Positions 1-14,733 of a DNA stretch of 14,733 nt are shown in pieces. The notes below the pieces were generated by a model that saw only the letters and a list, made by a program, of their open reading frames with translations, was not told where the DNA came from and searched no databases. The DNA lies in the IMG/VR virus record IMGVR_UViG_2778261529_000003. One strand, 5' to 3'. A program made the position numbers and the translations under genes. The stretch comes from a virus. Taxonomy: Duplodnaviria > Heunggongvirae > Uroviricota > Caudoviricetes. How positions within the stretch are numbered: the first letter of the stretch is position 1; every line of letters starts with the position of its first letter.

Positions 1-1254
1 ATGCTGGAACAAATGGGCATTGCCGCGAAGCAAGCCTCGTATAAATTAGCGCAACTCTCCAGCCGCGAAAAAAATCGCGTGCTGGAAAAAATCGCCGATG
101 AACTGGAAGCACAAAGCGAAATCATCCTCAACGCTAACGCCCAGGATGTTGCTGACGCGCGTGCCAATGGCCTTGGCGAAGCGATGCTTGACCGTCTGGC
201 ACTGACGCCCGCACGGCTGAAAGGCATTGCCGATGATGTGCGCCAGGTGTGTAACCTCGCCGATCCGGTGGGGCAGGTAATCGATGGCAGCGTACTGGAC
301 AGCGGCCTGCGTCTTGAGCGTCGTCGCGTACCGCTGGGGGTTATTGGCGTGATTTATGAAGCGCGCCCGAACGTGACGGTTGATGTCGCTTCGCTGTGCC
401 TGAAAACCGGTAATGCGGTGATCCTGCGCGGTGGCAAAGAAACGTGTCGCACTAACGCTGCAACGGTGGCGGTGATTCAGGACGCCCTGAAATCCTGCGG
501 CTTACCGGCGGGTGCCGTGCAGGCGATTGATAATCCTGACCGTGCGCTGGTCAGTGAAATGCTGCGTATGGATAAATACATCGACATGCTGATCCCGCGT
601 GGTGGCGCTGGTTTGCATAAACTGTGCCGTGAACAGTCGACAATCCCGGTGATCACAGGTGGTATAGGCGTATGCCATATTTACGTTGATGAAAGTGTAG
701 AGATCGCTGAAGCATTAAAAGTGATCGTCAACGCGAAAACTCAGCGTCCGAGCACATGTAATACGGTTGAAACGTTGCTGGTGAATAAAAACATCGCCGA
801 TAGCTTCCTGCCCGCATTAAGCAAACAAATGGCGGAAAGCGGCGTGACATTACACGCAGATGCAGCTGCACTGGCGCAGTTGCAGGCAGGCCCTGCGAAG
901 GTGGTTGCTGTTAAAGCCGAAGAGTATGACGATGAGTTTCTGTCATTAGATTTGAACGTCAAAATCGTCAGCGATCTTGACGATGCCATCGCCCATATTC
1001 GTGAACACGGCACACAACACTCCGATGCGATCCTGACCCGCGATATGCGCAACGCCCAGCGTTTTGTTAACGAAGTGGATTCGTCCGCTGTTTACGTTAA
1101 CGCCTCTACGCGTTTTACCGACGGCGGCCAGTTTGGTCTGGGTGCGGAAGTGGCGGTAAGCACACAAAAACTCCACGCGCGTGGCCCAATGGGGCTGGAA
1201 GCACTGACCACTTACAAGTGGATCGGCATTGGTGATTACACCATTCGTGCGTAA
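1..1254 (+). CDS. proA: gamma-glutamyl phosphate reductase (glutamate-5-semialdehyde dehydrogenase)
   Basis: 417-aa ORF, ATG at 1, TAA at 1252-1254. Translation is recognisable as enterobacterial ProA with host-like composition. The minus-strand ORFs inside it are antisense artefacts. Confidence 0.95.
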
Positions 1255-1368
1255 ATAAAACCGGGTGATGCAAAAGTAGCCATTTGATTCACAAGGCCAT
1301 TGACGCATCGCCCGGTTAGTTTTAACCTTGTCCACCGTGATTCACGTTCGTGAACATGTCCTTTCAGG

Positions 1369-1444
1369 GCCGATATAGCTCAGTTGGTAGAGCAGCGCAT
1401 TCGTAATGCGAAGGTCGTAGGTTCGACTCCTATTATCGGCACCA
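1369..1444 (+). tRNA. thrW: tRNA-Thr (anticodon CGU), 76 nt including CCA
   Basis: GCCGATA acceptor stem paired with TATCGGC, D-arm GCTCAGTTGGTAGAGC, anticodon loop TTCGTAA (anticodon CGT), T-arm GGTTCGACTCC, 3' CCA at 1442-1444. It lies directly downstream of proA as in E. coli. Confidence 0.93.
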
Positions 1445-1557
1445 TTCTAATGTCTCCCCAAGTCTACTCAAGTATTTAAAAACCTCTTATAATCCGCATG
1501 TTAGCGCCCCTTTTAGTCTTTTGACGTCTACTTAAGTACTCCAAAATCTACAGTCAA

Positions 1558-1610
1558 TTGGGGGTACTTTTGGGGGTATTTGCTGTTCGGTTTAGTGGAG
1601 GTACCCCCAA
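1558..1610 (+). promoter_or_regulatory. inverted repeat in the int leader (TTGGGGGTAC at 1558-1567 and GTACCCCCAA at 1601-1610) with a direct copy TTGGGGGTA at 1570-1578
   Basis: Perfect 10-bp inverted repeat read directly. The 3' arm abuts the GTG start at 1611 and the GGAGG Shine-Dalgarno (1596-1600) lies in the loop. Confidence 0.45.
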
Positions 1611-2825
1611 GTGAAACTCAATGCCCGTCAAATAGACACTGCCAAGCCAAAAGAGAAGGCTTACAAGCTGGCTGATGGTGGTGGTCTGTATCTCTTGGTA
1701 AAACCTAGTGGAGGAAAATATTGGCGCTTCAAGTATCGTGTAGCTGGTAAAGAGAAGCTGTTAGCACTAGGTGTGTATCCTGAAGTTACCTTGGCTGATG
1801 CTCGTGCAAAACGTGAAGAAGCTAAAAGGGGTATCGCTGGGGGTATCGATCCGATGGAAGCGAAACGAGAGGAAAAGATTGCCCGGGAAACGCAGTTAAA
1901 CAACACCTTCAAAGATATTGCCCTTGAGTGGCACAGCAGCAAATTAAAAAAATGGTCTGCTGGTTATGCTTCAGACATCCTCGAAGCCTTTAACAAAGAT
2001 GTGTTCCCTTACATTGGCAAAAAACCAATCGCCGAAATCAAACCACTTGAACTGCTGAATGTGCTGCGGCGCATCGAGGGGCGCGGTGCTACCGAAAAAG
2101 CCAAAAAAGTGAGGCAGCGATGTGGGGAAGTTTTCCGCTATGCAATTGTCACTGGACGTGCTGAGTATAACCCTGCACCGGATCTCACCAGCGCGATGCA
2201 AGGTCATGAATCTAATCATTATCCTTTCCTCACAGCCAAAGAATTACCTGATTTTTTCAAGGCATTGTCCAGTTACTCAGGAAGTGCATTGGTTGTTATG
2301 GCGGCTCGTTTACTGATTATCACCGGTTTGCGGACTGGCGAACTGCGCGGTGCATTATGGGATGAAATCGATCTCAACAAGGCTATCTGGGAGATACCTG
2401 CTTCACGGATGAAAATGCGTCGCCCTCATGTAGTGCCTTTGTCTGAGCAGGCTCTTTCGCTTATTGGGCAGATTAAAGAACTAACTGGCAATTATCCGCT
2501 TATGTTTCCCGGCCGTAATGATCCAAGGAAAACAATGAGCGAGGCTAGCATAAACCAAGTATTTAAACGCATCGGCTATAACGGAAAGGTTACTGGTCAT
2601 GGCTTCCGGCACACTATGAGCACCATTTTGCATGAGCAGGGCTATAACACCGCGTGGATAGAGACACAGCTTGCGCACGTCGATAAAAACTCAATTCGTG
2701 GCACATACAACCATGCGCAATATCTGGATGGGCGGCGGGAAATGCTTCAGTGGTACGCTGATTATATGGATTCGCTCGAGCATGGCGGAAATGTGGTGCA
2801 TGGTGAGTTCGGAAAATGCGGGTGA
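1611..2825 (+). CDS. int: tyrosine site-specific integrase, P4-type (tRNA-targeting)
   Basis: 404-aa ORF with GTG start and GGAGG 10 nt upstream. N-terminus (LNARQIDTAKPKEKAYKLADGGGLYLLVKPSGGKYWRFKYR) is typical of P4-family integrases. C-terminal catalytic region has R..HGFRHT and a tyrosine near the end. Position is adjacent to the tRNA. Confidence 0.9.
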   Translation: MKLNARQIDTAKPKEKAYKLADGGGLYLLVKPSGGKYWRFKYRVAGKEKLLALGVYPEVTLADARAKREEAKRGIAGGIDPMEAKREEKIARETQLNNTFKDIALEWHSSKLKKWSAGYASDILEAFNKDVFPYIGKKPIAEIKPLELLNVLRRIEGRGATEKAKKVRQRCGEVFRYAIVTGRAEYNPAPDLTSAMQGHESNHYPFLTAKELPDFFKALSSYSGSALVVMAARLLIITGLRTGELRGALWDEIDLNKAIWEIPASRMKMRRPHVVPLSEQALSLIGQIKELTGNYPLMFPGRNDPRKTMSEASINQVFKRIGYNGKVTGHGFRHTMSTILHEQGYNTAWIETQLAHVDKNSIRGTYNHAQYLDGRREMLQWYADYMDSLEHGGNVVHGEFGKCG

Positions 2826-2953
2826 CTGGTTGAGTATACAGTAGTAGACTTTGAGCGACGAAAGAAAAGGCTGTGTCTAGGGTCGCTCCCGAAAATCCGT
2901 ACACCTCGACGGACTGGTACAGCCACTACAGTAGAGGACGCTGAGGTGTGCGT

Positions 2954-3751
2954 ATGATTGATATTCATGCCGAATTAAACGAATACAAAAAAGATTTTAT
3001 TTCTTTACGTGAATTTCTTGAGGTCGTGCTTAAGGTCGCTGGTGATGATTATGATGTTTCAGATGTCATAACTTGGATACTCAGGAGAATAAGCGGAGAA
3101 CATATCCGCCTGTACACAGTAAATGAATTTAAGCTGTTGGAATCTTTTTGTAACCCGTATCGGGATGAATTTGATAATGATGTTCTTTATAGAAATCTGA
3201 ATGCGGTTCGGAAACGTGGTTGTTTACCTGGTGAGAGGGATGAAAATGGTTTTCTGGTGTCCGGTTATTGGGAAGATCCCGAATTTGAGAACATTGGATT
3301 TATAAGGGGTGAAATTTTCGCAATTTTTCCCGATGTCCTTGACGCGTTAACGAAGCTGGAAGGCGCTAACTCTTCTGAAAATGACGAGGCACAAGGACGC
3401 GATATTGAAAAGAAAGAGTTGCGTACAGAGGATGATTTATTATCCCAAATCGCAATGCTGGAAAAAGAAAACGCAGAGTTAAGGGCAAGGATAGAGCAGT
3501 TAGAGCAAGAGCGCCCGATACACTTATATAAATACTGGGATAAAGACCCATTAGCTAAGGCTATTGAGATTAGAAACAGAGAGTGGGCCAATTACGATCC
3601 AGAAAATGATTTTGCCACCAGGGGAAATCAAGAAGCGATAACCAGGGAGCTTAAGCAGTGGGGGGCAAGTAATGCACTTGCAACGCTCATAGAGAGGACT
3701 GCCTGCCCTATTAACCGAGACAACAGCCAAAAGAACGCAAAGCCGGATTAA
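2954..3751 (+). CDS. hypothetical protein, AT-rich orphan with C-terminal coiled-coil
   Basis: 265-aa ORF (ATG 2954, GAGG 7 nt upstream, TAA 3749-3751). GC is markedly lower than its neighbours. Predicted coiled-coil segment LLSQIAMLEKENAELRARIEQLEQE. No family recognised by eye. Confidence 0.6.
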   Translation: MIDIHAELNEYKKDFISLREFLEVVLKVAGDDYDVSDVITWILRRISGEHIRLYTVNEFKLLESFCNPYRDEFDNDVLYRNLNAVRKRGCLPGERDENGFLVSGYWEDPEFENIGFIRGEIFAIFPDVLDALTKLEGANSSENDEAQGRDIEKKELRTEDDLLSQIAMLEKENAELRARIEQLEQERPIHLYKYWDKDPLAKAIEIRNREWANYDPENDFATRGNQEAITRELKQWGASNALATLIERTACPINRDNSQKNAKPD

Positions 3752-3766
3752 CGCACCATACCGCAT

Positions 3767-3910
3767 ACCCTGAGGGTGATTTACTGTTACCCTGAGGGTA
3801 TTTTTTTATCTTCCCCGTCAATTTTACCATCACCCTTAGGGTAGATTTCCTCCCGATTACCATCACCCTTAGGGTAGATTTCCTTCCGGTAACCATTAGG
3901 CCTGAGGGTA
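3767..3910. repeat. array of five CC(C)TNAGGG palindromic sites including a 26-bp direct repeat (3825-3850 and 3858-3883)
   Basis: ACCCTGAGGGT at 3767-3777 and 3789-3799; TACCATCACCCTTAGGGTAGATTTCC twice, 33 bp apart; CCTGAGGG at 3901-3908. Lies in the intergenic region upstream of alpA. Confidence 0.7.
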
Positions 3911-3978
3911 TGAAAATATTCGTTATTTCTGTGCCATGATTACCTCGTCAAATTGAGTAGACGTTATGAGGTAAATAT

Positions 3979-4176
3979 ATGTCAAATACGCTTATTCGTT
4001 TAACAGAAGTTCAGCGTAGAACTGGATATAGCAAGGCATGGATTTATCGCCTTATGGGGCAAGGTAAATTTCCTGCATCAGTTAAAATTGGCTCGCGAGC
4101 TATTGCTTTCGTTGAGAGTGAAATTGACGAGTGGATTAATCAGCGTATTGCGGAATCACGCGGAACAGCTACCTGA
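3979..4176 (+). CDS. alpA: AlpA/Vis-family phage transcriptional regulator (excisionase-like HTH)
   Basis: 65-aa ORF, ATG 3979 with GAGG 7 nt upstream. Sequence RTGYSKAWIYRLMGQGKFPASVKIGSRAIAFVESEIDEWINQR matches the AlpA/prophage CP4-57 regulatory-protein pattern. Confidence 0.85.
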   Translation: MSNTLIRLTEVQRRTGYSKAWIYRLMGQGKFPASVKIGSRAIAFVESEIDEWINQRIAESRGTAT

Positions 4177-4253
4177 TTAAATGGCTACGGGGCTATTGCC
4201 CCCAGCTATCCACCAGCAAATAAAAGTAACTTAATTCGATAGCAGGAGTTTTT

Positions 4254-5054
4254 ATGAAATTTCCAAAAACGCCCGTACAGGGGCGGGGCTTCGTTCGGCC
4301 TGAAAACCAGAATCTGCAAAATTTCGGCGAAATTATCCCGGTTATTTCCGGCATTATTGGCGGGTGTGAAACCAATATTGTTAGCGCCAGAGCGTTGCAT
4401 AAGGCGTTAGGTGTAGGTCGCGTTTTCCGTTCGTGGATCAAGGGGCGCATTGAAGAATACGGCTTCACGGAAGGCGTGGATTATGAGGTTGTTGAATATT
4501 TGAGCCGACCCGATCCGGTGAGCGCAAAATCTCGCCAGCAAACAGCTCTTGAGTACATCATTACCGTGAACATGGCAAAAGAACTGGCGATGGTCGAACG
4601 CACCGAACAGGGCCGCGCCGTTCGCCAGTACTTCATCAAATGCGAGGAGGAGCTACACAAGGTAGCGCCAGTGCGTTCCGCAGCTTTACGCCGGGAACTG
4701 AAAGCCCGTATCACCGTTGCCAGCTACTTTAAGCCAATGTGTGCCGCGCTGGAGGCGTACCGGGCTGAACTGGGTAAAAACACGCTCCAGCACCATTACA
4801 CCACGGAAGCCAATATGCTGGCGCGTATCGTGCTGGGTGGCATGACTGCAAAACAGTGGGCGCAGGCGAACGGCATCACAGGCGAACCACGCGACCACAT
4901 GAGCACATTGCAGCTTGAGCACCTTTCTTACCTTGAGCAGAGCAATATCACGCTGATTGAGTTAGGCCAGGACTACCACCAGCGGAAAGCTGAATTAATT
5001 CGTCTTTCGCAGCGTTGGTTAGCCCGTCGCATGGAGGAAAACAGCCATGTGTAA
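4254..5054 (+). CDS. phage antirepressor-like protein (AntA-type N-terminal domain)
   Basis: 266-aa ORF, ATG 4254 with AGGAG upstream. N-terminal ISARALHKALGVGRVFRSWIKGRIEEYGFTEGVDYEV resembles the AntA/AntB antirepressor domain. Confidence 0.7.
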   Translation: MKFPKTPVQGRGFVRPENQNLQNFGEIIPVISGIIGGCETNIVSARALHKALGVGRVFRSWIKGRIEEYGFTEGVDYEVVEYLSRPDPVSAKSRQQTALEYIITVNMAKELAMVERTEQGRAVRQYFIKCEEELHKVAPVRSAALRRELKARITVASYFKPMCAALEAYRAELGKNTLQHHYTTEANMLARIVLGGMTAKQWAQANGITGEPRDHMSTLQLEHLSYLEQSNITLIELGQDYHQRKAELIRLSQRWLARRMEENSHV

Positions 5055-5720
5055 CGCTCTGACCGTTACAAAAAGAGAAAGCGCCCCGTTGCCGGAGCGC
5101 CTTTGTGAACAAATCGCTTACTGCGCCATATTGTTTACTGCCTTTCGGGCAGATTATAGCGTTGTGGTCGCACAGAGTGAAGGCGCTGATCACTGTTACT
5201 ACAGTACGCCAGAAATGCAGAATATTTTGCTGCAAAATGCCGTTAGCCACGCTGTCCGGAAAGCAAAAAATTTTGCTGGTGGCGCGACTGATGCGATTTT
5301 GTCAGGTCACCAGGTGCTGATCAATCTGATGTCTGATTTCGTTCTGGATAAAACAAAGGCGACTGCAGAGGGCCACCAGTGGGAAAGCTACACACTTGAA
5401 CACATTGCCAACAATGCCAGATTTGCGGCTGGTGGGCAATGTGATCAGTGTGCTGGCTTGCTGGTGGGCTATTCATGCTCTTTAACATTGCCATGCCGCG
5501 ATGTTTTCCAGGTATGCGATCCCATTTTTGTGCGCCTGTACTCTTTAAGGAATTGCTCAAGGGCAAAAGCACATGGCGCGAATCTTTCTGATTCATGCTC
5601 TATCTTTCTGCGCCGTCTTTTCCGTGCCGGTGATGGTGTATTGGTTGATTCTTTGTTGGTCATTCTGTGTACCTGTAAAGCAATGCGCCGGAGTTCCTCA
5701 CACCACGGCGATGATAGTTA

Positions 5721-5900
5721 TTATTCTGATTCTTTGGCCTTGCGGCGCTGGCGGCGTTTGATCTCGCCTTTTGCGGCAGTAACTAAAAAACCAGCGGTAC
5801 TTTCGCCAGGTTCTTTAAGTTGCTCAATATCATCCATTACTTCATGTGGGATTCTGACAGTTGTCATTTGTGATTTTGCGTTTTTTGCACCAGTTGCCAT
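5721..5900 (-). CDS. small ribbon-helix-helix (Arc/MetJ/CopG-like) DNA-binding protein, candidate island repressor
   Basis: 59-aa ORF from the internal ATG of the 5721..6077 minus ORF, with AGGAG 9 nt upstream. MATGAKNAKSQMTTVRIPHEVMDDIEQLKEPGESTAGFLVTAAKGEIKRRQRRKAKESE has a beta-strand then two helices, the RHH pattern. Transcribed divergently from the replication operon. Confidence 0.6.
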   Translation of the reverse strand: MATGAKNAKSQMTTVRIPHEVMDDIEQLKEPGESTAGFLVTAAKGEIKRRQRRKAKESE

Positions 5901-5966
5901 TTCTGGATCTCCTAAAAATTGGTGTATGTCAGTATACGCAAAAAAAATGATAAAAAAAGGCTTGAA

Positions 5967-6012
5967 GTGTATTTCACCAGTGAGTAAATTAAAAAGCAAA
6001 GGTGAAATACAC
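5967..6012. promoter_or_regulatory. perfect 12-bp inverted repeat GTGTATTTCACC (21-bp spacer) GGTGAAATACAC, candidate operator in the divergent intergenic region
   Basis: Read directly. Located between the RHH gene start (5900) and the first rightward small ORF (6094), flanked by A-tracts. Confidence 0.5.
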
Positions 6013-6093
6013 CTAAAAGAGCAACGCCCCGCAGTGCTCGCAACACATGCAGGGCGTCTAACCACCAACGATAGCAAGAGTATCGAGGTAGCT

Positions 6094-6297
6094 ATGGGAA
6101 ATCATACCACACACCCGCAAGGGCGGGACTCGCACAACCTGAATAAATACATCTGGCGTTTTATCGCCCTGAGCACGGCACAACCGCGCGTAATTCACAT
6201 CGAGGCCATCAGCGAACAGGAAGCACGCCAGCAATCTCCTGATGGCTGTGTGATGGTATTCGCCGCCCGTATTCGTCAGGGGGTAAGCCATGCATAA
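6094..6297 (+). CDS. hypothetical small protein (67 aa)
   Basis: ATG 6094 with GAGG upstream. Ends in SHA-stop with the 8-nt overlap junction CATGCATAA onto the next gene. This is the terminal segment of the long 5047..6297 frame, so the start is uncertain. Confidence 0.35.
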   Translation: MGNHTTHPQGRDSHNLNKYIWRFIALSTAQPRVIHIEAISEQEARQQSPDGCVMVFAARIRQGVSHA

Positions 6298-6655
6298 CCT
6301 GTCAATTTCTGACCTTAACAGCATTCAGTTTGACGAGAAATTTACCGGGCAGTTGCTGGTCAATGTGGAGAACGGGCGCATAGTGCGTAATTACCACCTG
6401 CCGGATGGTGCAATTGCCGGAAGCGTTGAAGCATTGCTGGAACTGGCGGAACGTGCGCGACTGATTAAGCCGTCAACGAGCCATCACGATGATGATCTGC
6501 ATTTTACCGGGCGTATGGTGAGTCACTACGAAAACGGCGTTGAAGTATCCCGCGAACGGCTGCGTGATGATTGCTGTTTCGGCACACTGCCGGAATTTAT
6601 CGAGTTGCTGACCAGTTGCGGTTATCAGGTCATTCAGGGGGGTGAACATGCGTGA
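6290..6655 (+). CDS. hypothetical protein (121 aa), paralogous N-terminus to 6874..7074
   Basis: ATG 6290. N-terminus MHN...FTGQLLV resembles MHN...FTGRVLV of the 6874 gene. Ends EHA-stop overlapping the next ATG (CATGCGTGA). Confidence 0.6.
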   Translation: MHNLSISDLNSIQFDEKFTGQLLVNVENGRIVRNYHLPDGAIAGSVEALLELAERARLIKPSTSHHDDDLHFTGRMVSHYENGVEVSRERLRDDCCFGTLPEFIELLTSCGYQVIQGGEHA

Positions 6656-6881
6656 TGATCGTTTTAATTCCCTGAAACGGGAGTTTGATGGCGCACCGGA
6701 AGATACATCGGGCGCATTGTTGAGCGTTGCTGACATGATGAAAGCTGCATGTTTTCTTATCAATACCAATGGCTACAAGTCAGAGGGTGAAATGATTCTT
6801 AGTATTGCGTCGGACTATGCGGAATATGTGGCAGAGACGCGTTACAGAAGAAAATTCACGGAGGATGTAAGTCATGCATAA
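6648..6881 (+). CDS. hypothetical small protein (77 aa)
   Basis: ATG 6648 (the track's GTG 6642 is less likely). Ends SHA-stop with junction CATGCATAA identical to that at 6289-6297. Confidence 0.5.
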   Translation: MRDDRFNSLKREFDGAPEDTSGALLSVADMMKAACFLINTNGYKSEGEMILSIASDYAEYVAETRYRRKFTEDVSHA

Positions 6882-7074
6882 TCATGAAGCGCATGTACCC
6901 GTAGCGCTTAATGTGCCAGATGATTTCACCGGACGCGTACTGGTTTACCTGGATAAAGGGAAAGTGAAATCACAATGCCGACTGAAAAGTAATGAGATTG
7001 TTGGTTCTCCTGAATTTTTTTCTGAACTCTGTATTCGTGCGGAAATAAAACCGGAACTGCTGACAGGAATATAA
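6874..7074 (+). CDS. hypothetical small protein (66 aa), paralog of the 6290..6655 N-terminal region
   Basis: ATG 6874 with GGAGG 8 nt upstream. Shared MHN / FTG-R/Q-LV / IKP motifs with the 6290 product. Confidence 0.55.
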   Translation: MHNHEAHVPVALNVPDDFTGRVLVYLDKGKVKSQCRLKSNEIVGSPEFFSELCIRAEIKPELLTGI

Positions 7075-7078
7075 AACC

Positions 7079-7369
7079 ATGAAAAAGAAAAATTCTGGCT
7101 TTACTGCCAGCGGTCTCTCTCGGCCTGAAATCAGACACGGAGATATTTACCGCGACACCAGACGTGGGGGACGAGTGGTTATTCGTCACGTTACGCCAGG
7201 CAATATCACCTACCGCCGTGAGGCTTACGAATATGACTGTGTAATGCCGCGCCGTCAGTTTGAGCGTGATTTTATTCTGGTTGAAAACAAACAACAGGCG
7301 GTGGCGAGACGTGCAGCCACGAATATTAAAAAAATCCGGGCAATGTTGGTTGCGGGAGGTAAGAAGTGA
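7079..7369 (+). CDS. hypothetical basic protein (96 aa)
   Basis: ATG 7079. Stop TGA overlaps the GTG start of the downstream replication gene (GTGA), indicating the same operon. Confidence 0.5.
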   Translation: MKKKNSGFTASGLSRPEIRHGDIYRDTRRGGRVVIRHVTPGNITYRREAYEYDCVMPRRQFERDFILVENKQQAVARRAATNIKKIRAMLVAGGKK

Positions 7370-9171
7370 AAAACGCACCGAATTTAAAATATCAGCCGAA
7401 GGATAAATTCACCGAGGTAATCATTTTGGCCGGGACGGATGCTTACGCCCATGCTCAACACTGGATTGAAAGCGAAGGACGAAAACACGGCGATAACGTA
7501 CCACCTGTTTACCTGGGGCCGAAGCAACTGGCAGACCTGGCGAATATCCGCATTATTGACGAGAAACGCCGCTTTGCGCGTGTCTATCTTGCGGGGGAGA
7601 TCGAGCCAATCCAGATCAATGCTATCGCTGAAAAACTGGCGCTGGCTGGCGTACAGGACGCGAAATTATACAAAGGTATCACCGATCGGGAGCCGGAAAA
7701 CTGGCGCGACTACCTGCAACGGATCCGCGAACAGGCAGAGAGTGGGGAAGTTTCGGCGATGAAATTAGCCACAAAAAATATTGACCTACCCAGGCCAGCA
7801 CTAAATCAGATGGGAGCCAGCCAGAGAGGGGAAGTGTTACTTGAATATTATGGAAGAGCACTGGCTATAAATGATGATTCTGATGTAGTTCACCATTACA
7901 ACGGAATTGTCTGGGTGCCTGTATCTGATAAGGAACTCCAGCGGTCTATGGCGAAGATTTTTATTGATGCTGGAATCAGTTATTCGCAAAACGCCATTAA
8001 ATTTGCCGTAGACACAATGAAATTGAGCCTGCCTGTTATGGGCGGGGCTGACAGGAATCTTATTGGATTCAGTAACGGGGTATTTGATACCAGGACAGGA
8101 AATTTTCGGGAGCACAACAAAAATGACTGGTTGTTAAATGCCAGTGAATTACCGTTCAGCCCACCAGCAGAGGGGGAAACGCTGGCAACACATGCGCCGA
8201 ATTTCTGGAAGTGGTTGCGTCGTTCGGTGGCAGATAATGATCGTAAAGCTGATCGCGTACTGGCGGCATTATTCATGGTACTGGCGAACCGGTACGACTG
8301 GCAGTTATTCCTTGAGGTAACTGGCCCAGGCGGAAGCGGTAAAAGTGTGATGGCGGAGATTTGTACCATGCTGGCTGGTAAGGCCAACACAGTATCGGCA
8401 AGCATGAAGGCGCTGGAAGACGCAAGGGAACGCGCGTTAGTCGTTGGCTTTTCGCTGATTATCATGCCGGATATGGCCCGCTACGCTGGAGATGGTGCAG
8501 GAATTAAGGCAATTACTGGCGGCGACAAGGTGGCAATCGACCCGAAACATAAAGCCCCCTACTCCACACGTATTCCGGCGGTAGTGCTGGCAGTAAACAA
8601 TAACGCCATGTCATTCAGTGATCGCAGTGGAGGGATCTCGCGTCGTAGGGTGATATTTAATTTCTCTGAGGTCGTACCGGAGAACGAACGCGATCCCATG
8701 CTGGTGGAAAAAATAGAAGGCGAACTGGCGGTAGTGATTCGCCACCTGCTTACTCGTTTTTCTGACCAGGATGAAGCCAGACGTCTGTTATATGAGCAGC
8801 AGAAATCAGAAGAGGCACTGGTGATAAAACGCGAGGGTGATTCACTGGTGGACTTTTGCGGCTATCTGATGTCGTTGGTTAAATGTGAAGGAATGATGGT
8901 GGGCAATGCGGAAATAGTGCCATTTAGCCCGAGGCGGTACCTGTATCATGCTTATTTAGCCTATATGTCAGCGCATGGCCTGGGAAAACCAGTATCACTG
9001 ACACGCTTTGGTACAGATATGCCAGGAGCTATGGCGGAATACGGAAAGGAGTATAAGCGGGCTAAATGCACTAAAGGCCAGGATAAAGGGCGAGTGATAA
9101 CAAATGTTCTGTTAGATGATGATGCTGATGGTTGGTTGCCAGCAGCAACAGGGATTAACGACAGAACATAA
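7366..9171 (+). CDS. replication initiator: D5_N domain plus SF3 helicase (P4 alpha C-terminal-like primase/helicase family)
   Basis: 601-aa ORF, GTG start with GGAGG upstream. Walker A GPGGSGKS; D5_N-like segment NGVFDTRTGNFREHNKNDW. Followed immediately by an iteron array. Confidence 0.88.
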   Translation: MKNAPNLKYQPKDKFTEVIILAGTDAYAHAQHWIESEGRKHGDNVPPVYLGPKQLADLANIRIIDEKRRFARVYLAGEIEPIQINAIAEKLALAGVQDAKLYKGITDREPENWRDYLQRIREQAESGEVSAMKLATKNIDLPRPALNQMGASQRGEVLLEYYGRALAINDDSDVVHHYNGIVWVPVSDKELQRSMAKIFIDAGISYSQNAIKFAVDTMKLSLPVMGGADRNLIGFSNGVFDTRTGNFREHNKNDWLLNASELPFSPPAEGETLATHAPNFWKWLRRSVADNDRKADRVLAALFMVLANRYDWQLFLEVTGPGGSGKSVMAEICTMLAGKANTVSASMKALEDARERALVVGFSLIIMPDMARYAGDGAGIKAITGGDKVAIDPKHKAPYSTRIPAVVLAVNNNAMSFSDRSGGISRRRVIFNFSEVVPENERDPMLVEKIEGELAVVIRHLLTRFSDQDEARRLLYEQQKSEEALVIKREGDSLVDFCGYLMSLVKCEGMMVGNAEIVPFSPRRYLYHAYLAYMSAHGLGKPVSLTRFGTDMPGAMAEYGKEYKRAKCTKGQDKGRVITNVLLDDDADGWLPAATGINDRT

Positions 9172-9198
9172 TACGAAATTTATAAGCTGAAACGTAAA

Positions 9199-9540
9199 GG
9201 TAGACGGTTGGTAGACAGATTCACTTAACTCTCTACCAACCATCTACCAATTAATATTTTGAATTATAAAGATATTTTCAATGTGGTAGAGAGGTGGACA
9301 GTTATTTCTATATTCCTAAACCACGGGGGGTATATAAAAAAACAGATAGTTAAGGGTTCATTTTTTAAATTTCTCTTTTAACTGTCTACACTGTCTACCA
9401 TTTAGTAAAAATCATTAATTATCAATGTATTAATGCGGTAGACAGTTAGTAGACAGTTTGCAGATTGTTTTTTTGTTATGAGTTAATAACATTAAATAAA
9501 TCAATAAATTATATCGGTAGACAGTTGGTAGACAGTTGTA
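9199..9540. repeat. iteron-type replication origin: about 12 copies of GGTAGACAGTT in pairs at 11-bp phasing, both orientations, separated by AT-rich tracts
   Basis: Pairs at 9199-9220, 9232-9250 (inverted), 9284-9305, 9380-9400 (inverted), 9436-9460 and 9515-9540. AT-rich candidate unwinding element around 9305-9370. Confidence 0.8.
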
Positions 9541-9543
9541 ACG

Positions 9544-10086
9544 ATGGGGCAAAGCATGACTAAGCTGACCATTAACAGAAAACCGAAAGGCATTTATGGC
9601 ACGCCGCAGAAAACGACGCAGGTGGCACAGGAGCAGGATAAAACCACGTCGGCGCATAAAGTGATGCCCGGTAACCAGAAAGCGCAGCAGAAGCCCACAG
9701 GGGCGACACCGTGGCGGCATATGACCAAGCGCCAGCGCAAAAACCGCAGGCGCATTAACCGCCTCACTGAGTTGTGGCCTGAATTATTCAGTCGGGAAGC
9801 ACCGAAGCCGCTTAAGGTGGGGATATTCGACGACCTGATGCAGGATCTCGCCGTCAGGGGGCTGGCATTCGGTCCAGGGGCATTGCGTGCGACGCTGGCA
9901 TCTTATGCACAGTGTCCGCGCTATTACCGCGCCTTAATGGCTGGTGGGGTACGCTACGACCTGAAAGGCCAGCCGTGCGGCGAGGTGACACCACAGGAAC
10001 AACAGGACGCAGAAACGCGGCTGGTGGCGCTGAATGAGAAGCGCAAACGTCAGCGCCGGGTAGCAAAGGAGAAAACAGGCGCATGA
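9544..10086 (+). CDS. FinO/ProQ-domain RNA-binding protein (RNA chaperone-like)
   Basis: 180-aa ORF (alternative start ATG 9556 with GGGG upstream). Core LTELWPELFSREAPKPLKVGIFDDLMQDLAVRGLAFGPGALRATLASYAQCPRYYRALMAGGVRYDLKGQPCGEVTPQE closely resembles the ProQ N-terminal/FinO domain. Basic tail. Confidence 0.7.
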   Translation: MGQSMTKLTINRKPKGIYGTPQKTTQVAQEQDKTTSAHKVMPGNQKAQQKPTGATPWRHMTKRQRKNRRRINRLTELWPELFSREAPKPLKVGIFDDLMQDLAVRGLAFGPGALRATLASYAQCPRYYRALMAGGVRYDLKGQPCGEVTPQEQQDAETRLVALNEKRKRQRRVAKEKTGA

Positions 10087-10370
10087 TTCACGACAGCAAA
10101 GCGGAAGCACTGGAAGCGCGTGGTCTGTACCGGAGAGCGGCGGCGCGGTGGGCTGAGGTCATCATGCTGGCGAATGATGACAAGGCACGGGAACAGGCGG
10201 CAAAACGTCGCGCGGAATGTATCCGCAAGGCAGCACGCCCACCAGCAAGGCAGGATAATTTCGGGGAGATGCGCGAAACCATCAGCCGGGCACATGCCGG
10301 GATGGGATTACATCAGCCCAATGGTAAGGCATTCAGGAAATACCCTGGATCGAAAAATTGCAGTCAGTGA
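10083..10370 (+). CDS. PerC-family transcriptional regulator-like protein
   Basis: 95-aa ORF; ATGA overlap with the upstream stop. Motif LEARGLYRRAAARW ... KRRAEC ... PPARQDNFGE matches the PerC/Pch pattern as I recall it. Not verified by search. Confidence 0.55.
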   Translation: MIHDSKAEALEARGLYRRAAARWAEVIMLANDDKAREQAAKRRAECIRKAARPPARQDNFGEMRETISRAHAGMGLHQPNGKAFRKYPGSKNCSQ

Positions 10371-10375
10371 CGGAG

Positions 10376-10399
10376 GCCGGGATTTTTCCCGGCTTTTTT
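10376..10399 (+). terminator. Rho-independent terminator (GCCGGG / CCCGGC stem, 6-nt loop, T6 tail)
   Basis: Hairpin and U-tract read directly, 6 bp after the PerC-like stop. Confidence 0.7.
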
Positions 10400-10405
10400 G
10401 TGCCA

Positions 10406-10446
10406 GTAAAAAGCCCGCAGCCAGAAGTGTTGCGGGCTTTGTTTTT
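10406..10446. terminator. second, possibly bidirectional terminator (AAAGCCCGCA / TGCGGGCTTT stem, A-tract 5', T-tract 3')
   Basis: 10-bp perfect stem with 11-nt loop, flanked by AAAAA upstream and GTTTTTC downstream. Confidence 0.6.
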
Positions 10447-10571
10447 CAGGTGATTGAAGTCAATGGGAAGAACGCGATCATCATGCGTTATCGTTTCATA
10501 AATTGCAATAATGTAGATCGTCATTTCAGTTTATGCAATCATAACCATTGTTTTGTTCAGGAGATATGACT

Positions 10572-10745
10572 ATGAGAAAAGCCAGCGTGAAACCCGTTTT
10601 ACTCGCTCGTGATCAGATTGAAGCATTACAGCGCATCCAGGACGAGGAACGCCGCAATTCTCCGCTGGGGATTGCTCCGAGCATTCATGAGGTCGCCCGG
10701 CGTTTAATGCAGCGGGCGCTTTATCCCGTAGAACGTCCGGCCTGA
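10572..10745 (+). CDS. hypothetical small protein (57 aa), possible DNA-binding regulator
   Basis: ATG 10572 with AGGAG 8 nt upstream. First gene after the terminators, so likely the start of a new operon. Confidence 0.4.
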   Translation: MRKASVKPVLLARDQIEALQRIQDEERRNSPLGIAPSIHEVARRLMQRALYPVERPA

Positions 10746-10784
10746 TGGTCGTGATTTTTTGGTGAAAAAAGAGAGGTGGTAAAA

Positions 10785-11363
10785 ATGCCAGCAAGCAAAG
10801 AAGATTTGCGATTAAAACTGATGGAGGTGGTTAACGCTCTGTCAGAGTCGCAGGGAAGCACTCCGCAGGAGATTATCGAAATTCTGAATGCGATCCCCGC
10901 ACAGGATTTCATAAAAGAGGATAACGCGAATCAAAACATCGTCGCGTCAGTCGAAGATGAATCCTCACTGGCAGAAGCCCAGGCTAAAGCGGATTCCGCA
11001 TACAGCAATATGGGCCGTCGCGCTCCGGCCCCGTTTGCTGGTGAAAAGTCGATGGATTACCGCAAACGTGCATTAATTGGCGCACAGAAGCTGGCTAAAA
11101 AATTCAGTGATGTGGATATTCGTTCCGTTTCAGATTCTGCAACGCTGGCGGTGCTGGAAGATCAGATTTACAAGGCTGCTCAGGAAAGTGCTCAGTGGGC
11201 CGTGGAAAACACGCCGGGCCATTTGGGTAAAACCGTAAGAATGGATGAAGCCGGTCGTCGTATTACTGAATATCAAGGAGATCCGAACGTCTGGCTGAAC
11301 GCCTTCAAAATCCCTCCCCGTCGCCTGGTCAAAATTAACGTTGCAAGCCTCGCGGGGGCATGA
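10785..11363 (+). CDS. hypothetical protein (192 aa)
   Basis: ATG 10785 with GAGAGGTGG upstream. Acidic, helical-looking; no family recognised. Confidence 0.55.
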   Translation: MPASKEDLRLKLMEVVNALSESQGSTPQEIIEILNAIPAQDFIKEDNANQNIVASVEDESSLAEAQAKADSAYSNMGRRAPAPFAGEKSMDYRKRALIGAQKLAKKFSDVDIRSVSDSATLAVLEDQIYKAAQESAQWAVENTPGHLGKTVRMDEAGRRITEYQGDPNVWLNAFKIPPRRLVKINVASLAGA

Positions 11364-11380
11364 AAAACGTGCTGAGTTCA

Positions 11381-11410
11381 GCCCTGCCGGATTTGGCGGG
11401 GCTTATTGCT
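11381..11410 (+). terminator. weak hairpin (GCCCTGCC / GGCGGGGC, one G-U pair) followed by TTATTGCTTAT
   Basis: Read directly. Poor U-tract, so may be an attenuator or RNA processing site rather than a terminator. Confidence 0.3.
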
Positions 11411-11427
11411 TATAACCGGATAACATT

Positions 11428-12099
11428 ATGCTTTTAACAGAAATTGAGGCGGCGAAGCAGGTTCGGGACGGACAGCTACCGTCGCCTTATCAGTTTTCCA
11501 ACATGTGGCTGGTTAACCTGCGTATCACAGGAACCGGAATGGCCTACCGCGCCGAAGAAAAAGAATTTGTCTGGCGTTCACCGCAAACTTATCTCAATCC
11601 GCAGTTCCTGGAACGTTGCGCCGGAGTACCCGTCATTATCGACCATCCCGAAAGCAAAACCCTTGAAGACGTGGGCGAACGGTCGCGCATTATTGGCACC
11701 GTCATGTTGCCGTATATTCGCGGTGACGAGGTGTGGGGCGTATGCCGGATTTACGGGCAGGAAATCATCGATTACATCCAGAAAGCACGGGGGGAGGTAT
11801 CCACCAGCCCGTCGGTTGTGTTTTGTGGTGCGTCCGGTGGGGCTGAAGTTCCTGATGTAATGGGCGAGGACAATTTTTTTATTGAGGGTACGCCATTTCT
11901 TATCGATCACGTTGCGCTCGTGCCGCTTGGTGTTTGGGATAAGGGCGGGAAACCATCGGGCGTGGAAGTAACAACGCCGACAGCAGAAGAACAGCTTGCC
12001 GGAATGGTCCGGGACGTTATTGATGCGGCCTGCAAGCCAGCCCTGGAAAAACTGGAAGAAATATCCGGGCGGCTGGCTCAACTGGAAAAAGAAGGGTGA
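11428..12099 (+). CDS. hypothetical protein (223 aa)
   Basis: Protein-like composition in this frame only. The competing 11444..11860 alternative-frame and 11578..12138 antisense ORFs have implausible composition. No obvious Shine-Dalgarno at ATG 11428. Confidence 0.5.
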   Translation: MLLTEIEAAKQVRDGQLPSPYQFSNMWLVNLRITGTGMAYRAEEKEFVWRSPQTYLNPQFLERCAGVPVIIDHPESKTLEDVGERSRIIGTVMLPYIRGDEVWGVCRIYGQEIIDYIQKARGEVSTSPSVVFCGASGGAEVPDVMGEDNFFIEGTPFLIDHVALVPLGVWDKGGKPSGVEVTTPTAEEQLAGMVRDVIDAACKPALEKLEEISGRLAQLEKEG

Positions 12100-12105
12100 G
12101 TCATA

Positions 12106-12633
12106 ATGCTGATGAGTAAGGCAGAATATGCCAAACACAAAGGCGTAAGCCGCCAGACAGTTTACGACTGGATCGATAAAGGCGAAGTGGTCATGTCCGG
12201 TAAAAAAATCGATGTGGAAGCGACAGAGCAGCGGAACAGCCCACCTGCACAGGGAAAAGACACAGTTTCTGAAATGTGGCCAGAGAGAACGCTGGAAATG
12301 ACGTGGGGCGAGTTCTGGAAAGCAGTTAAGGCCAGAGGCGGTAAAATTCCTGCGCCAGCAACGGACGAGGGCATACAGCAGCGTGTGCTGGATGCAGCCG
12401 GGGAATTAGGCTGGGAAGTGCACTTTCTTGATGATGGTGCTATCTGCCTTGAGGATTGCGACGGGCAGCATTACTTTGAACAATACAATTTGCGAGGTAA
12501 TGCCAGGCTGGCAATTCGTATGCTGCGTTGCGAACTCTGCTATGTTGCAGGTGATTATCCCGATGAACTGGAATCATGGAGTGAAGCCGGGCTAAACGCC
12601 CTGGCTGAATGGGAAAAATCAGACCATCAATGA
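12106..12633 (+). CDS. Nu1/terminase-small-subunit-like HTH protein; candidate packaging-redirection (Rpp-like) factor
   Basis: 175-aa ORF. N-terminus MSKAEYAKHKGVSRQTVYDWIDKGEV has the Nu1-type winged-HTH pattern (compare lambda Nu1 KKQLADIFGASIRTIQNWQEQG). Last gene before a repeat array. Confidence 0.55.
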   Translation: MLMSKAEYAKHKGVSRQTVYDWIDKGEVVMSGKKIDVEATEQRNSPPAQGKDTVSEMWPERTLEMTWGEFWKAVKARGGKIPAPATDEGIQQRVLDAAGELGWEVHFLDDGAICLEDCDGQHYFEQYNLRGNARLAIRMLRCELCYVAGDYPDELESWSEAGLNALAEWEKSDHQ

Positions 12634-12635
12634 CA

Positions 12636-12851
12636 TCAAAAAGTGTCAAGTTGAGCAGCTTGCCAGGTTGACACTTTACACTCTGAACGCGAAAAAGTGT
12701 CAACCTCGCTGTAAGCCCCGCCATTACTGGGTTTGTGCCAGATTTACCACGTCAAAAAGCCGAAAAAATCGCGAAAAGTGTCAAGTTGCTATGCTTAGAA
12801 ATGCTAAGGTTTGATAAGGTTTTTCGCGAAAAAGTGTCAAGTGTGTCAACC
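12636..12851. repeat. array of at least five (GCG)AAAAAGTGTCAA sites, one inverted, candidate binding sites for the adjacent HTH protein (cosB/pac-like)
   Basis: Copies at 12638-12653, 12668-12677 (inverted), 12689-12705, 12771-12788 and 12825-12841, plus a half-site TGTGTCAACC at 12842-12851. Confidence 0.65.
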
Positions 12852-13035
12852 GCGCCGCTTTAGAAAACTTTATGTGCAGATCGTTGGATGCATCTGTCAA
12901 AACTTGCCACCCACCAGCACCGCCAGCGGGGATTTTTGGCTACACGCGCTCTAAGTAACAGTTGCTTCAGTGCGTTACATACGTTGGAAGTGTTATAACT
13001 CAAGTTTTTGAGACAAAGTCAGAATTGTATGAATT

Positions 13036-13088
13036 TGTCTATAGCCGTCTACTCAAGTTTTCTACATAATATAAGGAAATAGCATGTT
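13036..13088. other. degenerate copy of the att-proximal arm sequence found just downstream of thrW
   Basis: Collinear anchors TGTCT, 6 nt, GTCTACTCAAGT, 22-23 nt, GCATGTT are shared between 1451-1502 and 13036-13088. ACTCAAGTTTT also occurs at 12999-13009. Confidence 0.5.
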
Positions 13089-13125
13089 GTTTAATTAATG
13101 TACGATAATTCTGAAAGAGTAACAT

Positions 13126-13953
13126 ATGATAAACTTAGATATGGATGTTGTGGTTGGACATGGGCAGAACGATTTTGAAGAATTAGAAATGAATTCCGGC
13201 ATAAAGGTTTTTGCTGGAGCTTCTGACATCACCCAAATTACAACAAGCACTATTTTAGATGATTCAGTCCCCAAAAAATCAACCTCTATACATGGGCTTA
13301 GGAATATGTTCAAACATACATTTGATGGATCGTTTGGACAAAATTTTGAACTTAGAATTGATGATCCTGAAAAGATAAAAAGATTTAATGAAATTGGCAG
13401 GGGTGTTTTTTTTGATGTTATGTCATATTACATCTCTAAAGGAATGGGAATAGCTCACCATCTTAAGAGCCAGAAAGCAATCGACTTAGTAGAGCGTCTT
13501 AAACCGCTTGAAAAACAACTTTTGATAAGAATTCAGGAACCTATACAGAATTTACATAAAACAGTTGAGAAACAAAAATATAATGTACTTCTGAGAAGAA
13601 GAACACCAACTAAAAAATTAGTTGTTGCTAAAATGGATACGCAGACGCTCTTCAATATCAATGTAGAGCATGAATCTGCTCAACCAGTAGAAGAAAATGT
13701 TATTATAACTAGGTTTAATATGTTAACAGGAACTGGTCGATTGTTATTAGATAGACAGTCAGATTCAATTGCCTTTAGACACCATCTTAATTGGGAACAT
13801 GTATTGCAGTCTCAGAAAAATAAGTTTTCAAGGAATCTTGATAGGAATAACAGAGGTGGTAAAGACGCTTTTATACCTATAACCATTTCTGCTTATGAGT
13901 TGCGCGATCATATTGGAGAGCTAAAGGCTTATATAATTAGAGAAATATTGTAA
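13126..13953 (+). CDS. hypothetical soluble protein (275 aa), first gene of an AT-rich cargo operon
   Basis: Long ORF in strongly AT-rich DNA, K/N/I-rich codon usage unlike the island core. Stop TAA 13951-13953 directly abuts the next ATG. No family recognised. Confidence 0.65.
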   Translation: MINLDMDVVVGHGQNDFEELEMNSGIKVFAGASDITQITTSTILDDSVPKKSTSIHGLRNMFKHTFDGSFGQNFELRIDDPEKIKRFNEIGRGVFFDVMSYYISKGMGIAHHLKSQKAIDLVERLKPLEKQLLIRIQEPIQNLHKTVEKQKYNVLLRRRTPTKKLVVAKMDTQTLFNINVEHESAQPVEENVIITRFNMLTGTGRLLLDRQSDSIAFRHHLNWEHVLQSQKNKFSRNLDRNNRGGKDAFIPITISAYELRDHIGELKAYIIREIL

Positions 13954-14733
13954 ATGAAGATGCCCTCAATCAAAGTTATTTCACTTATATTAATAGCTAT
14001 TGTATGGTATTTTTACTTTTCTCATTTCAATCATTGGGATAGCCCGTTAGATATCTTTAATGCTAGCAAATGGATGGGTTTTTCCAATGATAAAGGTGAT
14101 TGGGGCACTTTCGGGGATTTTGTAGGAGGTGTGCTTAATCCTATCTTGACCTTCATTACAATTGTTATGCTCATTAATTCCTTGAAACTTCAACGAGAAG
14201 CAAACGAGCAACTAATTAAAGACGAAAGAAGACAAGAGAAAGACGTTCTTCTAAAACGGTTTGAAGACGGTTTTTATAACCTTATCTCTTCAGAAAGAGA
14301 GGAGTTTAGTTGTTTTACTATTAACATTAACGGAAAAGAATACCGCTCATCTGCTGCTGTTAGTGAATTGGAAGAGGCAATATGGGCTTTTATTGAGAAA
14401 CAAATAGATGAAAAAGGAGCTTGCGAAATTGAGGATGTTAAAAATTACATAAATAAAATTGATGAGGATTCATCTATGGCAATATTTTCCATGGTGCGAT
14501 GTGTATATGTTGTTTTTAAGGTTGTTAAGGATAAATGCCCTGAAGAACATCAAGATTACTACTTAGATATTTTTATGAATATGTTACCAGTTAAACTGGT
14601 AAATTTAGTTGCTATTGTGTCTGTGTATATGGACTGGAAAAACGTAAAATATATTATTGATGGTGGAAAAGGATTTTCGGATAATGAAGCAGTTAAAGAA
14701 TATATTAATACTTGGAAGGAGTTTCATGAATAA
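13954..14733 (+). CDS. hypothetical membrane protein (259 aa) with two N-terminal transmembrane helices, candidate effector
   Basis: Hydrophobic segments VISLILIAIVWYFYFSHF and FGDFVGGVLNPILTFITIVMLINSL, then a charged, probably helical cytoplasmic domain. Zero-nt intergenic spacing from the upstream gene. Confidence 0.7.
   Translation: MKMPSIKVISLILIAIVWYFYFSHFNHWDSPLDIFNASKWMGFSNDKGDWGTFGDFVGGVLNPILTFITIVMLINSLKLQREANEQLIKDERRQEKDVLLKRFEDGFYNLISSEREEFSCFTININGKEYRSSAAVSELEEAIWAFIEKQIDEKGACEIEDVKNYINKIDEDSSMAIFSMVRCVYVVFKVVKDKCPEEHQDYYLDIFMNMLPVKLVNLVAIVSVYMDWKNVKYIIDGGKGFSDNEAVKEYINTWKEFHE

Follow-up and report, generated by a model that had tools for sequence, protein, structure and literature searches.

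In all probability (about 0.85), the DNA from position 1428 to the end of the window, as we call the whole 14,733-nt stretch analysed, belongs to a phage-inducible chromosomal island (PICI) from the Gram-negative EcCI lineage, integrated in the 3' end of thrW. A PICI-like island at this gene had been proposed in a first-pass annotation, and the proposal is borne out by homology to EcCIMP1 and EcCICFT073, two E. coli PICIs that have been studied experimentally, by att sites that in collinear contigs are intact and accompanied by arm-type repeats at either end, by a size of 13.6 kb, and by the iteron origin and rightward gene order (Table 1). The island at thrW is a new mosaic; the element class is already well described. 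Nearly all elements listed in the annotation lie where it had put them, while the borders and the statement that capsid genes are absent had to be corrected. The AntA, ProQ/FinO and PerC genes, the RNA motif between int and alpA and the cargo pair of low GC were missing from that annotation.

Table 1 Features of the thrW island, in window coordinates
Feature	Position	Strand	Evidence or remark
tRNA-Thr (anticodon CGU, thrW), integration target	1369..1444	+	ARAGORN; Rfam tRNA 71.8 bits
attL	1428..1444	+	core TCCTATTATC at 1428-1437, inside 17-nt identity block TCCTATTATCGGCACCA common to attR
Three TGGGGGTA repeats, candidate integrase arm-type sites	1559..1609	.	between tRNA and int
Tyrosine integrase, arm-binding, P4-integrase type	1611..2825	+	Pfam Arm-DNA-bind_3, Phage_int_M, Phage_integrase
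int-alpA RNA motif, Rfam RF02996	2870..2937	+	45.5 bits (gathering score 35.8); full-length match
267-aa protein, accessory slot in int-alpA gap	2948..3751	+	GC 0.41-0.44
AlpA-family regulator	3979..4176	+	Pfam Phage_AlpA E 2.4e-19
AntA/KilAC-type antirepressor-like protein, "Bro zone"	4254..5054	+	Pfam AntA E 2.4e-23; phrog_5817 anti-repressor E 7e-41
Two small leftward genes	5469..5900	-	64-aa ORF 5469-5663; YlcI/YnfO-family about 5721-5900, NCBIfam NF041551 E 4.9e-17
Icd-like small protein, opens rightward replication operon	6094..6297	+	NCBIfam NF033153 E 5.6e-19
Four small overlapping genes, DUF4222 last	6290..7369	+	ORF list; Pfam DUF4222 E 1.4e-19
Pri-Rep: D5_N, SF3 helicase domain DUF5906, Pox_D5 C-terminal domain	7366..9171	+	Pfam; phrog_864 DNA primase E 2.5e-155
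Replication origin	9190..9540	.	GGTAGACAGTT iterons, both orientations, flanking AT-rich DNA
ProQ/FinO-domain protein	9544..10086	+	Pfam ProQ E 1.2e-23
PerC-family regulator	10083..10370	+	Pfam PerC E 2.2e-32
195-aa protein, homologous to C-terminal (scaffold-like) domain of phage head protein	10776..11363	+	phrog_6216 positions 409-544, E 4.5e-47
223-aa DUF2213 protein	11428..12099	+	prohead-protease (assemblin) fold
175-aa HTH protein	12106..12633	+	N-terminal TerS/Xis-type winged HTH and C-terminal domain
AAAGTGTCAA site array, candidate binding or packaging site	12634..12855	.	four direct, one inverted, and GTGTCAACC half-site
Low-GC two-gene cargo (275 aa, 259 aa), candidate anti-phage cassette	13126..14733	+	GC 0.32-0.35; phrog_13337, phrog_8999

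Borders and attachment sites

The target corresponds to thrW of K-12, which lies downstream of proA there, and the annotators had correctly given proA-thrW as the locus that holds CP4-6, with other content, in K-12. They had started the element at 1445; its real start is inside the tRNA gene, at the attL core (a single copy of TCCTATTATC in the window), and it extends some 270 bp past the window end to attR. The latter is a TCCTATTATCG-CACCA repeat found in S40 and L010-L015 about 257-272 bp beyond the window-equivalent end; collinear contigs place it at a position corresponding to about 14990-15005, which gives an island of 13,562 bp from core to core. In L014, collinearity extends over the whole window (99.7%), and L015 is 99.96% identical across 1399-14733. 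A missing attR, or a full prophage just beyond the window, had been named as grounds for abandoning the island; attR is present, and the neighbour seen in L013, a distinct prophage of SfIV type, lies beyond attR and has an integrase of its own.

The att core reported for EcCIMP1 is the same TCCTATTATC (PMC11773190). The tRNA fragment at attR carries a 1-nt deletion, and such a damaged fragment with a 1-nt deletion has been reported for PICIs at tRNA-Thr (PMC10111431). TGGGGGTA occurs four times in the window (0.31 expected; four copies reached by none of 200 shuffles), and a matching pair is located about 80 bp inside attR in 7 of 7 related loci. These repeats presumably act as integrase arm-type sites. 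The thrW target is also taken by true prophages and by CP4-6. Since prophages use it, the island, judged by its target gene, departs from the original definition of PICIs by att sites never used by phages.

Early region and replication backbone

The integrase gene begins 166 bp downstream of tRNA-Thr, in the same orientation, and its product shares 96.5% amino acid identity with the integrase of EcCIMP1, which is needed for excision (PMC11773190). The AlpA protein, the predicted master activator, is 81% identical to the alpA product encoded downstream of int in EcCIMP1, needed there for excision and transfer (PMC11773190). In the gap between the two genes, the 267-aa protein has no Pfam, PHROG, PADLOC or NCBIfam match, and A17 has another gene in this slot. 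The position of AntA is occupied by pRha, GIY-YIG or ORF6N proteins in relatives. A terminator-like hairpin lies on the minus strand at 5103-5078, and the leftward gene pair is arranged identically in S40, CFT073 and L012.

The region from the Icd-like gene to PerC, including the iteron origin, is a backbone of EcCICFT073 type. Order is kept, with identities to the EcCICFT073 homologues of 93% (Icd-like), 52% (DUF4222), 44% over the full length (Pri-Rep) and 53% (PerC), and the order of the small genes is also maintained in S40, A17 and CFT073. Pri-Rep of EcCICFT073 has demonstrated function in ori-dependent replication (PMC6092414). In the window, GTAGACAGT has 13 matches at up to one mismatch where 1.5 are expected, a number reached by none of 200 shuffles; 10 of the 13 fall in the origin, whose AT-rich region has a GC content of 0.35. 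Origins of other E. coli PICIs have the same iteron layout (PMC6092414). A PerC gene is a usual component of PICIs in E. coli, and the one here is followed by a strong terminator-like hairpin (10410-10440). The backbone is also found with other integrases at other att sites, for example in A17 at yicC-dinD and in STEC719 at smrA-abgR.

Two known systems each resemble part of the island. EcCIMP1, the PICI of E. coli MP1, which needs a helper, int and alpA to excise and be transduced (Pick et al., ISME J 2025, PMC11773190), agrees in its target (tRNA-Thr between proA and yagU, with the same core), in left-end gene order, and in its AntA-type (59%) and PerC-family (46%) proteins. It differs in its length of 19,963 bp, its TOPRIM/DUF927 primase, its P22-like ejection and DUF2824 genes and its mobilisation by the P22-like phage Kapi1, and has no match to the Pri-Rep, ProQ, 195-aa, DUF2213, 175-aa or cargo proteins of the window. 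EcCICFT073, the prototype Gram-negative cos-type PICI (Fillol-Salom et al. 2018, 2019), is of similar size class with rightward transcription, and has the series int, alpA, leftward YlcI/YnfO, Icd-like, small genes, DUF4222, Pri-Rep, iteron ori and PerC, followed by head-derived genes and a small winged-HTH protein beside a DNA site; in contrast, its integrase is 25% identical and its att site is roxA-phoQ. The Enterobacteriaceae PICIs described by the Williams lab (PMC10111431), helper-embedded or tRNA-targeting, have the same Integration, Bro, Replication and Late zones, and those at tRNA-Thr the damaged tRNA fragment at attR; unlike the helper-embedded ones, the present island resides in a chromosomal tRNA gene outside a helper prophage.

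In the life cycle we propose, the arm-binding integrase would keep the island at TCCTATTATC, and we infer that lytic growth of a helper phage turns alpA on, a switch demonstrated for the 81%-identical EcCIMP1 gene (PMC11773190). AlpA would then bring about excision and expression of the rightward operon, and the Pri-Rep helicase-primase would fire the adjoining GGTAGACAGTT origin. The late module, with its scaffold-domain protein, its prohead-protease-fold protein and its winged-HTH protein with the AAAGTGTCAA array, would next target head assembly and DNA packaging of the helper; the last pair would then be an analogue, though no homologue, of Rpp with cosB in EcCICFT073.

Late module and predicted helper

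The first-pass annotation found no capsid, tail or lysis genes. Major capsid, portal, large terminase, tail and lysis genes are indeed absent among the window ORFs, and the island is not capsid-forming; however, "no capsid genes" is inaccurate, because the DUF2213 protein has a prohead-protease/assemblin fold and the 195-aa protein matches the C-terminal domain encoded by the same head gene. The 195-aa protein is 64% identical to residues 295-423 of a 430-aa protein of Rac-SA53. Homology of the pair to this single phage gene is split and reordered, and the two genes are probably the halves of one Rac-SA53-type head gene. A sister PICI contains two more Rac-SA53 homologues (80% and 50% identity).

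The late module occurs across islands that differ in integrase and att site. At least 15 of the 34 genomes bearing it are among the 60 listed (of 90) genomes with a Rac-SA53-type head module (expected 0.38, hypergeometric P 1e-21, clonality ignored), a statistic inflated by relatedness among the strains, several of which are porcine ETEC; the other 19 were not found among the 60. Since islands with this module co-occur strongly with such prophages in E. coli genomes, Rac-SA53-type phages, with a T4-like large terminase, are their predicted helpers.

A terminase gene is lacking, neither a cos nor a pac site could be recognised in the window, and lambda cosN has no copy there. In EcCICFT073, by comparison, the late module consists of capsid-like and decoration-like proteins and Rpp, with two exact lambda cosN copies flanking it, whereas genes of protease-like and scaffold-like type and a non-Rpp HTH protein make up the module in the window. 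This 175-aa protein was annotated as Nu1-like: its winged helix is of TerS/Xis type, but homology to Rpp is absent. The repeat array noted behind its gene is confirmed as five exact AAAGTGTCAA copies within 200 bp, the only ones in the window. The motif AAAGTGTMAA directly follows the homologous gene in A17 and in Klebsiella and Enterobacter elements, so that the HTH-plus-repeat unit is kept across genera, down to 37% protein identity. In Klebsiella, relatives of this HTH/DUF2213 module lie within the late regions of prophages.

Position and analogy suggest that the protein and its repeats may mark island DNA for packaging. The main alternative, possible although the less probable of the two, is that the island is a PICI in which the pair has no part in packaging, the protein instead regulating transcription in the manner of Cox/Xis, acting as a directionality factor or belonging to a centromere-like binding system. 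The HTH fold is common to excisionases and Cox-type regulators, NCBIfam gives weak matches to excisionase and RacR families, and the protein has no homologue in phages or, outside the HTH, among TerS proteins; its C-terminal domain has no structural match and is unlike the TerS oligomerisation core. On the other hand, a distance of about 2.1-2.3 kb, which includes the cargo genes, separates the repeats from attR, too far for a directionality factor acting at att, and in the EcCIMP1 module excision and activation are already served by AlpA. Moreover, the gene sits in the exact rpp slot of EcCICFT073, at the end of the late operon beside a DNA site, and both proteins match the same N-terminal part of phrog_57 TerS.

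Mobility, other satellites and cargo

That the island is a decayed, immobile remnant of a cryptic prophage or dead satellite, kept as a cargo-bearing chromosomal island, is improbable. Relatives do carry insertions (IS3 in several genomes, an IS200-type element in L013), PerC is frameshifted in S40, and SatelliteFinder-style scoring would probably return the uncertain "Type C", as for EcCIMP1. All core genes of the island are nevertheless intact and of full length, attL and attR with their arm-type repeats are intact in relatives, an identical Pri-Rep protein is found in 57 blocks of the assembly collection, and the late module is exchanged between islands. Recent mobility is implied by the swapped cargo and the tandem arrangements in the six loci examined.

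A P4-like satellite, which would use P2-type helpers through Sid, Psu and Delta and a P2-type cos, is largely refuted and highly implausible: the island shares with P4 a size near 11-14 kb, the arm-binding integrase class, a small HTH protein of AlpA/Vis type and an SF3 primase-helicase with adjacent iterons (sub-threshold match to TIGR01613, the P4-family primase C-terminal domain, 97 bits vs. a cut-off of 108.7), but the P2/P4 cos sequence has no match in the window at up to 3 mismatches, Sid, Psu, Delta and Epsilon families have none among the ORFs scanned, gene order and homologies fit EcCICFT073 and EcCIMP1 instead, and in the literature int, AlpA and Pri-Rep are the sole distant links between P4 and PICIs.

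In the PICI described here, cargo is carried in two slots, the int-alpA gap and the swappable right end. PADLOC gave no match above the per-stretch cut-off for the right-end pair; Pfam PF16872 (putAbiC) is present in distant homologues of the 259-aa protein, and the pair is a candidate AbiC-like abortive-infection system. In sister islands the right-end slot holds a 589-aa protein with a GmrSD_N domain or a 532-aa protein of unknown function.

Ends of the island and the thrW site

The left attachment core of the island, TCCTATTATC, is found at 1428-1437, inside the tRNA-Thr(CGU) gene thrW, and is present as a single copy in the window. The right attachment site (attR) is invisible within the window because the window extends no further than the stop codon of its last gene, and it was sought in recovered contigs that encode an identical Pri-Rep protein. 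One of these contigs, L014, is collinear with the entire window (99.7%), and another, L015, shows 99.96% identity over window 1399-14733. The sequence TCCTATTATCG-CACCA lies 257-272 bp past the window-equivalent end in contigs L010-L015 and in E. coli S40, just behind two copies of the repeat TGGGGGTA, which is also found in three copies between the tRNA and int (0.31 expected over the whole window). From the attL core and the attR copies in the collinear contigs L014 and L015, the core-to-core length of the island comes to 13,562 bp, and the exact ends proposed in the first-pass annotation, 1445 and 14733, have to be moved outward on both sides.

The tRNA fragment at attR lacks one acceptor-stem G in 7/7 related loci (L001, 30983-30998, and L010-L015), reading TCCTATTATCG-CACCA vs. 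TCCTATTATCGGCACCA. Such 'damage' to the attR tRNA fragment has been reported for phage-inducible chromosomal islands (PICIs) at tRNA-Thr (PMC10111431). With a crossover in TCCTATTATC, the thrW gene would be left damaged after excision; for a target gene damaged upon excision, an 'addiction-like' effect has been proposed (PMC10111431).

Chromosomal pao genes are located beyond attR in L011, L015 and S40, and in L013 a prophage (18339-21806) whose integrase shares 99.5% identity with the SfIV (Shigella phage) enzyme abuts attR on the right. Two findings that the first-pass annotation had named as speaking against a satellite, the lack of a downstream attR and a full prophage just beyond the window, thus do not apply: attR copies are present in the seven related loci, and the L013 prophage is a separate element past attR with its own integrase. 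The annotation was also correct in placing CP4-6 at the proA-thrW locus of E. coli K-12, where it occupies thrW with a content unlike that of the island. Tandem arrays at thrW are seen in L013 (the prophage being of SfIV/SfV type), L014 (beyond 17640) and L015 (1-4033); in L015 another element precedes the island, and only the 3' fragment of the tRNA is found there.

Gene content and class membership

Features assigned in the window, with strand where given
Feature	Position	Strand	Remark
proA	1-1254		
tRNA-Thr(CGU)	1369-1444		
Tyrosine integrase	1611-2825	+	arm-binding, central and catalytic domains
int-alpA RNA motif (Rfam)	2870-2937		full-length match, above gathering score
267-aa protein	2948-3751	+	without family match
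AlpA	3979-4176	+	Pfam Phage_AlpA, E 2.4e-19
AntA-type antirepressor-like protein	4254-5054	+	
Two small genes	5469-5900	-	one of YlcI/YnfO family
Icd-like gene and four small genes	6094-7369	+	last is DUF4222
Pri-Rep, 601 aa	7366-9171	+	D5_N/DUF5906/Pox_D5 SF3 protein
ProQ/FinO protein	9544-10086	+	
PerC	10083-10370	+	
195-aa protein	10776-11363	+	
223-aa protein	11428-12099	+	DUF2213
175-aa HTH protein	12106-12633	+	
Two low-GC genes (275 aa, 259 aa)	13126-13953 and 13954-14733	+	

All assigned genes lie on the plus strand except the small pair at 5469-5900. The int-alpA RNA motif, which separates int from the 267-aa gene, may help to control alpA or the accessory gene, and a permissive Rfam scan of 2800-6400 gave no further regulatory RNA. 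Neither Pfam nor NCBIfam gave a match to the 275/259-aa pair or to the 267-aa and 195-aa proteins. A 416-aa ORF at 5047-6297, which some assemblies (L013, L014) annotate as a gene, is probably spurious because it overlaps the YlcI/YnfO and Icd-like genes, family-backed small genes on both strands, and has no family match itself.

Class membership was assessed with the Gram-negative PICI criteria of Fillol-Salom et al. 2018. These ask for an integrase with specific flanking att sites, and the window holds int and attL, while attR and the arm-type repeats are present in L011, L014, L015 and S40. The predicted AlpA-type master regulator downstream of int is identified by its Pfam match and by 81% identity to the functional alpA product of EcCIMP1, a characterised E. 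coli PICI. Downstream of Pri-Rep is an origin with two sets of iterons: at ≤1 mismatch the window has 13 copies of GTAGACAGT where 1.5 are expected, and 10 of the 13 fall within 9200-9536, where they flank an AT-rich stretch (GC 0.35) in both orientations. Iterons on both sides of AT-rich DNA are the published origin layout of E. coli PICIs (PMC6092414). The size of the island lies in the expected range (~12-15 kb), transcription is chiefly rightward, and no phage structural or lysis family was matched among the scanned ORFs, with capsid-morphogenesis or hijack genes being permitted. The island is thus a mosaic member of a common lineage, and its att sites, AlpA, Pri-Rep with iterons, and size support the PICI interpretation already given in the first-pass annotation, whose iteron origin likewise consists of real repeats in clear excess over expectation.

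Helper-dependent induction, packaging and high-frequency transfer, which the criteria also ask for, would be in line with two indirect pieces of evidence: the late module co-occurs with Rac-SA53-type prophages, and experiments have been published on the related int/alpA module of EcCIMP1. A further criterion, an att site free of prophages, does not hold at thrW, given CP4-6 in K-12 and the SfIV-type prophage in L013. As thrW is common to this PICI, CP4-6 and SfIV-type prophages, the rule that the att site is never used by phages is unfit at the level of the target gene; the integrases of the island and of the thrW prophages differ, and the exact crossover sites may differ too.

Among the scanned ORFs, none matched a family of major capsid, portal, large terminase, tail or lysis proteins. 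This agrees with the earlier reading as regards tail and lysis genes, but its statement that capsid genes are absent needs correction, the 195-aa and 223-aa genes being two head-assembly-derived genes within the island. A capsid-forming PICI (cfPICI) was rejected, since its own major capsid, portal, head-tail connector and large terminase genes were not detected among the scanned ORFs. Nor is the island P4-like: P2/P4 cos had zero matches in the window at ≤3 mismatches, and the sid, psu, delta and epsilon families, and with them the psu-delta-sid operon, had no match among the scanned ORFs.

Relation to characterised islands and right-end cargo

EcCIMP1 is a PICI at exactly the same site with the same core TCCTATTATC, and its excision and transduction require the helper Kapi1, int and the int-adjacent alpA (PMC11773190). 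In addition to AlpA, the integrase is closely similar (96.5% identical), but DNA similarity to the EcCIMP1 locus of strain MP1 ends at window 2801, within int, and past int only AlpA, AntA, the Icd-like protein, PerC and one 65-aa ORF have protein matches. EcCIMP1 has no match to the Pri-Rep, ProQ, late-module or cargo proteins of the window, so that identity of the two elements is ruled out, the gene content beyond the integration module being mostly unmatched. The central backbone matches EcCICFT073, the prototype E. coli PICI, in gene order and sequence (Icd-like 93%, DUF4222 52%, PerC 53% and Pri-Rep 44% identity, the last over full length), and EcCICFT073 carries capsid-like and decoration-like genes comparable to the two head-derived genes of the island. 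The same backbone is found with other integrases at yicC-dinD (A17) and smrA-abgR (E. coli STEC719). The best coverage of the window by any complete E. coli genome in the collection is ≤87%, and the Icd-like region is matched in 1,799 of 5,426 genomes.

In the island, the integration module of EcCIMP1 is thus joined to a replication backbone of EcCICFT073 type, to a late module of a third kind and to a cargo slot with swappable content. EcCIMP1, at the same site, had already foreshadowed such an element. The island adds little to the PICI concept and is best regarded as a clean case of module shuffling in which the late module and its predicted helper alone might repay experiments. PICIs in general carry PerC-family virulence regulators and anti-phage genes from one enterobacterium to another at high frequency, and they influence which phages a strain can support.

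The slot at the right end holds the 275/259-aa pair in the window and in S40, a 589-aa protein with a GmrSD_N domain in L010 (15841-17610), and a 532-aa protein of no assigned family in L012 (16183-17781); the cargo is thus swapped among otherwise near-identical islands. Distant homologues of the 259-aa membrane protein carry Pfam PF16872 (putAbiC, putative abortive infection protein), and a translated region of Klebsiella phage Kp4865-4 shares 92% identity with its 275-aa partner. A PADLOC search with the cargo and accessory proteins yielded nothing for the pair that passed the per-stretch cut-off; PDC-M02B was matched twice at the whole-protein level (E 2.4e-4 and 2.8e-3), in neither case by a stretch that passed alone, and PDC-S22 was matched by the AntA C-terminus. 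Because no PADLOC match of the pair passed, the pair may be an unclassified two-gene anti-phage cassette.

Late module and predicted helper

The 223-aa and 195-aa proteins match the same family, phrog_6216, at positions 115-328 and 409-544, respectively. Both parts form one protein in phage Rac-SA53, Klebsiella phages RothC/D and Chronis, Pantoea phage PdC23 and some Yersinia phages, and by annotation the fused gene lies between the portal/head-morphogenesis and major capsid genes in Rac-SA53 and RothD. In alignments to the 430-aa protein of Rac-SA53, the 223-aa protein covers residues 3-226 (54% identity) and the 195-aa protein residues 295-423 (64%); judged from these alignments, the island therefore carries the two halves as separate genes in reversed order and without the Ala/Glu/Lys-rich linker. 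The DUF2213 copy of the island, which has a prohead-protease fold, retains the residues that are invariant across island and phage homologues (His73, Ser125/Thr126/Ser127 and Glu153) as well as the nearly invariant Asp160/His161. In many phage versions (e.g. P0152, P0153, P0160) a NUDIX hydrolase domain is fused in front of the DUF2213 protease domain, at the N-terminus, and because of this fusion the head gene bears misleading database labels such as 'NUDIX hydrolase' and 'TolA'.

The Rac-SA53-type head module is found in 90 of 5,426 complete genomes, E. coli W, A17, JNU and EC11 being among the strains with a prophage of this kind, and the island late module occurs in 34 genomes at ≥74% coverage. 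At least 15 of the 34 are among the 60 listed of the 90 head-module genomes, where 0.38 would be expected (hypergeometric P 1e-21, uncorrected for clonality and computed from the 60 listed of 90). The co-occurring islands are located at several different loci, in strains from otter, baboon, cattle, goat, pig and environmental water. The head-protease/scaffold genes and the co-occurrence yield a concrete, testable prediction, and we infer that phages with the Rac-SA53 head type are the likely helpers of the island.

Five copies of AAAGTGTCAA, all between 12640 and 12840 immediately 3' of the HTH gene, make up the repeat array noticed in the first-pass annotation. The family of the 175-aa HTH protein is confined to Enterobacterales islands; no phage homologue was found, and the TerS proteins of the candidate helpers have no similarity to it. 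The array motif AAAGTGTMAA immediately follows the homologous gene in A17 as well as in Klebsiella and Enterobacter, where the protein is 57% and 37% identical, respectively; the Enterobacter element has adjoining morphogenesis genes of the alternative type seen in S40. The protein in the matching slot of EcCICFT073 is the packaging protein Rpp (E 5e-31 to PDB 6HLK), which matches the same N-terminal part of the phrog_57 TerS as the 175-aa protein does. Homology to Rpp itself was rejected, as only a 28-residue HTH stretch is in common (probability 27%). Two exact lambda cosN copies flank rpp in EcCICFT073, serving as a positive control, while the window had zero lambda cosN matches at ≤2 mismatches; with neither an Rpp (RppA/RppC) homologue nor a lambda-type cosN, the island does not belong to the Rpp/cos subtype of E. 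coli PICIs. By analogy, the HTH protein and its repeats may constitute a packaging-site recognition unit, analogous and not homologous to Rpp/cosB, which is our preferred reading and one we place at or slightly below even odds. Alternatively, the protein may have a Cox-type regulatory role. A function as a directionality factor has been considered as well, but the repeat sites are >2 kb from attR, which argues against it.

As a whole, the late module, made up of the scaffold-domain 195-aa protein, a separate prohead protease with its conserved residues of catalytic type, and the non-Rpp winged-HTH protein with its array, could represent an undescribed system for hijacking Rac-SA53-type phages, whose head protease is of DUF2213 type and whose large terminase is T4-like. 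The split and reordered copy of the helper's protease-scaffold gene would disturb procapsid assembly or maturation, and the HTH protein would mark island DNA for the helper terminase; the probability of this scheme is roughly 0.35, and it would amount to a possible redirection of packaging unlike Rpp/cos.

A sister PICI in STEC719 (L009, 27013-30310, at smrA-abgR) keeps 192-aa and DUF2213 genes and is missing the HTH gene, the slot of which is taken by a 205-aa protein 80% identical to rac52 of Rac-SA53, a lytic transglycosylase with 50% identity to that of Rac-SA53, and a 174-aa gene. A Rac-type prophage occupies ttcA, ~7 kb from this PICI; an embedded satellite was ruled out here, there being two neighbouring att sites (ttcA and smrA-abgR). 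In two Klebsiella pneumoniae chromosomes (L016 and L017), HTH homologues are found in satellite-like elements lodged among the late genes of an E217/Pam3-like myovirus prophage, an arrangement that looks like a helper-embedded PICI configuration. The Dit_like/Pam3_gp18 genes are duplicated in L016; in L017 a truncated Major_capside gene lies at the junction, and a 185-aa and a 222-aa gene precede the HTH homologue, an order that matches the late module of the window.

What the first reader, a model, noticed from the sequence alone, without database searches (positions are those of the whole stretch)
2954..3751. AT-rich orphan gene between int and alpA: second candidate accessory locus
This 265-aa ORF is clearly lower in GC than int and alpA on either side, carries a coiled-coil, and has no family I can recognise. 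The slot next to the integrase is a classic variable region in tRNA-integrated satellites. It could be a single-gene defense, anti-defense or helper-interference factor.
Basis: partly seen in the sequence, partly recalled or inferred. Interest (0 to 1): 0.55.

Follow-up and report, generated by a model that had tools for sequence, protein, structure and literature searches.

The report
Candidate regulator cassette gating satellite alpA
The orphan gene between the integrase and alpA of this E. coli phage-satellite island looks less like defence cargo and more like the protein half of a swappable control cassette (leader RNA, modular protein, array of phased DNA sites) placed directly in front of alpA, the island's master activator.

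Summary
The ORF is real: 2954-3751, 265 aa, with a short leucine zipper and no hit in Pfam, NCBIfam, PHROGs, PADLOC, PDB or BFVD. Its GC (41.5%) is below int (47.7%) but about equal to alpA (42.9%).

The slot is variable. In a near-identical island of another E. coli strain, exactly 2874-3957 is replaced by a different gene with different repeats. Other islands carry a DUF6387 gene there, or nothing.

The gene is not free cargo, though. It belongs to a three-part cassette:
- a leader matching Rfam RF02996 "int-alpA RNA" (2870-2937);
- a modular protein: variable N-domain, zipper, and a conserved new ~70-aa C-domain;
- five ACCCTNAGGGT-type palindromes (3767-3909), spaced in multiples of about 11 bp, ending a fixed distance before alpA.

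The arrangement C-domain gene, palindrome array, alpA recurs across Enterobacterales and Pasteurellaceae. A second C-domain type on the same N-domain comes with a different repeat (CACTTCCA). The repeats do not track AlpA, Int or AntA.

Best reading (about 0.5): a sequence-specific regulator of the alpA promoter, with the N-domain as sensor. This would be functionally analogous to the SaPI repressor Stl. Whether it represses or activates is unresolved, and nothing has been tested experimentally.

The parts
2874..2953 (+). Left part of the replaceable cassette (the cassette as a whole spans 2874-3957): the 5' leader of the slot gene
   Evidence: blastn of the window against APEC E123 (L011): 98% identity over 1-2873, no alignment over 2874-3957, then 90-96% identity from 3958 on.
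2870..2937 (+). Leader RNA matching Rfam RF02996 'int-alpA RNA'. It ends 17 nt before the start codon. The loop of its second hairpin (ACACCUC) is complementary to the gene's Shine-Dalgarno region.
   Evidence: 45.5 bits against a gathering score of 35.8. The same motif ends about 15 nt before the first slot ORF in 11 other loci, including one whose slot gene is DUF6387. It is absent where the slot is empty. In the minimum-free-energy fold of 2880-2965, AUCCGUACACCUC pairs with GAGGUGUGCGUAU, z = -2.4.
2954..3358 (+). Target CDS, N-terminal domain (aa 1-135). It is a variable alpha/beta domain that begins with a winged-helix-like topology. Proposed role: sensor or input module.
   Evidence: AlphaFold2 pLDDT is about 79-93 for most of aa 11-130. 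The secondary-structure order is a1-b1-a2-a3-b2-b3. Identity among homologues is only 25-40%. In some relatives it is replaced by unrelated N-termini or encoded as a separate ORF. The same domain is also found fused to a different C-domain.
3359..3511 (+). Disordered acidic linker (aa 136-157) followed by a leucine zipper (aa 158-186)
   Evidence: pLDDT is below 50 for aa 139-157. A helix spans aa 159-186. Conserved heptad positions are I166 (>=90%), L169, L176 (>=90%) and L183. Pfam gives weak bZIP_2/DivIC hits.
3512..3751 (+). Conserved C-terminal domain (aa 187-255; signature ERPI..DDPL.LAIEIRNREWANYDP..TRGNQ.AI..L...G....A.AIE.VACPI.R), a short tail, and the stop codon. Proposed role: DNA-binding module.
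   Evidence: 17 invariant columns across 20 homologues lie between L169 and R255, most of them within aa 188-255. The domain defines a small family: 122 representatives among 1.84 billion proteins. Three predicted helices. No Pfam or PDB relative.
3767..3909 (.). Operator-like array. Four 11-bp palindromes ACCCT(G/T)AGGGT at 3767-3777, 3789-3799, 3832-3842 and 3865-3875, plus a stretched palindrome ACCATTAGGCCTGAGGGT at 3892-3909. Centre-to-centre spacing is 22, 43, 33 and about 31-34 bp.
   Evidence: 4 matches against 0.28 expected, all within 110 bp. Repeats and inverted repeats were found. In 12 loci the spacings cluster at 22-23, 31-34, 42-44 and 53-56 bp (Rayleigh R = 0.77 at a period of 10.5). 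The last site lies 75 or 107-108 nt from the alpA ATG in most loci.
3932..3940 (+). Possible extended -10 element of the alpA promoter (TGCCATGAT). This is inferred.
   Evidence: A conserved TG(C/T)(C/A)AT(G/C/T)AT block sits at the same position in type-A loci. No consensus sigma-70 promoter was found by the scan.
3940..3975 (+). Inverted repeat TTACCTCGTC...GACGTTATGAGGTAA covering the alpA Shine-Dalgarno sequence
   Evidence: The consensus form in relatives is CTCGTAA-N13-TTACGAG. The arms change in a compensatory way in L011 (CACCTT/AAGGTG) and L039 (CTCCTGTAG/CTACAGGAG).
3979..4176 (+). alpA (65 aa), the gene placed under the array
   Evidence: Pfam Phage_AlpA, E = 2.4e-19. AlpA is the auto-activating master activator of Gram-negative PICIs (PMC6092414, PMC11773190).

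Best explanation
The gene encodes a modular, sequence-specific DNA-binding regulator of the alpA promoter. It is the protein component of a swappable control cassette made of the int-alpA leader RNA, the regulator gene and an operator array.

Proposed mechanism:
- The short leucine zipper makes a dimer.
- The two conserved C-terminal domains read the half-sites of the ACCCTNAGGGT palindromes.
- Several dimers fill the five helically phased sites that run from the gene's stop codon to the -35 region of alpA.
- The variable N-terminal domain is the input module. It most plausibly binds a helper-phage protein and changes DNA occupancy.
- The cassette would thereby couple AlpA-driven induction of the satellite to a particular helper.

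I favour repression or roadblock in the quiescent state, relieved by the phage. That is a functional analogue of SaPI Stl. The site layout fits a phage-responsive activator almost as well.

Shown here: the anatomy, the cassette replacement, the conserved linkage of C-domain type with repeat type, and the phasing.
Inferred: DNA binding by the C-domain, the sensor role of the N-domain, and the sign of regulation.
For: 1. Cassette swap in an otherwise identical island. In APEC E123, AlpA is 63/65 identical, int DNA is 98% identical and the rest is 90-96% identical. The slot gene and all upstream repeats differ, and homology resumes only 21 nt before the alpA ATG. So the repeats do not belong to AlpA, Int or AntA.

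2. AlpA identity does not predict the repeat type. Salmonella AlpA is 48/66 identical and has the same palindromes. E123 AlpA is 63/65 identical and has different repeats.

3. Conserved synteny. The order C-domain gene, array, alpA (followed by antA in many loci) is found in the Salmonella, Yersinia and metagenome loci, and target homologue then alpA and/or antA in 18 of 20 genome loci from Enterobacterales and Pasteurellaceae. Nearly every intergenic region examined carries several copies (up to 6) of TAC-CCT-N-AGG-GTA-like palindromes, or TACTATNATAGTA in Pasteurellaceae. A distant metagenomic relative has ACCC-N3-GGGT sites.

4. N-domain exchange leaves the array unchanged (the P0034 locus and the split-gene forms). 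The same N-domain family fused to a different, zipper-less C-domain goes with CACTTCCA direct repeats in three divergent loci. Zipper with palindromes, no zipper with direct repeats.

5. Helical phasing of the sites and a fixed distance to alpA.

6. A motif-first scan of IMG/VR for paired palindromes returned 48 stretches. In 33 a C-domain ORF ends next to the sites, and 4 more are cut off by a contig end.

7. In E. coli the gene (171 genomes) and the repeat+alpA segment (164 genomes) have almost the same distribution.

8. Published context. AlpA is the auto-activating master switch and is induced by helper phage through an unknown route. Whether a global repressor exists in Gram-negative PICIs was stated to be unclear (PMC6092414; PMC11773190).
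Against: - There is no homology or fold evidence that the C-domain binds DNA. Judged by eye from the sequence, it is not basic.
- The gene and the array are adjacent. Much of their co-variation could be linkage between fixed recombination points rather than function.
- A tentative residue-to-base correlation (TRGNQ loop with CCCT/AGGG) fails in a Citrobacter locus. That locus has TTKPKST in the loop but keeps ACCCTNAGGGT sites.
- Many functional PICIs have an empty slot (EcCIMP1, PMC11773190; locus L002). The protein is therefore not required for PICI regulation in general.
- All five sites lie upstream of the putative -10, so a repressor is not clearly favoured over an activator.
- The promoter itself is only inferred.
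- The many near-identical E. coli islands inflate the counts.
Confidence: 0.5

Rival explanations
1. Same regulator, opposite sign. The protein is a phage-responsive activator. It binds the phased upstream sites, with the proximal one abutting the -35 region, and turns on an intrinsically weak alpA promoter when its N-domain detects the helper phage.
For: The array lies entirely upstream of the putative -10, and its proximal site is at about -40 to -55. No -35 consensus is present. This layout is typical of activator-dependent promoters (general knowledge of OmpR/PhoB-type promoters). In PIME1 elements, a LuxR-family regulator next to alpA is required for excision (bioRxiv 10.64898/2026.01.12.698999). 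The structured leader with anti-SD potential could keep the gene silent until a signal arrives.
Against: No intrinsic terminator is conserved between the slot gene and alpA, so an unoccupied array would allow read-through into alpA. The transcription start site is unknown. There are no experimental data.
Confidence: 0.22
2. The gene is accessory cargo: a single-gene defence, anti-defence or helper-interference factor. The neighbouring palindromes are sites for some other factor (phage, host or AlpA partner) and travel with the gene only because they are adjacent.
For: The slot is variable and holds unrelated genes in related islands. The N-domain is low in GC and diversifies quickly. Satellites are known to carry defence genes in hotspots, and EcCIMP1 shows unexplained superinfection immunity (PMC11773190). 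Adjacency alone can produce co-inheritance of gene and repeats.
Against: There is no PADLOC hit and no enzymatic, nucleotide-binding or membrane domain. The conserved part of the protein is the part next to the array. The C-domain/array pairing survives divergence down to about 30% identity and across bacterial families. A different C-domain brings a different repeat. The sites are phased and sit at a fixed distance from alpA.
Confidence: 0.15
3. The cassette is an iteron-type replication or maintenance module. The protein would be an initiator or centromere-binding protein with a winged-helix N-domain, and the phased repeats would be its iterons or centromere.
Against: There is no Rep, ParB or ParR family hit. 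The sites are palindromes rather than direct iterons. The island has its own D5_N/DUF5906 primase-helicase, and PICI origins lie downstream of pri (PMC10111431). Islands with an empty slot are mobilised normally (PMC11773190). The array keeps a fixed distance to the alpA start.
Confidence: 0.05

Closest known systems
SaPI Stl / Gram-positive PICI Rpr master repressors
   Same: Both are encoded beside the integrase. Both are modular, with a conserved DNA-binding part and a highly variable part that in Stl binds a helper-phage protein. Both show allelic replacement between otherwise similar islands. Both have multiple sites in front of the genes that start the island's cycle (Stl features as summarised in PMC6092414).
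   Different: There is no sequence or fold similarity. Stl uses an N-terminal HTH and is transcribed divergently from the genes it controls. Here the conserved module is a new C-terminal domain behind a leucine zipper. The gene is co-directional with alpA and is optional among related islands. DNA binding, phage sensing and repression are all untested.
Rfam RF02996, int-alpA RNA motif
   Same: The leader at 2870-2937 is a member (45.5 bits, gathering score 35.8) and lies between int and alpA, as the family name implies.
   Different: Rfam files it as an sRNA gene. In the 12 loci examined here it always ends about 15 nt before the first ORF of the slot, whatever that ORF encodes. Its model includes that ORF's Shine-Dalgarno sequence. 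It therefore looks like a cis-acting 5' leader, and in some members possibly also the int terminator.
MerR-family regulators
   Same: Overall logic: a winged-helix-like N-terminus, a coiled-coil dimeriser, a further small domain, and palindromic sites at a promoter with a poor -35. Gram-negative PICIs are drawn with alpA or merR as their regulator (PMC6092414, Fig. 1 legend).
   Different: There is no MerR or HTH_17 Pfam hit. DNA specificity tracks the C-domain, not the N-terminal winged-helix-like part. Helix a3 of that part is hydrophobic and alike in proteins with different repeats. The sites lie upstream of the promoter, not in its spacer.
LuxR-family regulator adjacent to alpA in PIME1 integrative mobilizable elements
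   Same: It is a second, element-encoded transcription factor next to alpA in an int-alpA element, and it is needed for excision (bioRxiv 10.64898/2026.01.12.698999).
   Different: It belongs to an unrelated protein family and is oriented divergently. Those elements depend on conjugative plasmids, not phages.
Defence hotspots of phage satellites (P4 psu-int region; PICI accessory regions)
   Same: Both are variable positions next to the integrase where unrelated genes replace one another.
   Different: This occupant has no defence-family hit. It comes with its own leader and with a cis-acting array that replaces the alpA promoter region.

Membership tests
Gram-negative PICI (the element that carries the gene) | Tyrosine integrase at one end, next to a tRNA attachment site | tested here: met
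   tRNA-Thr at 1369-1444 and int at 1611-2825, with Arm-DNA-bind_3 and Phage_integrase domains. This is the same thrW site as EcCIMP1 (PMC11773190).
Gram-negative PICI (the element that carries the gene) | Co-oriented alpA, a Bro-N/AntA zone, a primase (pri), and no phage structural or lysis genes | tested here: met
   alpA, AntA and the D5_N/DUF5906/Pox_D5 primase are all on the + strand. RefSeq annotation of the identical island lists no structural genes. The right end of the island is outside the window.
Gram-negative PICI (the element that carries the gene) | Excision, replication and packaging induced by a helper phage | not testable with these tools
   Needs experiments.
Stl/Rpr master repressors of Gram-positive PICIs | Recognisable HTH DNA-binding domain | tested here: not met
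   No HTH family in Pfam or NCBIfam at E <= 0.1. No fold match.
Stl/Rpr master repressors of Gram-positive PICIs | Transcribed divergently from the operon it represses | tested here: not met
   int, the target and alpA are all on the + strand.
Stl/Rpr master repressors of Gram-positive PICIs | Binds operators in front of the island's activation genes and is released by a helper-phage protein | not testable with these tools
   A cognate-looking array is present. Binding and derepression need EMSA, reporter and pull-down experiments.
Known anti-phage defence systems (PADLOC-DB 2.0) | Match to a defence-protein HMM | tested here: not met
   0 families at E <= 1.
Rfam RF02996 int-alpA RNA (the leader, not the protein) | Covariance-model score at or above the gathering threshold, and a position between int and alpA | tested here: met
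   45.5 bits against 35.8, model positions 1-71 of 71, at 2870-2937.
MerR family | MerR-type HTH domain, and an operator inside an over-long -35/-10 spacer | tested here: not met
   No MerR Pfam hit. The palindromes lie upstream of the putative -10, not in a spacer.
Iteron-binding Rep initiators / ParB-ParR centromere binders | Membership of a Rep or Par protein family, with direct-repeat iterons | tested here: not met
   No such Pfam or NCBIfam hit. The sites are palindromic.

The most novel reading that the evidence does not exclude
A subset of Gram-negative PICI-like satellites, and some related int-alpA elements, carry a previously unrecognised class of plug-in master regulators. Each has an exchangeable sensor domain fused to one of at least two new DNA-binding domains, and each comes with its own phased operator array that replaces the native alpA promoter. 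The orphan Rfam 'int-alpA RNA' is the translational leader of whatever gene sits in this slot. Swapping the cassette would re-programme which helper phage induces the island. This would be the missing Stl-like link between helper phage and AlpA in Gram-negative bacteria.
Probability: 0.3. Interest if true: 0.8.

Novelty: new variant of a known kind. Interest (0 to 1): 0.62.

Why it matters
How Gram-negative PICIs sense their helper phage is an open question. AlpA is known to be the auto-activating master switch and to be induced by helper phage, but the route is unknown. Whether a global repressor exists was explicitly left unclear (PMC6092414), and it was still unresolved for the thrW island EcCIMP1 (PMC11773190).

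This locus offers a concrete, easily tested candidate for part of that link: a compact cassette of about 1.1 kb in which protein, cis sites and target promoter are all defined. Natural allelic swaps in otherwise isogenic islands are available as ready-made controls.

It also gives a plausible role, as a 5' leader of slot genes, to an orphan Rfam motif. And it defines two uncharacterised candidate DNA-binding domains.

If the defence reading were right instead, the gene would be a new single-gene system. The evidence here points away from that.

Tried and rejected
Searches that found nothing:
- Family searches of the whole protein (Pfam, NCBIfam, PHROGs, PADLOC) gave only coiled-coil noise.
- Pfam on 63 family representatives and on 54 C-domain segments gave nothing consistent. 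There were 3 weak DUF4287 hits and single RecX three-helix hits.
- A profile search of PDB sequences with the C-domain gave E >= 0.39.
- tblastn against phage and plasmid collections gave no match.

Jobs that could not be run:
- The afdb50 fold library was unavailable.

Ideas tested and dropped:
- DUF6387, the occupant of the same slot in another island, is unrelated to the target.
- AlpA as the binder of the palindromes: rejected. AlpA that is 97% identical sits behind entirely different repeats, and AlpA that is 73% identical sits behind the same ones.
- The palindromes as integrase arm sites: rejected. The arm-type repeats are GTCTACTYAAGTA at 1462, 1526 and 13047.
- The palindromes as plain terminators: stems are only 5 bp, and the T-run is not conserved in other loci.
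- A residue-to-base specificity code (TRGNQ loop with CCCT/AGGG; SKPTQ/APKAE with CTAT/ATAG): dropped after the Citrobacter counter-example.

Other:
- EcCIMP1_002, the slot gene of the published thrW PICI, is a different, tiny ORF.
- attR was not found in the window.

Full report
**Context.** The window starts in E. coli proA. It then runs through tRNA-Thr(CGT) (1369-1444) and a tyrosine integrase (1611-2825) to the target ORF and alpA (3979-4176). Beyond alpA lie an AntA/Bro-type gene (4254-5054), small ORFs, a D5_N/DUF5906/Pox_D5 primase (7366-9171), and further genes annotated in an identical RefSeq island as ProQ/FinO and PerC. This is the four-zone layout described for Gram-negative PICIs: integration, Bro, replication, late (PMC10111431). 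The integration site, thrW, is the one used by the experimentally verified PICI EcCIMP1 (PMC11773190).

**The observation.**
- The ORF is real. Homologues begin MIDI..., which fixes the start at the ATG at 2954 (265 aa) with a GAGG 8 nt upstream.
- It has a 336-member cluster at >=90% identity. Full-length relatives reach down to about 34% identity in E. coli and Salmonella, with a 60%-identical one in Citrobacter and a shorter relative in Yersinia.
- The DNA is present in 171 of 5426 complete E. coli genomes, always chromosomal.
- The coiled coil is a short leucine zipper. AlphaFold2 gives a helix at aa 159-186, with conserved I166, L169, L176 and L183.
- Nothing is recognised by Pfam, NCBIfam, PHROGs or PADLOC.
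- GC is 41.5%, against 47.7% for int but 42.9% for alpA. The "lower than both neighbours" claim therefore holds only for int.

**Protein anatomy.**
- The alignment of 20 homologues shows a variable N-terminal region, a disordered acidic linker, the zipper, and a strongly conserved C-terminal domain of about 70 aa. Its signature is ERPI..DDPL.LAIEIRNREWANYDP..TRGNQ.AI..L...G....A.AIE.VACPI.R.
- An exhaustive profile search of 1.84 billion representative proteins finds only 122 relatives. Most share just the zipper and C-domain behind unrelated N-termini. About ten share only the N-domain.
- Those N-only relatives carry a second, unrelated C-domain (GKDTAL.IIAGLA...NKSALA...) and have no zipper. 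I call this type B.
- The AlphaFold2 model (mean pLDDT 76; about 79-93 across most of the N-domain) gives a winged-helix-like a1-b1-a2-a3-b2-b3 start and three helices in the C-domain.
- No PDB or BFVD structure matches convincingly. A C-domain profile finds nothing in PDB sequences or Pfam.

**The slot is replaceable.**
- In APEC E123 the island matches the window at 98% up to position 2873 and at 90-96% from 3958 onward. In between lies a 238-aa gene with an unrelated N-terminus and only a faint version of the C-domain (16 bits), followed by quite different repeats.
- AlpA is 63/65 identical in the two islands.
- Other thrW islands have a DUF6387 gene in the slot, or no gene at all. EcCIMP1 has a tiny unrelated ORF there.
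- In 5426 genomes, the target cassette occurs in 171, the DUF6387 cassette in 97 and the E123 cassette in 26.

**What travels with the gene, part 1: the palindrome array.**
- Between the stop codon and alpA lie four perfect 11-bp palindromes ACCCT(G/T)AGGGT (3767, 3789, 3832, 3865) and a stretched one (ACCATTAGGCCTGAGGGT, 3892-3909).
- With one mismatch allowed, the window holds four matches where 0.28 are expected, all in this 110-bp stretch.
- The same motif, in 3-6 copies, fills the equivalent intergenic region in most of the E. coli, Salmonella, Yersinia, Kluyvera, Raoultella, Pantoea, Symbiopectobacterium, Xenorhabdus and Cedecea/Atlantibacter loci (degenerate in the last two; few or no clear copies in the Photorhabdus loci). 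Pasteurellaceae and a low-GC metagenome locus have TACTATNATAGTA-type palindromes at the same place. A distant metagenomic relative has ACCC-N3-GGGT sites.
- In 18 of 20 genome loci the target homologue is followed by alpA and/or antA.
- Site spacings cluster at 22-23, 31-34, 42-44 and 53-56 bp, that is 2, 3, 4 and 5 helical turns (Rayleigh R = 0.77, n = 37; the loci are not independent). The last site is 75 or 107-108 nt from the alpA ATG in most loci.

**What travels with the gene, part 2: the leader RNA.**
- The leader at 2870-2937 is a full-length match to Rfam RF02996 "int-alpA RNA" (45.5 bits against 35.8).
- In 11 further loci the motif ends about 15 nt before the first ORF of the slot. 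This includes the DUF6387 gene and the type-B genes. It is missing where the slot is empty.
- The loop of its second hairpin (ACACCUC) is complementary to the gene's SD region. The minimum-free-energy fold pairs them (z = -2.4).

**Which factor do the repeats belong to?**
- Not AlpA. A 97%-identical AlpA sits behind different repeats, and a 73%-identical one sits behind the same repeats.
- Not Int or AntA. Both are near-identical in E123.
- Not Int arm sites. Those are GTCTACTYAAGTA at 1462, 1526 and 13047.
- Not the N-domain. Its helix a3 is alike in type-A and type-B proteins, and N-domains are exchanged or split off while the palindromes stay.
- The repeats follow the C-domain type. Type A (with zipper) goes with palindromes. 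Type B (no zipper) goes with 4-7 CACTTCCA direct repeats in three divergent loci, again just upstream of alpA.
- A search that started from the DNA alone (two palindromes 10-34 bp apart, all of IMG/VR) returned 48 stretches. In 33 a type-A C-domain ORF ends next to the sites, and 4 more are truncated by a contig end. Many of these are near-duplicates of the E. coli island, so this shows specificity rather than 37 independent events.

**Interpretation.**
- The simplest account is that the protein is a dimeric, sequence-specific DNA-binding protein. Its C-domains read the palindrome half-sites, and several dimers occupy one face of the DNA in front of alpA.
- AlpA is the auto-activating master activator of Gram-negative PICIs and is switched on by helper phage through an unknown route. 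Whether these islands have a global repressor was left open (PMC6092414; PMC11773190).
- A regulator with a fast-evolving, exchangeable N-domain, placed on the alpA promoter, is what a helper-sensing switch would look like. The functional analogy is to SaPI Stl.
- The cassette also brings its own core promoter. Homology to other cassettes resumes only about 20 nt before the ATG, and type-A loci share a TGnCATGAT-like block about 40 nt upstream of the ATG. So it rewires alpA control rather than decorating it.
- I cannot fix the sign. All sites lie upstream of the putative -10 and there is no -35 consensus, which would suit an activator. Against that, there is no conserved terminator between the co-directional slot gene and alpA, and a positive-feedback gene needs to be held off. 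Both points suit a repressor or roadblock.

**Caveats.**
- DNA binding is inferred from genomic association only. The C-domain has no known fold relative and, judged by eye from its sequence, is not basic.
- Gene and array are adjacent, so linkage contributes to their co-variation.
- A tentative specificity code (TRGNQ loop with CCCT/AGGG) fails in a Citrobacter locus, where TTKPKST is followed by unchanged ACCCTNAGGGT sites. I dropped it.
- Functional PICIs exist without any slot gene, so this is an optional layer of control.
- Defence or interference activity has not been excluded. It is merely unsupported: no PADLOC hit, no catalytic or membrane domain, and no relatives in phages or plasmids.
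- I found no paper describing this protein, its C-domain or the array.

**Verdict.** The best-supported reading is not cargo. It is a new family of modular regulators that, together with the int-alpA leader RNA and a phased operator array, forms a swappable control cassette for the satellite's master activator. I rate it a new variant of a known kind (satellite master regulators), of moderate-to-high interest, and resting wholly on comparative genomics.

Noticed in passing
window 2870-2937 (+): This is a full-length match to Rfam RF02996 'int-alpA RNA', which Rfam files as an sRNA. In 12 loci it ends about 15 nt before the first ORF of the int-alpA slot, whatever that ORF is. Its model includes that ORF's Shine-Dalgarno sequence, and the hairpin-2 loop is anti-SD-like. 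It looks like a cis-acting leader. In the Rfam consensus it also resembles a stem plus U-tract terminator for int.
   Followed up: partly
window 3940-3975 (+); L011 4990-5015; L039 2710-2740: An inverted repeat covers the alpA Shine-Dalgarno sequence (CTCGTAA-N13-TTACGAG in most loci). Its arms change in a compensatory way in two divergent loci (CACCTT/AAGGTG and CTCCTGTAG/CTACAGGAG). It could be an SD-sequestering hairpin controlling alpA translation, or a protein-binding site. It stays with alpA when the cassette is swapped.
   Followed up: partly
L033 6754-7047; L038 3775-3976; L039 2508-2747: A second slot-protein family has the same N-domain but a different, zipper-less C-domain (GKDTAL.IIAGLA...NKSALA). 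It also sits between int and alpA and is followed by 4-7 CACTTCCA direct repeats.
   Followed up: partly
window 1462-1474, 1526-1538, 13047-13059: Three copies of GTCTACTYAAGTA (none expected by chance) flank the island's left end and lie near 13.05 kb. They are probably integrase arm-type sites, which would place the island's right arm around 13 kb. attR itself was not found in the window.
   Followed up: partly
window 13126-14733: Two adjacent ORFs (275 aa and at least 259 aa, the second running off the window) have about 33% GC, far below the rest of the island (46%). RefSeq annotates both as hypothetical. It lies beyond the putative right-arm integrase site.
   Followed up: no
window 5047-6297: The 416-aa + strand ORF listed here is probably spurious. 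RefSeq annotates small genes instead: YlcI/YnfO on the - strand and Icd-like on the + strand. Related islands carry isrK and C4 (P4 CI-like) immunity RNAs in this zone, but the window has none at the Rfam gathering threshold.
   Followed up: partly
L003 10358-11239 (E. coli UTAK-8) and 97 E. coli genomes: A DUF6387 protein occupies the same int-alpA slot behind the same int-alpA leader RNA. It has no obvious repeat array downstream. It may be true cargo.
   Followed up: partly
L024-L028, L031 (Pasteurellaceae bacterium Macca): One genome holds at least six copies of the C-domain gene plus antA module on five different contigs.
   Followed up: no
L087 (IMGVR_UViG_3300037313_000197, 126.9 kb): There are 21 copies of ACCCTNAGGGT in 14 kb of a large viral contig, with no C-domain, alpA or int gene nearby. 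This is an unrelated use of the same palindrome.
   Followed up: no
L075 5081-7025: A distant C-domain protein (258 aa, with an HTH_17-like N-terminal motif) followed by two ACCCTNAGGGT sites sits among Cro/CI-type HTH genes on a 39-kb viral contig. The family is therefore not confined to int-alpA islands.
   Followed up: no
L005, L006, L007 (Yersinia enterocolitica): The same int, split slot genes, alpA, antA module lies next to three different chromosomal neighbourhoods in three assemblies. In Yersinia and several other genera the N-domain is a separate ORF of about 100 aa upstream of a zipper plus C-domain ORF of about 150 aa.
   Followed up: partly

Follow-up and report, generated by a model that had tools for sequence, protein, structure and literature searches.

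The 14,733-nucleotide stretch of DNA analysed here (the window) carries, between an antirepressor gene and a primase gene, a run of small genes joined by overlapping stop and start codons. The run opens with a long frame that has no internal stop, and the question is what the overlaps and the open frame are for. The answer that we hold to be the probable one, by analogy with phage P4, is that the long "eta-like" frame acts as a ribosome relay: it would keep read-through transcripts translated, avoiding Rho termination, and the genes of the chain would be coupled.

Island setting and the overlap junctions

A phage-inducible chromosomal island (PICI) of the Gram-negative kind is inserted at the tRNA-Thr gene adjoining proA, and on its sequence the region is the Bro-to-replication segment of that island. 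That tRNA gene (1369..1444) gives the att-site context of the island, and int, alpA and primase genes are co-oriented with a Bro-zone gene between them (Phage_integrase, Phage_AlpA, AntA and D5_N/DUF5906/Pox_D5). The order in the window is int, an int-alpA RNA, alpA, antA, primase, then ProQ/FinO, PerC and late genes, all rightward, which resembles the Integration, Bro, Replication and Late zones of Gram-negative PICIs at a tRNA gene (PMC10111431; EcCICFT073-type, PMC6092414). The window stops short of the island end, and in the part that it holds the ORFs downstream of the primase match only ProQ, PerC, DUF2213 and HTH_17. The strict P4-like satellite gene set is epsilon, sid, delta and psu; sid, delta and psu were not seen in the island part within the window, and no scanned protein matches the epsilon family PF25738. 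Matches to this region occur in about one third of complete E. coli genomes.

The same proA/tRNA-Thr site is occupied by EcCIMP1, a functional PICI for which helper-dependent mobilisation has been shown and in which AlpA is the helper-induced master regulator (PMC11773190). EcCIMP1 also has chains of 8-nt and 4-nt overlaps. It differs in carrying ash (Phage_ASH, 1.2e-28), C4, isrK and a TOPRIM/DUF927 primase, and its small-gene set is annotated differently from that of the window. By likeness to this same-site island, helper-dependent induction, excision and packaging are candidate traits of the island in the window.

The run of genes begins at the antA/antB-family antirepressor gene of the Bro zone (4254..5054, plus strand, as are all genes of the run; Pfam AntA 2.4e-23; pN/pS 0.21). 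It ends with a DUF4222 gene (7079..7369; Pfam DUF4222 1.4e-19) that starts 4 nt past the stop of the preceding small gene, A1, and a P4-family primase/helicase (7366..9171; D5_N, DUF5906, Pox_D5; TIGR01613) whose GTG start shares 4 nt (GTGA) with the end of the DUF4222 gene. The earlier note on this DNA was therefore right to place an early operon ahead of a replication gene. It had also described four start/stop overlaps of 8 nt, and all four strings are present on the plus strand: CATGTGTAA at 5046..5054, between the antA stop and the ATG at 5047, with GGAGG 9 nt upstream; CATGCATAA at 6289..6297, between the Icd-like stop and the start of gene A2; CATGCGTGA at 6647..6655, between the A2 stop and the start of gene B; and CATGCATAA again at 6873..6881, between the B stop and the start of A1. 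The upstream products end in His-X as it had said (SHV, SHA, EHA and SHA), and the ORFs that meet at the junctions are long, with at least 67 codons in the one that stops and at least 66 in the one that starts. Junction 1 recurs in all 32 other distinct loci carrying the same AntA. For a locus of 99.8% identity, RefSeq/PGAP places the last three junctions exactly as here, with genes of 121, 77 and 66 aa and 8-nt overlaps.

The motif itself is not enriched. It occurs seven times in the window, counting both strands, against 5.0 ± 2.5 in shuffled sequences, so that to judge from the DNA the signal is position and conservation, not motif number. Related loci, which are mosaic relatives and not independent samples, show 102 distinct junction contexts in their icd-to-primase chains, and in 42 of these the overlap is 8 nt, with a GGAGG or GGGGG Shine-Dalgarno sequence 6-8 nt upstream; the pattern is kept in related islands, where the earlier note had proposed to look for it. 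This anatomy plausibly reflects translational coupling, while the Shine-Dalgarno sequence that each downstream gene has of its own would permit independent initiation. Termination-reinitiation coupling is known at overlapping gene pairs that are likewise co-directional, with a start/stop overlap and a Shine-Dalgarno sequence inside the upstream gene (PMC6728339, PMC10666635), though those studies centre on 4-nt and 1-nt overlaps, whereas the 8-nt class (phase 1) predominates here.

The overlaps might instead have arisen neutrally as a mobile element compacted its genome, start and stop codons drifting into overlap and nothing depending on coupling. The chance-level motif count, the private Shine-Dalgarno sequences and the commonness of short overlaps in prokaryotes (PMC3887535) agree with such an origin, which we nonetheless regard as unlikely: 4-nt and 1-nt overlaps generally dominate (about 45% and 15% of overlaps), not the 8-nt class that fills so many contexts here; the Shine-Dalgarno spacing is fixed and the design persists through cassette swaps; and compaction could not explain the stop-free frame that starts at 5047.

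A frame without stops from antA to the Icd-like gene

The eta-like ORF (5047..6297, plus strand, 416 codons) runs from the antA stop into the Icd-like gene, passing antisense through a ylcI gene and across the early promoter region. Of 37 distinct bridges in relatives, 573-1575 nt long and each a multiple of 3, 35 are free of stops in this frame, and L037 and L058 are the exceptions; the other five frames hold 4-34 stops. Unrelated alleles of the promoter region tell the same story: 13 of 15 sequence clusters are stop-free, one of them from Klebsiella, and L047 and L053 carry stops. At loci with different upstream genes, the long ORF again begins at or near the stop of that gene. The bridge has a pN/pS of 0.65-0.70, with no frame clearly constrained, compared with 0.21-0.43 for antA, icd, A2, B and A1. 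The icd, A2, B and A1 genes are thus under purifying selection, and the 5047 frame combines a near-universal absence of stops with nearly neutral amino-acid change. The gene at 5047 differs from an ordinary protein gene.

Its last 67 codons form an Icd/Kil-like gene (6094..6297, plus strand; NF033153 4e-19; phrog_6196 and phrog_1743; pN/pS 0.27), nested in frame with its own Shine-Dalgarno sequence (GAGG) and ATG. A scan of genome contigs with the Icd-like protein gave only 4 loci. Outside the Icd part, the 416-aa ORF has no Pfam, PHROG or NCBIfam match, and the ORF as a whole has no match to Phage_ASH (PF10554) at E ≤ 1.

Several elements lie within the long frame. A ylcI/ynfO-family gene of 59 aa (5721..5900, minus strand; NCBIfam NF041551 9e-18; phrog_949), annotated in RefSeq relatives, is embedded antisense in it and diverges from the early operon. 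Beyond it, a 17-nt inverted repeat (5962..6017) flanks a weak -35/-10-like pair read by eye, a candidate operator and early promoter; a consensus promoter scan gave nothing at its threshold there. A conserved leader RNA hairpin (6024..6057, plus strand) lies about 35 nt upstream of the icd-like ATG. Compensatory changes occur in 8 of its 13 pairs, 84% of cells are paired against 31-45% when the structure is slid, none of 500 shuffles reaches the observed values, and the fold z-score is -3.2. These compensatory changes alter the encoded amino acids, and the reading frame remains open. The hairpin belongs to no Rfam family; a search of 5000..7400 for C4/isrK or any other Rfam family gave chance-level matches only, and no complement to the hairpin of at least 9 nt was found in 4900..7400. 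Within the profile of the operon (3.9-9.3 kb), C exceeds G only at 6000-6300, a rut-like skew.

Phage P4 has this layout in its left operon, which reads vis - eta/kil (with cI RNA) - epsilon - orf151 - alpha and whose nested genes Forti et al. described (1999, J Bacteriol 181:5225), as summarised in PMC10111431. In both, a long ORF starts on the stop of an upstream regulatory gene, spans the early promoter (weakly predicted in the window) and ends as a Kil/Icd-like gene of about 65 aa with its own start, followed by small genes in an 8-nt-overlap chain and a P4-family primase. P4 eta has 199 codons, and its end is the 65-aa kil; the ATGATGATG start of eta is overlapped by the vis stop, and the kil/epsilon and epsilon/orf151 overlaps in the P4 sequence are 8 nt. 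P4 Kil and the Icd-like protein are homologous, with phrog_1743 common to both. ORF 5047..6297 thus appears to correspond to P4 eta with its nested kil. The two differ in that the long ORF of the window lacks the Phage_ASH domain found in P4 Eta (3.8e-23), contains the antisense ylcI, and overlaps antA by 8 nt at its start, against 4 nt for P4 eta and vis. The C4 (CI) and isrK (seqA) RNAs, both found in P4, were not found in the window, L001 or L006, and epsilon and orf151 are replaced by unrelated cassettes, the Rem-like A genes and B. The earlier note held that none of the functions in the run is known; that no longer applies to its first gene, which is laid out like P4 eta/kil and ends in a Kil/Icd homolog, and it still applies to the A and B genes.

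In the phage P1/P7 immI region the order is c4 RNA - icd - ant, and Biere, Citron and Schuster are said to have found in 1992 that icd translation is needed for ant transcription. The window shares with immI a leader ORF of the Icd-like kind, translation of which would license transcription of the genes beyond it, and NCBIfam phage_ICD_like matches its gene. It differs in having no C4 RNA and in that its ant-family gene lies upstream of icd, not downstream.

The same DNA has been annotated either as a 416-aa "Icd-like protein" or as one of 67-123 aa, a choice that affects how ylcI is treated. That 5047..6297 encodes a genuine 416-aa protein (NCBI "host cell division inhibitor Icd-like protein"), its frame open because the product is needed, seems improbable to us. 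Databases do hold an identical 416-aa entry and more than 2000 relatives of 400-530 aa, and P4 Eta belongs to a Pfam family, Phage_ASH. Against this, the pN/pS of the bridge singles out no constrained frame, a recognised gene lies antisense within the ORF, which also crosses AT-rich promoter DNA, non-homologous promoter alleles yield unrelated peptides, covariation of RNA structure overrides the amino-acid sequence, and the database matches are confined to the Icd part.

Rem-like cassettes downstream of icd

Gene A2 (6290..6655, plus strand, 121 aa, pN/pS 0.21) encodes two tandem Rem-like domains of about 60 aa each, and gene A1 (6874..7074, plus strand, 66 aa, pN/pS 0.27) encodes one. The paralogy that had been proposed for the two products stands up to pairwise alignment (BLASTP E 5e-8, 34% identity), although their shared MHN start is poor evidence of homology, being largely forced by the junction sequence ATG-CAT-AAY. 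The C-terminal half of A2 also matches A1 (E 1e-4), the two halves of A2 match each other (E 4e-6), and both proteins match phrog_340 (A2 4.6e-30, in two stretches; A1 3.5e-20). Between them lies gene B (6648..6881, plus strand, 77 aa; phrog_24341 2e-46; pN/pS 0.43).

The A-domain profile aligns with 43 residues at the C-terminus of Rem from E. coli K-12 (b1561, Qin prophage; hhalign 95%, E 3.4e-8), and a Bro-N fusion relative carries a precomputed "Rem" Pfam match (PF27490). Local Pfam scans gave no PF27490 match, and the assignment to that family is the precomputed one. K-12 Rem differs: it is a single protein of 83 aa, and its gene lies in the late-regulatory region of a lambdoid prophage. 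To our knowledge no function has been assigned to Rem, and the likeness therefore gives no mechanism. Clustering at 50% identity leaves 109 Rem-like representatives. A2, B and A1 have no match in Pfam or NCBIfam and none in PADLOC, and a tblastn search of deposited phage genomes with A2 gave no match. AlphaFold2 predicts A1 as a beta-hairpin and a helix (pLDDT 89); the prediction for A2 from its single sequence (pLDDT 36) is unusable. A fold search with the A1 model found no match at E ≤ 0.001 in the PDB or BFVD. Sequence searches of the PDB with the A profile gave only spurious designed repeats, and weak matches to MORN_2 repeat proteins were taken as beta-hairpin resemblance, not homology. 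A2 and A1 sit at the position of the P4 helper-derepression gene epsilon; homology to epsilon was rejected (nothing by BLASTP, 0.2% by profile-profile hhalign).

The Shine-Dalgarno sequence of B is a poly-G tract (G6; 6637..6642, plus strand) whose length varies among relatives, from G5 to G10 at the A2/B junction and from G8 to G11 at the junction of an X74-like gene with B. G6 and G9 give the 8-nt overlap, G7 and G10 place the stop 2 nt before the ATG, and G5 and G8 fuse A2 to B in frame. We think it quite improbable that the junctions are primarily frameshift or fusion sites, with poly-G slippage joining A2 and B and the separate genes secondary. The in-frame fusions of 202-203 aa and the match of A2 and B to two halves of phrog_2512 are what such sites would produce, but 37 loci have G6 and separate ORFs, B has its own ATG and Shine-Dalgarno sequence, no homopolymer occurs at the other junctions, the fused form is called a pseudogene by PGAP, and homopolymer length is error-prone in sequencing.

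Gene orders among the relatives include Icd|A1, Icd|A2|A1, Icd|X74|A2|B|A1 and others, and with orders so varied the cassettes move independently. The L041-type Icd/A2 junction consists of the 5' half of an Icd/X74 junction and the 3' half of an X74/A2 junction, joined in the shared CAGGAGGTG, and P0024 is an A2/A1 hybrid protein. The earlier note's model of a duplicated unit, an upstream gene plus an A gene, is very improbable, since the features in its favour (the same CATGCATAA string with about 15 nt of common context, GTAAG[C/T]CATGCATAA, and upstream products that both end in VSHA) are encoded by the Shine-Dalgarno/overlap linker itself, the Icd-like protein and B have no similarity, and relatives mix the cassettes freely, A1 following Icd, A2 or B.

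A probable translation relay into the replication operon

In the relay that we favour, ribosomes would pass from antA to the eta-like ORF and from its Icd/Kil-like end to A2, B and A1, across an 8-nt overlap each time, and then to DUF4222 past a 4-nt gap and to the primase through a 4-nt overlap. A ribosome ending one ORF would find the start of the next ORF 5 nt upstream of the stop codon it has reached, with the Shine-Dalgarno sequence of that start lying within the last codons of the upstream gene. If P4 is a guide (Forti et al. 1999, as the account in PMC10111431 gives it), two kinds of transcript would feed the operon. On local transcripts from the early promoter, translation would begin at the icd-like ATG. 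Transcripts that read through from the alpA-antA unit, which the helper induces, would carry ribosomes all the way, there being no stop in the eta-like frame; this unbroken translation would block Rho-dependent termination, and the small genes and the primase would therefore be transcribed. The repeated SD-ATG-NN-stop linkers may also serve as microhomologies for gain, loss and swap of the cassettes X74, A2, B and A1.

Several observations speak against the relay. An intrinsic-terminator-like hairpin (5078..5103, minus strand; 11 bp and a T run) inside the eta-like ORF, suited to leftward transcripts on the ylcI side, lies in the read-through path, though its T run is on the other strand. Transcription through ylcI would meet leftward transcription head-on. 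The two bridges and two promoter-region clusters with stops break the frame, and in EcCIMP1, where no continuous ash-icd ORF was found, ash is out of frame with icd. The early promoter on which the local transcripts would depend was not picked up by the consensus scan.

A bolder reading of the same frame is possible, though we hold it to be doubtful: selection may act on the act of translation itself, preserving a stop-free frame, as long as about 600 codons and with hardly any constraint on its peptide, as a ribosome bridge from helper-induced transcription to the replication operon. The bridge would then cross non-homologous regulatory DNA and, in antisense, a repressor-like gene, and the linkers would double as a plug-in system for Rem-like effector cassettes directed against different helper phages.

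If the relay holds, the principle of P4 eta, translation as an anti-termination device, would extend to a widespread family of E. coli satellites. The Ash domain and C4 RNA would have been replaced and the open frame kept, which would make the frame, not the protein, the object of selection. The array of Rem-like cassettes, standing where P4 has its helper-derepression gene, offers candidate factors for the interaction between satellite and helper.

Island layout and overlap junctions

The window opens with proA (1..1254) and tRNA-Thr(CGT) (1369..1444), followed by an island: a tyrosine integrase gene (1611..2825), an int-alpA RNA between it and the next ORF (2870..2937; Rfam, 45.5 bits), an unknown ORF (2948..3751), AlpA (3979..4176) and an AntA/AntB antirepressor (4254..5054). 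Next come a YlcI/YnfO gene pointing leftward (5900..5721) and an Icd-like gene that ends at 6297. Between the latter and DUF4222 (7079..7369) lie three small genes, A2 (6290..6655), B (6648..6881) and A1 (6874..7074); a P4-family primase/helicase (7366..9171) follows, with ProQ/FinO, PerC and further genes 3' of it. This is the Integration, Bro, Replication and Late layout described for phage-inducible chromosomal islands (PICIs) of Gram-negative bacteria (PMC10111431). The characterised PICI EcCIMP1 occupies the same proA/tRNA-Thr site, but its internal modules differ (PMC11773190). About one third of complete E. coli genomes contain a match to the window region. The related locus L001 also has an int-alpA RNA, and the first ~129 residues of its replicase (9590..9976) are 93% identical to those in the window (7366..7750); the body of the L001 replicase belongs to the RepA-family helicases and is not of the D5/primase type. 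The N-terminal module appears to have been exchanged among replicases of different types. Identity of the primase body among relatives spans 41 to 99%.

The four 8-nt overlaps reported in the earlier note, at gene starts 5047, 6290, 6648 and 6874, are all present as CATGTGTAA (5046), CATGCATAA (6289 and 6873) and CATGCGTGA (6647). The motif is no more frequent than expected by chance (7 occurrences versus 5.0 ± 2.5 in shuffles); what matters is not its count but the placement of the four copies, each at the end of one long ORF and the beginning of the next. In a 99.8% identical locus the PGAP gene calls have the same lengths (121, 77 and 66 aa) and the same 8-nt overlaps between neighbours. 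The His-X tails of the upstream products (SHV, SHA, EHA and SHA) arise because the overlap reads xAT-Gxx-stop in the upstream frame, and the 6290 and 6874 products begin M-H-N because it reads ATG-CAT-AAY. The P4 epsilon family consensus likewise has MHN at the start and HV at the end.

Neutral compaction, by which the overlaps would reflect only close packing of genes, is a rival explanation. Overlaps of 4 and 1 nt predominate in prokaryotes in general (PMC3887535). Among 102 distinct junction contexts from the icd-to-primase chains of the related loci examined, the overlap is 8 nt in 42, 4 nt in 19 (largely DUF4222/primase), 11 nt in eight and 14 nt in three. The 8-nt junctions have in common the form CAGG(A/G)GGT-N4-5-ATG-NN-T(A/G)A.

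The eta-like frame at 5047

From ATG 5047 the reading frame is open for 416 codons, in the same frame as the icd-like gene (6094..6297). This frame crosses 5055..5720, where RefSeq has no annotation, then ylcI on the opposite strand (5900..5721), then AT-rich intergenic DNA (5900..6094). Thirty-seven distinct versions of the bridge were compared (573-1575 nt); in 35 of them the length is a multiple of three and the 5047 frame has no stop, whereas the other two plus frames hold 8-34 stops and the three minus frames 4-23. Thirteen of 15 clusters of ylcI-icd intergenic sequence, one from Klebsiella pneumoniae, lack stops in the icd frame; their other plus frames contain 3-13. Where a different gene lies upstream, the long ORF again opens at or near its stop.

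A rival reading takes the frame to encode a genuine 416-aa protein, and such a product of 5047..6297 is present at NCBI. The bridge pN/pS is 0.70 (5047-5325) and 0.65 (5326-5718), with no frame standing out, and bridge alleles encode peptides unrelated to one another; the bridge peptide is barely constrained. In the called frames pN/pS is 0.21 for antA, 0.27 for icd, 0.21 for A2, 0.43 for B and 0.27 for A1, while the other frames of these genes, leaving aside the antisense frame sharing third positions, give 0.75 to 3.4, mostly above 1. These five are therefore real genes. Directly after the antA stop, inside the eta-like ORF, lies a strong hairpin resembling an intrinsic terminator for leftward transcription (5103..5078, minus strand). 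The peptide read across this hairpin, KRESAPLPERL, is repeated with no more than one substitution in those relatives whose bridge was conceptually translated. Downstream of ylcI, a leftward 64-aa ORF (5469..5663, minus strand; MTNKESTNTPSPARKRRRRK...) is partially conserved in L001 (53 aa) and has no clear coding sign by pN/pS.

The P4 reference has a similar anatomy. Its eta ORF of 199 codons opens at a triplet of ATGs, ATGATGATG, which the vis (orf88) stop overlaps; kil makes up the last 65 codons of eta, and Forti et al. (1999; as cited in PMC10111431) also describe kil as the end of eta; the kil/epsilon (CGTGCGTAA) and epsilon/orf151 (CATGTTTGA) junctions are both 8-nt overlaps, and alpha is next. 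The Icd-like protein of the window and P4 Kil both match phrog_1743. In P4, according to the same citation of Forti et al., eta translation blocks termination and allows read-through of transcripts from the upstream late promoter. The window thus has the P4 layout, with differences. Phage_ASH, found in P4 Eta and EcCIMP1 ash, is missing from the window's long ORF; C4 and isrK RNAs, detected by the same search in P4 and EcCIMP1, are both absent from the window; and, unlike P4, the window carries a divergent ylcI embedded antisense in its long ORF. In EcCIMP1 (E. coli MP1; 23469..24184), an experimentally functional PICI, ash and icd are in different frames, and PGAP marks the ash ORF as incomplete.

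Inside the eta-like frame, ~35 nt 5' of the icd-like ATG, an RNA hairpin (6024..6057) covaries strongly across 17 alleles, with 8 of its 13 pairs compensatory, and is followed by an invariant C-rich CTAACCACCAACGATAGC stretch and then a Shine-Dalgarno sequence. It matches no Rfam family, and a search for a complementary target found none; it may serve in immunity or processing in place of a P4-type C4 RNA. A 17-nt inverted repeat (5962..5978 and 6001..6017; 88% complementary) lies on either side of a weak pair of promoter-like elements in the ylcI-icd gap and could be an operator bound by YlcI or by a different repressor.

A cassette array of Rem-like genes

The proposed paralogy of the 6290 and 6874 products is borne out by alignment (34% identity, E 5e-8). 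A1 is matched as well by the C-terminal half of A2 (E 1e-4), and A2 is internally repeated, its two halves aligning at E 4e-6; phrog_340 is matched by A1 and by two stretches of A2. These matches define three copies of one ~60-aa domain. A domain HMM recovered 109 representative proteins, mostly of 60-100 aa. AlphaFold, given the domain alignment, predicts a confident beta-hairpin followed by a helix (pLDDT 89), and a fold search with this model in PDB and BFVD gave no significant match. The domain profile aligns with Rem of the E. coli K-12 Qin prophage (hhalign 95%, E 3.4e-8); to our knowledge Rem has no assigned function. Sequence and profile comparison ruled out P4 epsilon as a relative of the A domain. 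A distant Rem-like member in a prophage early operon (L090, 3635..4904), adjoining CI-like repressor genes, again lies within a chain of small genes, with overlaps of 4, 8, 14, 11 and 4 nt.

Across 80 IMG/VR loci and further genome loci, the icd-to-DUF4222 stretch is arranged as a cassette array. The commonest order is Icd, X74, A2, B, A1, where X74 is an extra cassette that the window lacks; others are Icd-A2-A1, Icd-A1, Icd-(X74-like)-B-A1 and Icd-X74-A2-B-other. An Icd/A2 junction of the L041 type consists of exactly the left half of Icd/X74 and the right half of X74/A2, joined within a shared CAGGAGGTG, the outcome expected if recombination between linkers had deleted X74. One relative protein, P0024, is an A2/A1 hybrid.

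Another rival explanation is frameshift fusion at the poly-G tract (6637..6642), which acts as the Shine-Dalgarno sequence for B. Tract length sets the A2/B state: an 8-nt overlap, a 2-nt gap or an in-frame A2-B fusion. Among relatives the tract varies from G5 to G10 at this junction, and from G8 to G11 at the X74-like/B junction. The variation may be true slippage or homopolymer assembly error, and sequencing error may contribute. The duplicated two-gene unit suggested earlier, the remaining rival, is unsupported, since the Icd-like protein and B show no similarity.

A proposed ribosome relay through the operon

We lean towards a ribosome-relay model as a whole, of which the anatomy, the conservation and the selection pattern are observed. 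AlpA, the helper-induced master regulator in islands of this kind (PMC11773190), would act likewise here. Transcripts running beyond antA would be kept translated because ribosomes finishing antA would start again at 5047 and find the frame open as far as 6297; at each 8-nt junction they would be passed on to A2, B and A1, with DUF4222 and the primase close behind. Such unbroken translation would shield the RNA from Rho; 6000-6300 is the sole C-over-G stretch of the operon. Transcripts from a local promoter would be translated from ATG 6094.

The original observation is real and most of its reading stands. P4 and PICIs already show the design; the novelty lies in a stop-free frame retained without the Ash/C4 module and in the array of Rem-like paralog cassettes.

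Follow-up and report, generated by a model that had tools for sequence, protein, structure and literature searches.

The divergent promoter region that separates a small leftward gene from the rightward replication operon of this island carries three copies of an 11-bp site, GTG-N5-CAC, and across related loci the core of that site changes in step with the beta-strand of the 59-residue protein encoded by the leftward gene. Our best reading of this arrangement, and one that we regard as probable, is that the protein is a cognate, immunity-type ribbon-helix-helix (RHH) repressor with autoregulation at the GTG-N5-CAC sites. On comparative grounds it is nearly as probable that the protein binds the sites and represses the rightward operon; that it serves as the maintenance repressor of the island is a more tentative proposal, to which we would give somewhat less than an even chance. 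In agreement with what the first-pass annotation had stated, published accounts describe Gram-negative phage-inducible chromosomal islands (PICIs) with AlpA as the activator and leave the matter of a repressor open (PMC6092414). Specifically, AlpA is necessary and, when over-expressed, sufficient for the cycle of EcCICFT073, with both excision and replication induced, mutation of alpA abolishes induction of that island, and a repressor for this prototype island is termed "unclear" (PMC6092414); the gene described here is not among the subjects of the published EcCICFT073 work. Additionally, a comparative study of satellites places immunity RNAs in a Bro zone, for which it describes no protein repressor (PMC10111431), while a 2026 survey reports a YlcI/YnfO gene, of the family to which the present gene belongs, in Enterobacter capsid-forming PICIs as an annotation label only. 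Among the papers searched, none is a functional study of the YlcI/YnfO family, the name being used only as an annotation label.

Within the window (the whole stretch of 14,733 nucleotides analysed here), proA and tRNA-Thr(CGT) (1369-1444) lead into an integrated island, the genes of which most relevant to the argument are as follows.

1611-2825: tyrosine integrase gene (int)
3979-4176: alpA
4254-5054: AntA-type gene (antA)
5721-5900, minus strand: RHH gene of the YlcI/YnfO family, 59 residues plus stop
5909-5912, minus strand: Shine-Dalgarno sequence GGAG of the RHH gene, 8 nt before the ATG, read from the sequence; the upstream region is kept in related loci
6094-6297, plus strand: Icd-like gene, the first of the putatively regulated operon
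Remainder of that operon, plus strand: four small overlapping ORFs, a DUF4222 gene and a D5/P4-type primase-helicase gene ending at 9171

From the Icd-like gene to the primase-helicase gene the rightward operon is tightly packed, and downstream of the primase lie genes for a ProQ/FinO protein, a PerC protein, a DUF2213/protease-like protein and a small-terminase-like HTH protein, followed by AT-rich cargo. Judged from the sequence, this is the gene order of a Gram-negative PICI, and the order in EcCICFT073, the prototype of these islands, equals it; the gene content likewise comprises the features by which such islands are recognised (int with alpA, a primase, packaging-redirection and a tRNA site) and includes neither lysis nor tail genes.

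Several other elements of the window may be recorded here. An int-alpA RNA (Rfam RF02996) is found at 2870-2937, between the integrase gene and the next ORF, with a score of 45.5 bits that exceeds the gathering score. The interval 5055-5468 holds no assigned feature and is likewise without annotation in the closest related genome (NZ_LR882990.1, L080). A plus-strand open frame of 416 codons (5047-6297) extends from the end of antA, antisense across the RHH gene and the operators, and continues in frame with the Icd-like gene; it almost certainly does not represent a gene. At the island's far end (13126-14733) are two AT-rich cargo ORFs, possible accessory or defence genes, one of which (275 aa) matches phrog_13337, a group that carries no function label, while the second (at least 259 aa) is without a family match.

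The 59-aa ORF that the first-pass annotation had singled out is real: it opens with an ATG, is preceded by GGAG at the proper distance, runs for 59 codons, and has homologues of 59-64 aa in Escherichia, Salmonella, Yersinia, Pectobacterium, Dickeya, Serratia, Xenorhabdus, Edwardsiella and other genera. Across an alignment of 18 sequences, M1, T3, K6, N7, K9, S10, R16, E26, E33, S34, F38 and the stretch E46-R52 (EIKRRQR) are invariant. Residues 9-50 match the NCBIfam model NF041551 (YlcI_YnfO_N) with 64 bits against a cut-off of 30 (E 9e-18), RefSeq gives the YlcI/YnfO family name to the E. coli homologues, that of EcCICFT073 included, and PHROGs places the protein in phrog_949, which carries no function label. 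A Pfam scan returned nothing above noise, a profile search of PDB sequences returned no match, Foldseek with the predicted model found no significant match, and tblastn against 50,697 phage records produced no match for the satellite subfamily. The AlphaFold model (pLDDT 87.7) is extended at 11-18 and helical at 19-28 and 35-58, with residues 11-17 (QMTTVRI) as the predicted beta-strand and the invariant GEIKRRQR within the region of helix 2; the strand-helix-helix fold of about 45 residues that characterises the RHH superfamily is therefore present in the model. A G-x-S/T/N turn that opens helix 2 is a signature of the RHH family, and in the present protein helix 2 is preceded by a G32-E33-S34 turn in which E33 and S34 are invariant among the 18 sequences and G32 is mostly conserved. 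On the strength of the model and this turn, we assign the protein with moderate confidence to the RHH (MetJ/Arc) type, its membership being confined to the YlcI/YnfO family and, by fold, to the RHH superfamily.

The perfect 12-bp inverted repeat described in the first-pass annotation is present as claimed, with GTGTATTTCACC at 5967-5978 and GGTGAAATACAC at 6001-6012, and the longest inverted repeat in 1000 dinucleotide-preserving shuffles of the 193-bp intergenic region was 10 bp. Its arms are two of three copies of the 11-bp site GTG-N5-CAC in this divergent promoter region, the third of which (GTGTATGTCAG, 5922-5932) matches at 10 of 11 positions, and the exact 11-mer is absent elsewhere in the window. 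The candidate sites lie among predicted promoter elements in the following order.

5922-5932, minus strand: candidate operator site C, CTGACATACAC in the RHH sense, the proposed autorepression site
5931-5936, minus strand: predicted -10 (TATACT) of the RHH promoter
5962-5967, plus strand: predicted -35 (TTGAAG) of P_icd, the promoter of the rightward icd-like/primase operon
5967-5977, minus strand: candidate operator site B, GTGAAATACAC in the RHH sense, left arm of the inverted repeat
5985-5990, plus strand: predicted -10 (TAAATT) of P_icd, 17 nt after the -35, proposed from sequence
6002-6012, plus strand: candidate operator site A, GTGAAATACAC, right arm of the inverted repeat, at about +5 to +15 of P_icd

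Comparison extended to 79 loci with relatives, one genome per species, in which the 230 nt upstream of each start codon were aligned. Nearly all of these loci, which belong to the Enterobacterales, carry three GTG-N5-CAC copies at about 100-113, 75-77 and 30-32 nt before the ATG, so that the anatomy seen in the window is conserved in position. The N5 core varies between loci and falls into at least 16 types, among them AAATA in this window, TGGCC in EcCICFT073, and TCAGC, AATCG, AACAC, TCTTA, GCACC, GATTC and AATGC in others. Sites A and B form direct repeats at 33 of 61 loci and inverted repeats at the remaining 28, even inside one specificity class, and their start-to-start offset ranges from about 21 to 40 bp. 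The earlier proposal of an inverted-repeat operator thus survives insofar as the arms appear to be cognate sites on the promoter of the replication operon; the inverted symmetry itself is incidental, and the sites number three. The same comparison bears on the suggestion that the repeat is an RNA stem-loop or terminator in the leader, or a DNA cruciform, as opposed to a protein site. Such a structure would have a perfect 12-bp stem with a 22-nt loop, and a terminator scan marks minus-strand positions 6014-6000 as a small hairpin with T-run, but the orientation of A relative to B is not conserved, and this excludes a hairpin. Moreover, no possible stem could include the third copy, the left arm falls between the predicted -35 and -10 of P_icd, so that by the predicted starts neither promoter transcribes both arms, and the genuine RNA hairpins of the leader are located farther downstream, with covariation of their own. 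We attach next to no probability to a structural explanation of the repeat.

Placement of the three sites relative to the two promoters is similarly consistent among loci. The predicted start of P_icd is at about 5997, and TTGAC or TTGAA stands beside site B on the other strand in 44 of 46 anchored loci; as this motif is the predicted rightward -35, site B fills the spacer between the -35 and -10 of P_icd. A standard consensus rule finds P_icd at the matching place in 42 of the 79 loci, a promoter tool independently finds it in EcCICFT073 (TTGACG-18-TATAGT), and a TAnnnT pattern, judged by eye, occupies the -10 position in related loci. Site A overlaps or follows the -10 of P_icd across related loci and in the window lies just past the predicted start. 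The promoter of the RHH gene is less canonical: in 52 of 58 loci TATACT precedes the ATG by 36 nt, a good -35 is missing, and the full consensus rule is satisfied in only 10 of 79. Site C abuts this TATACT hexamer, overlapping the last 2 nt of the -10 together with the predicted start, and site B is situated approximately 43-53 bp upstream of the predicted RHH start.

The strongest evidence for a relationship between protein and sites comes from co-variation. Within a locus, sites B and C differ at 0.67 of 9 positions, as against 3.5 between loci (permutation, 21 classes, p<1e-5), and any given beta-strand sequence (residues 10-18) goes with a single operator core, the pairing of SQQLNARFP with GTGAATCGCAC, for example, recurring in Xenorhabdus, Morganella, Dickeya, Pectobacterium and Citrobacter. 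Taken column by column, residues 14 and 12 are the best predictors of the operator: residue 14 is identical in 100% of same-operator pairs but in 7% of different-operator pairs, and residue 12 in 89% and 12%, respectively, while S10 and R16 are invariant between or beside them. As far as sequence can tell, residues 12, 14 and 16 follow the alternate spacing with which RHH strands read DNA, and this gives indirect support to a dimer whose two-stranded antiparallel sheet enters the major groove. The same analysis gives a negative result for the neighbouring genes. The median identity of Icd is 0.41 among same-operator pairs and 0.39 among different-operator pairs, and Icd proteins that are 95% identical occur with different operators; identity of the matched AlpA segment can reach 100% where the operators differ and can be 23% where they agree; and primase and integrase, like AlpA, do not track the operator core. 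In an out-of-sample set of 62 non-redundant IMG/VR loci, the beta-strand gave a predicted operator that was present three times in 54 and twice in the other 8, non-cognate operators being essentially absent; the positions of the three sites are also kept in about 60 contigs of viral databases. Because the sites track RHH residues 12 and 14 while the neighbouring genes, as is directly observed, do not, the 59-aa protein and the sites, we conclude, form a cognate cassette that recombines as a unit, binding itself and its dimer stoichiometry being inferred.

These data also bear on the question of whether the three repeats might be iterons of an origin, or sites of AlpA, the Icd-like protein or the primase, with the RHH protein unrelated to them. 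The repeats do flank an AT-rich stretch (5937-5961) that is superficially origin-like, and PHROG 6196, which the Icd-like protein matches, is labelled 'transcriptional repressor'. Against such assignments, the core varies independently of primase, AlpA, integrase and Icd, near-identical copies of which occur with different sites and divergent copies with the same sites, whereas RHH residues 12 and 14 are tracked almost perfectly. The island of NZ_LR882990.1, which is 93.9% identical in this region and presumably has the same sites, carries a RepA helicase in place of the primase. Published PICI origins are located downstream of pri-rep (PMC6092414). The recombinant pairs lead us to reject iteron, AlpA, Icd or primase as the cognate factor, and we accord this group of explanations very little likelihood.

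The module is not rare. DNA matching 5050-6300 is present in 1799 of 5426 complete E. coli genomes, and among the matches listed a 'YlcI/YnfO family protein' is annotated adjoining an 'Icd-like protein'. EcCICFT073 itself has the module, comprising the RHH gene C_RS30120, with the beta-strand SQALKARVP, the Icd-like gene C_RS30125, and GTGTGGCCCAC in two copies with a degenerate third copy after TATACT. The close relative in NZ_LR882990.1 (954668-968400), at tRNA-Gly, has extra cargo and a RepA-family helicase that replaces the D5-type primase, yet is 93.9% identical to the window across the RHH/operator region, an observation that shows the modularity of these islands. At two Pectobacterium loci (L038, 9874-10044; L039, 9565-9735) a second RHH homologue and a second icd-like match are present approximately 4.6-4.9 kb from the first, suggesting tandem islands. 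Genomes with several islands were also considered, the co-resident pairs coming from Xenorhabdus innexi (L013, L027, L032 and L065), X. mauleonii (L015, L033, L046 and L060) and 13 other genomes. The RHH/operator class differs in 26 of 27 such pairs, where chance predicts about 24 (2.7 identical pairs expected, p=0.23); as this is not significantly above chance, it is no evidence that co-resident islands avoid a shared specificity.

RHH proteins being considered, the refuting possibility raised in the first-pass annotation, namely that the gene encodes the antitoxin of a toxin-antitoxin pair, must be weighed. The potential partners would be a small neighbouring ORF or, loosely, the divergent Icd-like inhibitor; the former, and a hairpin beyond it, are placed as follows.

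5469-5663, minus strand: small basic ORF (orf64), 64 aa, possibly co-transcribed with the RHH gene, found only in E. coli islands
5078-5103, minus strand: intrinsic-terminator-like hairpin and T-run that would end the leftward RHH transcript, conserved in EcCICFT073 (L083, 10016-10043)

The product of orf64, which starts 57 nt downstream of the RHH gene, is very basic (RKRRRRK) and matches phrog_21027, a group without a function label. Its first approximately 43 residues are shared with C_RS30800 of EcCICFT073, beyond which the two have diverged, and other genera are without a match; many E. coli megablast matches begin at about 5535, inside orf64, which suggests a recombination boundary. Across the 79 loci no toxin gene, and indeed no downstream ORF, is conserved next to the RHH gene, and among them orf64 matches only the window. 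Furthermore, the 59-aa protein is without a C-terminal extension of the toxin-neutralising kind, the promoter that bears two of the three operators is that of a replication operon of about 3 kb and not of a bicistronic antitoxin-toxin pair, and the Icd sequence does not co-vary with RHH. A type II antitoxin is accordingly a most improbable identity for this protein.

Downstream of site A, the leader of the icd-like operon presents a second conserved architecture.

6024-6057, plus strand: leader hairpin 1, a GC-rich stem with compensatory changes across 52 loci
6057-6065, plus strand: nearly invariant unpaired TCTAACCAC between the leader hairpins
6069-6085, plus strand: leader hairpin 2, CGATA-7 nt-TATCG, just before the ribosome-binding site

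Compensatory base changes affect 12 of 14 pairs in the two hairpins across these loci, and the location of such covarying structures downstream of site A fits rightward transcription that starts upstream of them. Rfam has no family for the leader (6024-6093), for which the best result is an 18-bit resemblance to the R1162 antisense RNA; this and other weak Rfam matches (ToxI) are far under threshold. Nor was a C4, isrK or CI-type immunity RNA found by Rfam, whether over the whole window at the gathering score or over 5000-6400 at E<=10. The conserved, structured leader may represent an RNA-level control point, and could be the target of an antisense RNA or of the ProQ/FinO protein of the island.

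In the mechanism that we propose, protein at sites B and A would occlude the core and first transcribed bases of P_icd; with the sites so placed, bound protein should block RNA polymerase, and it is from this geometry that repression, as opposed to activation, is deduced. Blocking P_icd would keep the satellite replication operon and the Icd-like cell-division inhibitor silent, while protein at site C would occlude the RHH gene's own promoter and establish negative autoregulation. Specificity would derive mainly from beta-strand residues 12 and 14, the outer, invariant GTG and CAC perhaps being read by R16 and possibly by an N-terminal arm of K6, N7, K9 and S10; changing residues 12 and 14 from M and T to K and E is predicted to move specificity from GTGAAATACAC to GTGTCAGCCAC. 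Cassettes of protein and sites exist in many mutually distinct specificities, much as phage immunity types do.

A different account of the same binding is that the protein occupies the three sites as a transient or fine-tuning regulator, the silence of the uninduced island resulting mainly from the absence of AlpA. The protein might then, in the manner of Arc at P22 ant, limit the toxic Icd-like product and, once induction has occurred, adjust the amount of replication proteins; activation of its own weak promoter through site B would also be conceivable. The requirement for AlpA in EcCICFT073, and its sufficiency when over-expressed although that island has the module, favour this account, as does, by inference, the RHH promoter, with its conserved -10, no -35, and site B at a distance typical of an activator; the same two features make positive autoregulation at low occupancy conceivable, if speculative. 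Sites A and B on the core of P_icd, however, have the geometry of a repressor, and a divergent autoregulated gene with operator-specificity types follows the pattern of immunity repressors. We consider the fine-tuning account unlikely and prefer that of a cognate repressor.

If the protein is such a repressor, its relief would most likely take place through events downstream of AlpA. Firstly, read-through from alpA-antA might run antisense across the RHH gene: terminator prediction gives none on the plus strand from alpA-antA to the RHH gene, whereas the leftward one on the minus strand (5078-5103) is strong, and AlpA-driven read-through could therefore cross the RHH gene into the operon. Secondly, an anti-repressor might be supplied by the island or by the helper phage. 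AntA cannot be a general anti-repressor, and was rejected as such, since an AntA-like gene is detected by tblastn in only 15 of the 79 loci, and in EcCICFT073 the interval from alpA to the RHH gene carries no Bro/AntA annotation. Given that over-expressed AlpA alone induces EcCICFT073 in the presence of the module, and that alpA mutation abolishes its induction, the RHH protein looks like a lock below or beside AlpA and not a sensor of the helper phage. The fullest version of the proposal is that YlcI/YnfO-type RHH proteins are the missing immunity repressors of Gram-negative PICIs and related satellites, EcCICFT073 included, with at least 16-20 heteroimmune specificities set by two beta-strand residues and with helper induction through an AlpA-dependent override, by antisense read-through or an anti-repressor; we offer it as a possibility that falls a little short of even.

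The kind of regulator described here is ordinary; what is new is a precise candidate off-switch for Gram-negative PICIs and a set of specificity types. The AlpA activator is the only regulator described for these islands, and the 59-aa protein is a concrete candidate repressor that is present in EcCICFT073. With predicted operators and promoters mapped to the base and two specificity residues predicted, a long-standing question becomes directly testable. Should the maintenance-repressor reading be true, specificity types would govern satellite coexistence or superinfection in one cell, and their number would bring immunity into the interplay among satellites and between satellites and helpers. 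Protein-operator pairs that are small and re-targetable could additionally serve engineering as orthogonal repressors. If the protein merely fine-tunes, the finding is one of an ordinary autoregulated RHH regulator.

Among known systems, the nearest working analogues are the omega repressor, Arc and Mnt of P22, and lambda CI with OR, and, in role, Stl of the SaPIs. The omega repressor of pSM19035 (PDB 1irq, 2bnw) is likewise an RHH protein, but it binds contiguous 7-bp heptads cooperatively, whereas the sites here are separate, 11 bp long and divided by a variable spacer; the two proteins share 17% sequence identity, and omega acts in plasmid copy number and partition, as opposed to a phage satellite. 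Arc and Mnt read DNA through alternate residues of the beta-strand. These proteins of the P22 immI region resemble the 59-aa protein in being RHH proteins of a mobile-element immunity region with divergent promoters and an Ant-type anti-repressor gene nearby, although no sequence similarity between them and the 59-aa protein is detectable. The P22 proteins control ant, while here the exact operator occurs only within 5922-6012, with none at antA, and the operon in question is that of the Icd-like and replication genes.

The likeness to the repressor-operator logic of Gram-positive PICIs that the first-pass annotation had drawn holds in part: the RHH gene is divergent from the icd-primase operon and the candidate operators lie on the promoter of that operon, but int is on the opposite strand. 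Stl/Rpr of the SaPIs, like the RHH gene product, is satellite-encoded, divergent from the replication operon and too small or too different for SOS cleavage, and the proposed role, keeping the island silent, is shared (PMC6092414). Stl-type repressors are, however, larger helix-turn-helix proteins encoded in the same orientation as int, whereas int and alpA here are on the strand opposite the RHH gene, and there is no homology between the two proteins. A helper-phage protein relieves Stl by binding to it directly, while in Gram-negative PICIs the helper signal enters through transcription of alpA.

The three related sites over two divergent promoters, and the autoregulation proposed, recall lambda CI and OR, and as with lambdoid immunity there are repressor-operator cassettes of many specificities that recombine independently of their flanks. 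Lambda CI differs in its HTH fold, its cleavage domain and the fixed spacing of its sites, and no Cro-like partner was identified here. Nearer by name are YlcI (DLP12) and YnfO (Qin) of E. coli K-12, which match the same NCBIfam model as the 59-aa protein. YlcI has the same layout of beta-strand, helix, G-x-x-x-S turn and helix, but is approximately 20% identical to the 59-aa protein over 25 residues only, and ylcI (L081, 6252-6835) is divergent from the small-terminase gene nohD in a lambdoid prophage, with a 388-bp region between the two in which, by eye, no three-site arrangement was seen upstream of ylcI. Given this distant relation and the different context beside nohD, K-12 YlcI gives no functional lead, though a role near packaging genes is conceivable for the phage branch of the YlcI/YnfO family. 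Lastly, the position of the module recalls the P4 CI RNA and the P1 c4 RNA, in which an immunity determinant is likewise located just upstream of an icd-type gene heading an early or replication operon. Some Gram-negative PICIs have C4/isrK-type RNAs in the zone upstream of icd (PMC10111431); in the island described here, a protein and its DNA operators appear to take the place of the immunity RNA.

Follow-up and report, generated by a model that had tools for sequence, protein, structure and literature searches.

A probable replication origin with paired iterons behind the helicase-initiator gene of a PICI-type island at tRNA-Thr

Results

Genomic context of the repeat region

The window, a stretch of 14,733 bp that was analyzed as a whole, opens in proA and continues with a tRNA-Thr(CGT) gene at positions 1369 to 1444, after which all island genes are on the plus strand. 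These are arranged as follows: a tyrosine integrase gene (int; 1611 to 2825), an AlpA-family gene (PF05930; 3979 to 4176), genes for an AntA-like protein, an Icd-like peptide, and a DUF4222 protein, the gene for a 601-amino-acid Rep (7366 to 9171), and the repeat region. On the 3′ side of the repeat region lie genes for a ProQ/FinO-like protein, PerC, and a DUF2213 protein and an HTH terS-like open reading frame (ORF), with the DUF2213 and HTH genes being packaging-like. The window does not reach the right end of the island; the island-type genes of the sister locus L001 extend from int at ~2 kb to ~18 kb of the locus. With int, alpA, rightward-only transcription, a replication module, packaging-like genes, and a tRNA-Thr site, the island is a PICI-type satellite with an apparently intact replicon.

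The same arrangement is found at the same chromosomal site in Escherichia coli. Among 5,426 complete E. coli genomes, 105 to 126 carry the repeat region (90 to 99.5% identity), where it is chromosomal in every case and unannotated in RefSeq in every case, and 98 complete E. coli genomes retain all six iteron pairs described below (90 to 99% identity). When searched at the DNA level, the phage collection gave no match to the origin region, Rfam returned no RNA family in the region, and a literature search for the iteron 11-mer retrieved unrelated papers only.

The upstream helicase-initiator

The rep gene, which starts with a GTG that overlaps the stop codon of the DUF4222 gene, is named “pri-rep” or “DNA primase family protein” and encodes an SF3 helicase-initiator with Pfam matches to D5_N, DUF5906, and Pox_D5, of which DUF5906 corresponds to the SF3 helicase core. 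The motifs of this core are intact, with a Walker A motif (GPGGSGKS) at residue 320, a Walker B motif at residue 365, and an RRR arginine finger at residue 426. The protein shares 98% identity with many proteins of E. coli, and its best match in the genome collection is from Escherichia ruysiae (98%). Residues 146 to 592 are 50% identical to the alpha protein of phage P4, and identity to the Rep proteins of EcCICFT073 and EcCIIHE3034 is 43 to 44%. The helicase/ATPase core also matches the cryo-electron microscopy structure of SaPI5 PriRep (7OLA; E value of 6e-10). A Foldseek search of the PDB with the full-length Rep model returned nothing at an E value of ≤0.001; the weak matches to DnaG, T7 primase, Twinkle, and SaPI5 PriRep lay above this threshold and were rejected as evidence.

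The two ends of Rep differ in what they resemble. Residues 1 to 150 match no Pfam family even at an E value of ≤10, with no detectable primase domain, while the same check of the P4 alpha N terminus retrieves Zn_Ribbon_Prim and Toprim_3. For the N terminus of this protein, the RefSeq name “DNA primase family protein” thus lacks support. At the other end, phmmer aligned residues 491 to 592 (positions 8836 to 9141, plus strand) with PDB entry 1KA8, the origin-binding domain of P4 alpha (E value of 5.3e-19), which predicts a C-terminal origin-binding winged-helix domain.

In the winged helix of 1KA8, a tyrosine pair lies in helix α2 and the wing is the β2-β3 hairpin (PMC2777425). Rep has a conserved YLYHAY helix at residue 525, and in the alignment with 1KA8, the segment formed by residues 561 to 585 (KEYKRAKCTKGQDKGRVITNVLLDD; positions 9046 to 9120, plus strand) comes after the helix that succeeds the YLYHAY helix. 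AF2 models of full-length Rep and of its C-terminal 131 residues, each built from a 24-sequence alignment, were of low confidence (pLDDT of ~42 for both) and were used solely for secondary-structure agreement; both place strands at about residues 563 to 567 and 577 to 581. At this confidence, the assignment of the wing rests on the alignment with 1KA8 and on secondary-structure patterns. Taken together with the published description of the domain, the alignment and the paired strands indicate that residues 561 to 585 are most likely the β-hairpin wing.

Organization of the iteron array

Downstream of the rep stop codon at position 9171, twelve copies of an 11-bp unit with the consensus GGTAGACAGTT occupy positions 9199 to 9537. 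They form six pairs in the order ++ −− ++ −− ++ ++, with eight copies on the plus strand and four on the minus strand. A pattern search for GGTAGACAGTT that allowed up to two mismatches retrieved 17 matches in the window, 12 of which fall within this interval. In 200 dinucleotide-preserving shuffles of the whole window, the expectation was 2.38 matches (standard deviation, 1.5; maximum, 8), and none of the shuffles reached 17. Positions 2, 3, 5, 6, and 9 of the unit are identical in all twelve copies, three of which are perfect matches to the consensus. A motif search revealed no second cluster of the iteron elsewhere in the window.

Pair 1 (9199 to 9220, plus strand) consists of GGTAGACGGTT at 9199 and GGTAGACAGAT at 9210, and pair 2 (9227 to 9248, minus strand) consists of GGTAGAGAGTT at 9227 and GGTAGATGGTT at 9238. 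These two pairs are mutually inverted and make up a 20-nucleotide inverted repeat that is 90% complementary. They are followed by a first AT-rich spacer (9249 to 9284; GC content, 0.11) and by pair 3 (9285 to 9303, plus strand), in which GGTAGAGAGGT at 9285 and GGTGGACAGTT at 9293 overlap. A central spacer of 76 bp (9304 to 9379; GC content, 0.28) separates pair 3 from the convergent pair 4 (9380 to 9399, minus strand), composed of TGTAGACAGTT at 9380 and GGTAGACAGTG at 9389. The next AT-rich spacer (9400 to 9436; GC content, 0.16) contains an IHF-consensus match at 9420 to 9432 and leads to pair 5 on the plus strand, with GGTAGACAGTT at 9437 and AGTAGACAGTT at 9448. Behind this pair is a third unit, TGCAGATTGTT at 9459, which is the 13th and a degenerate one, so that the block spans 9437 to 9469. 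The last AT-rich spacer (9470 to 9515) contains a 40-mer with a GC content of 0.12 (9476 to 9515) and an IHF-consensus match at 9499 to 9511. Pair 6 (9516 to 9537, plus strand) is formed by two perfect GGTAGACAGTT units at 9516 and 9527, and only 6 nucleotides lie between its end and the first ATG of the ProQ/FinO-like ORF. One E. coli relative (L028) has a third 11-bp unit at the position of pair 6.

The initial annotation had described about twelve paired copies in both orientations between positions 9199 and 9540, interleaved with AT-rich tracts, and these coordinates, the number of copies, and the AT-rich interleaving are borne out by the analysis. Its statement that one helical turn separates the copies within a pair is correct for four of the pairs, which have a spacing of 11 bp (9199/9210, 9227/9238, 9437/9448, and 9516/9527), but not to the other two, with spacings of 8 bp (9285/9293) and 9 bp (9380/9389).

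The GC content is 0.27 across positions 9300 to 9499 and between 0.11 and 0.28 in the spacers, where the three 40-mers of lowest stability in the window occur. The lowest stability is found at 9476 to 9515 and the second lowest at 9243 to 9282, with 9395 to 9434 also among the bottom three. The two IHF-consensus matches are the only ones in the window, each placed 4 to 5 bp upstream of pair 5 or pair 6, and may help to bend the DNA at these pairs. No DnaA box (with up to one mismatch) was found in positions 9101 to 9600, and there are no GATC sites in the origin region, which suggests that firing is probably DnaA independent. Folding of the region as single-stranded DNA gave a z-score of −4.8. 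This score reflects the inverted iteron pairs, and a functional hairpin was not accepted on its basis.

Among nine close relatives (90 to 99% identical), 24 of 127 iteron columns and 48 of 212 spacer columns are variable (P = 0.49). IS3 insertions are found in several relatives, either within the region or next to it.

Iterons follow rep in related loci

Homologous loci were drawn from a one-genome-per-species collection (23 loci) and from IMG/VR (80 loci), to which phage P4, vB_KppS-Ant, and four published PICIs were added. Across these ~110 loci, an iteron cluster lies 3′ of rep whatever the next gene is. In each of the first 25 loci examined, rep precedes a gap of 139 to 691 bp, mostly of 270 to 600 bp, that contains no long ORF, and iterons in both orientations are present in this gap in 23 of them, the exceptions being L013 and L025. 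The first genes downstream belong to more than 40 unrelated families, showing that the repeats belong with rep and not with the ProQ-like gene.

The iterons of the related loci have the frame GGnnnAnAn in common and fall into the classes GGTAGACAG/C, GGTAGATAG, GGTGAACAC/G, GGCGGACAG, GGTGGACAG, and GGTGGAGAG. Sister islands that carry a RepA-type replicase have their own, different iterons behind it (AAAGTGAGG). The published E. coli PICIs are distributed over several types: EcCICFT073 and EcCIIHE3034 have GGTAGACAG iterons and a wing unlike that of the window Rep, EcCIRM13514 and EcCI224 have GGTGAACAG iterons, and EcCI042 combines a RepA-type helicase and AAAGTGAGG iterons. The combination of Rep and origin found in the window is absent among these five. 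The window Rep is 74 to 77% identical overall to the EcCI224/RM13514 type, and in some relatives identity in the helicase reaches 92 to 96%. From these comparisons, the window Rep looks like a mosaic of an EcCI224/RM13514-type helicase body and a wing of its own.

The iteron class tracks the wing of Rep

Mutual information with the iteron class is highest in Rep alignment columns that cluster at residues 564 to 600. In all of ~50 distinct Rep C-terminal tails, the triplet at iteron positions 3 to 5 (TAG, TGA, CGG, or TGG) corresponds to the type of wing, with no discordant case seen among them. Over 68 distinct sequences, identity in the wing predicts a shared iteron class with an AUC of 0.976, compared with 0.72 for the helicase and 0.74 for the winged-helix core. 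In pairs that are at least 90% identical in the helicase, wing identity is at least 0.60 when the iteron class is the same and at most 0.52 when it is different.

Four natural swaps illustrate this pattern. The window Rep and that of L054 are 96% identical over residues 1 to 470 and 28% identical in the wing (residues 561 to 585), and their iterons are GGTAGAC and GGTGAAC, respectively; the tail of the EcCI224/L054-type Rep that is the counterpart of residues 561 to 601 includes KRKTKHGLRSNVTL. In the other three swaps, the helicase region (residues 146 to 470) is 99% identical between L024 and L021 (wing, 48%; GGTGGAG versus GGTGAAC), 98% identical between L017 and L016 (wing, 52%; GGTGGAC versus GGCGGAC), and 98% identical between L007 and L005 (wing, 36%; GGTAGAC versus GGTGAAC).

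In the swap pairs, DNA identity collapses 120 to 180 nucleotides upstream of the rep stop codon and does not recover farther downstream, and the DNA that encodes the wing is only 50 to 120 bp from the iterons. Since the wing-coding DNA adjoins the origin and everything past the breakpoint differs, physical linkage contributes to the co-variation. A functional link between wing and iteron is suggested by the fact that a short hypervariable wing, on a protein that is otherwise 90 to 99% conserved, always changes together with the repeats. Residues 561 to 585 are therefore proposed as a candidate determinant of iteron specificity.

Discussion

The array at positions 9199 to 9537 is very probably the replication origin of the PICI-type island inserted at tRNA-Thr next to proA. 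Homology and the co-variation of wing and iteron are the grounds on which binding of Rep and initiation would be placed at the array, and melting of the DNA and loading of the helicase would presumably occur there as well. The kind of element is already known, and the general picture of replication in these satellites is unchanged.

The closest experimental precedent is provided by the PICIs of Gram-negative bacteria, in which the origin directly adjoins the 3′ end of pri-rep and sets of iterons flank AT-rich DNA (PMC6092414). For EcCICFT073, a clone with rep and the downstream region was maintained at the restrictive temperature, and deletion of either rep or ori impaired plasmid maintenance (PMC6092414); Rep-dependent replication of a rep-ori clone is reported there for this island only. 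A deletion primer in the supplement of the same study places GGTAGACAGGGTAGACAG directly behind the CFT073 gene. In the CFT073 locus (L002), eight GGTAGACAG-like units (with up to one mismatch) were found at 7010 to 7237, right after rep, showing that the core of the window iteron is also the core of an experimentally tested origin.

The two islands share further features. Both carry int, alpA, the Icd-like gene, DUF4222, pri-rep, ori, and PerC on one strand, with the origin 3′ of rep and iterons in both orientations around AT-rich DNA. They differ in Rep, which is 44% identical and has another wing sequence, and in the layout of the origin: EcCICFT073 has ~10 iterons in 240 bp, mostly spaced by 9 to 11 bp and in the order −− + −−− ++ ++, whereas in the window, six pairs extend across 340 bp and the AT-rich spacers are longer. 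The attachment site is tRNA-Thr/proA in the window and ycfD-phoQ in EcCICFT073, and the origin is followed by the ProQ/FinO-like gene in the former and by genes for a hypothetical protein and SSB in the latter.

These comparisons also bear on the initial annotation, which had proposed an initiator-bound iteron origin in the rep-then-ori order of PICIs, with the product of 7366 to 9171 as the initiator. The order agrees with that of the published origins (PMC6092414). Judged from its sequence, the 7366-to-9171 product would be an SF3 helicase of the P4 alpha/PICI Pri-Rep type, with a C terminus that matches 1KA8, and this match, the shared EcCICFT073 core, and the co-variation with the wing all favor a putative initiator-bound origin. 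A further suggestion, that the iteron is specific to one island, did not survive, because the core is common to EcCICFT073 and EcCIIHE3034, whose Rep proteins are only 43 to 44% identical to that of the window, and to islands in other genera. The iteron is a marker not of one island but of a specificity class to which unrelated islands belong.

The comparison with phage P4 gives rise to an alternative. Alpha has a helicase and an origin-binding winged helix homologous to those of the window Rep (50% identity; E value of 5e-19 with 1KA8), short repeats in both orientations lie directly behind its gene with the GGnnnAnAn frame found in the window, and sister islands with a P4-like wing have the exact P4 octamer. 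The TGA class of iterons is the “ori type 1 repeat” annotated in P4 (TGTTCACC; GGTGAACA class), which occurs in both ori and crr. In the P4 record (NC_001609), crr (4291 to 4590) is immediately 3′ of alpha, and the rep_origin (9086 to 9809) is ~2 kb away on the other side of alpha. By position, the window region corresponds to the crr of P4 and not to its ori. It could accordingly be a crr-like element to which Rep binds and which is needed in cis, with the start of replication at another place, but this is unlikely. P4 has two separated clusters that are both required in cis, whereas a single cluster is present in the window and in each of two complete relatives, the sister island L001 and the element L027; the DNA of lowest stability in the window falls within its cluster; and rep with the downstream region alone sufficed to maintain the EcCICFT073 plasmid (PMC6092414). 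The single cluster and the EcCICFT073 clone favor a single combined origin. The window also departs from P4 in its iteron, which is GGTAGACAG and not the type 1 octamer (TGTTCACC/GGTGAACA), in a Rep that lacks the Zn-ribbon and Toprim primase domains of alpha, and in the absence of sid, psu, delta, and epsilon genes from the island.

That the array is instead an operator or promoter for the ProQ/FinO-PerC late genes, with a transcription factor as its ligand or with Rep serving mainly as a regulator, is very unlikely. Its end lies within 6 nucleotides of the ProQ-like ORF, no terminator-like site was found on the plus strand between rep and this ORF, and in the ETEC1747 and ETEC1732 mosaics, the region has moved with ProQ and stands behind another replicase. 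Nevertheless, a promoter and terminator scan gave three promoter-like matches where 2.0 were expected, which is the level of chance, and the iterons of related loci follow rep regardless of the next gene, with a type that tracks the wing of Rep. In addition, the homologous repeats of P4 are annotated as replication elements, and the equivalent region of EcCICFT073 is needed for replicon function (PMC6092414). As part of an origin, the array may still mediate a secondary regulatory effect of Rep binding.

A decayed relic of an origin that no longer fires, in a defective island, is suggested by the few perfect units (3 of 12), by iteron columns no better conserved than the spacers, and by the IS3 insertions, but is highly improbable given a full-length Rep with intact Walker A, Walker B, and arginine finger motifs and 98% identity to many E. 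coli proteins, the retention of all six pairs in 98 genomes, and the functional EcCICFT073 origin, in which degenerate iterons are likewise the norm.

If SaPI Rep and P4 alpha are taken as models, the origin at 9199 to 9537 could operate as follows. Once the early operon is switched on, the 601-residue Rep would be made and act as a self-loading SF3 hexameric helicase, with its C-terminal winged helix binding the 11-bp iterons (GGTAGACAGTT) and the wing (residues 561 to 585) reading the variable iteron positions 3 to 5. The 11-bp pairs would set two Rep domains on one face of the helix, and the paired, opposed iterons would place Rep on both sides of the very AT-rich spacers. A candidate melting region is the central spacer of 76 bp, on which pairs 3 and 4 converge; the 37-bp spacer with a GC content of 0.16 has the divergent pairs 4 and 5 on its flanks, and stability is lowest in the DNA that separates pair 5 from pair 6. 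If one of these spacers melted, helicase rings could self-load and bidirectional replication could start.

Theta plasmids also have iteron origins. Plasmids such as pSC101, R6K, RK2, and F have direct iterons of 17 to 22 bp and Rep_3-type initiators that recruit DnaA and DnaB. In common with them, the window has repeated, putative initiator sites next to an AT-rich unwinding element, as well as IHF-consensus sites. It differs from them in its 11-bp units, their presence in both orientations, the absence of a DnaA box, and an initiator that would itself be the SF3 helicase.

The SaPIs offer another parallel. For their replication, PMC9371898 (citing Ubeda et al. 2007 and 2012) describes an SF3 helicase that loads itself and recognizes, through a C-terminal winged helix, 6 to 12 iterons just downstream of rep. 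In this account, these iterons have opposite orientations on either side of an AT-rich center, binding and melting by Rep are ATP free, and two hexamers load flanking the AT-rich center (PMC9371898). The window shares the SF3 helicase, the winged helix, the opposed iterons behind rep, and the AT-rich architecture, with binding of Rep predicted. In contrast, the iterons of the SaPIs, which are from Staphylococcus aureus, are of 5 to 6 nucleotides versus 9 to 11 nucleotides for the units of the window; sequence relatedness is remote, and the host and the helper phages are others.

The co-variation described above has a wider implication. On balance, the wing of ~25 residues and the adjacent iterons would seem to make up a swappable specificity cassette in P4 alpha-type systems. 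There are at least four to six classes of wing and iteron in enterobacterial satellites (PICIs, capsid-forming PICI-like elements, and P4), namely, GGTAGAC, GGTGAAC, GGCGGAC, GGTGGAC, GGTGGAG, and GGTAGAT, with helicases that are otherwise near-identical. With such a cassette, the window element would be a natural chimera, with an EcCI224/RM13514-like helicase body, a distinct wing, and an EcCICFT073-type iteron core. If true, this would constitute a readable protein-DNA recognition code and would predict cross-replication or interference between co-resident satellites. The analysis assigns a probable function to a gap of ~370 bp that is unannotated in RefSeq and occurs in about 100 to 126 of the complete E. 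coli genomes, and the comparison yields a rule by which the iteron can be predicted once the Rep wing is read. Such a rule could be used in the annotation of satellite origins, in predicting the compatibility of co-resident satellites, and in the design of orthogonal Rep/ori pairs.

Further downstream in the window, at positions 12640 to 12840, there is a cluster of AAAGTGTCAA/GGTTGACACTT with an iteron-like frame and another triplet. It was considered as a second, P4-like iteron cluster and set aside because its triplet differs, and it is treated here as a separate feature.

Organization and variation of the probable origin

The IHF consensus WATCAANNNNTTR has only two matches in the whole window, with both strands searched, and these are found at 9420 to 9432 and 9499 to 9511, inside the probable replication origin that lies directly 3′ of rep (9199 to 9537). 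They precede iteron pairs 5 and 6 by 4 to 5 bp, and both are contained within a 38-nt direct repeat module (9421 to 9458 and 9500 to 9537).

Among E. coli sequences, the one closest to this origin comes from strain FDAARGOS_1058 (locus L028), with 99.5% identity. At the equivalent of window positions 9516 to 9537, its last cluster is made of three tandem GGTAGACAGTT units versus two in the window, a copy-number difference of exactly one 11-bp unit. Other E. coli copies carry IS3-family insertions, which in strain J2 (L031) separate rep from the origin and in FDAARGOS_1300 (L034) lie within the origin itself, after query position ∼256. The replicon is therefore disrupted in some copies of the island.

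Two further E. coli loci, L029 (ETEC1747, positions 152 to 3115) and L033 (ETEC1732), are mosaic islands in which a window-type origin is present without an adjacent cognate Rep. The first presents, in order, a RepA-family helicase gene, the iterons belonging to that helicase (about 8 copies of AAAGTGAGGA), a 5′ fragment of the ProQ/FinO-like gene, a window-type origin with about 97% identity to that of the window, and the full ProQ gene. In the second, a RepA-helicase pseudogene fragment is followed by the window-type origin and ProQ.

N terminus of Rep and a related satellite

Residues 1 to 122 of Rep (window positions 7366 to 7731) share 61% identity with the N terminus of the RepA/DnaB-like helicase of the published E. 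coli PICI EcCI042 (L116), a RepA-family protein that is unrelated to the SF3-type Rep. The N-terminal ∼122 residues look like a portable module common to two replicase types. No Pfam family matched this segment, even at an E value of ≤10, and AF2 predicts an alpha/beta fold for residues 15 to 125, with pLDDT values of 60 to 88. The annotation of Rep as a “DNA primase” is unsupported.

A Rep with 73% identity to that of the window is encoded in LR881103 (L027), a 16.5-kb “induced prophage” record deposited as “Escherichia phage vB_KppS-Ant.” This record contains int, Rep, capsid, portal, and terminase genes and a single cluster of GGTGAACA iterons directly 3′ of rep, and it has the appearance of a capsid-forming PICI-type satellite filed as a phage.

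Other features of the island

A match to the Rfam int-alpA RNA motif (RF02996) is located at 2870 to 2937, in the stretch that separates the integrase gene from the ORF following it (45.5 bits; gathering score, 35.8). The mechanically predicted ORF of 416 amino acids at 5047 to 6297 is probably overextended. Only its last ∼45 residues match the family of Icd-like cell division inhibitors, and relatives have at the equivalent place a short annotated Icd-like gene and, on the other strand, a YlcI/YnfO gene.

Another repeat cluster, unrelated to the origin iterons, occupies noncoding DNA at 12640 to 12840, immediately 3′ of the HTH/terS-like ORF (12106 to 12633). Within it, AAAGTGTCAA occurs five times without a mismatch (four times on the plus strand and once on the minus strand), compared with 1.1 expected per whole window. 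Written as GGTTGACACTT, the repeat is similar to the iteron frame (GGnnnAnAn), with a different triplet at positions 3 to 5. The complete sister island in E. coli (L001) has the same cluster at the equivalent place (14234 to 14487). The cluster may serve in packaging or in regulation.

The two AT-rich ORFs at 13126 to 14733 (275 and >259 amino acids, the second continuing past the window end) have no match in Pfam or NCBIfam and a single marginal match in PADLOC (E value, 2e−4). Both probably represent accessory cargo at the island's distal end, and the equivalent region of the sister island carries a GapS1 defense gene.

Follow-up and report, generated by a model that had tools for sequence, protein, structure and literature searches.

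A FinO-like and PerC-like Gene Pair between the Replication Origin and the Packaging Genes of an AlpA-Type PICI

Introduction

Plasmid-borne FinO-domain proteins each use one RNA pair to control a key decision of the element that carries them (PMC9977716). FinO of F-like plasmids is associated with the antisense RNA FinP and with traJ, and FopA of pCol1B9 with Inc, the antisense RNA of repZ; plasmid and phage FinO-domain proteins presumably act on a narrow, element-specific RNA (PMC9977716). Chromosomal Escherichia coli ProQ carries a linker and a C-terminal Tudor domain in addition to its FinO domain, and its Y70 and R80 are described, according to the citation of Kim 2022 in PMC12001967, as part of the pocket that grips the RNA 3′ end. 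In episomal Vibrio satellites, a ProQ/FinO-like regulator is listed with parA and repA among the plasmid-maintenance functions (PMC13230959).

EPEC PerC and EHEC PchA/B/C, members of the PerC family, activate the LEE1 promoter, and Pch was shown to bind inside H-NS regions and to relieve silencing (PMC4764244). In contrast, PerC homologues carried by phage-inducible chromosomal islands (PICIs) reportedly fail to activate LEE1 (Porter 2005, as cited in PMC11773190), and the PICI PerC protein EcCIMP1_025 represses it (PMC11773190). PchE, which is encoded in O-island 51 of O157:H7 (the EcCIEDL933 satellite), mainly raises flagellar genes and lowers curli, and its overexpression increases ler only 2.1-fold (PMC7369912). 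By 5′ RACE, a polycistronic ECs1586-ECs1587-pchE mRNA of O157 starts 10 nt upstream of ECs1586; this unit is expressed in uninduced cells and goes down 2–3 fold on SOS induction (PMC7369912).

Here we analyze a pair of genes, one FinO-like and one PerC-like, in a 14,733-nucleotide stretch of viral DNA (the window; IMG/VR record IMGVR_UViG_2778261529_000003). A preliminary description had seen in it a translationally coupled FinO/ProQ-like RNA chaperone and PerC-like regulator, closed by tandem terminators.

Results

The Pair Lies in a Variable Slot of an AlpA-Type PICI. By gene content, the element in the window is a Gram-negative AlpA-type PICI, a phage satellite of E. coli. It carries int, alpA, DUF4222, and D5/P4-type primase genes, and the primase precedes an origin whose iterons surround an AT-rich core; it is integrated at a specific tRNA att site, tRNA-Thr(CGU) beside proA, with the att core TCCTATTATC; and it is without tail or lysis genes. 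At its right end the island extends beyond the window, and the gene content and att core were read from the part within it. The satellite-island setting assumed in the preliminary description is therefore sound. The layout of the origin (Table 1) matches that described for PICIs in PMC6092414, and its final iteron pair ends 17 nt upstream of the likely FinO-like start codon. The pair occupies a slot with the iteron origin on one side and the packaging genes on the other, and across islands this slot is variable, holding combinations of hyp85, SSB, FinO-like, PerC, and hyp82 genes. We found neither tra genes nor a FinP-like RNA on the island, and a PDB sequence search with the 175-aa downstream protein, considered as a possible Rpp homologue, gave no match.

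EcCIMP1 of E. coli MP1 is also an AlpA-type PICI with a PerC-family gene, EcCIMP1_025, and it lies at tRNA-Thr between proA and yagU with the same att core (PMC11773190). Although the att site is identical, the window is probably not this island, judging from the published description, in which EcCIMP1 has a second, inverted alpA and another gene order and a FinO-like gene is not mentioned (PMC11773190).

Table 1. Features of the origin and the adjoining operon in the window
Feature	Coordinates	Strand	Details
Island replication origin	9199–9538		iterons GGTAGACAGTT on both sides of an AT-rich core, oriented either way; families of direct and inverted copies; GC 0.36
FinO-domain RNA-binding protein gene (predicted)	9556–10086	+	176 aa, MTKL...; longest ORF 9544–10086, 180 aa
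Translational-coupling junction	10066–10086	+	AAGGAG Shine-Dalgarno 10066–10071, 11-nt spacer, ATG 10083–10085 / TGA 10084–10086 = ATGA
PerC-family (PchE-like) small regulator gene	10083–10370	+	95 aa; Pfam PerC PF06069
Intrinsic terminator T1	10372–10399	+	stem 10372–10397, GCCGGGA-UUUU-UCCCGGC, then U6
Intrinsic terminator T2	10410–10446	+	stem 10410–10440, 12–13 bp, then GUUUUU

The First Gene Encodes a FinO-Domain Protein. The start codon at 9556 is supported by the alignment of homologues and by the start that PGAP annotates in a copy with 99% identity; residue numbers below are those of the 180-aa frame, counted from the ATG at 9544. Both domain assignments of the preliminary description hold up in profile searches, each above its Pfam cutoff. 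The FinO-like protein matches ProQ/FINO (PF04352) with an E value of 1.2e-23 and 83.6 bits (cutoff 27) over profile positions 4–108 of 109, and its PDB sequence matches include the N-terminal domain of ProQ (5nb9, 5.9e-12), the best among solved structures, and FinO (1dvo, 1.6e-10). In an AF2 model whose core has a pLDDT of 87–96, residues 1–55 form a disordered basic tail, followed by a helix (62–77), the FinO core (94–147), and a long C-terminal helix (150–179). The best 26 Foldseek matches of this model in the PDB were all FinO, NMB1681, RocC, or Lpp1663, with a probability of 1.00 each; FinO was the best structural match (E 1.8e-6), and a RocC-terminator complex was among the leading ones. 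As modeled, the product is shown to have FinO-type architecture, a disordered basic N-terminal tail preceding a FinO domain.

Its profile scores, however, set the protein apart from both FinO and ProQ proper: 64.4 bits against the NCBIfam FinO cutoff of 136 and 58.1 bits against the ProQ equivalog cutoff of 127. The positively charged, flexible N-terminal extension, the FinO domain, and the long flanking helices are shared with F-plasmid FinO, as is residence on a mobile element, here a phage satellite rather than a conjugative plasmid; the island, however, is without a FinP-like antisense partner and a traJ-like target, and K125 and R129 of the FinO helix that contacts the hairpin base are replaced by Ala and Gln (PMC12001967). 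ProQ residues R58, Y70, and R80 align with R115, Y127, and R137; in the subfamily R137 is invariant, and R115 and Y127 reach at least 90% conservation. ProQ R62 is Ala here. The linker and Tudor domain of ProQ are also missing, a single long helix following directly on the FinO core in the AF2 model, and the gene is island-borne and strain-variable where proQ is chromosomal. FopA and other plasmid or phage FinO-domain proteins are likewise small and carried on mobile elements, but no equivalent of the Inc RNA partner of FopA was found at the window.

Searches for an RNA partner, by Rfam and by a terminator-site scan, identified none. Rfam at E values up to 1 revealed no known sRNA within the module or next to it; the single match, to Bacillus ncr1175 at 10374–10443 (32 bits vs a gathering score of 60), reflects the two hairpins. 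Two minus-strand terminator-like sites inside the finO-like gene (9764–9748 and 9605–9589) were considered as ends of an antisense RNA, but their stems are merely 5 bp and the 24 terminator-like sites in the whole window are close to chance (16.8 ± 4.6 in shuffles), so this lead was dropped.

The Second Gene Encodes a PchE-like PerC Protein. Its product matches PF06069 over almost the full profile (positions 1–89 of 90; E 2.2e-32, 111.6 bits, cutoff 22.6). Among 29 homologues, Y16, R17, R18, R22, W23, C46, and R85 are invariant, and the model has an N-terminal three-helix TPR-like unit (1–50), a fourth helix (60–73), and a flexible tail. Sequence comparison places it in the PchE-like branch: an NCBI-named PchE cluster is 91% identical to its N-terminal half. 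The full-length PerC protein of the O157 island locus, which occupies the corresponding post-origin slot of an island of this type, shares 51% identity with it. The two loci differ in that the partners of O157 pchE are a gene for a small hypothetical protein and an SSB gene rather than a FinO-like gene, and in that the O157 EcCIEDL933 island is capsid-forming. EPEC PerC and EHEC PchA/B/C share the Pfam family and the YRR..RW core, but the PerC copies of EAF-type plasmids are only ∼36–46% identical to the window protein. The activation of virulence loci that the preliminary description names for the PerC family is not to be expected of it, given its placement in the PchE-like branch, the PchE data, and the reports of PICI homologues that are inactive on LEE1 or repressive (PMC11773190).

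An Overlapping Junction and Two Terminators Delimit the Operon. The ATGA overlap noted earlier is present (Table 1), and the junction sequence GCGCATGATTC is conserved among clusters with FinO-like followed by PerC down to 70% FinO identity. Downstream, both hairpins of the preliminary description were recovered. T1 begins 2 nt past the perC stop codon and folds with −18.3 kcal/mol (z −3.4), T2 with −20.9 kcal/mol (z −5.3), and none of 200 shuffles was as stable in either case. With a GC-rich hairpin, a direct U-tract, and a stability beyond that of shuffled sequence, T1 and T2 fit the pattern of intrinsic terminators, as far as sequence and predicted folding can tell, and they resemble the terminator ligands of ProQ. 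The A-rich 5′ flank of T2 pairs with the first U residues of its tail. On the minus strand the T2 hairpin folds with −16.7 kcal/mol and is followed by UUUUU, so T2 could act as a bidirectional terminator. T1 was detected by our own scan and RNAfold; a consensus scan listed T2 only, having missed T1 because G-U pairs likely extend its stem into its own U-tract.

These terminators close the module in the window, but the tandem arrangement is specific to some lineages. T1 is conserved in L001, L014, L025, L090, and L092, and a hairpin resembling it follows pchE on the O157 island. In L014, L025, L090, and L092, T2 is found as variants that keep the stem base but differ in the upper stem or the loop. 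Post-cassette terminators are present in many relatives of the window; they differ between lineages, and several lineages are without any.

Each Gene Is Common and Often Found without the Other. Each gene has relatives in ∼22% of the complete E. coli genomes, the FinO-like gene at the DNA level in 1175 of 5426, and a FinO-like/PerC pair is already annotated in E. coli genomes by the NCBI pipeline. Relatives of either gene are found in 1912 E. coli genomes and of both in ∼439 (by inclusion-exclusion). As a one-genome-per-species scan yielded only two loci, in E. ruysiae and E. albertii, satellites were sampled from IMG/VR and E. coli genomes instead, which gave 81 loci with 19 FinO-like clusters. 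A PerC gene or PerC remnant adjoins the FinO-like gene in 15 of the 19, once in reversed order, and is lacking in three (18 loci). FinO-like genes also stand alone in non-PICI islands, and PerC genes without a FinO-like gene are common on satellites, plasmids, and other islands. PerC alleles have been swapped at the gene junction, with FinO identities of 91–92% next to PerC identities of 60–62%. The idea of a pair thus stands as frequent adjacency in satellites; it does not stand as an obligate two-gene module, since the genes do not always co-occur. Sequenced phages contain almost no members of either family: seven weak matches for the FinO-like protein and two for PerC.

Discussion

The FinO-like/PerC pair is confirmed, and its interpretation in the preliminary description is partly supported. 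Our preferred reading, to which we assign a probability of about 0.5, is that the AlpA-type PICI carries here a bicistronic accessory operon, active in the resident state, whose products would be an RNA-terminator binder and a PchE-type modulator. Its promoter probably lies in or upstream of the origin region, although a σ70 scan of the origin and the operon-adjacent DNA gave chance-level sites only and no convincing promoter. Transcription would be independent of island induction, as we infer from the equivalent O157 hyp-ssb-pchE unit, whose mRNA start falls in the primase-origin intergenic region when mapped onto the corresponding locus (L011); given the lack of a convincing σ70 promoter beside the operon, read-through from the AlpA-driven primase operon is also conceivable. 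With transcription ending at T1/T2, a resident island would express both regulators while the downstream packaging genes stay silent. The FinO-like protein would grip the lower stem and U-tail of terminator hairpins in a narrow set of RNAs, for which the 3′ end of its own mRNA, antisense RNAs of island or helper, and host transcripts are candidates, and would then shield RNA 3′ ends or aid antisense pairing. The PerC-like protein would alter the transcription of AT-rich, H-NS-silenced genes such as those for flagella, curli, and LEE-type loci, presumably through protein-protein or nucleoid-level effects rather than a classical DNA-binding fold. The two genes would be inherited and expressed together, and a shared target would not be required.

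Besides the searches that identified no RNA partner and the promoter scan, two points count against this accessory-operon reading. The near-constant adjacency of PerC in satellites argues for a possible functional coupling rather than independence, and the slot beside the origin, with SSB neighbors in sister islands, fits a role in replication or the life cycle equally well. Coupling could mean that the FinO-like protein sets PerC levels, by binding the finO-perC message, at its T1/T2 end or at another structure, or an antisense RNA to it, or that both proteins serve one target pathway, a post-transcriptional step being joined to a transcriptional one. The ATGA overlap and the long-conserved junction speak for such a dedicated pair, as do the adjacency in 15 of 19 clusters, its persistence in reversed order and through replacement of the PerC allele, and the A-rich flank and paired tail of T2, which are as in ProQ-type ligands (PMC12001967). 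We nevertheless hold it to be unlikely in view of the three clusters with a FinO-like gene and no PerC, the lone FinO-like genes of non-PICI islands, the wide occurrence of PerC by itself, the small share of genomes with relatives of both genes (∼439 of 1912), and terminators that vary by lineage or are missing. A function in the life cycle would have the FinO-like protein act through an island RNA to control replication or the transition from it to packaging, in parallel to FinO/FinP-traJ and FopA/Inc-repZ on plasmids, while PerC activates the downstream packaging operon. The position of the cassette, which immediately follows the iteron origin and precedes the packaging genes, would suit this function, as would the operon-like block with an SSB gene in sister islands, the control that plasmid FinO-domain proteins exert over transfer or replication of their own element (PMC9977716), and the maintenance context of the Vibrio regulator (PMC13230959); the stretch at 10447–10571 before the packaging genes has no good σ70 promoter, which fits an activator-dependent one. 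Yet many functional-looking satellites are without one or both genes, and in EcCICFT073 and EcCIMP1 induction, replication, packaging, and transfer are credited to AlpA, Pri-Rep, Rpp, and Int, with no role assigned to PerC (PMC6092414, PMC6739421, PMC11773190). Expression of O157 pchE in uninduced cells and its drop on SOS induction (PMC7369912) run counter to such a function as well, and Rfam and the terminator-site scan found no antisense RNA, which together make it doubtful.

It is very improbable that the operon is a weapon, with the FinO-like protein sequestering or destabilizing RNAs of helper or competitor phages and PerC misregulating phage promoters. PICIs do carry interference and defense cargo (PMC6092414, PMC13612085), EcCIMP1 contributes to superinfection immunity through a gene that is unmapped (PMC11773190), and prophage RNAs are bound by host ProQ (PMC9977716). 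However, no PADLOC model matches either protein, the module lies outside the AT-rich cargo region at the island 3′ end, and the near absence of both families from sequenced phages does not point to the distribution of an arms race.

Annotations already exist for both gene families, which are common in E. coli, and the operon is not a new kind of system. A more far-reaching interpretation, which we regard as tentative and rather unlikely, is that the satellite FinO-domain proteins would form a third class of E. coli FinO-type chaperones beside ProQ and plasmid FinO, functionally tied to PerC and with a small RNA regulon of their own. They would also have their own specificity helix, with Ala and Gln, in the alignment, where ProQ has R62 and S66 and FinO K125 and R129. 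If so, they could, for example, stabilize the perC mRNA or an antisense RNA of the island, and a resident satellite could use one coupled RNA-plus-transcription switch to adjust host genes for motility and adhesion or to adjust its own replication.

Relatives of the FinO-like gene are present in more than a thousand E. coli genomes, yet we found no paper that tests its function; the literature on the PICI protein that we found consists of annotation-level mentions. The practical value of this analysis lies in the defined constructs and RNAs that it offers for testing. As plasmid FinO-domain proteins do for their own elements, a satellite-encoded one could steer satellite replication or the exploitation of the helper, and it could provide a strain-specific layer of post-transcriptional control in addition to Hfq and ProQ. 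Its usual neighbor, a PchE-type PerC protein, has known links to the expression of flagella, curli, and LEE in pathogenic strains, which makes the operon a plausible route by which resident satellites may alter the behavior of their host.

Island setting

The gene content, the origin layout, and the tRNA attachment site and core shared with EcCIMP1 (PMC11773190) identify the element as an AlpA-type phage-inducible chromosomal island (PICI), in which the FinO-like/PerC pair lies between the origin and the packaging module. The att core TCCTATTATC is located in the 3' end of the tRNA. A primase followed by an iteron origin is the layout described for Gram-negative PICIs (PMC6092414), and sister islands keep it with iterons of their own (TAACCCGCA, GGGACAAS, and GGTAGAGG). 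The first inverted iteron pair (9199-9248) may form a 20-bp hairpin just past the primase stop codon.

Features of the island and of the FinO-like/PerC unit
Feature	Coordinates	Strand	Remarks
tRNA-Thr(CGU)	1369-1444		after proA, where the window begins
Tyrosine integrase			after tRNA-Thr
int-alpA RNA motif	2870-2937	+	Rfam RF02996, 45.5 bits (gathering score 35.8); just 5' of 267-aa ORF
267-aa ORF	2948-3751		
alpA, AntA antirepressor, RgdR-like DUF4222 gene, in that order			between int-alpA motif and primase
Sigma-70-like site	5181-5153	-	best in window, 10/12 matches
Strong terminator	5103-5078	-	coordinates of 11-bp stem; U-rich tail follows
DUF4222 gene	7079-7369	+	the RgdR-like gene named above; overlaps primase start
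Primase	7366-9171		D5/P4 type
Replication origin	9199-9538		between primase and FinO-like gene; direct and inverted GGTAGACAGTT iterons around AT-rich core, GC 0.36
FinO-like gene	9544-10086	+	Pfam ProQ/FINO, E 1.2e-23, 83.6 bits (cutoff 27)
PerC gene	10083-10370	+	Pfam PerC over full length, E 2.2e-32
T1, predicted terminator	10372-10399	+	-18.3 kcal/mol; 0/200 shuffles fold as well
T2, predicted terminator	10410-10446	+	-20.9 kcal/mol; 0/200 shuffles fold as well
Packaging-side module	10776-12633		
Prohead-protease-like and TerS-like genes			in this module, downstream of PerC gene
Cargo region	13126-14733		after these genes; AT-rich, GC 0.33-0.35

The int-alpA motif, a candidate structured RNA, shares its island with a FinO-domain protein; the ORF behind it found no family match in Pfam-independent libraries. 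The DUF4222 protein is homologous to RgdR, a regulator from the O157 island that acts on type III secretion and motility; it shows HGD at the position of the functionally important RGD motif of RgdR. Just beyond the antA stop codon, the minus-strand terminator lies ~45 nt downstream of the sigma-70-like site, and this region (5068-5181) might correspond to an ~80-nt small RNA on the minus strand or to the place where the ylcI/ynfO transcript ends. A 416-aa ORF at 5047-6297 is probably spurious. For this interval of a near-identical island, PGAP annotates minus-strand YlcI/YnfO and plus-strand Icd-like genes. The equivalent stretch of sister island L003 (2242-2430) carries isrK and C4 antisense RNAs; Rfam gave no match in 5047-6297 of the window.

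In the packaging-side module, adjacent 195-aa and 223-aa ORFs match separate parts of one 545-aa PHROG profile (phrog_6216), the latter being also DUF2213 and prohead-protease-like. The 175-aa protein that follows has a TerS-like N-terminal helix-turn-helix; a sequence search against solved structures gave it no match, so that no link to RppC emerged. The cargo region, in a position typical of PICI defence cargo, encodes a 275-aa phrog_13337 match, at whose counterpart position sister island L001 has an annotated DUF4747 family gene, as well as a membrane protein (phrog_8999) extending beyond the window end. Among defence models, PADLOC PDC-M02B alone matched this region, and weakly (2.4e-4).

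The two genes and their products

The preliminary description proposed FinO/ProQ-like and PerC-like proteins encoded by genes that overlap at an ATGA and end at two hairpins. Pfam profiles back both domain assignments, the perC ATG at 10083 shares bases with the FinO-like TGA at 10084-10086, and both hairpins are present 3' of the same-strand pair. Homologue alignment and the PGAP annotation of a 99% identical copy place the FinO-like start at ATG 9556 (176 aa), and AAGGAG stands 11 nt 5' of the perC ATG. PGAP labels the pair as a ProQ/FINO family protein and a PerC family transcriptional regulator.

A sequence search of solved structures matched the FinO-like protein to the ProQ N-terminal domain (5.9e-12) and FinO (1.6e-10), as well as NMB1681 and RocC. 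In the AlphaFold model, 55 disordered, basic N-terminal residues (counted from ATG 9544) precede a confidently predicted FinO core, and a long helix forms the C-terminus; the best 26 PDB matches of the model are all FinO-domain structures, terminator-bound RocC among them. R115, Y127, and R137, the counterparts of ProQ R58, Y70, and R80, vary little or not at all within the subfamily; Y70 and R80 match residues that hold the RNA 3' end (PMC12001967). The protein scores under both the FinO and ProQ NCBIfam cutoffs and, unlike ProQ, carries no Tudor domain, which rules out FinO proper and ProQ proper; it is a FinO-domain family member with FinO-like architecture. At the positions of ProQ R62/S66 and FinO K125/R129, in the helix believed to determine ligand specificity, the window protein has Ala and Gln (PMC12001967). 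We infer an RNA preference unlike that of either.

In the PerC-like protein, Y16, R17, R18, R22, W23, and C46 are invariant among 29 homologues. Its N-terminal half is 91% identical to an NCBI-named PchE cluster, and identity to PerC from the capsid-forming island of O157:H7 is 51%. Published work shows Pch proteins binding to AT-rich DNA covered by H-NS and lifting its silencing (PMC4764244). PchE increases flagellar gene expression and reduces curli and adhesion (PMC7369912). LEE1 is repressed by the homologue from EcCIMP1; those of EcCICFT073 and EcCIEDL933 were reported to have no effect on it (PMC11773190).

Linkage and exchange

Of 5426 complete E. coli genomes, 328 contain near-identical DNA of the pair, in each case on the chromosome. 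At the blastn level, relatives of the FinO-like gene are found in 1175 of the 5426 genomes and of PerC in 1176; with 1912 carrying either, ~439 therefore carry both. Single-gene matches begin or end at the junction between the two, a swap point. Among 80 IMG/VR satellite loci plus the window, the FinO-like genes form 19 clusters at 92% identity. PerC abuts the 3' end in 13 clusters, with the GCGCATGATTC junction retained where FinO identity is as low as 70%; in one cluster the order is reversed, in another an inserted 138-aa gene precedes a frameshifted PerC remnant, and three have no PerC. In the most widespread variant (L004 7479-8120; also L005-L007 and L093-L096), the 138-aa gene has no assigned family and the remnant beyond it is unannotated and closest to PchE. 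The pairing also occurs in islands of Salmonella and Citrobacter.

FinO and PerC identities correlate over 91 non-independent pairs (Spearman 0.73), and FinO copies 91-92% identical may carry PerC copies just 60-62% identical, hence allele exchange at the junction. In the O157 island, PerC fills the same slot without the FinO-like gene, and it likewise stands alone in many plasmids and a 12-kb circular satellite-like "plasmid". This last, a 12,152-bp circle deposited as a plasmid (NZ_CP148430.1, 1-12152), encodes an integrase, a TOPRIM/DUF927 primase, AntA, an Icd-like protein, DUF4222, and PerC, and resembles a satellite in excised or episomal form more than a plasmid. FinO-like genes without PerC are found in non-PICI islands. 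Four FinO-like relatives (L019, L020, L021, and L106; ~75-79% DNA identity in the domain), from a different genomic-island class, lie convergent to a UCP030791-type gene, with AlpA-like and YagK/YfjJ (inovirus Gp2-like) genes nearby; a dnd phosphorothioation cluster adjoins one of these islands. The post-origin slot is thus a cassette in which a small hypothetical gene, SSB, FinO-like, PerC, and a further small gene are shuffled. The FinO-like gene is strongly but one-sidedly linked to PerC, and the linkage is not obligatory.

Terminators, transcription, and possible roles

A simple terminator scan listed T2 and missed T1, likely because the T1 stem, with G-U pairs allowed, runs on into the U-tract that follows it. 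Of the 34 closest loci, 17 have both terminators in tandem, as do two more distant clusters and Citrobacter; in these copies the T2 stem base is conserved and its upper stem or loop variable. The remaining lineages have a single terminator, a degenerate T1, or none. The A-rich 5' flank of T2 pairs with the beginning of the U-tail, as reported for ProQ-type ligands (PMC12001967), and T2 could also terminate minus-strand transcripts.

A sigma-70 scan did not locate the promoter of the unit. In O157, ECs1586, SSB, and pchE form a polycistronic mRNA that begins, by 5' RACE, 10 nt before ECs1586; it is expressed in uninduced cells and drops 2-3 fold under SOS induction (PMC7369912). Mapped onto the equivalent O157 island locus L011, this start falls inside the primase-origin intergenic region. 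By analogy, we read the window unit as an accessory operon of the resident state, transcribed from a start in or at the origin as far as T1/T2. Judging from their families, the FinO-like protein would bind terminator hairpins and protect RNAs or match them, and the PerC-like protein would modulate H-NS-silenced genes.

The linkage data speak for a dedicated FinO-PerC pair, which we nevertheless hold to be unlikely. Equally doubtful is a role in the satellite life cycle, suggested by the position beside the origin and, in sister islands, SSB, by plasmid precedents (PMC9977716), and by the ProQ/FinO-like regulator of episomal Vibrio satellites (PMC13230959). Participation of the module in conflict has no direct support and is very improbable.

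Both families are already known. PerC genes are documented in PICIs (PMC6092414, PMC11773190), and ProQ/FinO-like genes in satellites have annotation-level mentions (PMC13612085, PMC13230959); our literature search found no functional study of a satellite FinO-like protein. Added here are the slot architecture, the asymmetric linkage of the two genes, their conserved coupling junction, and the divergent specificity helix.

Follow-up and report, generated by a model that had tools for sequence, protein, structure and literature searches.

A candidate two-gene abortive-infection module with an AbiC-like membrane protein in the cargo slot of an E. coli phage satellite

Few abortive-infection proteins have been known for as long as AbiC and AbiP, and putAbiC genes occur widely in bacterial genomes. 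Lactococcal AbiC combines two transmembrane (TM) helices with a helical domain; AbiC and its relative AbiP act after phage DNA has entered the cell, at the level of capsid protein production, replication and transcription, and in AbiP a nucleic-acid-binding domain is required for the phenotype (PMC13064643). AbiC, AbiP and the canonical putAbiC proteins are all single-gene systems. A division of labour between two genes is found in RexA/RexB of phage lambda, a prophage-borne two-gene operon that combines a cytoplasmic sensor with a membrane ion-channel effector. Another two-gene module, PARIS, pairs an ABC-type ATPase with a DUF4435 protein, described as a Toprim nuclease. Phage-inducible chromosomal islands (PICIs) have been reported to hold immune systems at one end, 5' or 3' (PMC11364771).

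Here we consider two genes, A and B, that close a stretch of 14,733 nucleotides (the window; Table 1). Like members of the AbiC/putAbiC family they are carried by phages and plasmids, and at its N-terminus B shows the TM-helix architecture described for AbiC (Prf, from L. lactis pTN20). In contrast to those single-gene systems, however, B is always preceded directly by gene A. The resulting arrangement, a soluble protein of about 275 aa upstream of a small polytopic membrane protein, follows the logic and scale of RexA/RexB. No homology of the pair to RexA or RexB was found, and RexAB might serve, by analogy, as a model for how A and B work. PARIS, whose proteins are unrelated to A and B, is relevant by position only: it fills the identical slot, with identical boundaries, in a sister island.

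Table 1. Features of the gene pair and of the integration site, in window coordinates.
Feature	Coordinates	Strand	Remarks
tRNA-Thr (CGU)	1369..1444	+	island integration site, attL side
Cargo module, 5' non-coding part	12855..13125	+	presumed promoter and RBS AAGAG 8 nt upstream of ATG
Gene A	13126..13953	+	275 aa; soluble protein; assigned as divergent DUF7946/DUF7947 member (phrog_13337)
A, N-terminal alpha/beta domain	13126..13665	+	aa 1-180; DUF7946-like; conserved G31, G68-S69 'GSFGQ' hairpin, H144
A, C-terminal OB-fold domain (modelled)	13687..13947	+	aa 188-274; DUF7947-like
Gene B	13954..14733	+	259 aa; predicted inner-membrane protein; assigned as divergent AbiC/putAbiC superfamily member (phrog_8999)
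B, TM helix 1	13966..14028	+	aa 5-25; hydropathy and AF2 helix
B, motif W50-GTFGDFVGGVLNPILTF-67 running into TM helix 2	14101..14187	+	TM2 to about aa 78
B, C-terminal helical domain	14188..14730	+	predicted cytoplasmic

A coupled gene pair in the cargo slot of a satellite

Judging from its gene content and attachment sites, the carrier is a phage satellite of E. coli of the PICI/P4 type. Its genes include an integrase adjoining tRNA-Thr, an AlpA-like HTH protein, a primase, a PerC-like activator and a TerS-like gene. The island presents the set of features expected of a satellite: an integrase at a tRNA att site, an AlpA-type regulator, a primase-replicase with iterons, packaging-redirection genes and attL/attR repeats. 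Phage tail and lysis gene families had no matches among the island proteins scanned, a result that comes from general scanning rather than from a dedicated search. The attR site, a copy of the tRNA-Thr 3' end (TCCTATTATCGCACCATT), is found about 260 bp past the B stop codon in complete genomes (at 16092-16112 in locus L001). Host genes come after it, and the pair thus lies inside the island, as accessory cargo at the distal end, which is where the first-pass annotation had located it.

A sister island with the same integrase protein is 97-99.9% identical on both sides of the slot and carries PARIS exactly where A and B stand here (AriA, E 3e-43; AriB, E 4e-22). In blastn comparisons, homology between the two islands ends at position 12854 and resumes about 217 bp after the B stop codon. 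On the strength of this exchange the slot is a defence hotspot, which gives substance to the earlier supposition that the island end is a position for anti-phage cargo. A further supposition, that more genes of the system might lie beyond the end of the window, did not hold up: only those roughly 217 bp of cargo-specific DNA follow, with no ORF longer than 29 aa. The Tai systems of PICIs, which are unrelated single genes, were set aside as a comparison.

The two genes differ strongly in composition from the DNA around them. GC content is 33.7% in A (GC3 26%) and 32.7% in B (GC3 29%), compared to 48.6% in the island core (1611-12633) and 54.3% in proA. They are also immediately coupled, with a gap of 0 nt between the A stop and the B start (TTG TAA ATG AAG). 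Both properties had been read correctly from the letters alone at the outset. At the base composition of the pair, a stop is expected every 12 codons or so, and frames of 275 and 259 codons would stay open by chance with probabilities of 4e-11 and 2e-10, respectively. Relative to the copy in a Klebsiella phage, dN/dS is 0.064 for A and 0.143 for B; homologues are found down to about 20% identity, and the AT-richness of the pair is kept in every host alongside this constraint. A and B are real genes under strong purifying selection. A scan of the region upstream of A found no convincing sigma-70 promoter. No Rfam family matched the cassette or its flanks, so that there is no sign of an RNA antitoxin.

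Remote relatives of the two proteins

The first-pass annotation had been unable to place either protein, and single-sequence scans of A and B against Pfam, NCBIfam and PADLOC indeed return nothing significant. Family profiles nevertheless place both, albeit remotely: B in the AbiC/putAbiC superfamily, and A with DUF7946/DUF7947 and phrog_13337. Because both can be placed, the suggestion that the pair forms a candidate new anti-phage system survives as far as the type of cargo is concerned but not as regards novelty. The system would be a variant, with two genes, of an Abi kind already known rather than something wholly new.

Structure prediction, proposed as a check in the first pass, yielded confident models (AF2; pLDDT 95 for A, 85 for B). 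B has hydropathy peaks at residues 1-27 and 53-79, and its model contains helices at 5-25 and 47-119 and a helical globular domain at 132-258, which agrees with the original description of two N-terminal TM helices followed by a helical domain. In the model, TM2 (about residues 53-78) continues as one long helix to residue 119. At TM2 stands a conserved, glycine-rich motif, WGTFGDFxGGxLNP, with a buried Asp and Asn. The same GTFGDFxGGxLNP motif is present at TM2 of PF16872-carrying proteins, whose helical C-terminal domain B also shares; in its longer form it reads GTFGDFxGGxLNPIL. Nine residues (G51, T52, F53, G54, D55, G58, G59, P63 and Q80) do not vary between the B family and canonical putAbiC, all but Q80 being listed as invariant in a joint alignment of the B family with PF16872-carrying proteins. 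Through this common motif even a single-sequence search with B picks up PF16872 proteins (E 1e-10 to 1e-5).

Comparison of profiles carries the relationship beyond the motif. Aligned with hhalign, the B family matches PF16872-carrying proteins at 99.9% (E 2e-31, 212 columns) and a set of 20 of them, most of which NCBI names 'putative phage abortive infection protein', at 99.6% (E 1.2e-24, 171 columns). The aligned span covers B residues 42-220; R182, Y185 and Y203 match the FRxLY...Y core, and residues ~176-221 align with the region of canonical putAbiC proteins that PF16872 models. A profile search found 924 proteins, and among the 120 listed outside the B family almost all carry PF16872. B also matches phrog_8999 at E 1e-45. 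The Pfam PF16872 HMM itself, which spans only the ~80 C-terminal residues, has no match at E up to 1 in B of the window or in 16 members of its family. None of the PADLOC-DB v2 models matches B, and scanning the 16 family members with PADLOC gave only two weak, unrelated matches. No Lactococcus records appeared in the plasmid searches. By these comparisons B is a remote, divergent branch of the putAbiC (PF16872) superfamily, connected to it via PF16872-carrying proteins. Members of the B family are 239-262 aa long, whereas canonical putAbiC proteins measure ~280-440 aa and have a C-terminal extension that B is without. The similarly named 'Abi_C' family (PF14355), the HEPN domain of AbiJ and SadR, is a separate one.

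For A, a profile search gathers 141 clusters at 50% identity, 96 of which have full-length representatives of 261-317 aa (most ~265-285; the remainder are fragments), and full-length matches align end to end. A matches phrog_13337 over its full length (E 9e-56) and has the same two-domain layout of ~275 aa as phrog_13337 and the DUF7946/DUF7947 proteins. Among 104 relatives obtained with the A profile, DUF7946 is found in 65 (best E 6e-23) and DUF7947 in 63 (E up to 0.01). A itself has no match to DUF7946 in a Pfam scan and reaches DUF7947 at E 0.028 and 14.9 bits, below the cut-off of 27, over profile positions 3-75 of 79; nine of ten close relatives match DUF7947 weakly. Through its relatives, then, A is classed with the uncharacterised DUF7946/DUF7947 family, as a divergent member. 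Since neither DUF has a recorded function, this assignment brings structure but not mechanism.

The structure is that of two domains (pTM 0.89). In the AlphaFold model, the C-terminal domain has the topology b1-b2-b3-helix-b4-b5 and forms a five-stranded barrel that resembles known OB folds, so that, on the model, this domain has an OB fold. Conservation in the b1-b2 hairpin involves T195, R196, N198, T201, G202, G204 and R205, and the conserved basic residues of the domain (R196, R205, K231) hint at binding of single-stranded nucleic acid. For the N-terminal domain no PDB match covers residues 1-180, and neither the A profile nor the B profile found relatives among PDB sequences.

Two further leads for A were dropped. 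A match to PDC-M02B is local (residues 36-84, E 2e-4, ~47 of 379 profile positions) and, although seen in seven of ten close relatives, occurs in only five of 104 members of the wider family; no match of B to the partner, PDC-M02A, was reported. Fold searches of BFVD returned two viral proteins of ~375 aa, a DUF6575 protein and Q6NE06 of Leptospira phage LE1, at E ~1e-7 but with a TM-score of 0.43. In the LE1-like phage record and the Leptospira plasmid examined, the AbiC-like gene stands alone, without such a neighbour, and this lead was abandoned.

Obligate linkage of A and B across mobile elements

At every A-family locus down to ~28% identity, A is followed directly by a B-like gene, the gap being 0, 3 or -4 nt, and at least 19 of 20 plasmid records with an A homologue have the A homologue followed by a B-like gene. 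The two proteins also diverge in parallel, with A/B identities of 92/82, 82/73, 46/47 and 30/36%. These comparisons of loci show A and B to be obligately linked across mobile elements. A pair at least 99% identical to that of the window is found in 57 of 5,426 complete E. coli genomes (about 1%), and carriers span Enterobacterales, where they comprise satellites, prophages, and IncX1 and small ColE1-type plasmids. Individual settings include a P2-like prophage, where the pair sits between the portal gene and gpA (where P2 has its old/tin locus), a lambdoid prophage near the Q antiterminator, Klebsiella phage Kp4865-4, IncX1 plasmids where the pair adjoins SLATT and HEPN genes, a ColE1-type plasmid of 4.65 kb of which it is the sole evident cargo, and chromosomal islets where it adjoins an LmuB-like SMC ATPase. 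The ColE1 'Abi' of S. Heidelberg is a different system, of ATPase type.

More divergent DUF7946 proteins have other downstream partners, for example a 1-TM protein. Effector swapping of this sort is typical of defence sensors. Another such partner has TM segments and what, by eye, looks like a NERD-type nuclease domain. The downstream partner in locus L019 was considered as AbiC-like and rejected (2.6 bits, not significant).

Proposed function and alternative explanations

Given that B is AbiC-like and that PARIS occupies the same slot of a sister island, A and B most likely form an anti-phage system. We put the probability at roughly 0.6 that 12855-14733, together with the following ~217 bp, constitutes a mobile abortive-infection-type anti-phage module in the 3' defence slot of the satellite. 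What we infer for it (an anti-phage function, a split into sensor and effector, a ligand, an action at the membrane and a membrane topology) might fit together as follows. A would be a dedicated soluble partner of B, composed of a DUF7946-like N-domain and an OB-fold C-domain, and would watch the cytoplasm for a phage-made cue via its OB-fold face (conserved R196, N198, R205). Candidate cues are single-stranded nucleic acid, a replication intermediate or a phage protein. A would then switch the B effector on or release it, and B would act at the membrane to halt phage development, for instance by depolarising or permeabilising it. Alternatively, B may disturb the expression of late phage genes, an effect reported for AbiC and AbiP. 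A more tentative and rather doubtful extension holds that DUF7946/DUF7947 proteins are an unrecognised class of modular OB-fold infection sensors that gate AbiC-type effectors and, in divergent relatives, other effectors. Our literature searches found no paper on the pair, on DUF7946/7947 or on putAbiC in Gram-negative bacteria, and no phenotype for A+B or any close homologue.

As canonical putAbiC is a single-gene system, A could equally be an antitoxin or inhibitor and not a sensor. Imagine B as a membrane toxin that A neutralises: the main role of the pair would then be to stabilise the plasmid or island that carries it. Since single-gene putAbiC proteins exist, B may have an activity of its own that must be kept in check; A and B are tightly coupled and co-inherited, make up the only evident cargo of the small ColE1-type plasmid, and on IncX1 plasmids sit among type I toxins (DinQ, DqlB). 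However, A is a large protein of 275 aa and two domains with no match to a DNA-binding HTH and without a disordered, antitoxin-like region, and the pair occurs in defence hotspots of satellites and prophages, which need no post-segregational killing. We therefore regard addiction as an unlikely main role, bearing in mind that toxin-antitoxin and abortive-infection roles can coexist. It is improbable, too, that B, aided by A, blocks genome entry or another early envelope step and leaves the cell unharmed. Non-abortive superinfection exclusion of this kind would suit a predicted inner-membrane protein of prophages, satellites and plasmids with a conserved, putatively periplasm-facing loop and a conserved motif at TM2, but the conserved bulk of B and all of A are predicted to be cytoplasmic, and its homologues AbiC and AbiP take effect once the DNA has entered (PMC13064643).

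The position of the pair, directly after packaging-type genes (TerS-like and protease-like ORFs), might suggest that it serves the satellite's own biology, through helper-phage interference, lysis timing or packaging rather than through general defence. Yet plasmids, P2-like and lambdoid prophages and chromosomal islets, all without satellite genes, carry the same pair, and the sister island works without it, carrying PARIS instead, which makes this explanation very improbable. Finally, one might take the two genes for a spurious or decaying AT-rich foreign remnant with no function. Every database annotates both as 'hypothetical protein', and in one metagenomic relative (L011) the B gene is split. 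This reading is effectively refuted by the data on selection and conservation: open-frame probabilities near 1e-10, dN/dS of 0.06-0.14 and near-identity across the 57 complete E. coli genomes, to which the confident predicted structures of A and B may be added.

An abortive-infection-type module thus remains our preferred reading, and it bears on how defence loci are recognised. From the exchange of PARIS for A+B, the limits of the defence slot of this satellite family can be read with base-pair precision. Neither the PADLOC-DB v2 models nor the Pfam PF16872 model, as tested, detects the module despite its spread in Enterobacterales; if active, it would be a missing entry for defence catalogues, and two Pfam DUFs and two PHROGs would gain a function. 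In this module a soluble partner with an OB fold appears to be separate from the AbiC-like membrane protein, itself slimmed down, a split that would let sensor and effector be studied apart in E. coli with well-characterised phages. If DUF7946/DUF7947 proteins do turn out to be a class of infection sensors, the pair would be the first two-component, genetically separable version of AbiC/AbiP, and would offer a direct handle on the trigger and the membrane action of AbiC-type proteins, questions that date from 1992.

A coupled gene pair in a bounded slot

Genes A and B fill the last 1.6 kb of the window and are annotated as hypothetical in all databases. As the first-pass annotation had proposed, they form an AT-rich, tightly coupled pair: GC content is 33.7% for A (GC3 26%) and 32.7% for B (GC3 29%), compared with 48.6% in the island core (1611-12633) and 54.3% in proA, and the B start codon abuts the A stop codon (TAAATG). 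We regard both as real genes because open frames of this length have a chance probability of about 1e-10 at their composition, because the pair recurs at 99% identity or more in 57 of 5,426 complete E. coli genomes (all copies chromosomal), and because comparison with the Klebsiella phage Kp4865-4 copy gives dN/dS values of 0.064 (A) and 0.143 (B).

The same annotation had allowed for further genes of the system beyond the window end, and this expectation was not borne out. In NZ_AP027764.1, a complete genome with the same cassette, about 400 bp lie 3' of B before host LysR-type genes begin; in complete genomes, attR, which repeats the 3' end of tRNA-Thr (TCCTATTATCGCACCATT), is found about 260 bp past the B stop codon. 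The cargo-specific DNA contains no ORF longer than 29 aa, so that the system comprises two genes and not more. The other end is defined by a sister island (strain VTB96775v) whose integrase protein is the same and whose sequence matches the A+B island at 97-99.9% identity, except that homology stops at the equivalent of window position 12854 and restarts 217 bp past B. Between these break points the sister island encodes the known defence system PARIS: its AAA ATPase is recognised as AriA (E 3e-43) and its DUF4435 protein as AriB (E 4e-22). One sharply delimited slot thus holds either PARIS or the A+B module (about 2.1 kb, of which 271 bp is the module's own DNA upstream of A), which upholds the suggestion that the distal end of the island is a position for variable anti-phage cargo and fits the reported location of PICI immune systems at the 5' or 3' ends of these elements (PMC11364771).

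Features of the window and its integrated element
Feature	Position	Strand	Remarks
proA	1-1254		start of window
tRNA-Thr	1369-1444		between proA and integrated element
GTCTACTCAAGT	1461, 1525, 13047		two copies adjoining attL, one in cargo module upstream of A
GGGGGTAyyTTTGGGGGTAT	~1561-1580		near integrase promoter; again just ahead of attR (NZ_AP027764.1 locus, 16011-16035)
Integrase	1611-2825
267-aa ORF	2948-3751	+	between integrase and AlpA-like regulator; hypothetical (WP_001723118.1)
AlpA-like HTH
AntA/B and Icd-like genes
Primase	7366-9171
GTTGGTAGACAG	9207-9535		four iteron-like copies in AT-rich gap (about 35-40% GC) 3' of primase gene
ProQ/FinO-like and PerC-like genes
phrog_6216-like ORF	10776-11363		matches positions 409-544 of 545
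phrog_6216-like ORF	11428-12099		matches positions 115-328 of 545
Protease-like and TerS-like ORFs
AAAAGTGTCAAG	12639, 12693, 12774, 12830	+	four direct copies between TerS-like ORF and cargo boundary 12854
Gene A	13126-13953	+	ORF, 275 aa
Gene B	13954-14733	+	ORF, 259 aa

Several other features of the island deserve mention. The 267-aa ORF occupies the 5' accessory slot in a region of 41-44% GC, below the island core, has no PHROG match, and is a possible further candidate for cargo or defence. No shuffle out of 200 reached four copies of AAAAGTGTCAAG, the final copy of which lies directly at the PARIS/A+B swap point; these repeats may mark a packaging site or bind a regulator. The GTTGGTAGACAG region is probably the island's replication origin; GTCTACTCAAGT and GGGGGTAyyTTTGGGGGTAT may be integrase arm-type sites. 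The two neighbouring phrog_6216-like ORFs, in swapped order and one of them weakly similar to head-maturation protease, look like a split or rearranged satellite gene for packaging or capsid remodelling. In other same-cassette genomes, an IS3 element sits within the PerC-like gene (NZ_AP027764.1 locus, 9410-10572) and a different 380-aa gene (10862-12004) replaces window ~10400-12100, so that the island core is mosaic even among A+B carriers.

Family relationships of the two proteins

The first-pass annotation could place neither protein in a known family. For B this agrees with scans of the protein itself against Pfam, NCBIfam and PADLOC, which returned no matches, but not with wider sequence and profile comparisons. 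A search of 5.8 billion proteins recovered a compact B family (38-97% identity, the members with a named organism being mostly enterobacterial) and, beyond it, PF16872 (putAbiC, 'putative phage abortive infection protein') proteins at E 1e-10 to 1e-5, via the motif DKGDWGTFGDFxGGxLNPIL. Profile-profile comparison links the B family to these distant matches (99.9%, E 2e-31, 212 columns) and to 20 PF16872-carrying proteins, most of them named putAbiC by NCBI, that were separately assembled from a mixed-profile search (99.6%, E 1e-24, 171 columns). That search returned 924 proteins, and among the 120 listed almost all those outside the B family carry PF16872. The PF16872 model spans only about 80 C-terminal residues; B residues ~176-221 align onto this region (hhalign) and are missed by the HMM because they have diverged too far.

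In architecture, B has the two N-terminal membrane helices predicted earlier (hydrophobic segments at residues ~5-25 and ~53-78), the second running on into a long helix and then a helical domain. Lactococcal AbiC likewise has two TM helices and a helical domain, and lowers capsid protein production; the structurally related AbiP has one TM helix and a nucleic-acid-binding domain that is required, and the mechanism is known for neither (2026 review, PMC13064643). B resembles the AbiC/putAbiC proteins in architecture, motif and profile-profile comparison, but it is missed by the PF16872 model and by every PADLOC model, and it belongs to a two-gene rather than a single-gene system. Canonical putAbiC members are also longer, and their genes stand alone, whether within a Mu-like prophage, behind a DUF4160/DUF2442 pair or on replicons of Leptospira. 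B is best called a divergent member of the putAbiC superfamily in a new two-gene arrangement.

For A, searching 1.84 billion cluster representatives with a profile yielded 141 clusters (full-length ones 261-317 aa); close relatives make up only 10 clusters. Among 104 aligned members, 65 match DUF7946 and 63 match DUF7947; the window protein alone matches DUF7947 only at E 0.028, and phrog_13337 along its full length. These profile matches place A, at family level, among the DUF7946/DUF7947 proteins. The AlphaFold model (built on this family alignment; pLDDT 95, pTM 0.89) has two domains, and through it the C-domain of this family is shown here as a predicted OB fold. The N-terminal alpha/beta domain has no PDB match, and no sequence relatives of A were found among solved structures. 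Conservation peaks at G31, G68-S69 (the 'GSFGQ' hairpin), H144, F217 and L238, and likewise in the b1-b2 hairpin of the OB fold (T195, R196, N198, T201, G202, G204 and R205). Our literature search found no paper mentioning DUF7946/DUF7947 and no publication on the pair.

The pair across mobile elements

In every setting listed, A is followed directly by a B-like gene identified by HMM (spacing 0, 3 or -4 nt), and of the 20 plasmid records that contain a homologue of A, at least 19 have a B homologue immediately beside it. Identity to the window declines in both proteins together, and low GC is retained in all copies: phage Kp4865-4 (A 92%, B 82%); Kluyvera (82%, 73%); Pantoea, a lambdoid prophage next to the Q antiterminator, and a chromosomal islet adjoining an LmuB-like SMC ATPase (46%, 46-47%); and a P2-like prophage (30%, 36%), between the portal gene and gpA, where P2 itself has its old/tin locus. 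The pair also occurs in the accessory region of IncX1 conjugative plasmids, e.g. pSTY1 (NZ_CP009103.1 29895-31450), beside genes for SLATT, HEPN and the type I toxins DinQ and DqlB. On a 4.65-kb ColE1-type Klebsiella plasmid (NZ_CP142969.1, 4,652 bp), a 30%-identical pair is the sole evident cargo, the remaining annotated genes being Rop, an HTH protein and a 49-aa ORF.

Very divergent DUF7946 proteins at two further loci (L019 4001-5427, L020 892-2458) have downstream partners that are not AbiC-like: a 189-aa single-TM protein beside Mrr-like and PLD-like genes in one case, and in the other a protein that combines TM segments with what looks by eye like a nuclease domain of NERD type. These partners are a hint that the A family pairs with several effector types.

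A candidate abortive-infection module

What might the pair do? A function specific to the satellite is disfavoured by the many non-satellite contexts in which A+B is found. A toxin-antitoxin or addiction module would accord with the small-plasmid context and is compatible with defence, while non-abortive exclusion at the envelope is a further rival. The best-supported reading is that A+B is a two-gene defence module of abortive-infection type, in which B would be an AbiC-like inner-membrane protein minus part of the canonical C-terminal region and A its dedicated soluble OB-fold partner. Given the analogy with RexAB and the need of AbiP for its nucleic-acid-binding domain, we propose that A might sense a phage cue and gate B. 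Within TM2 of B, the conserved GxxxG-like motif G54-G58, along with D55 and N62-P63, points to packing between helices or to a polar route through the membrane. As a testable defence candidate, the A+B pair is sound.
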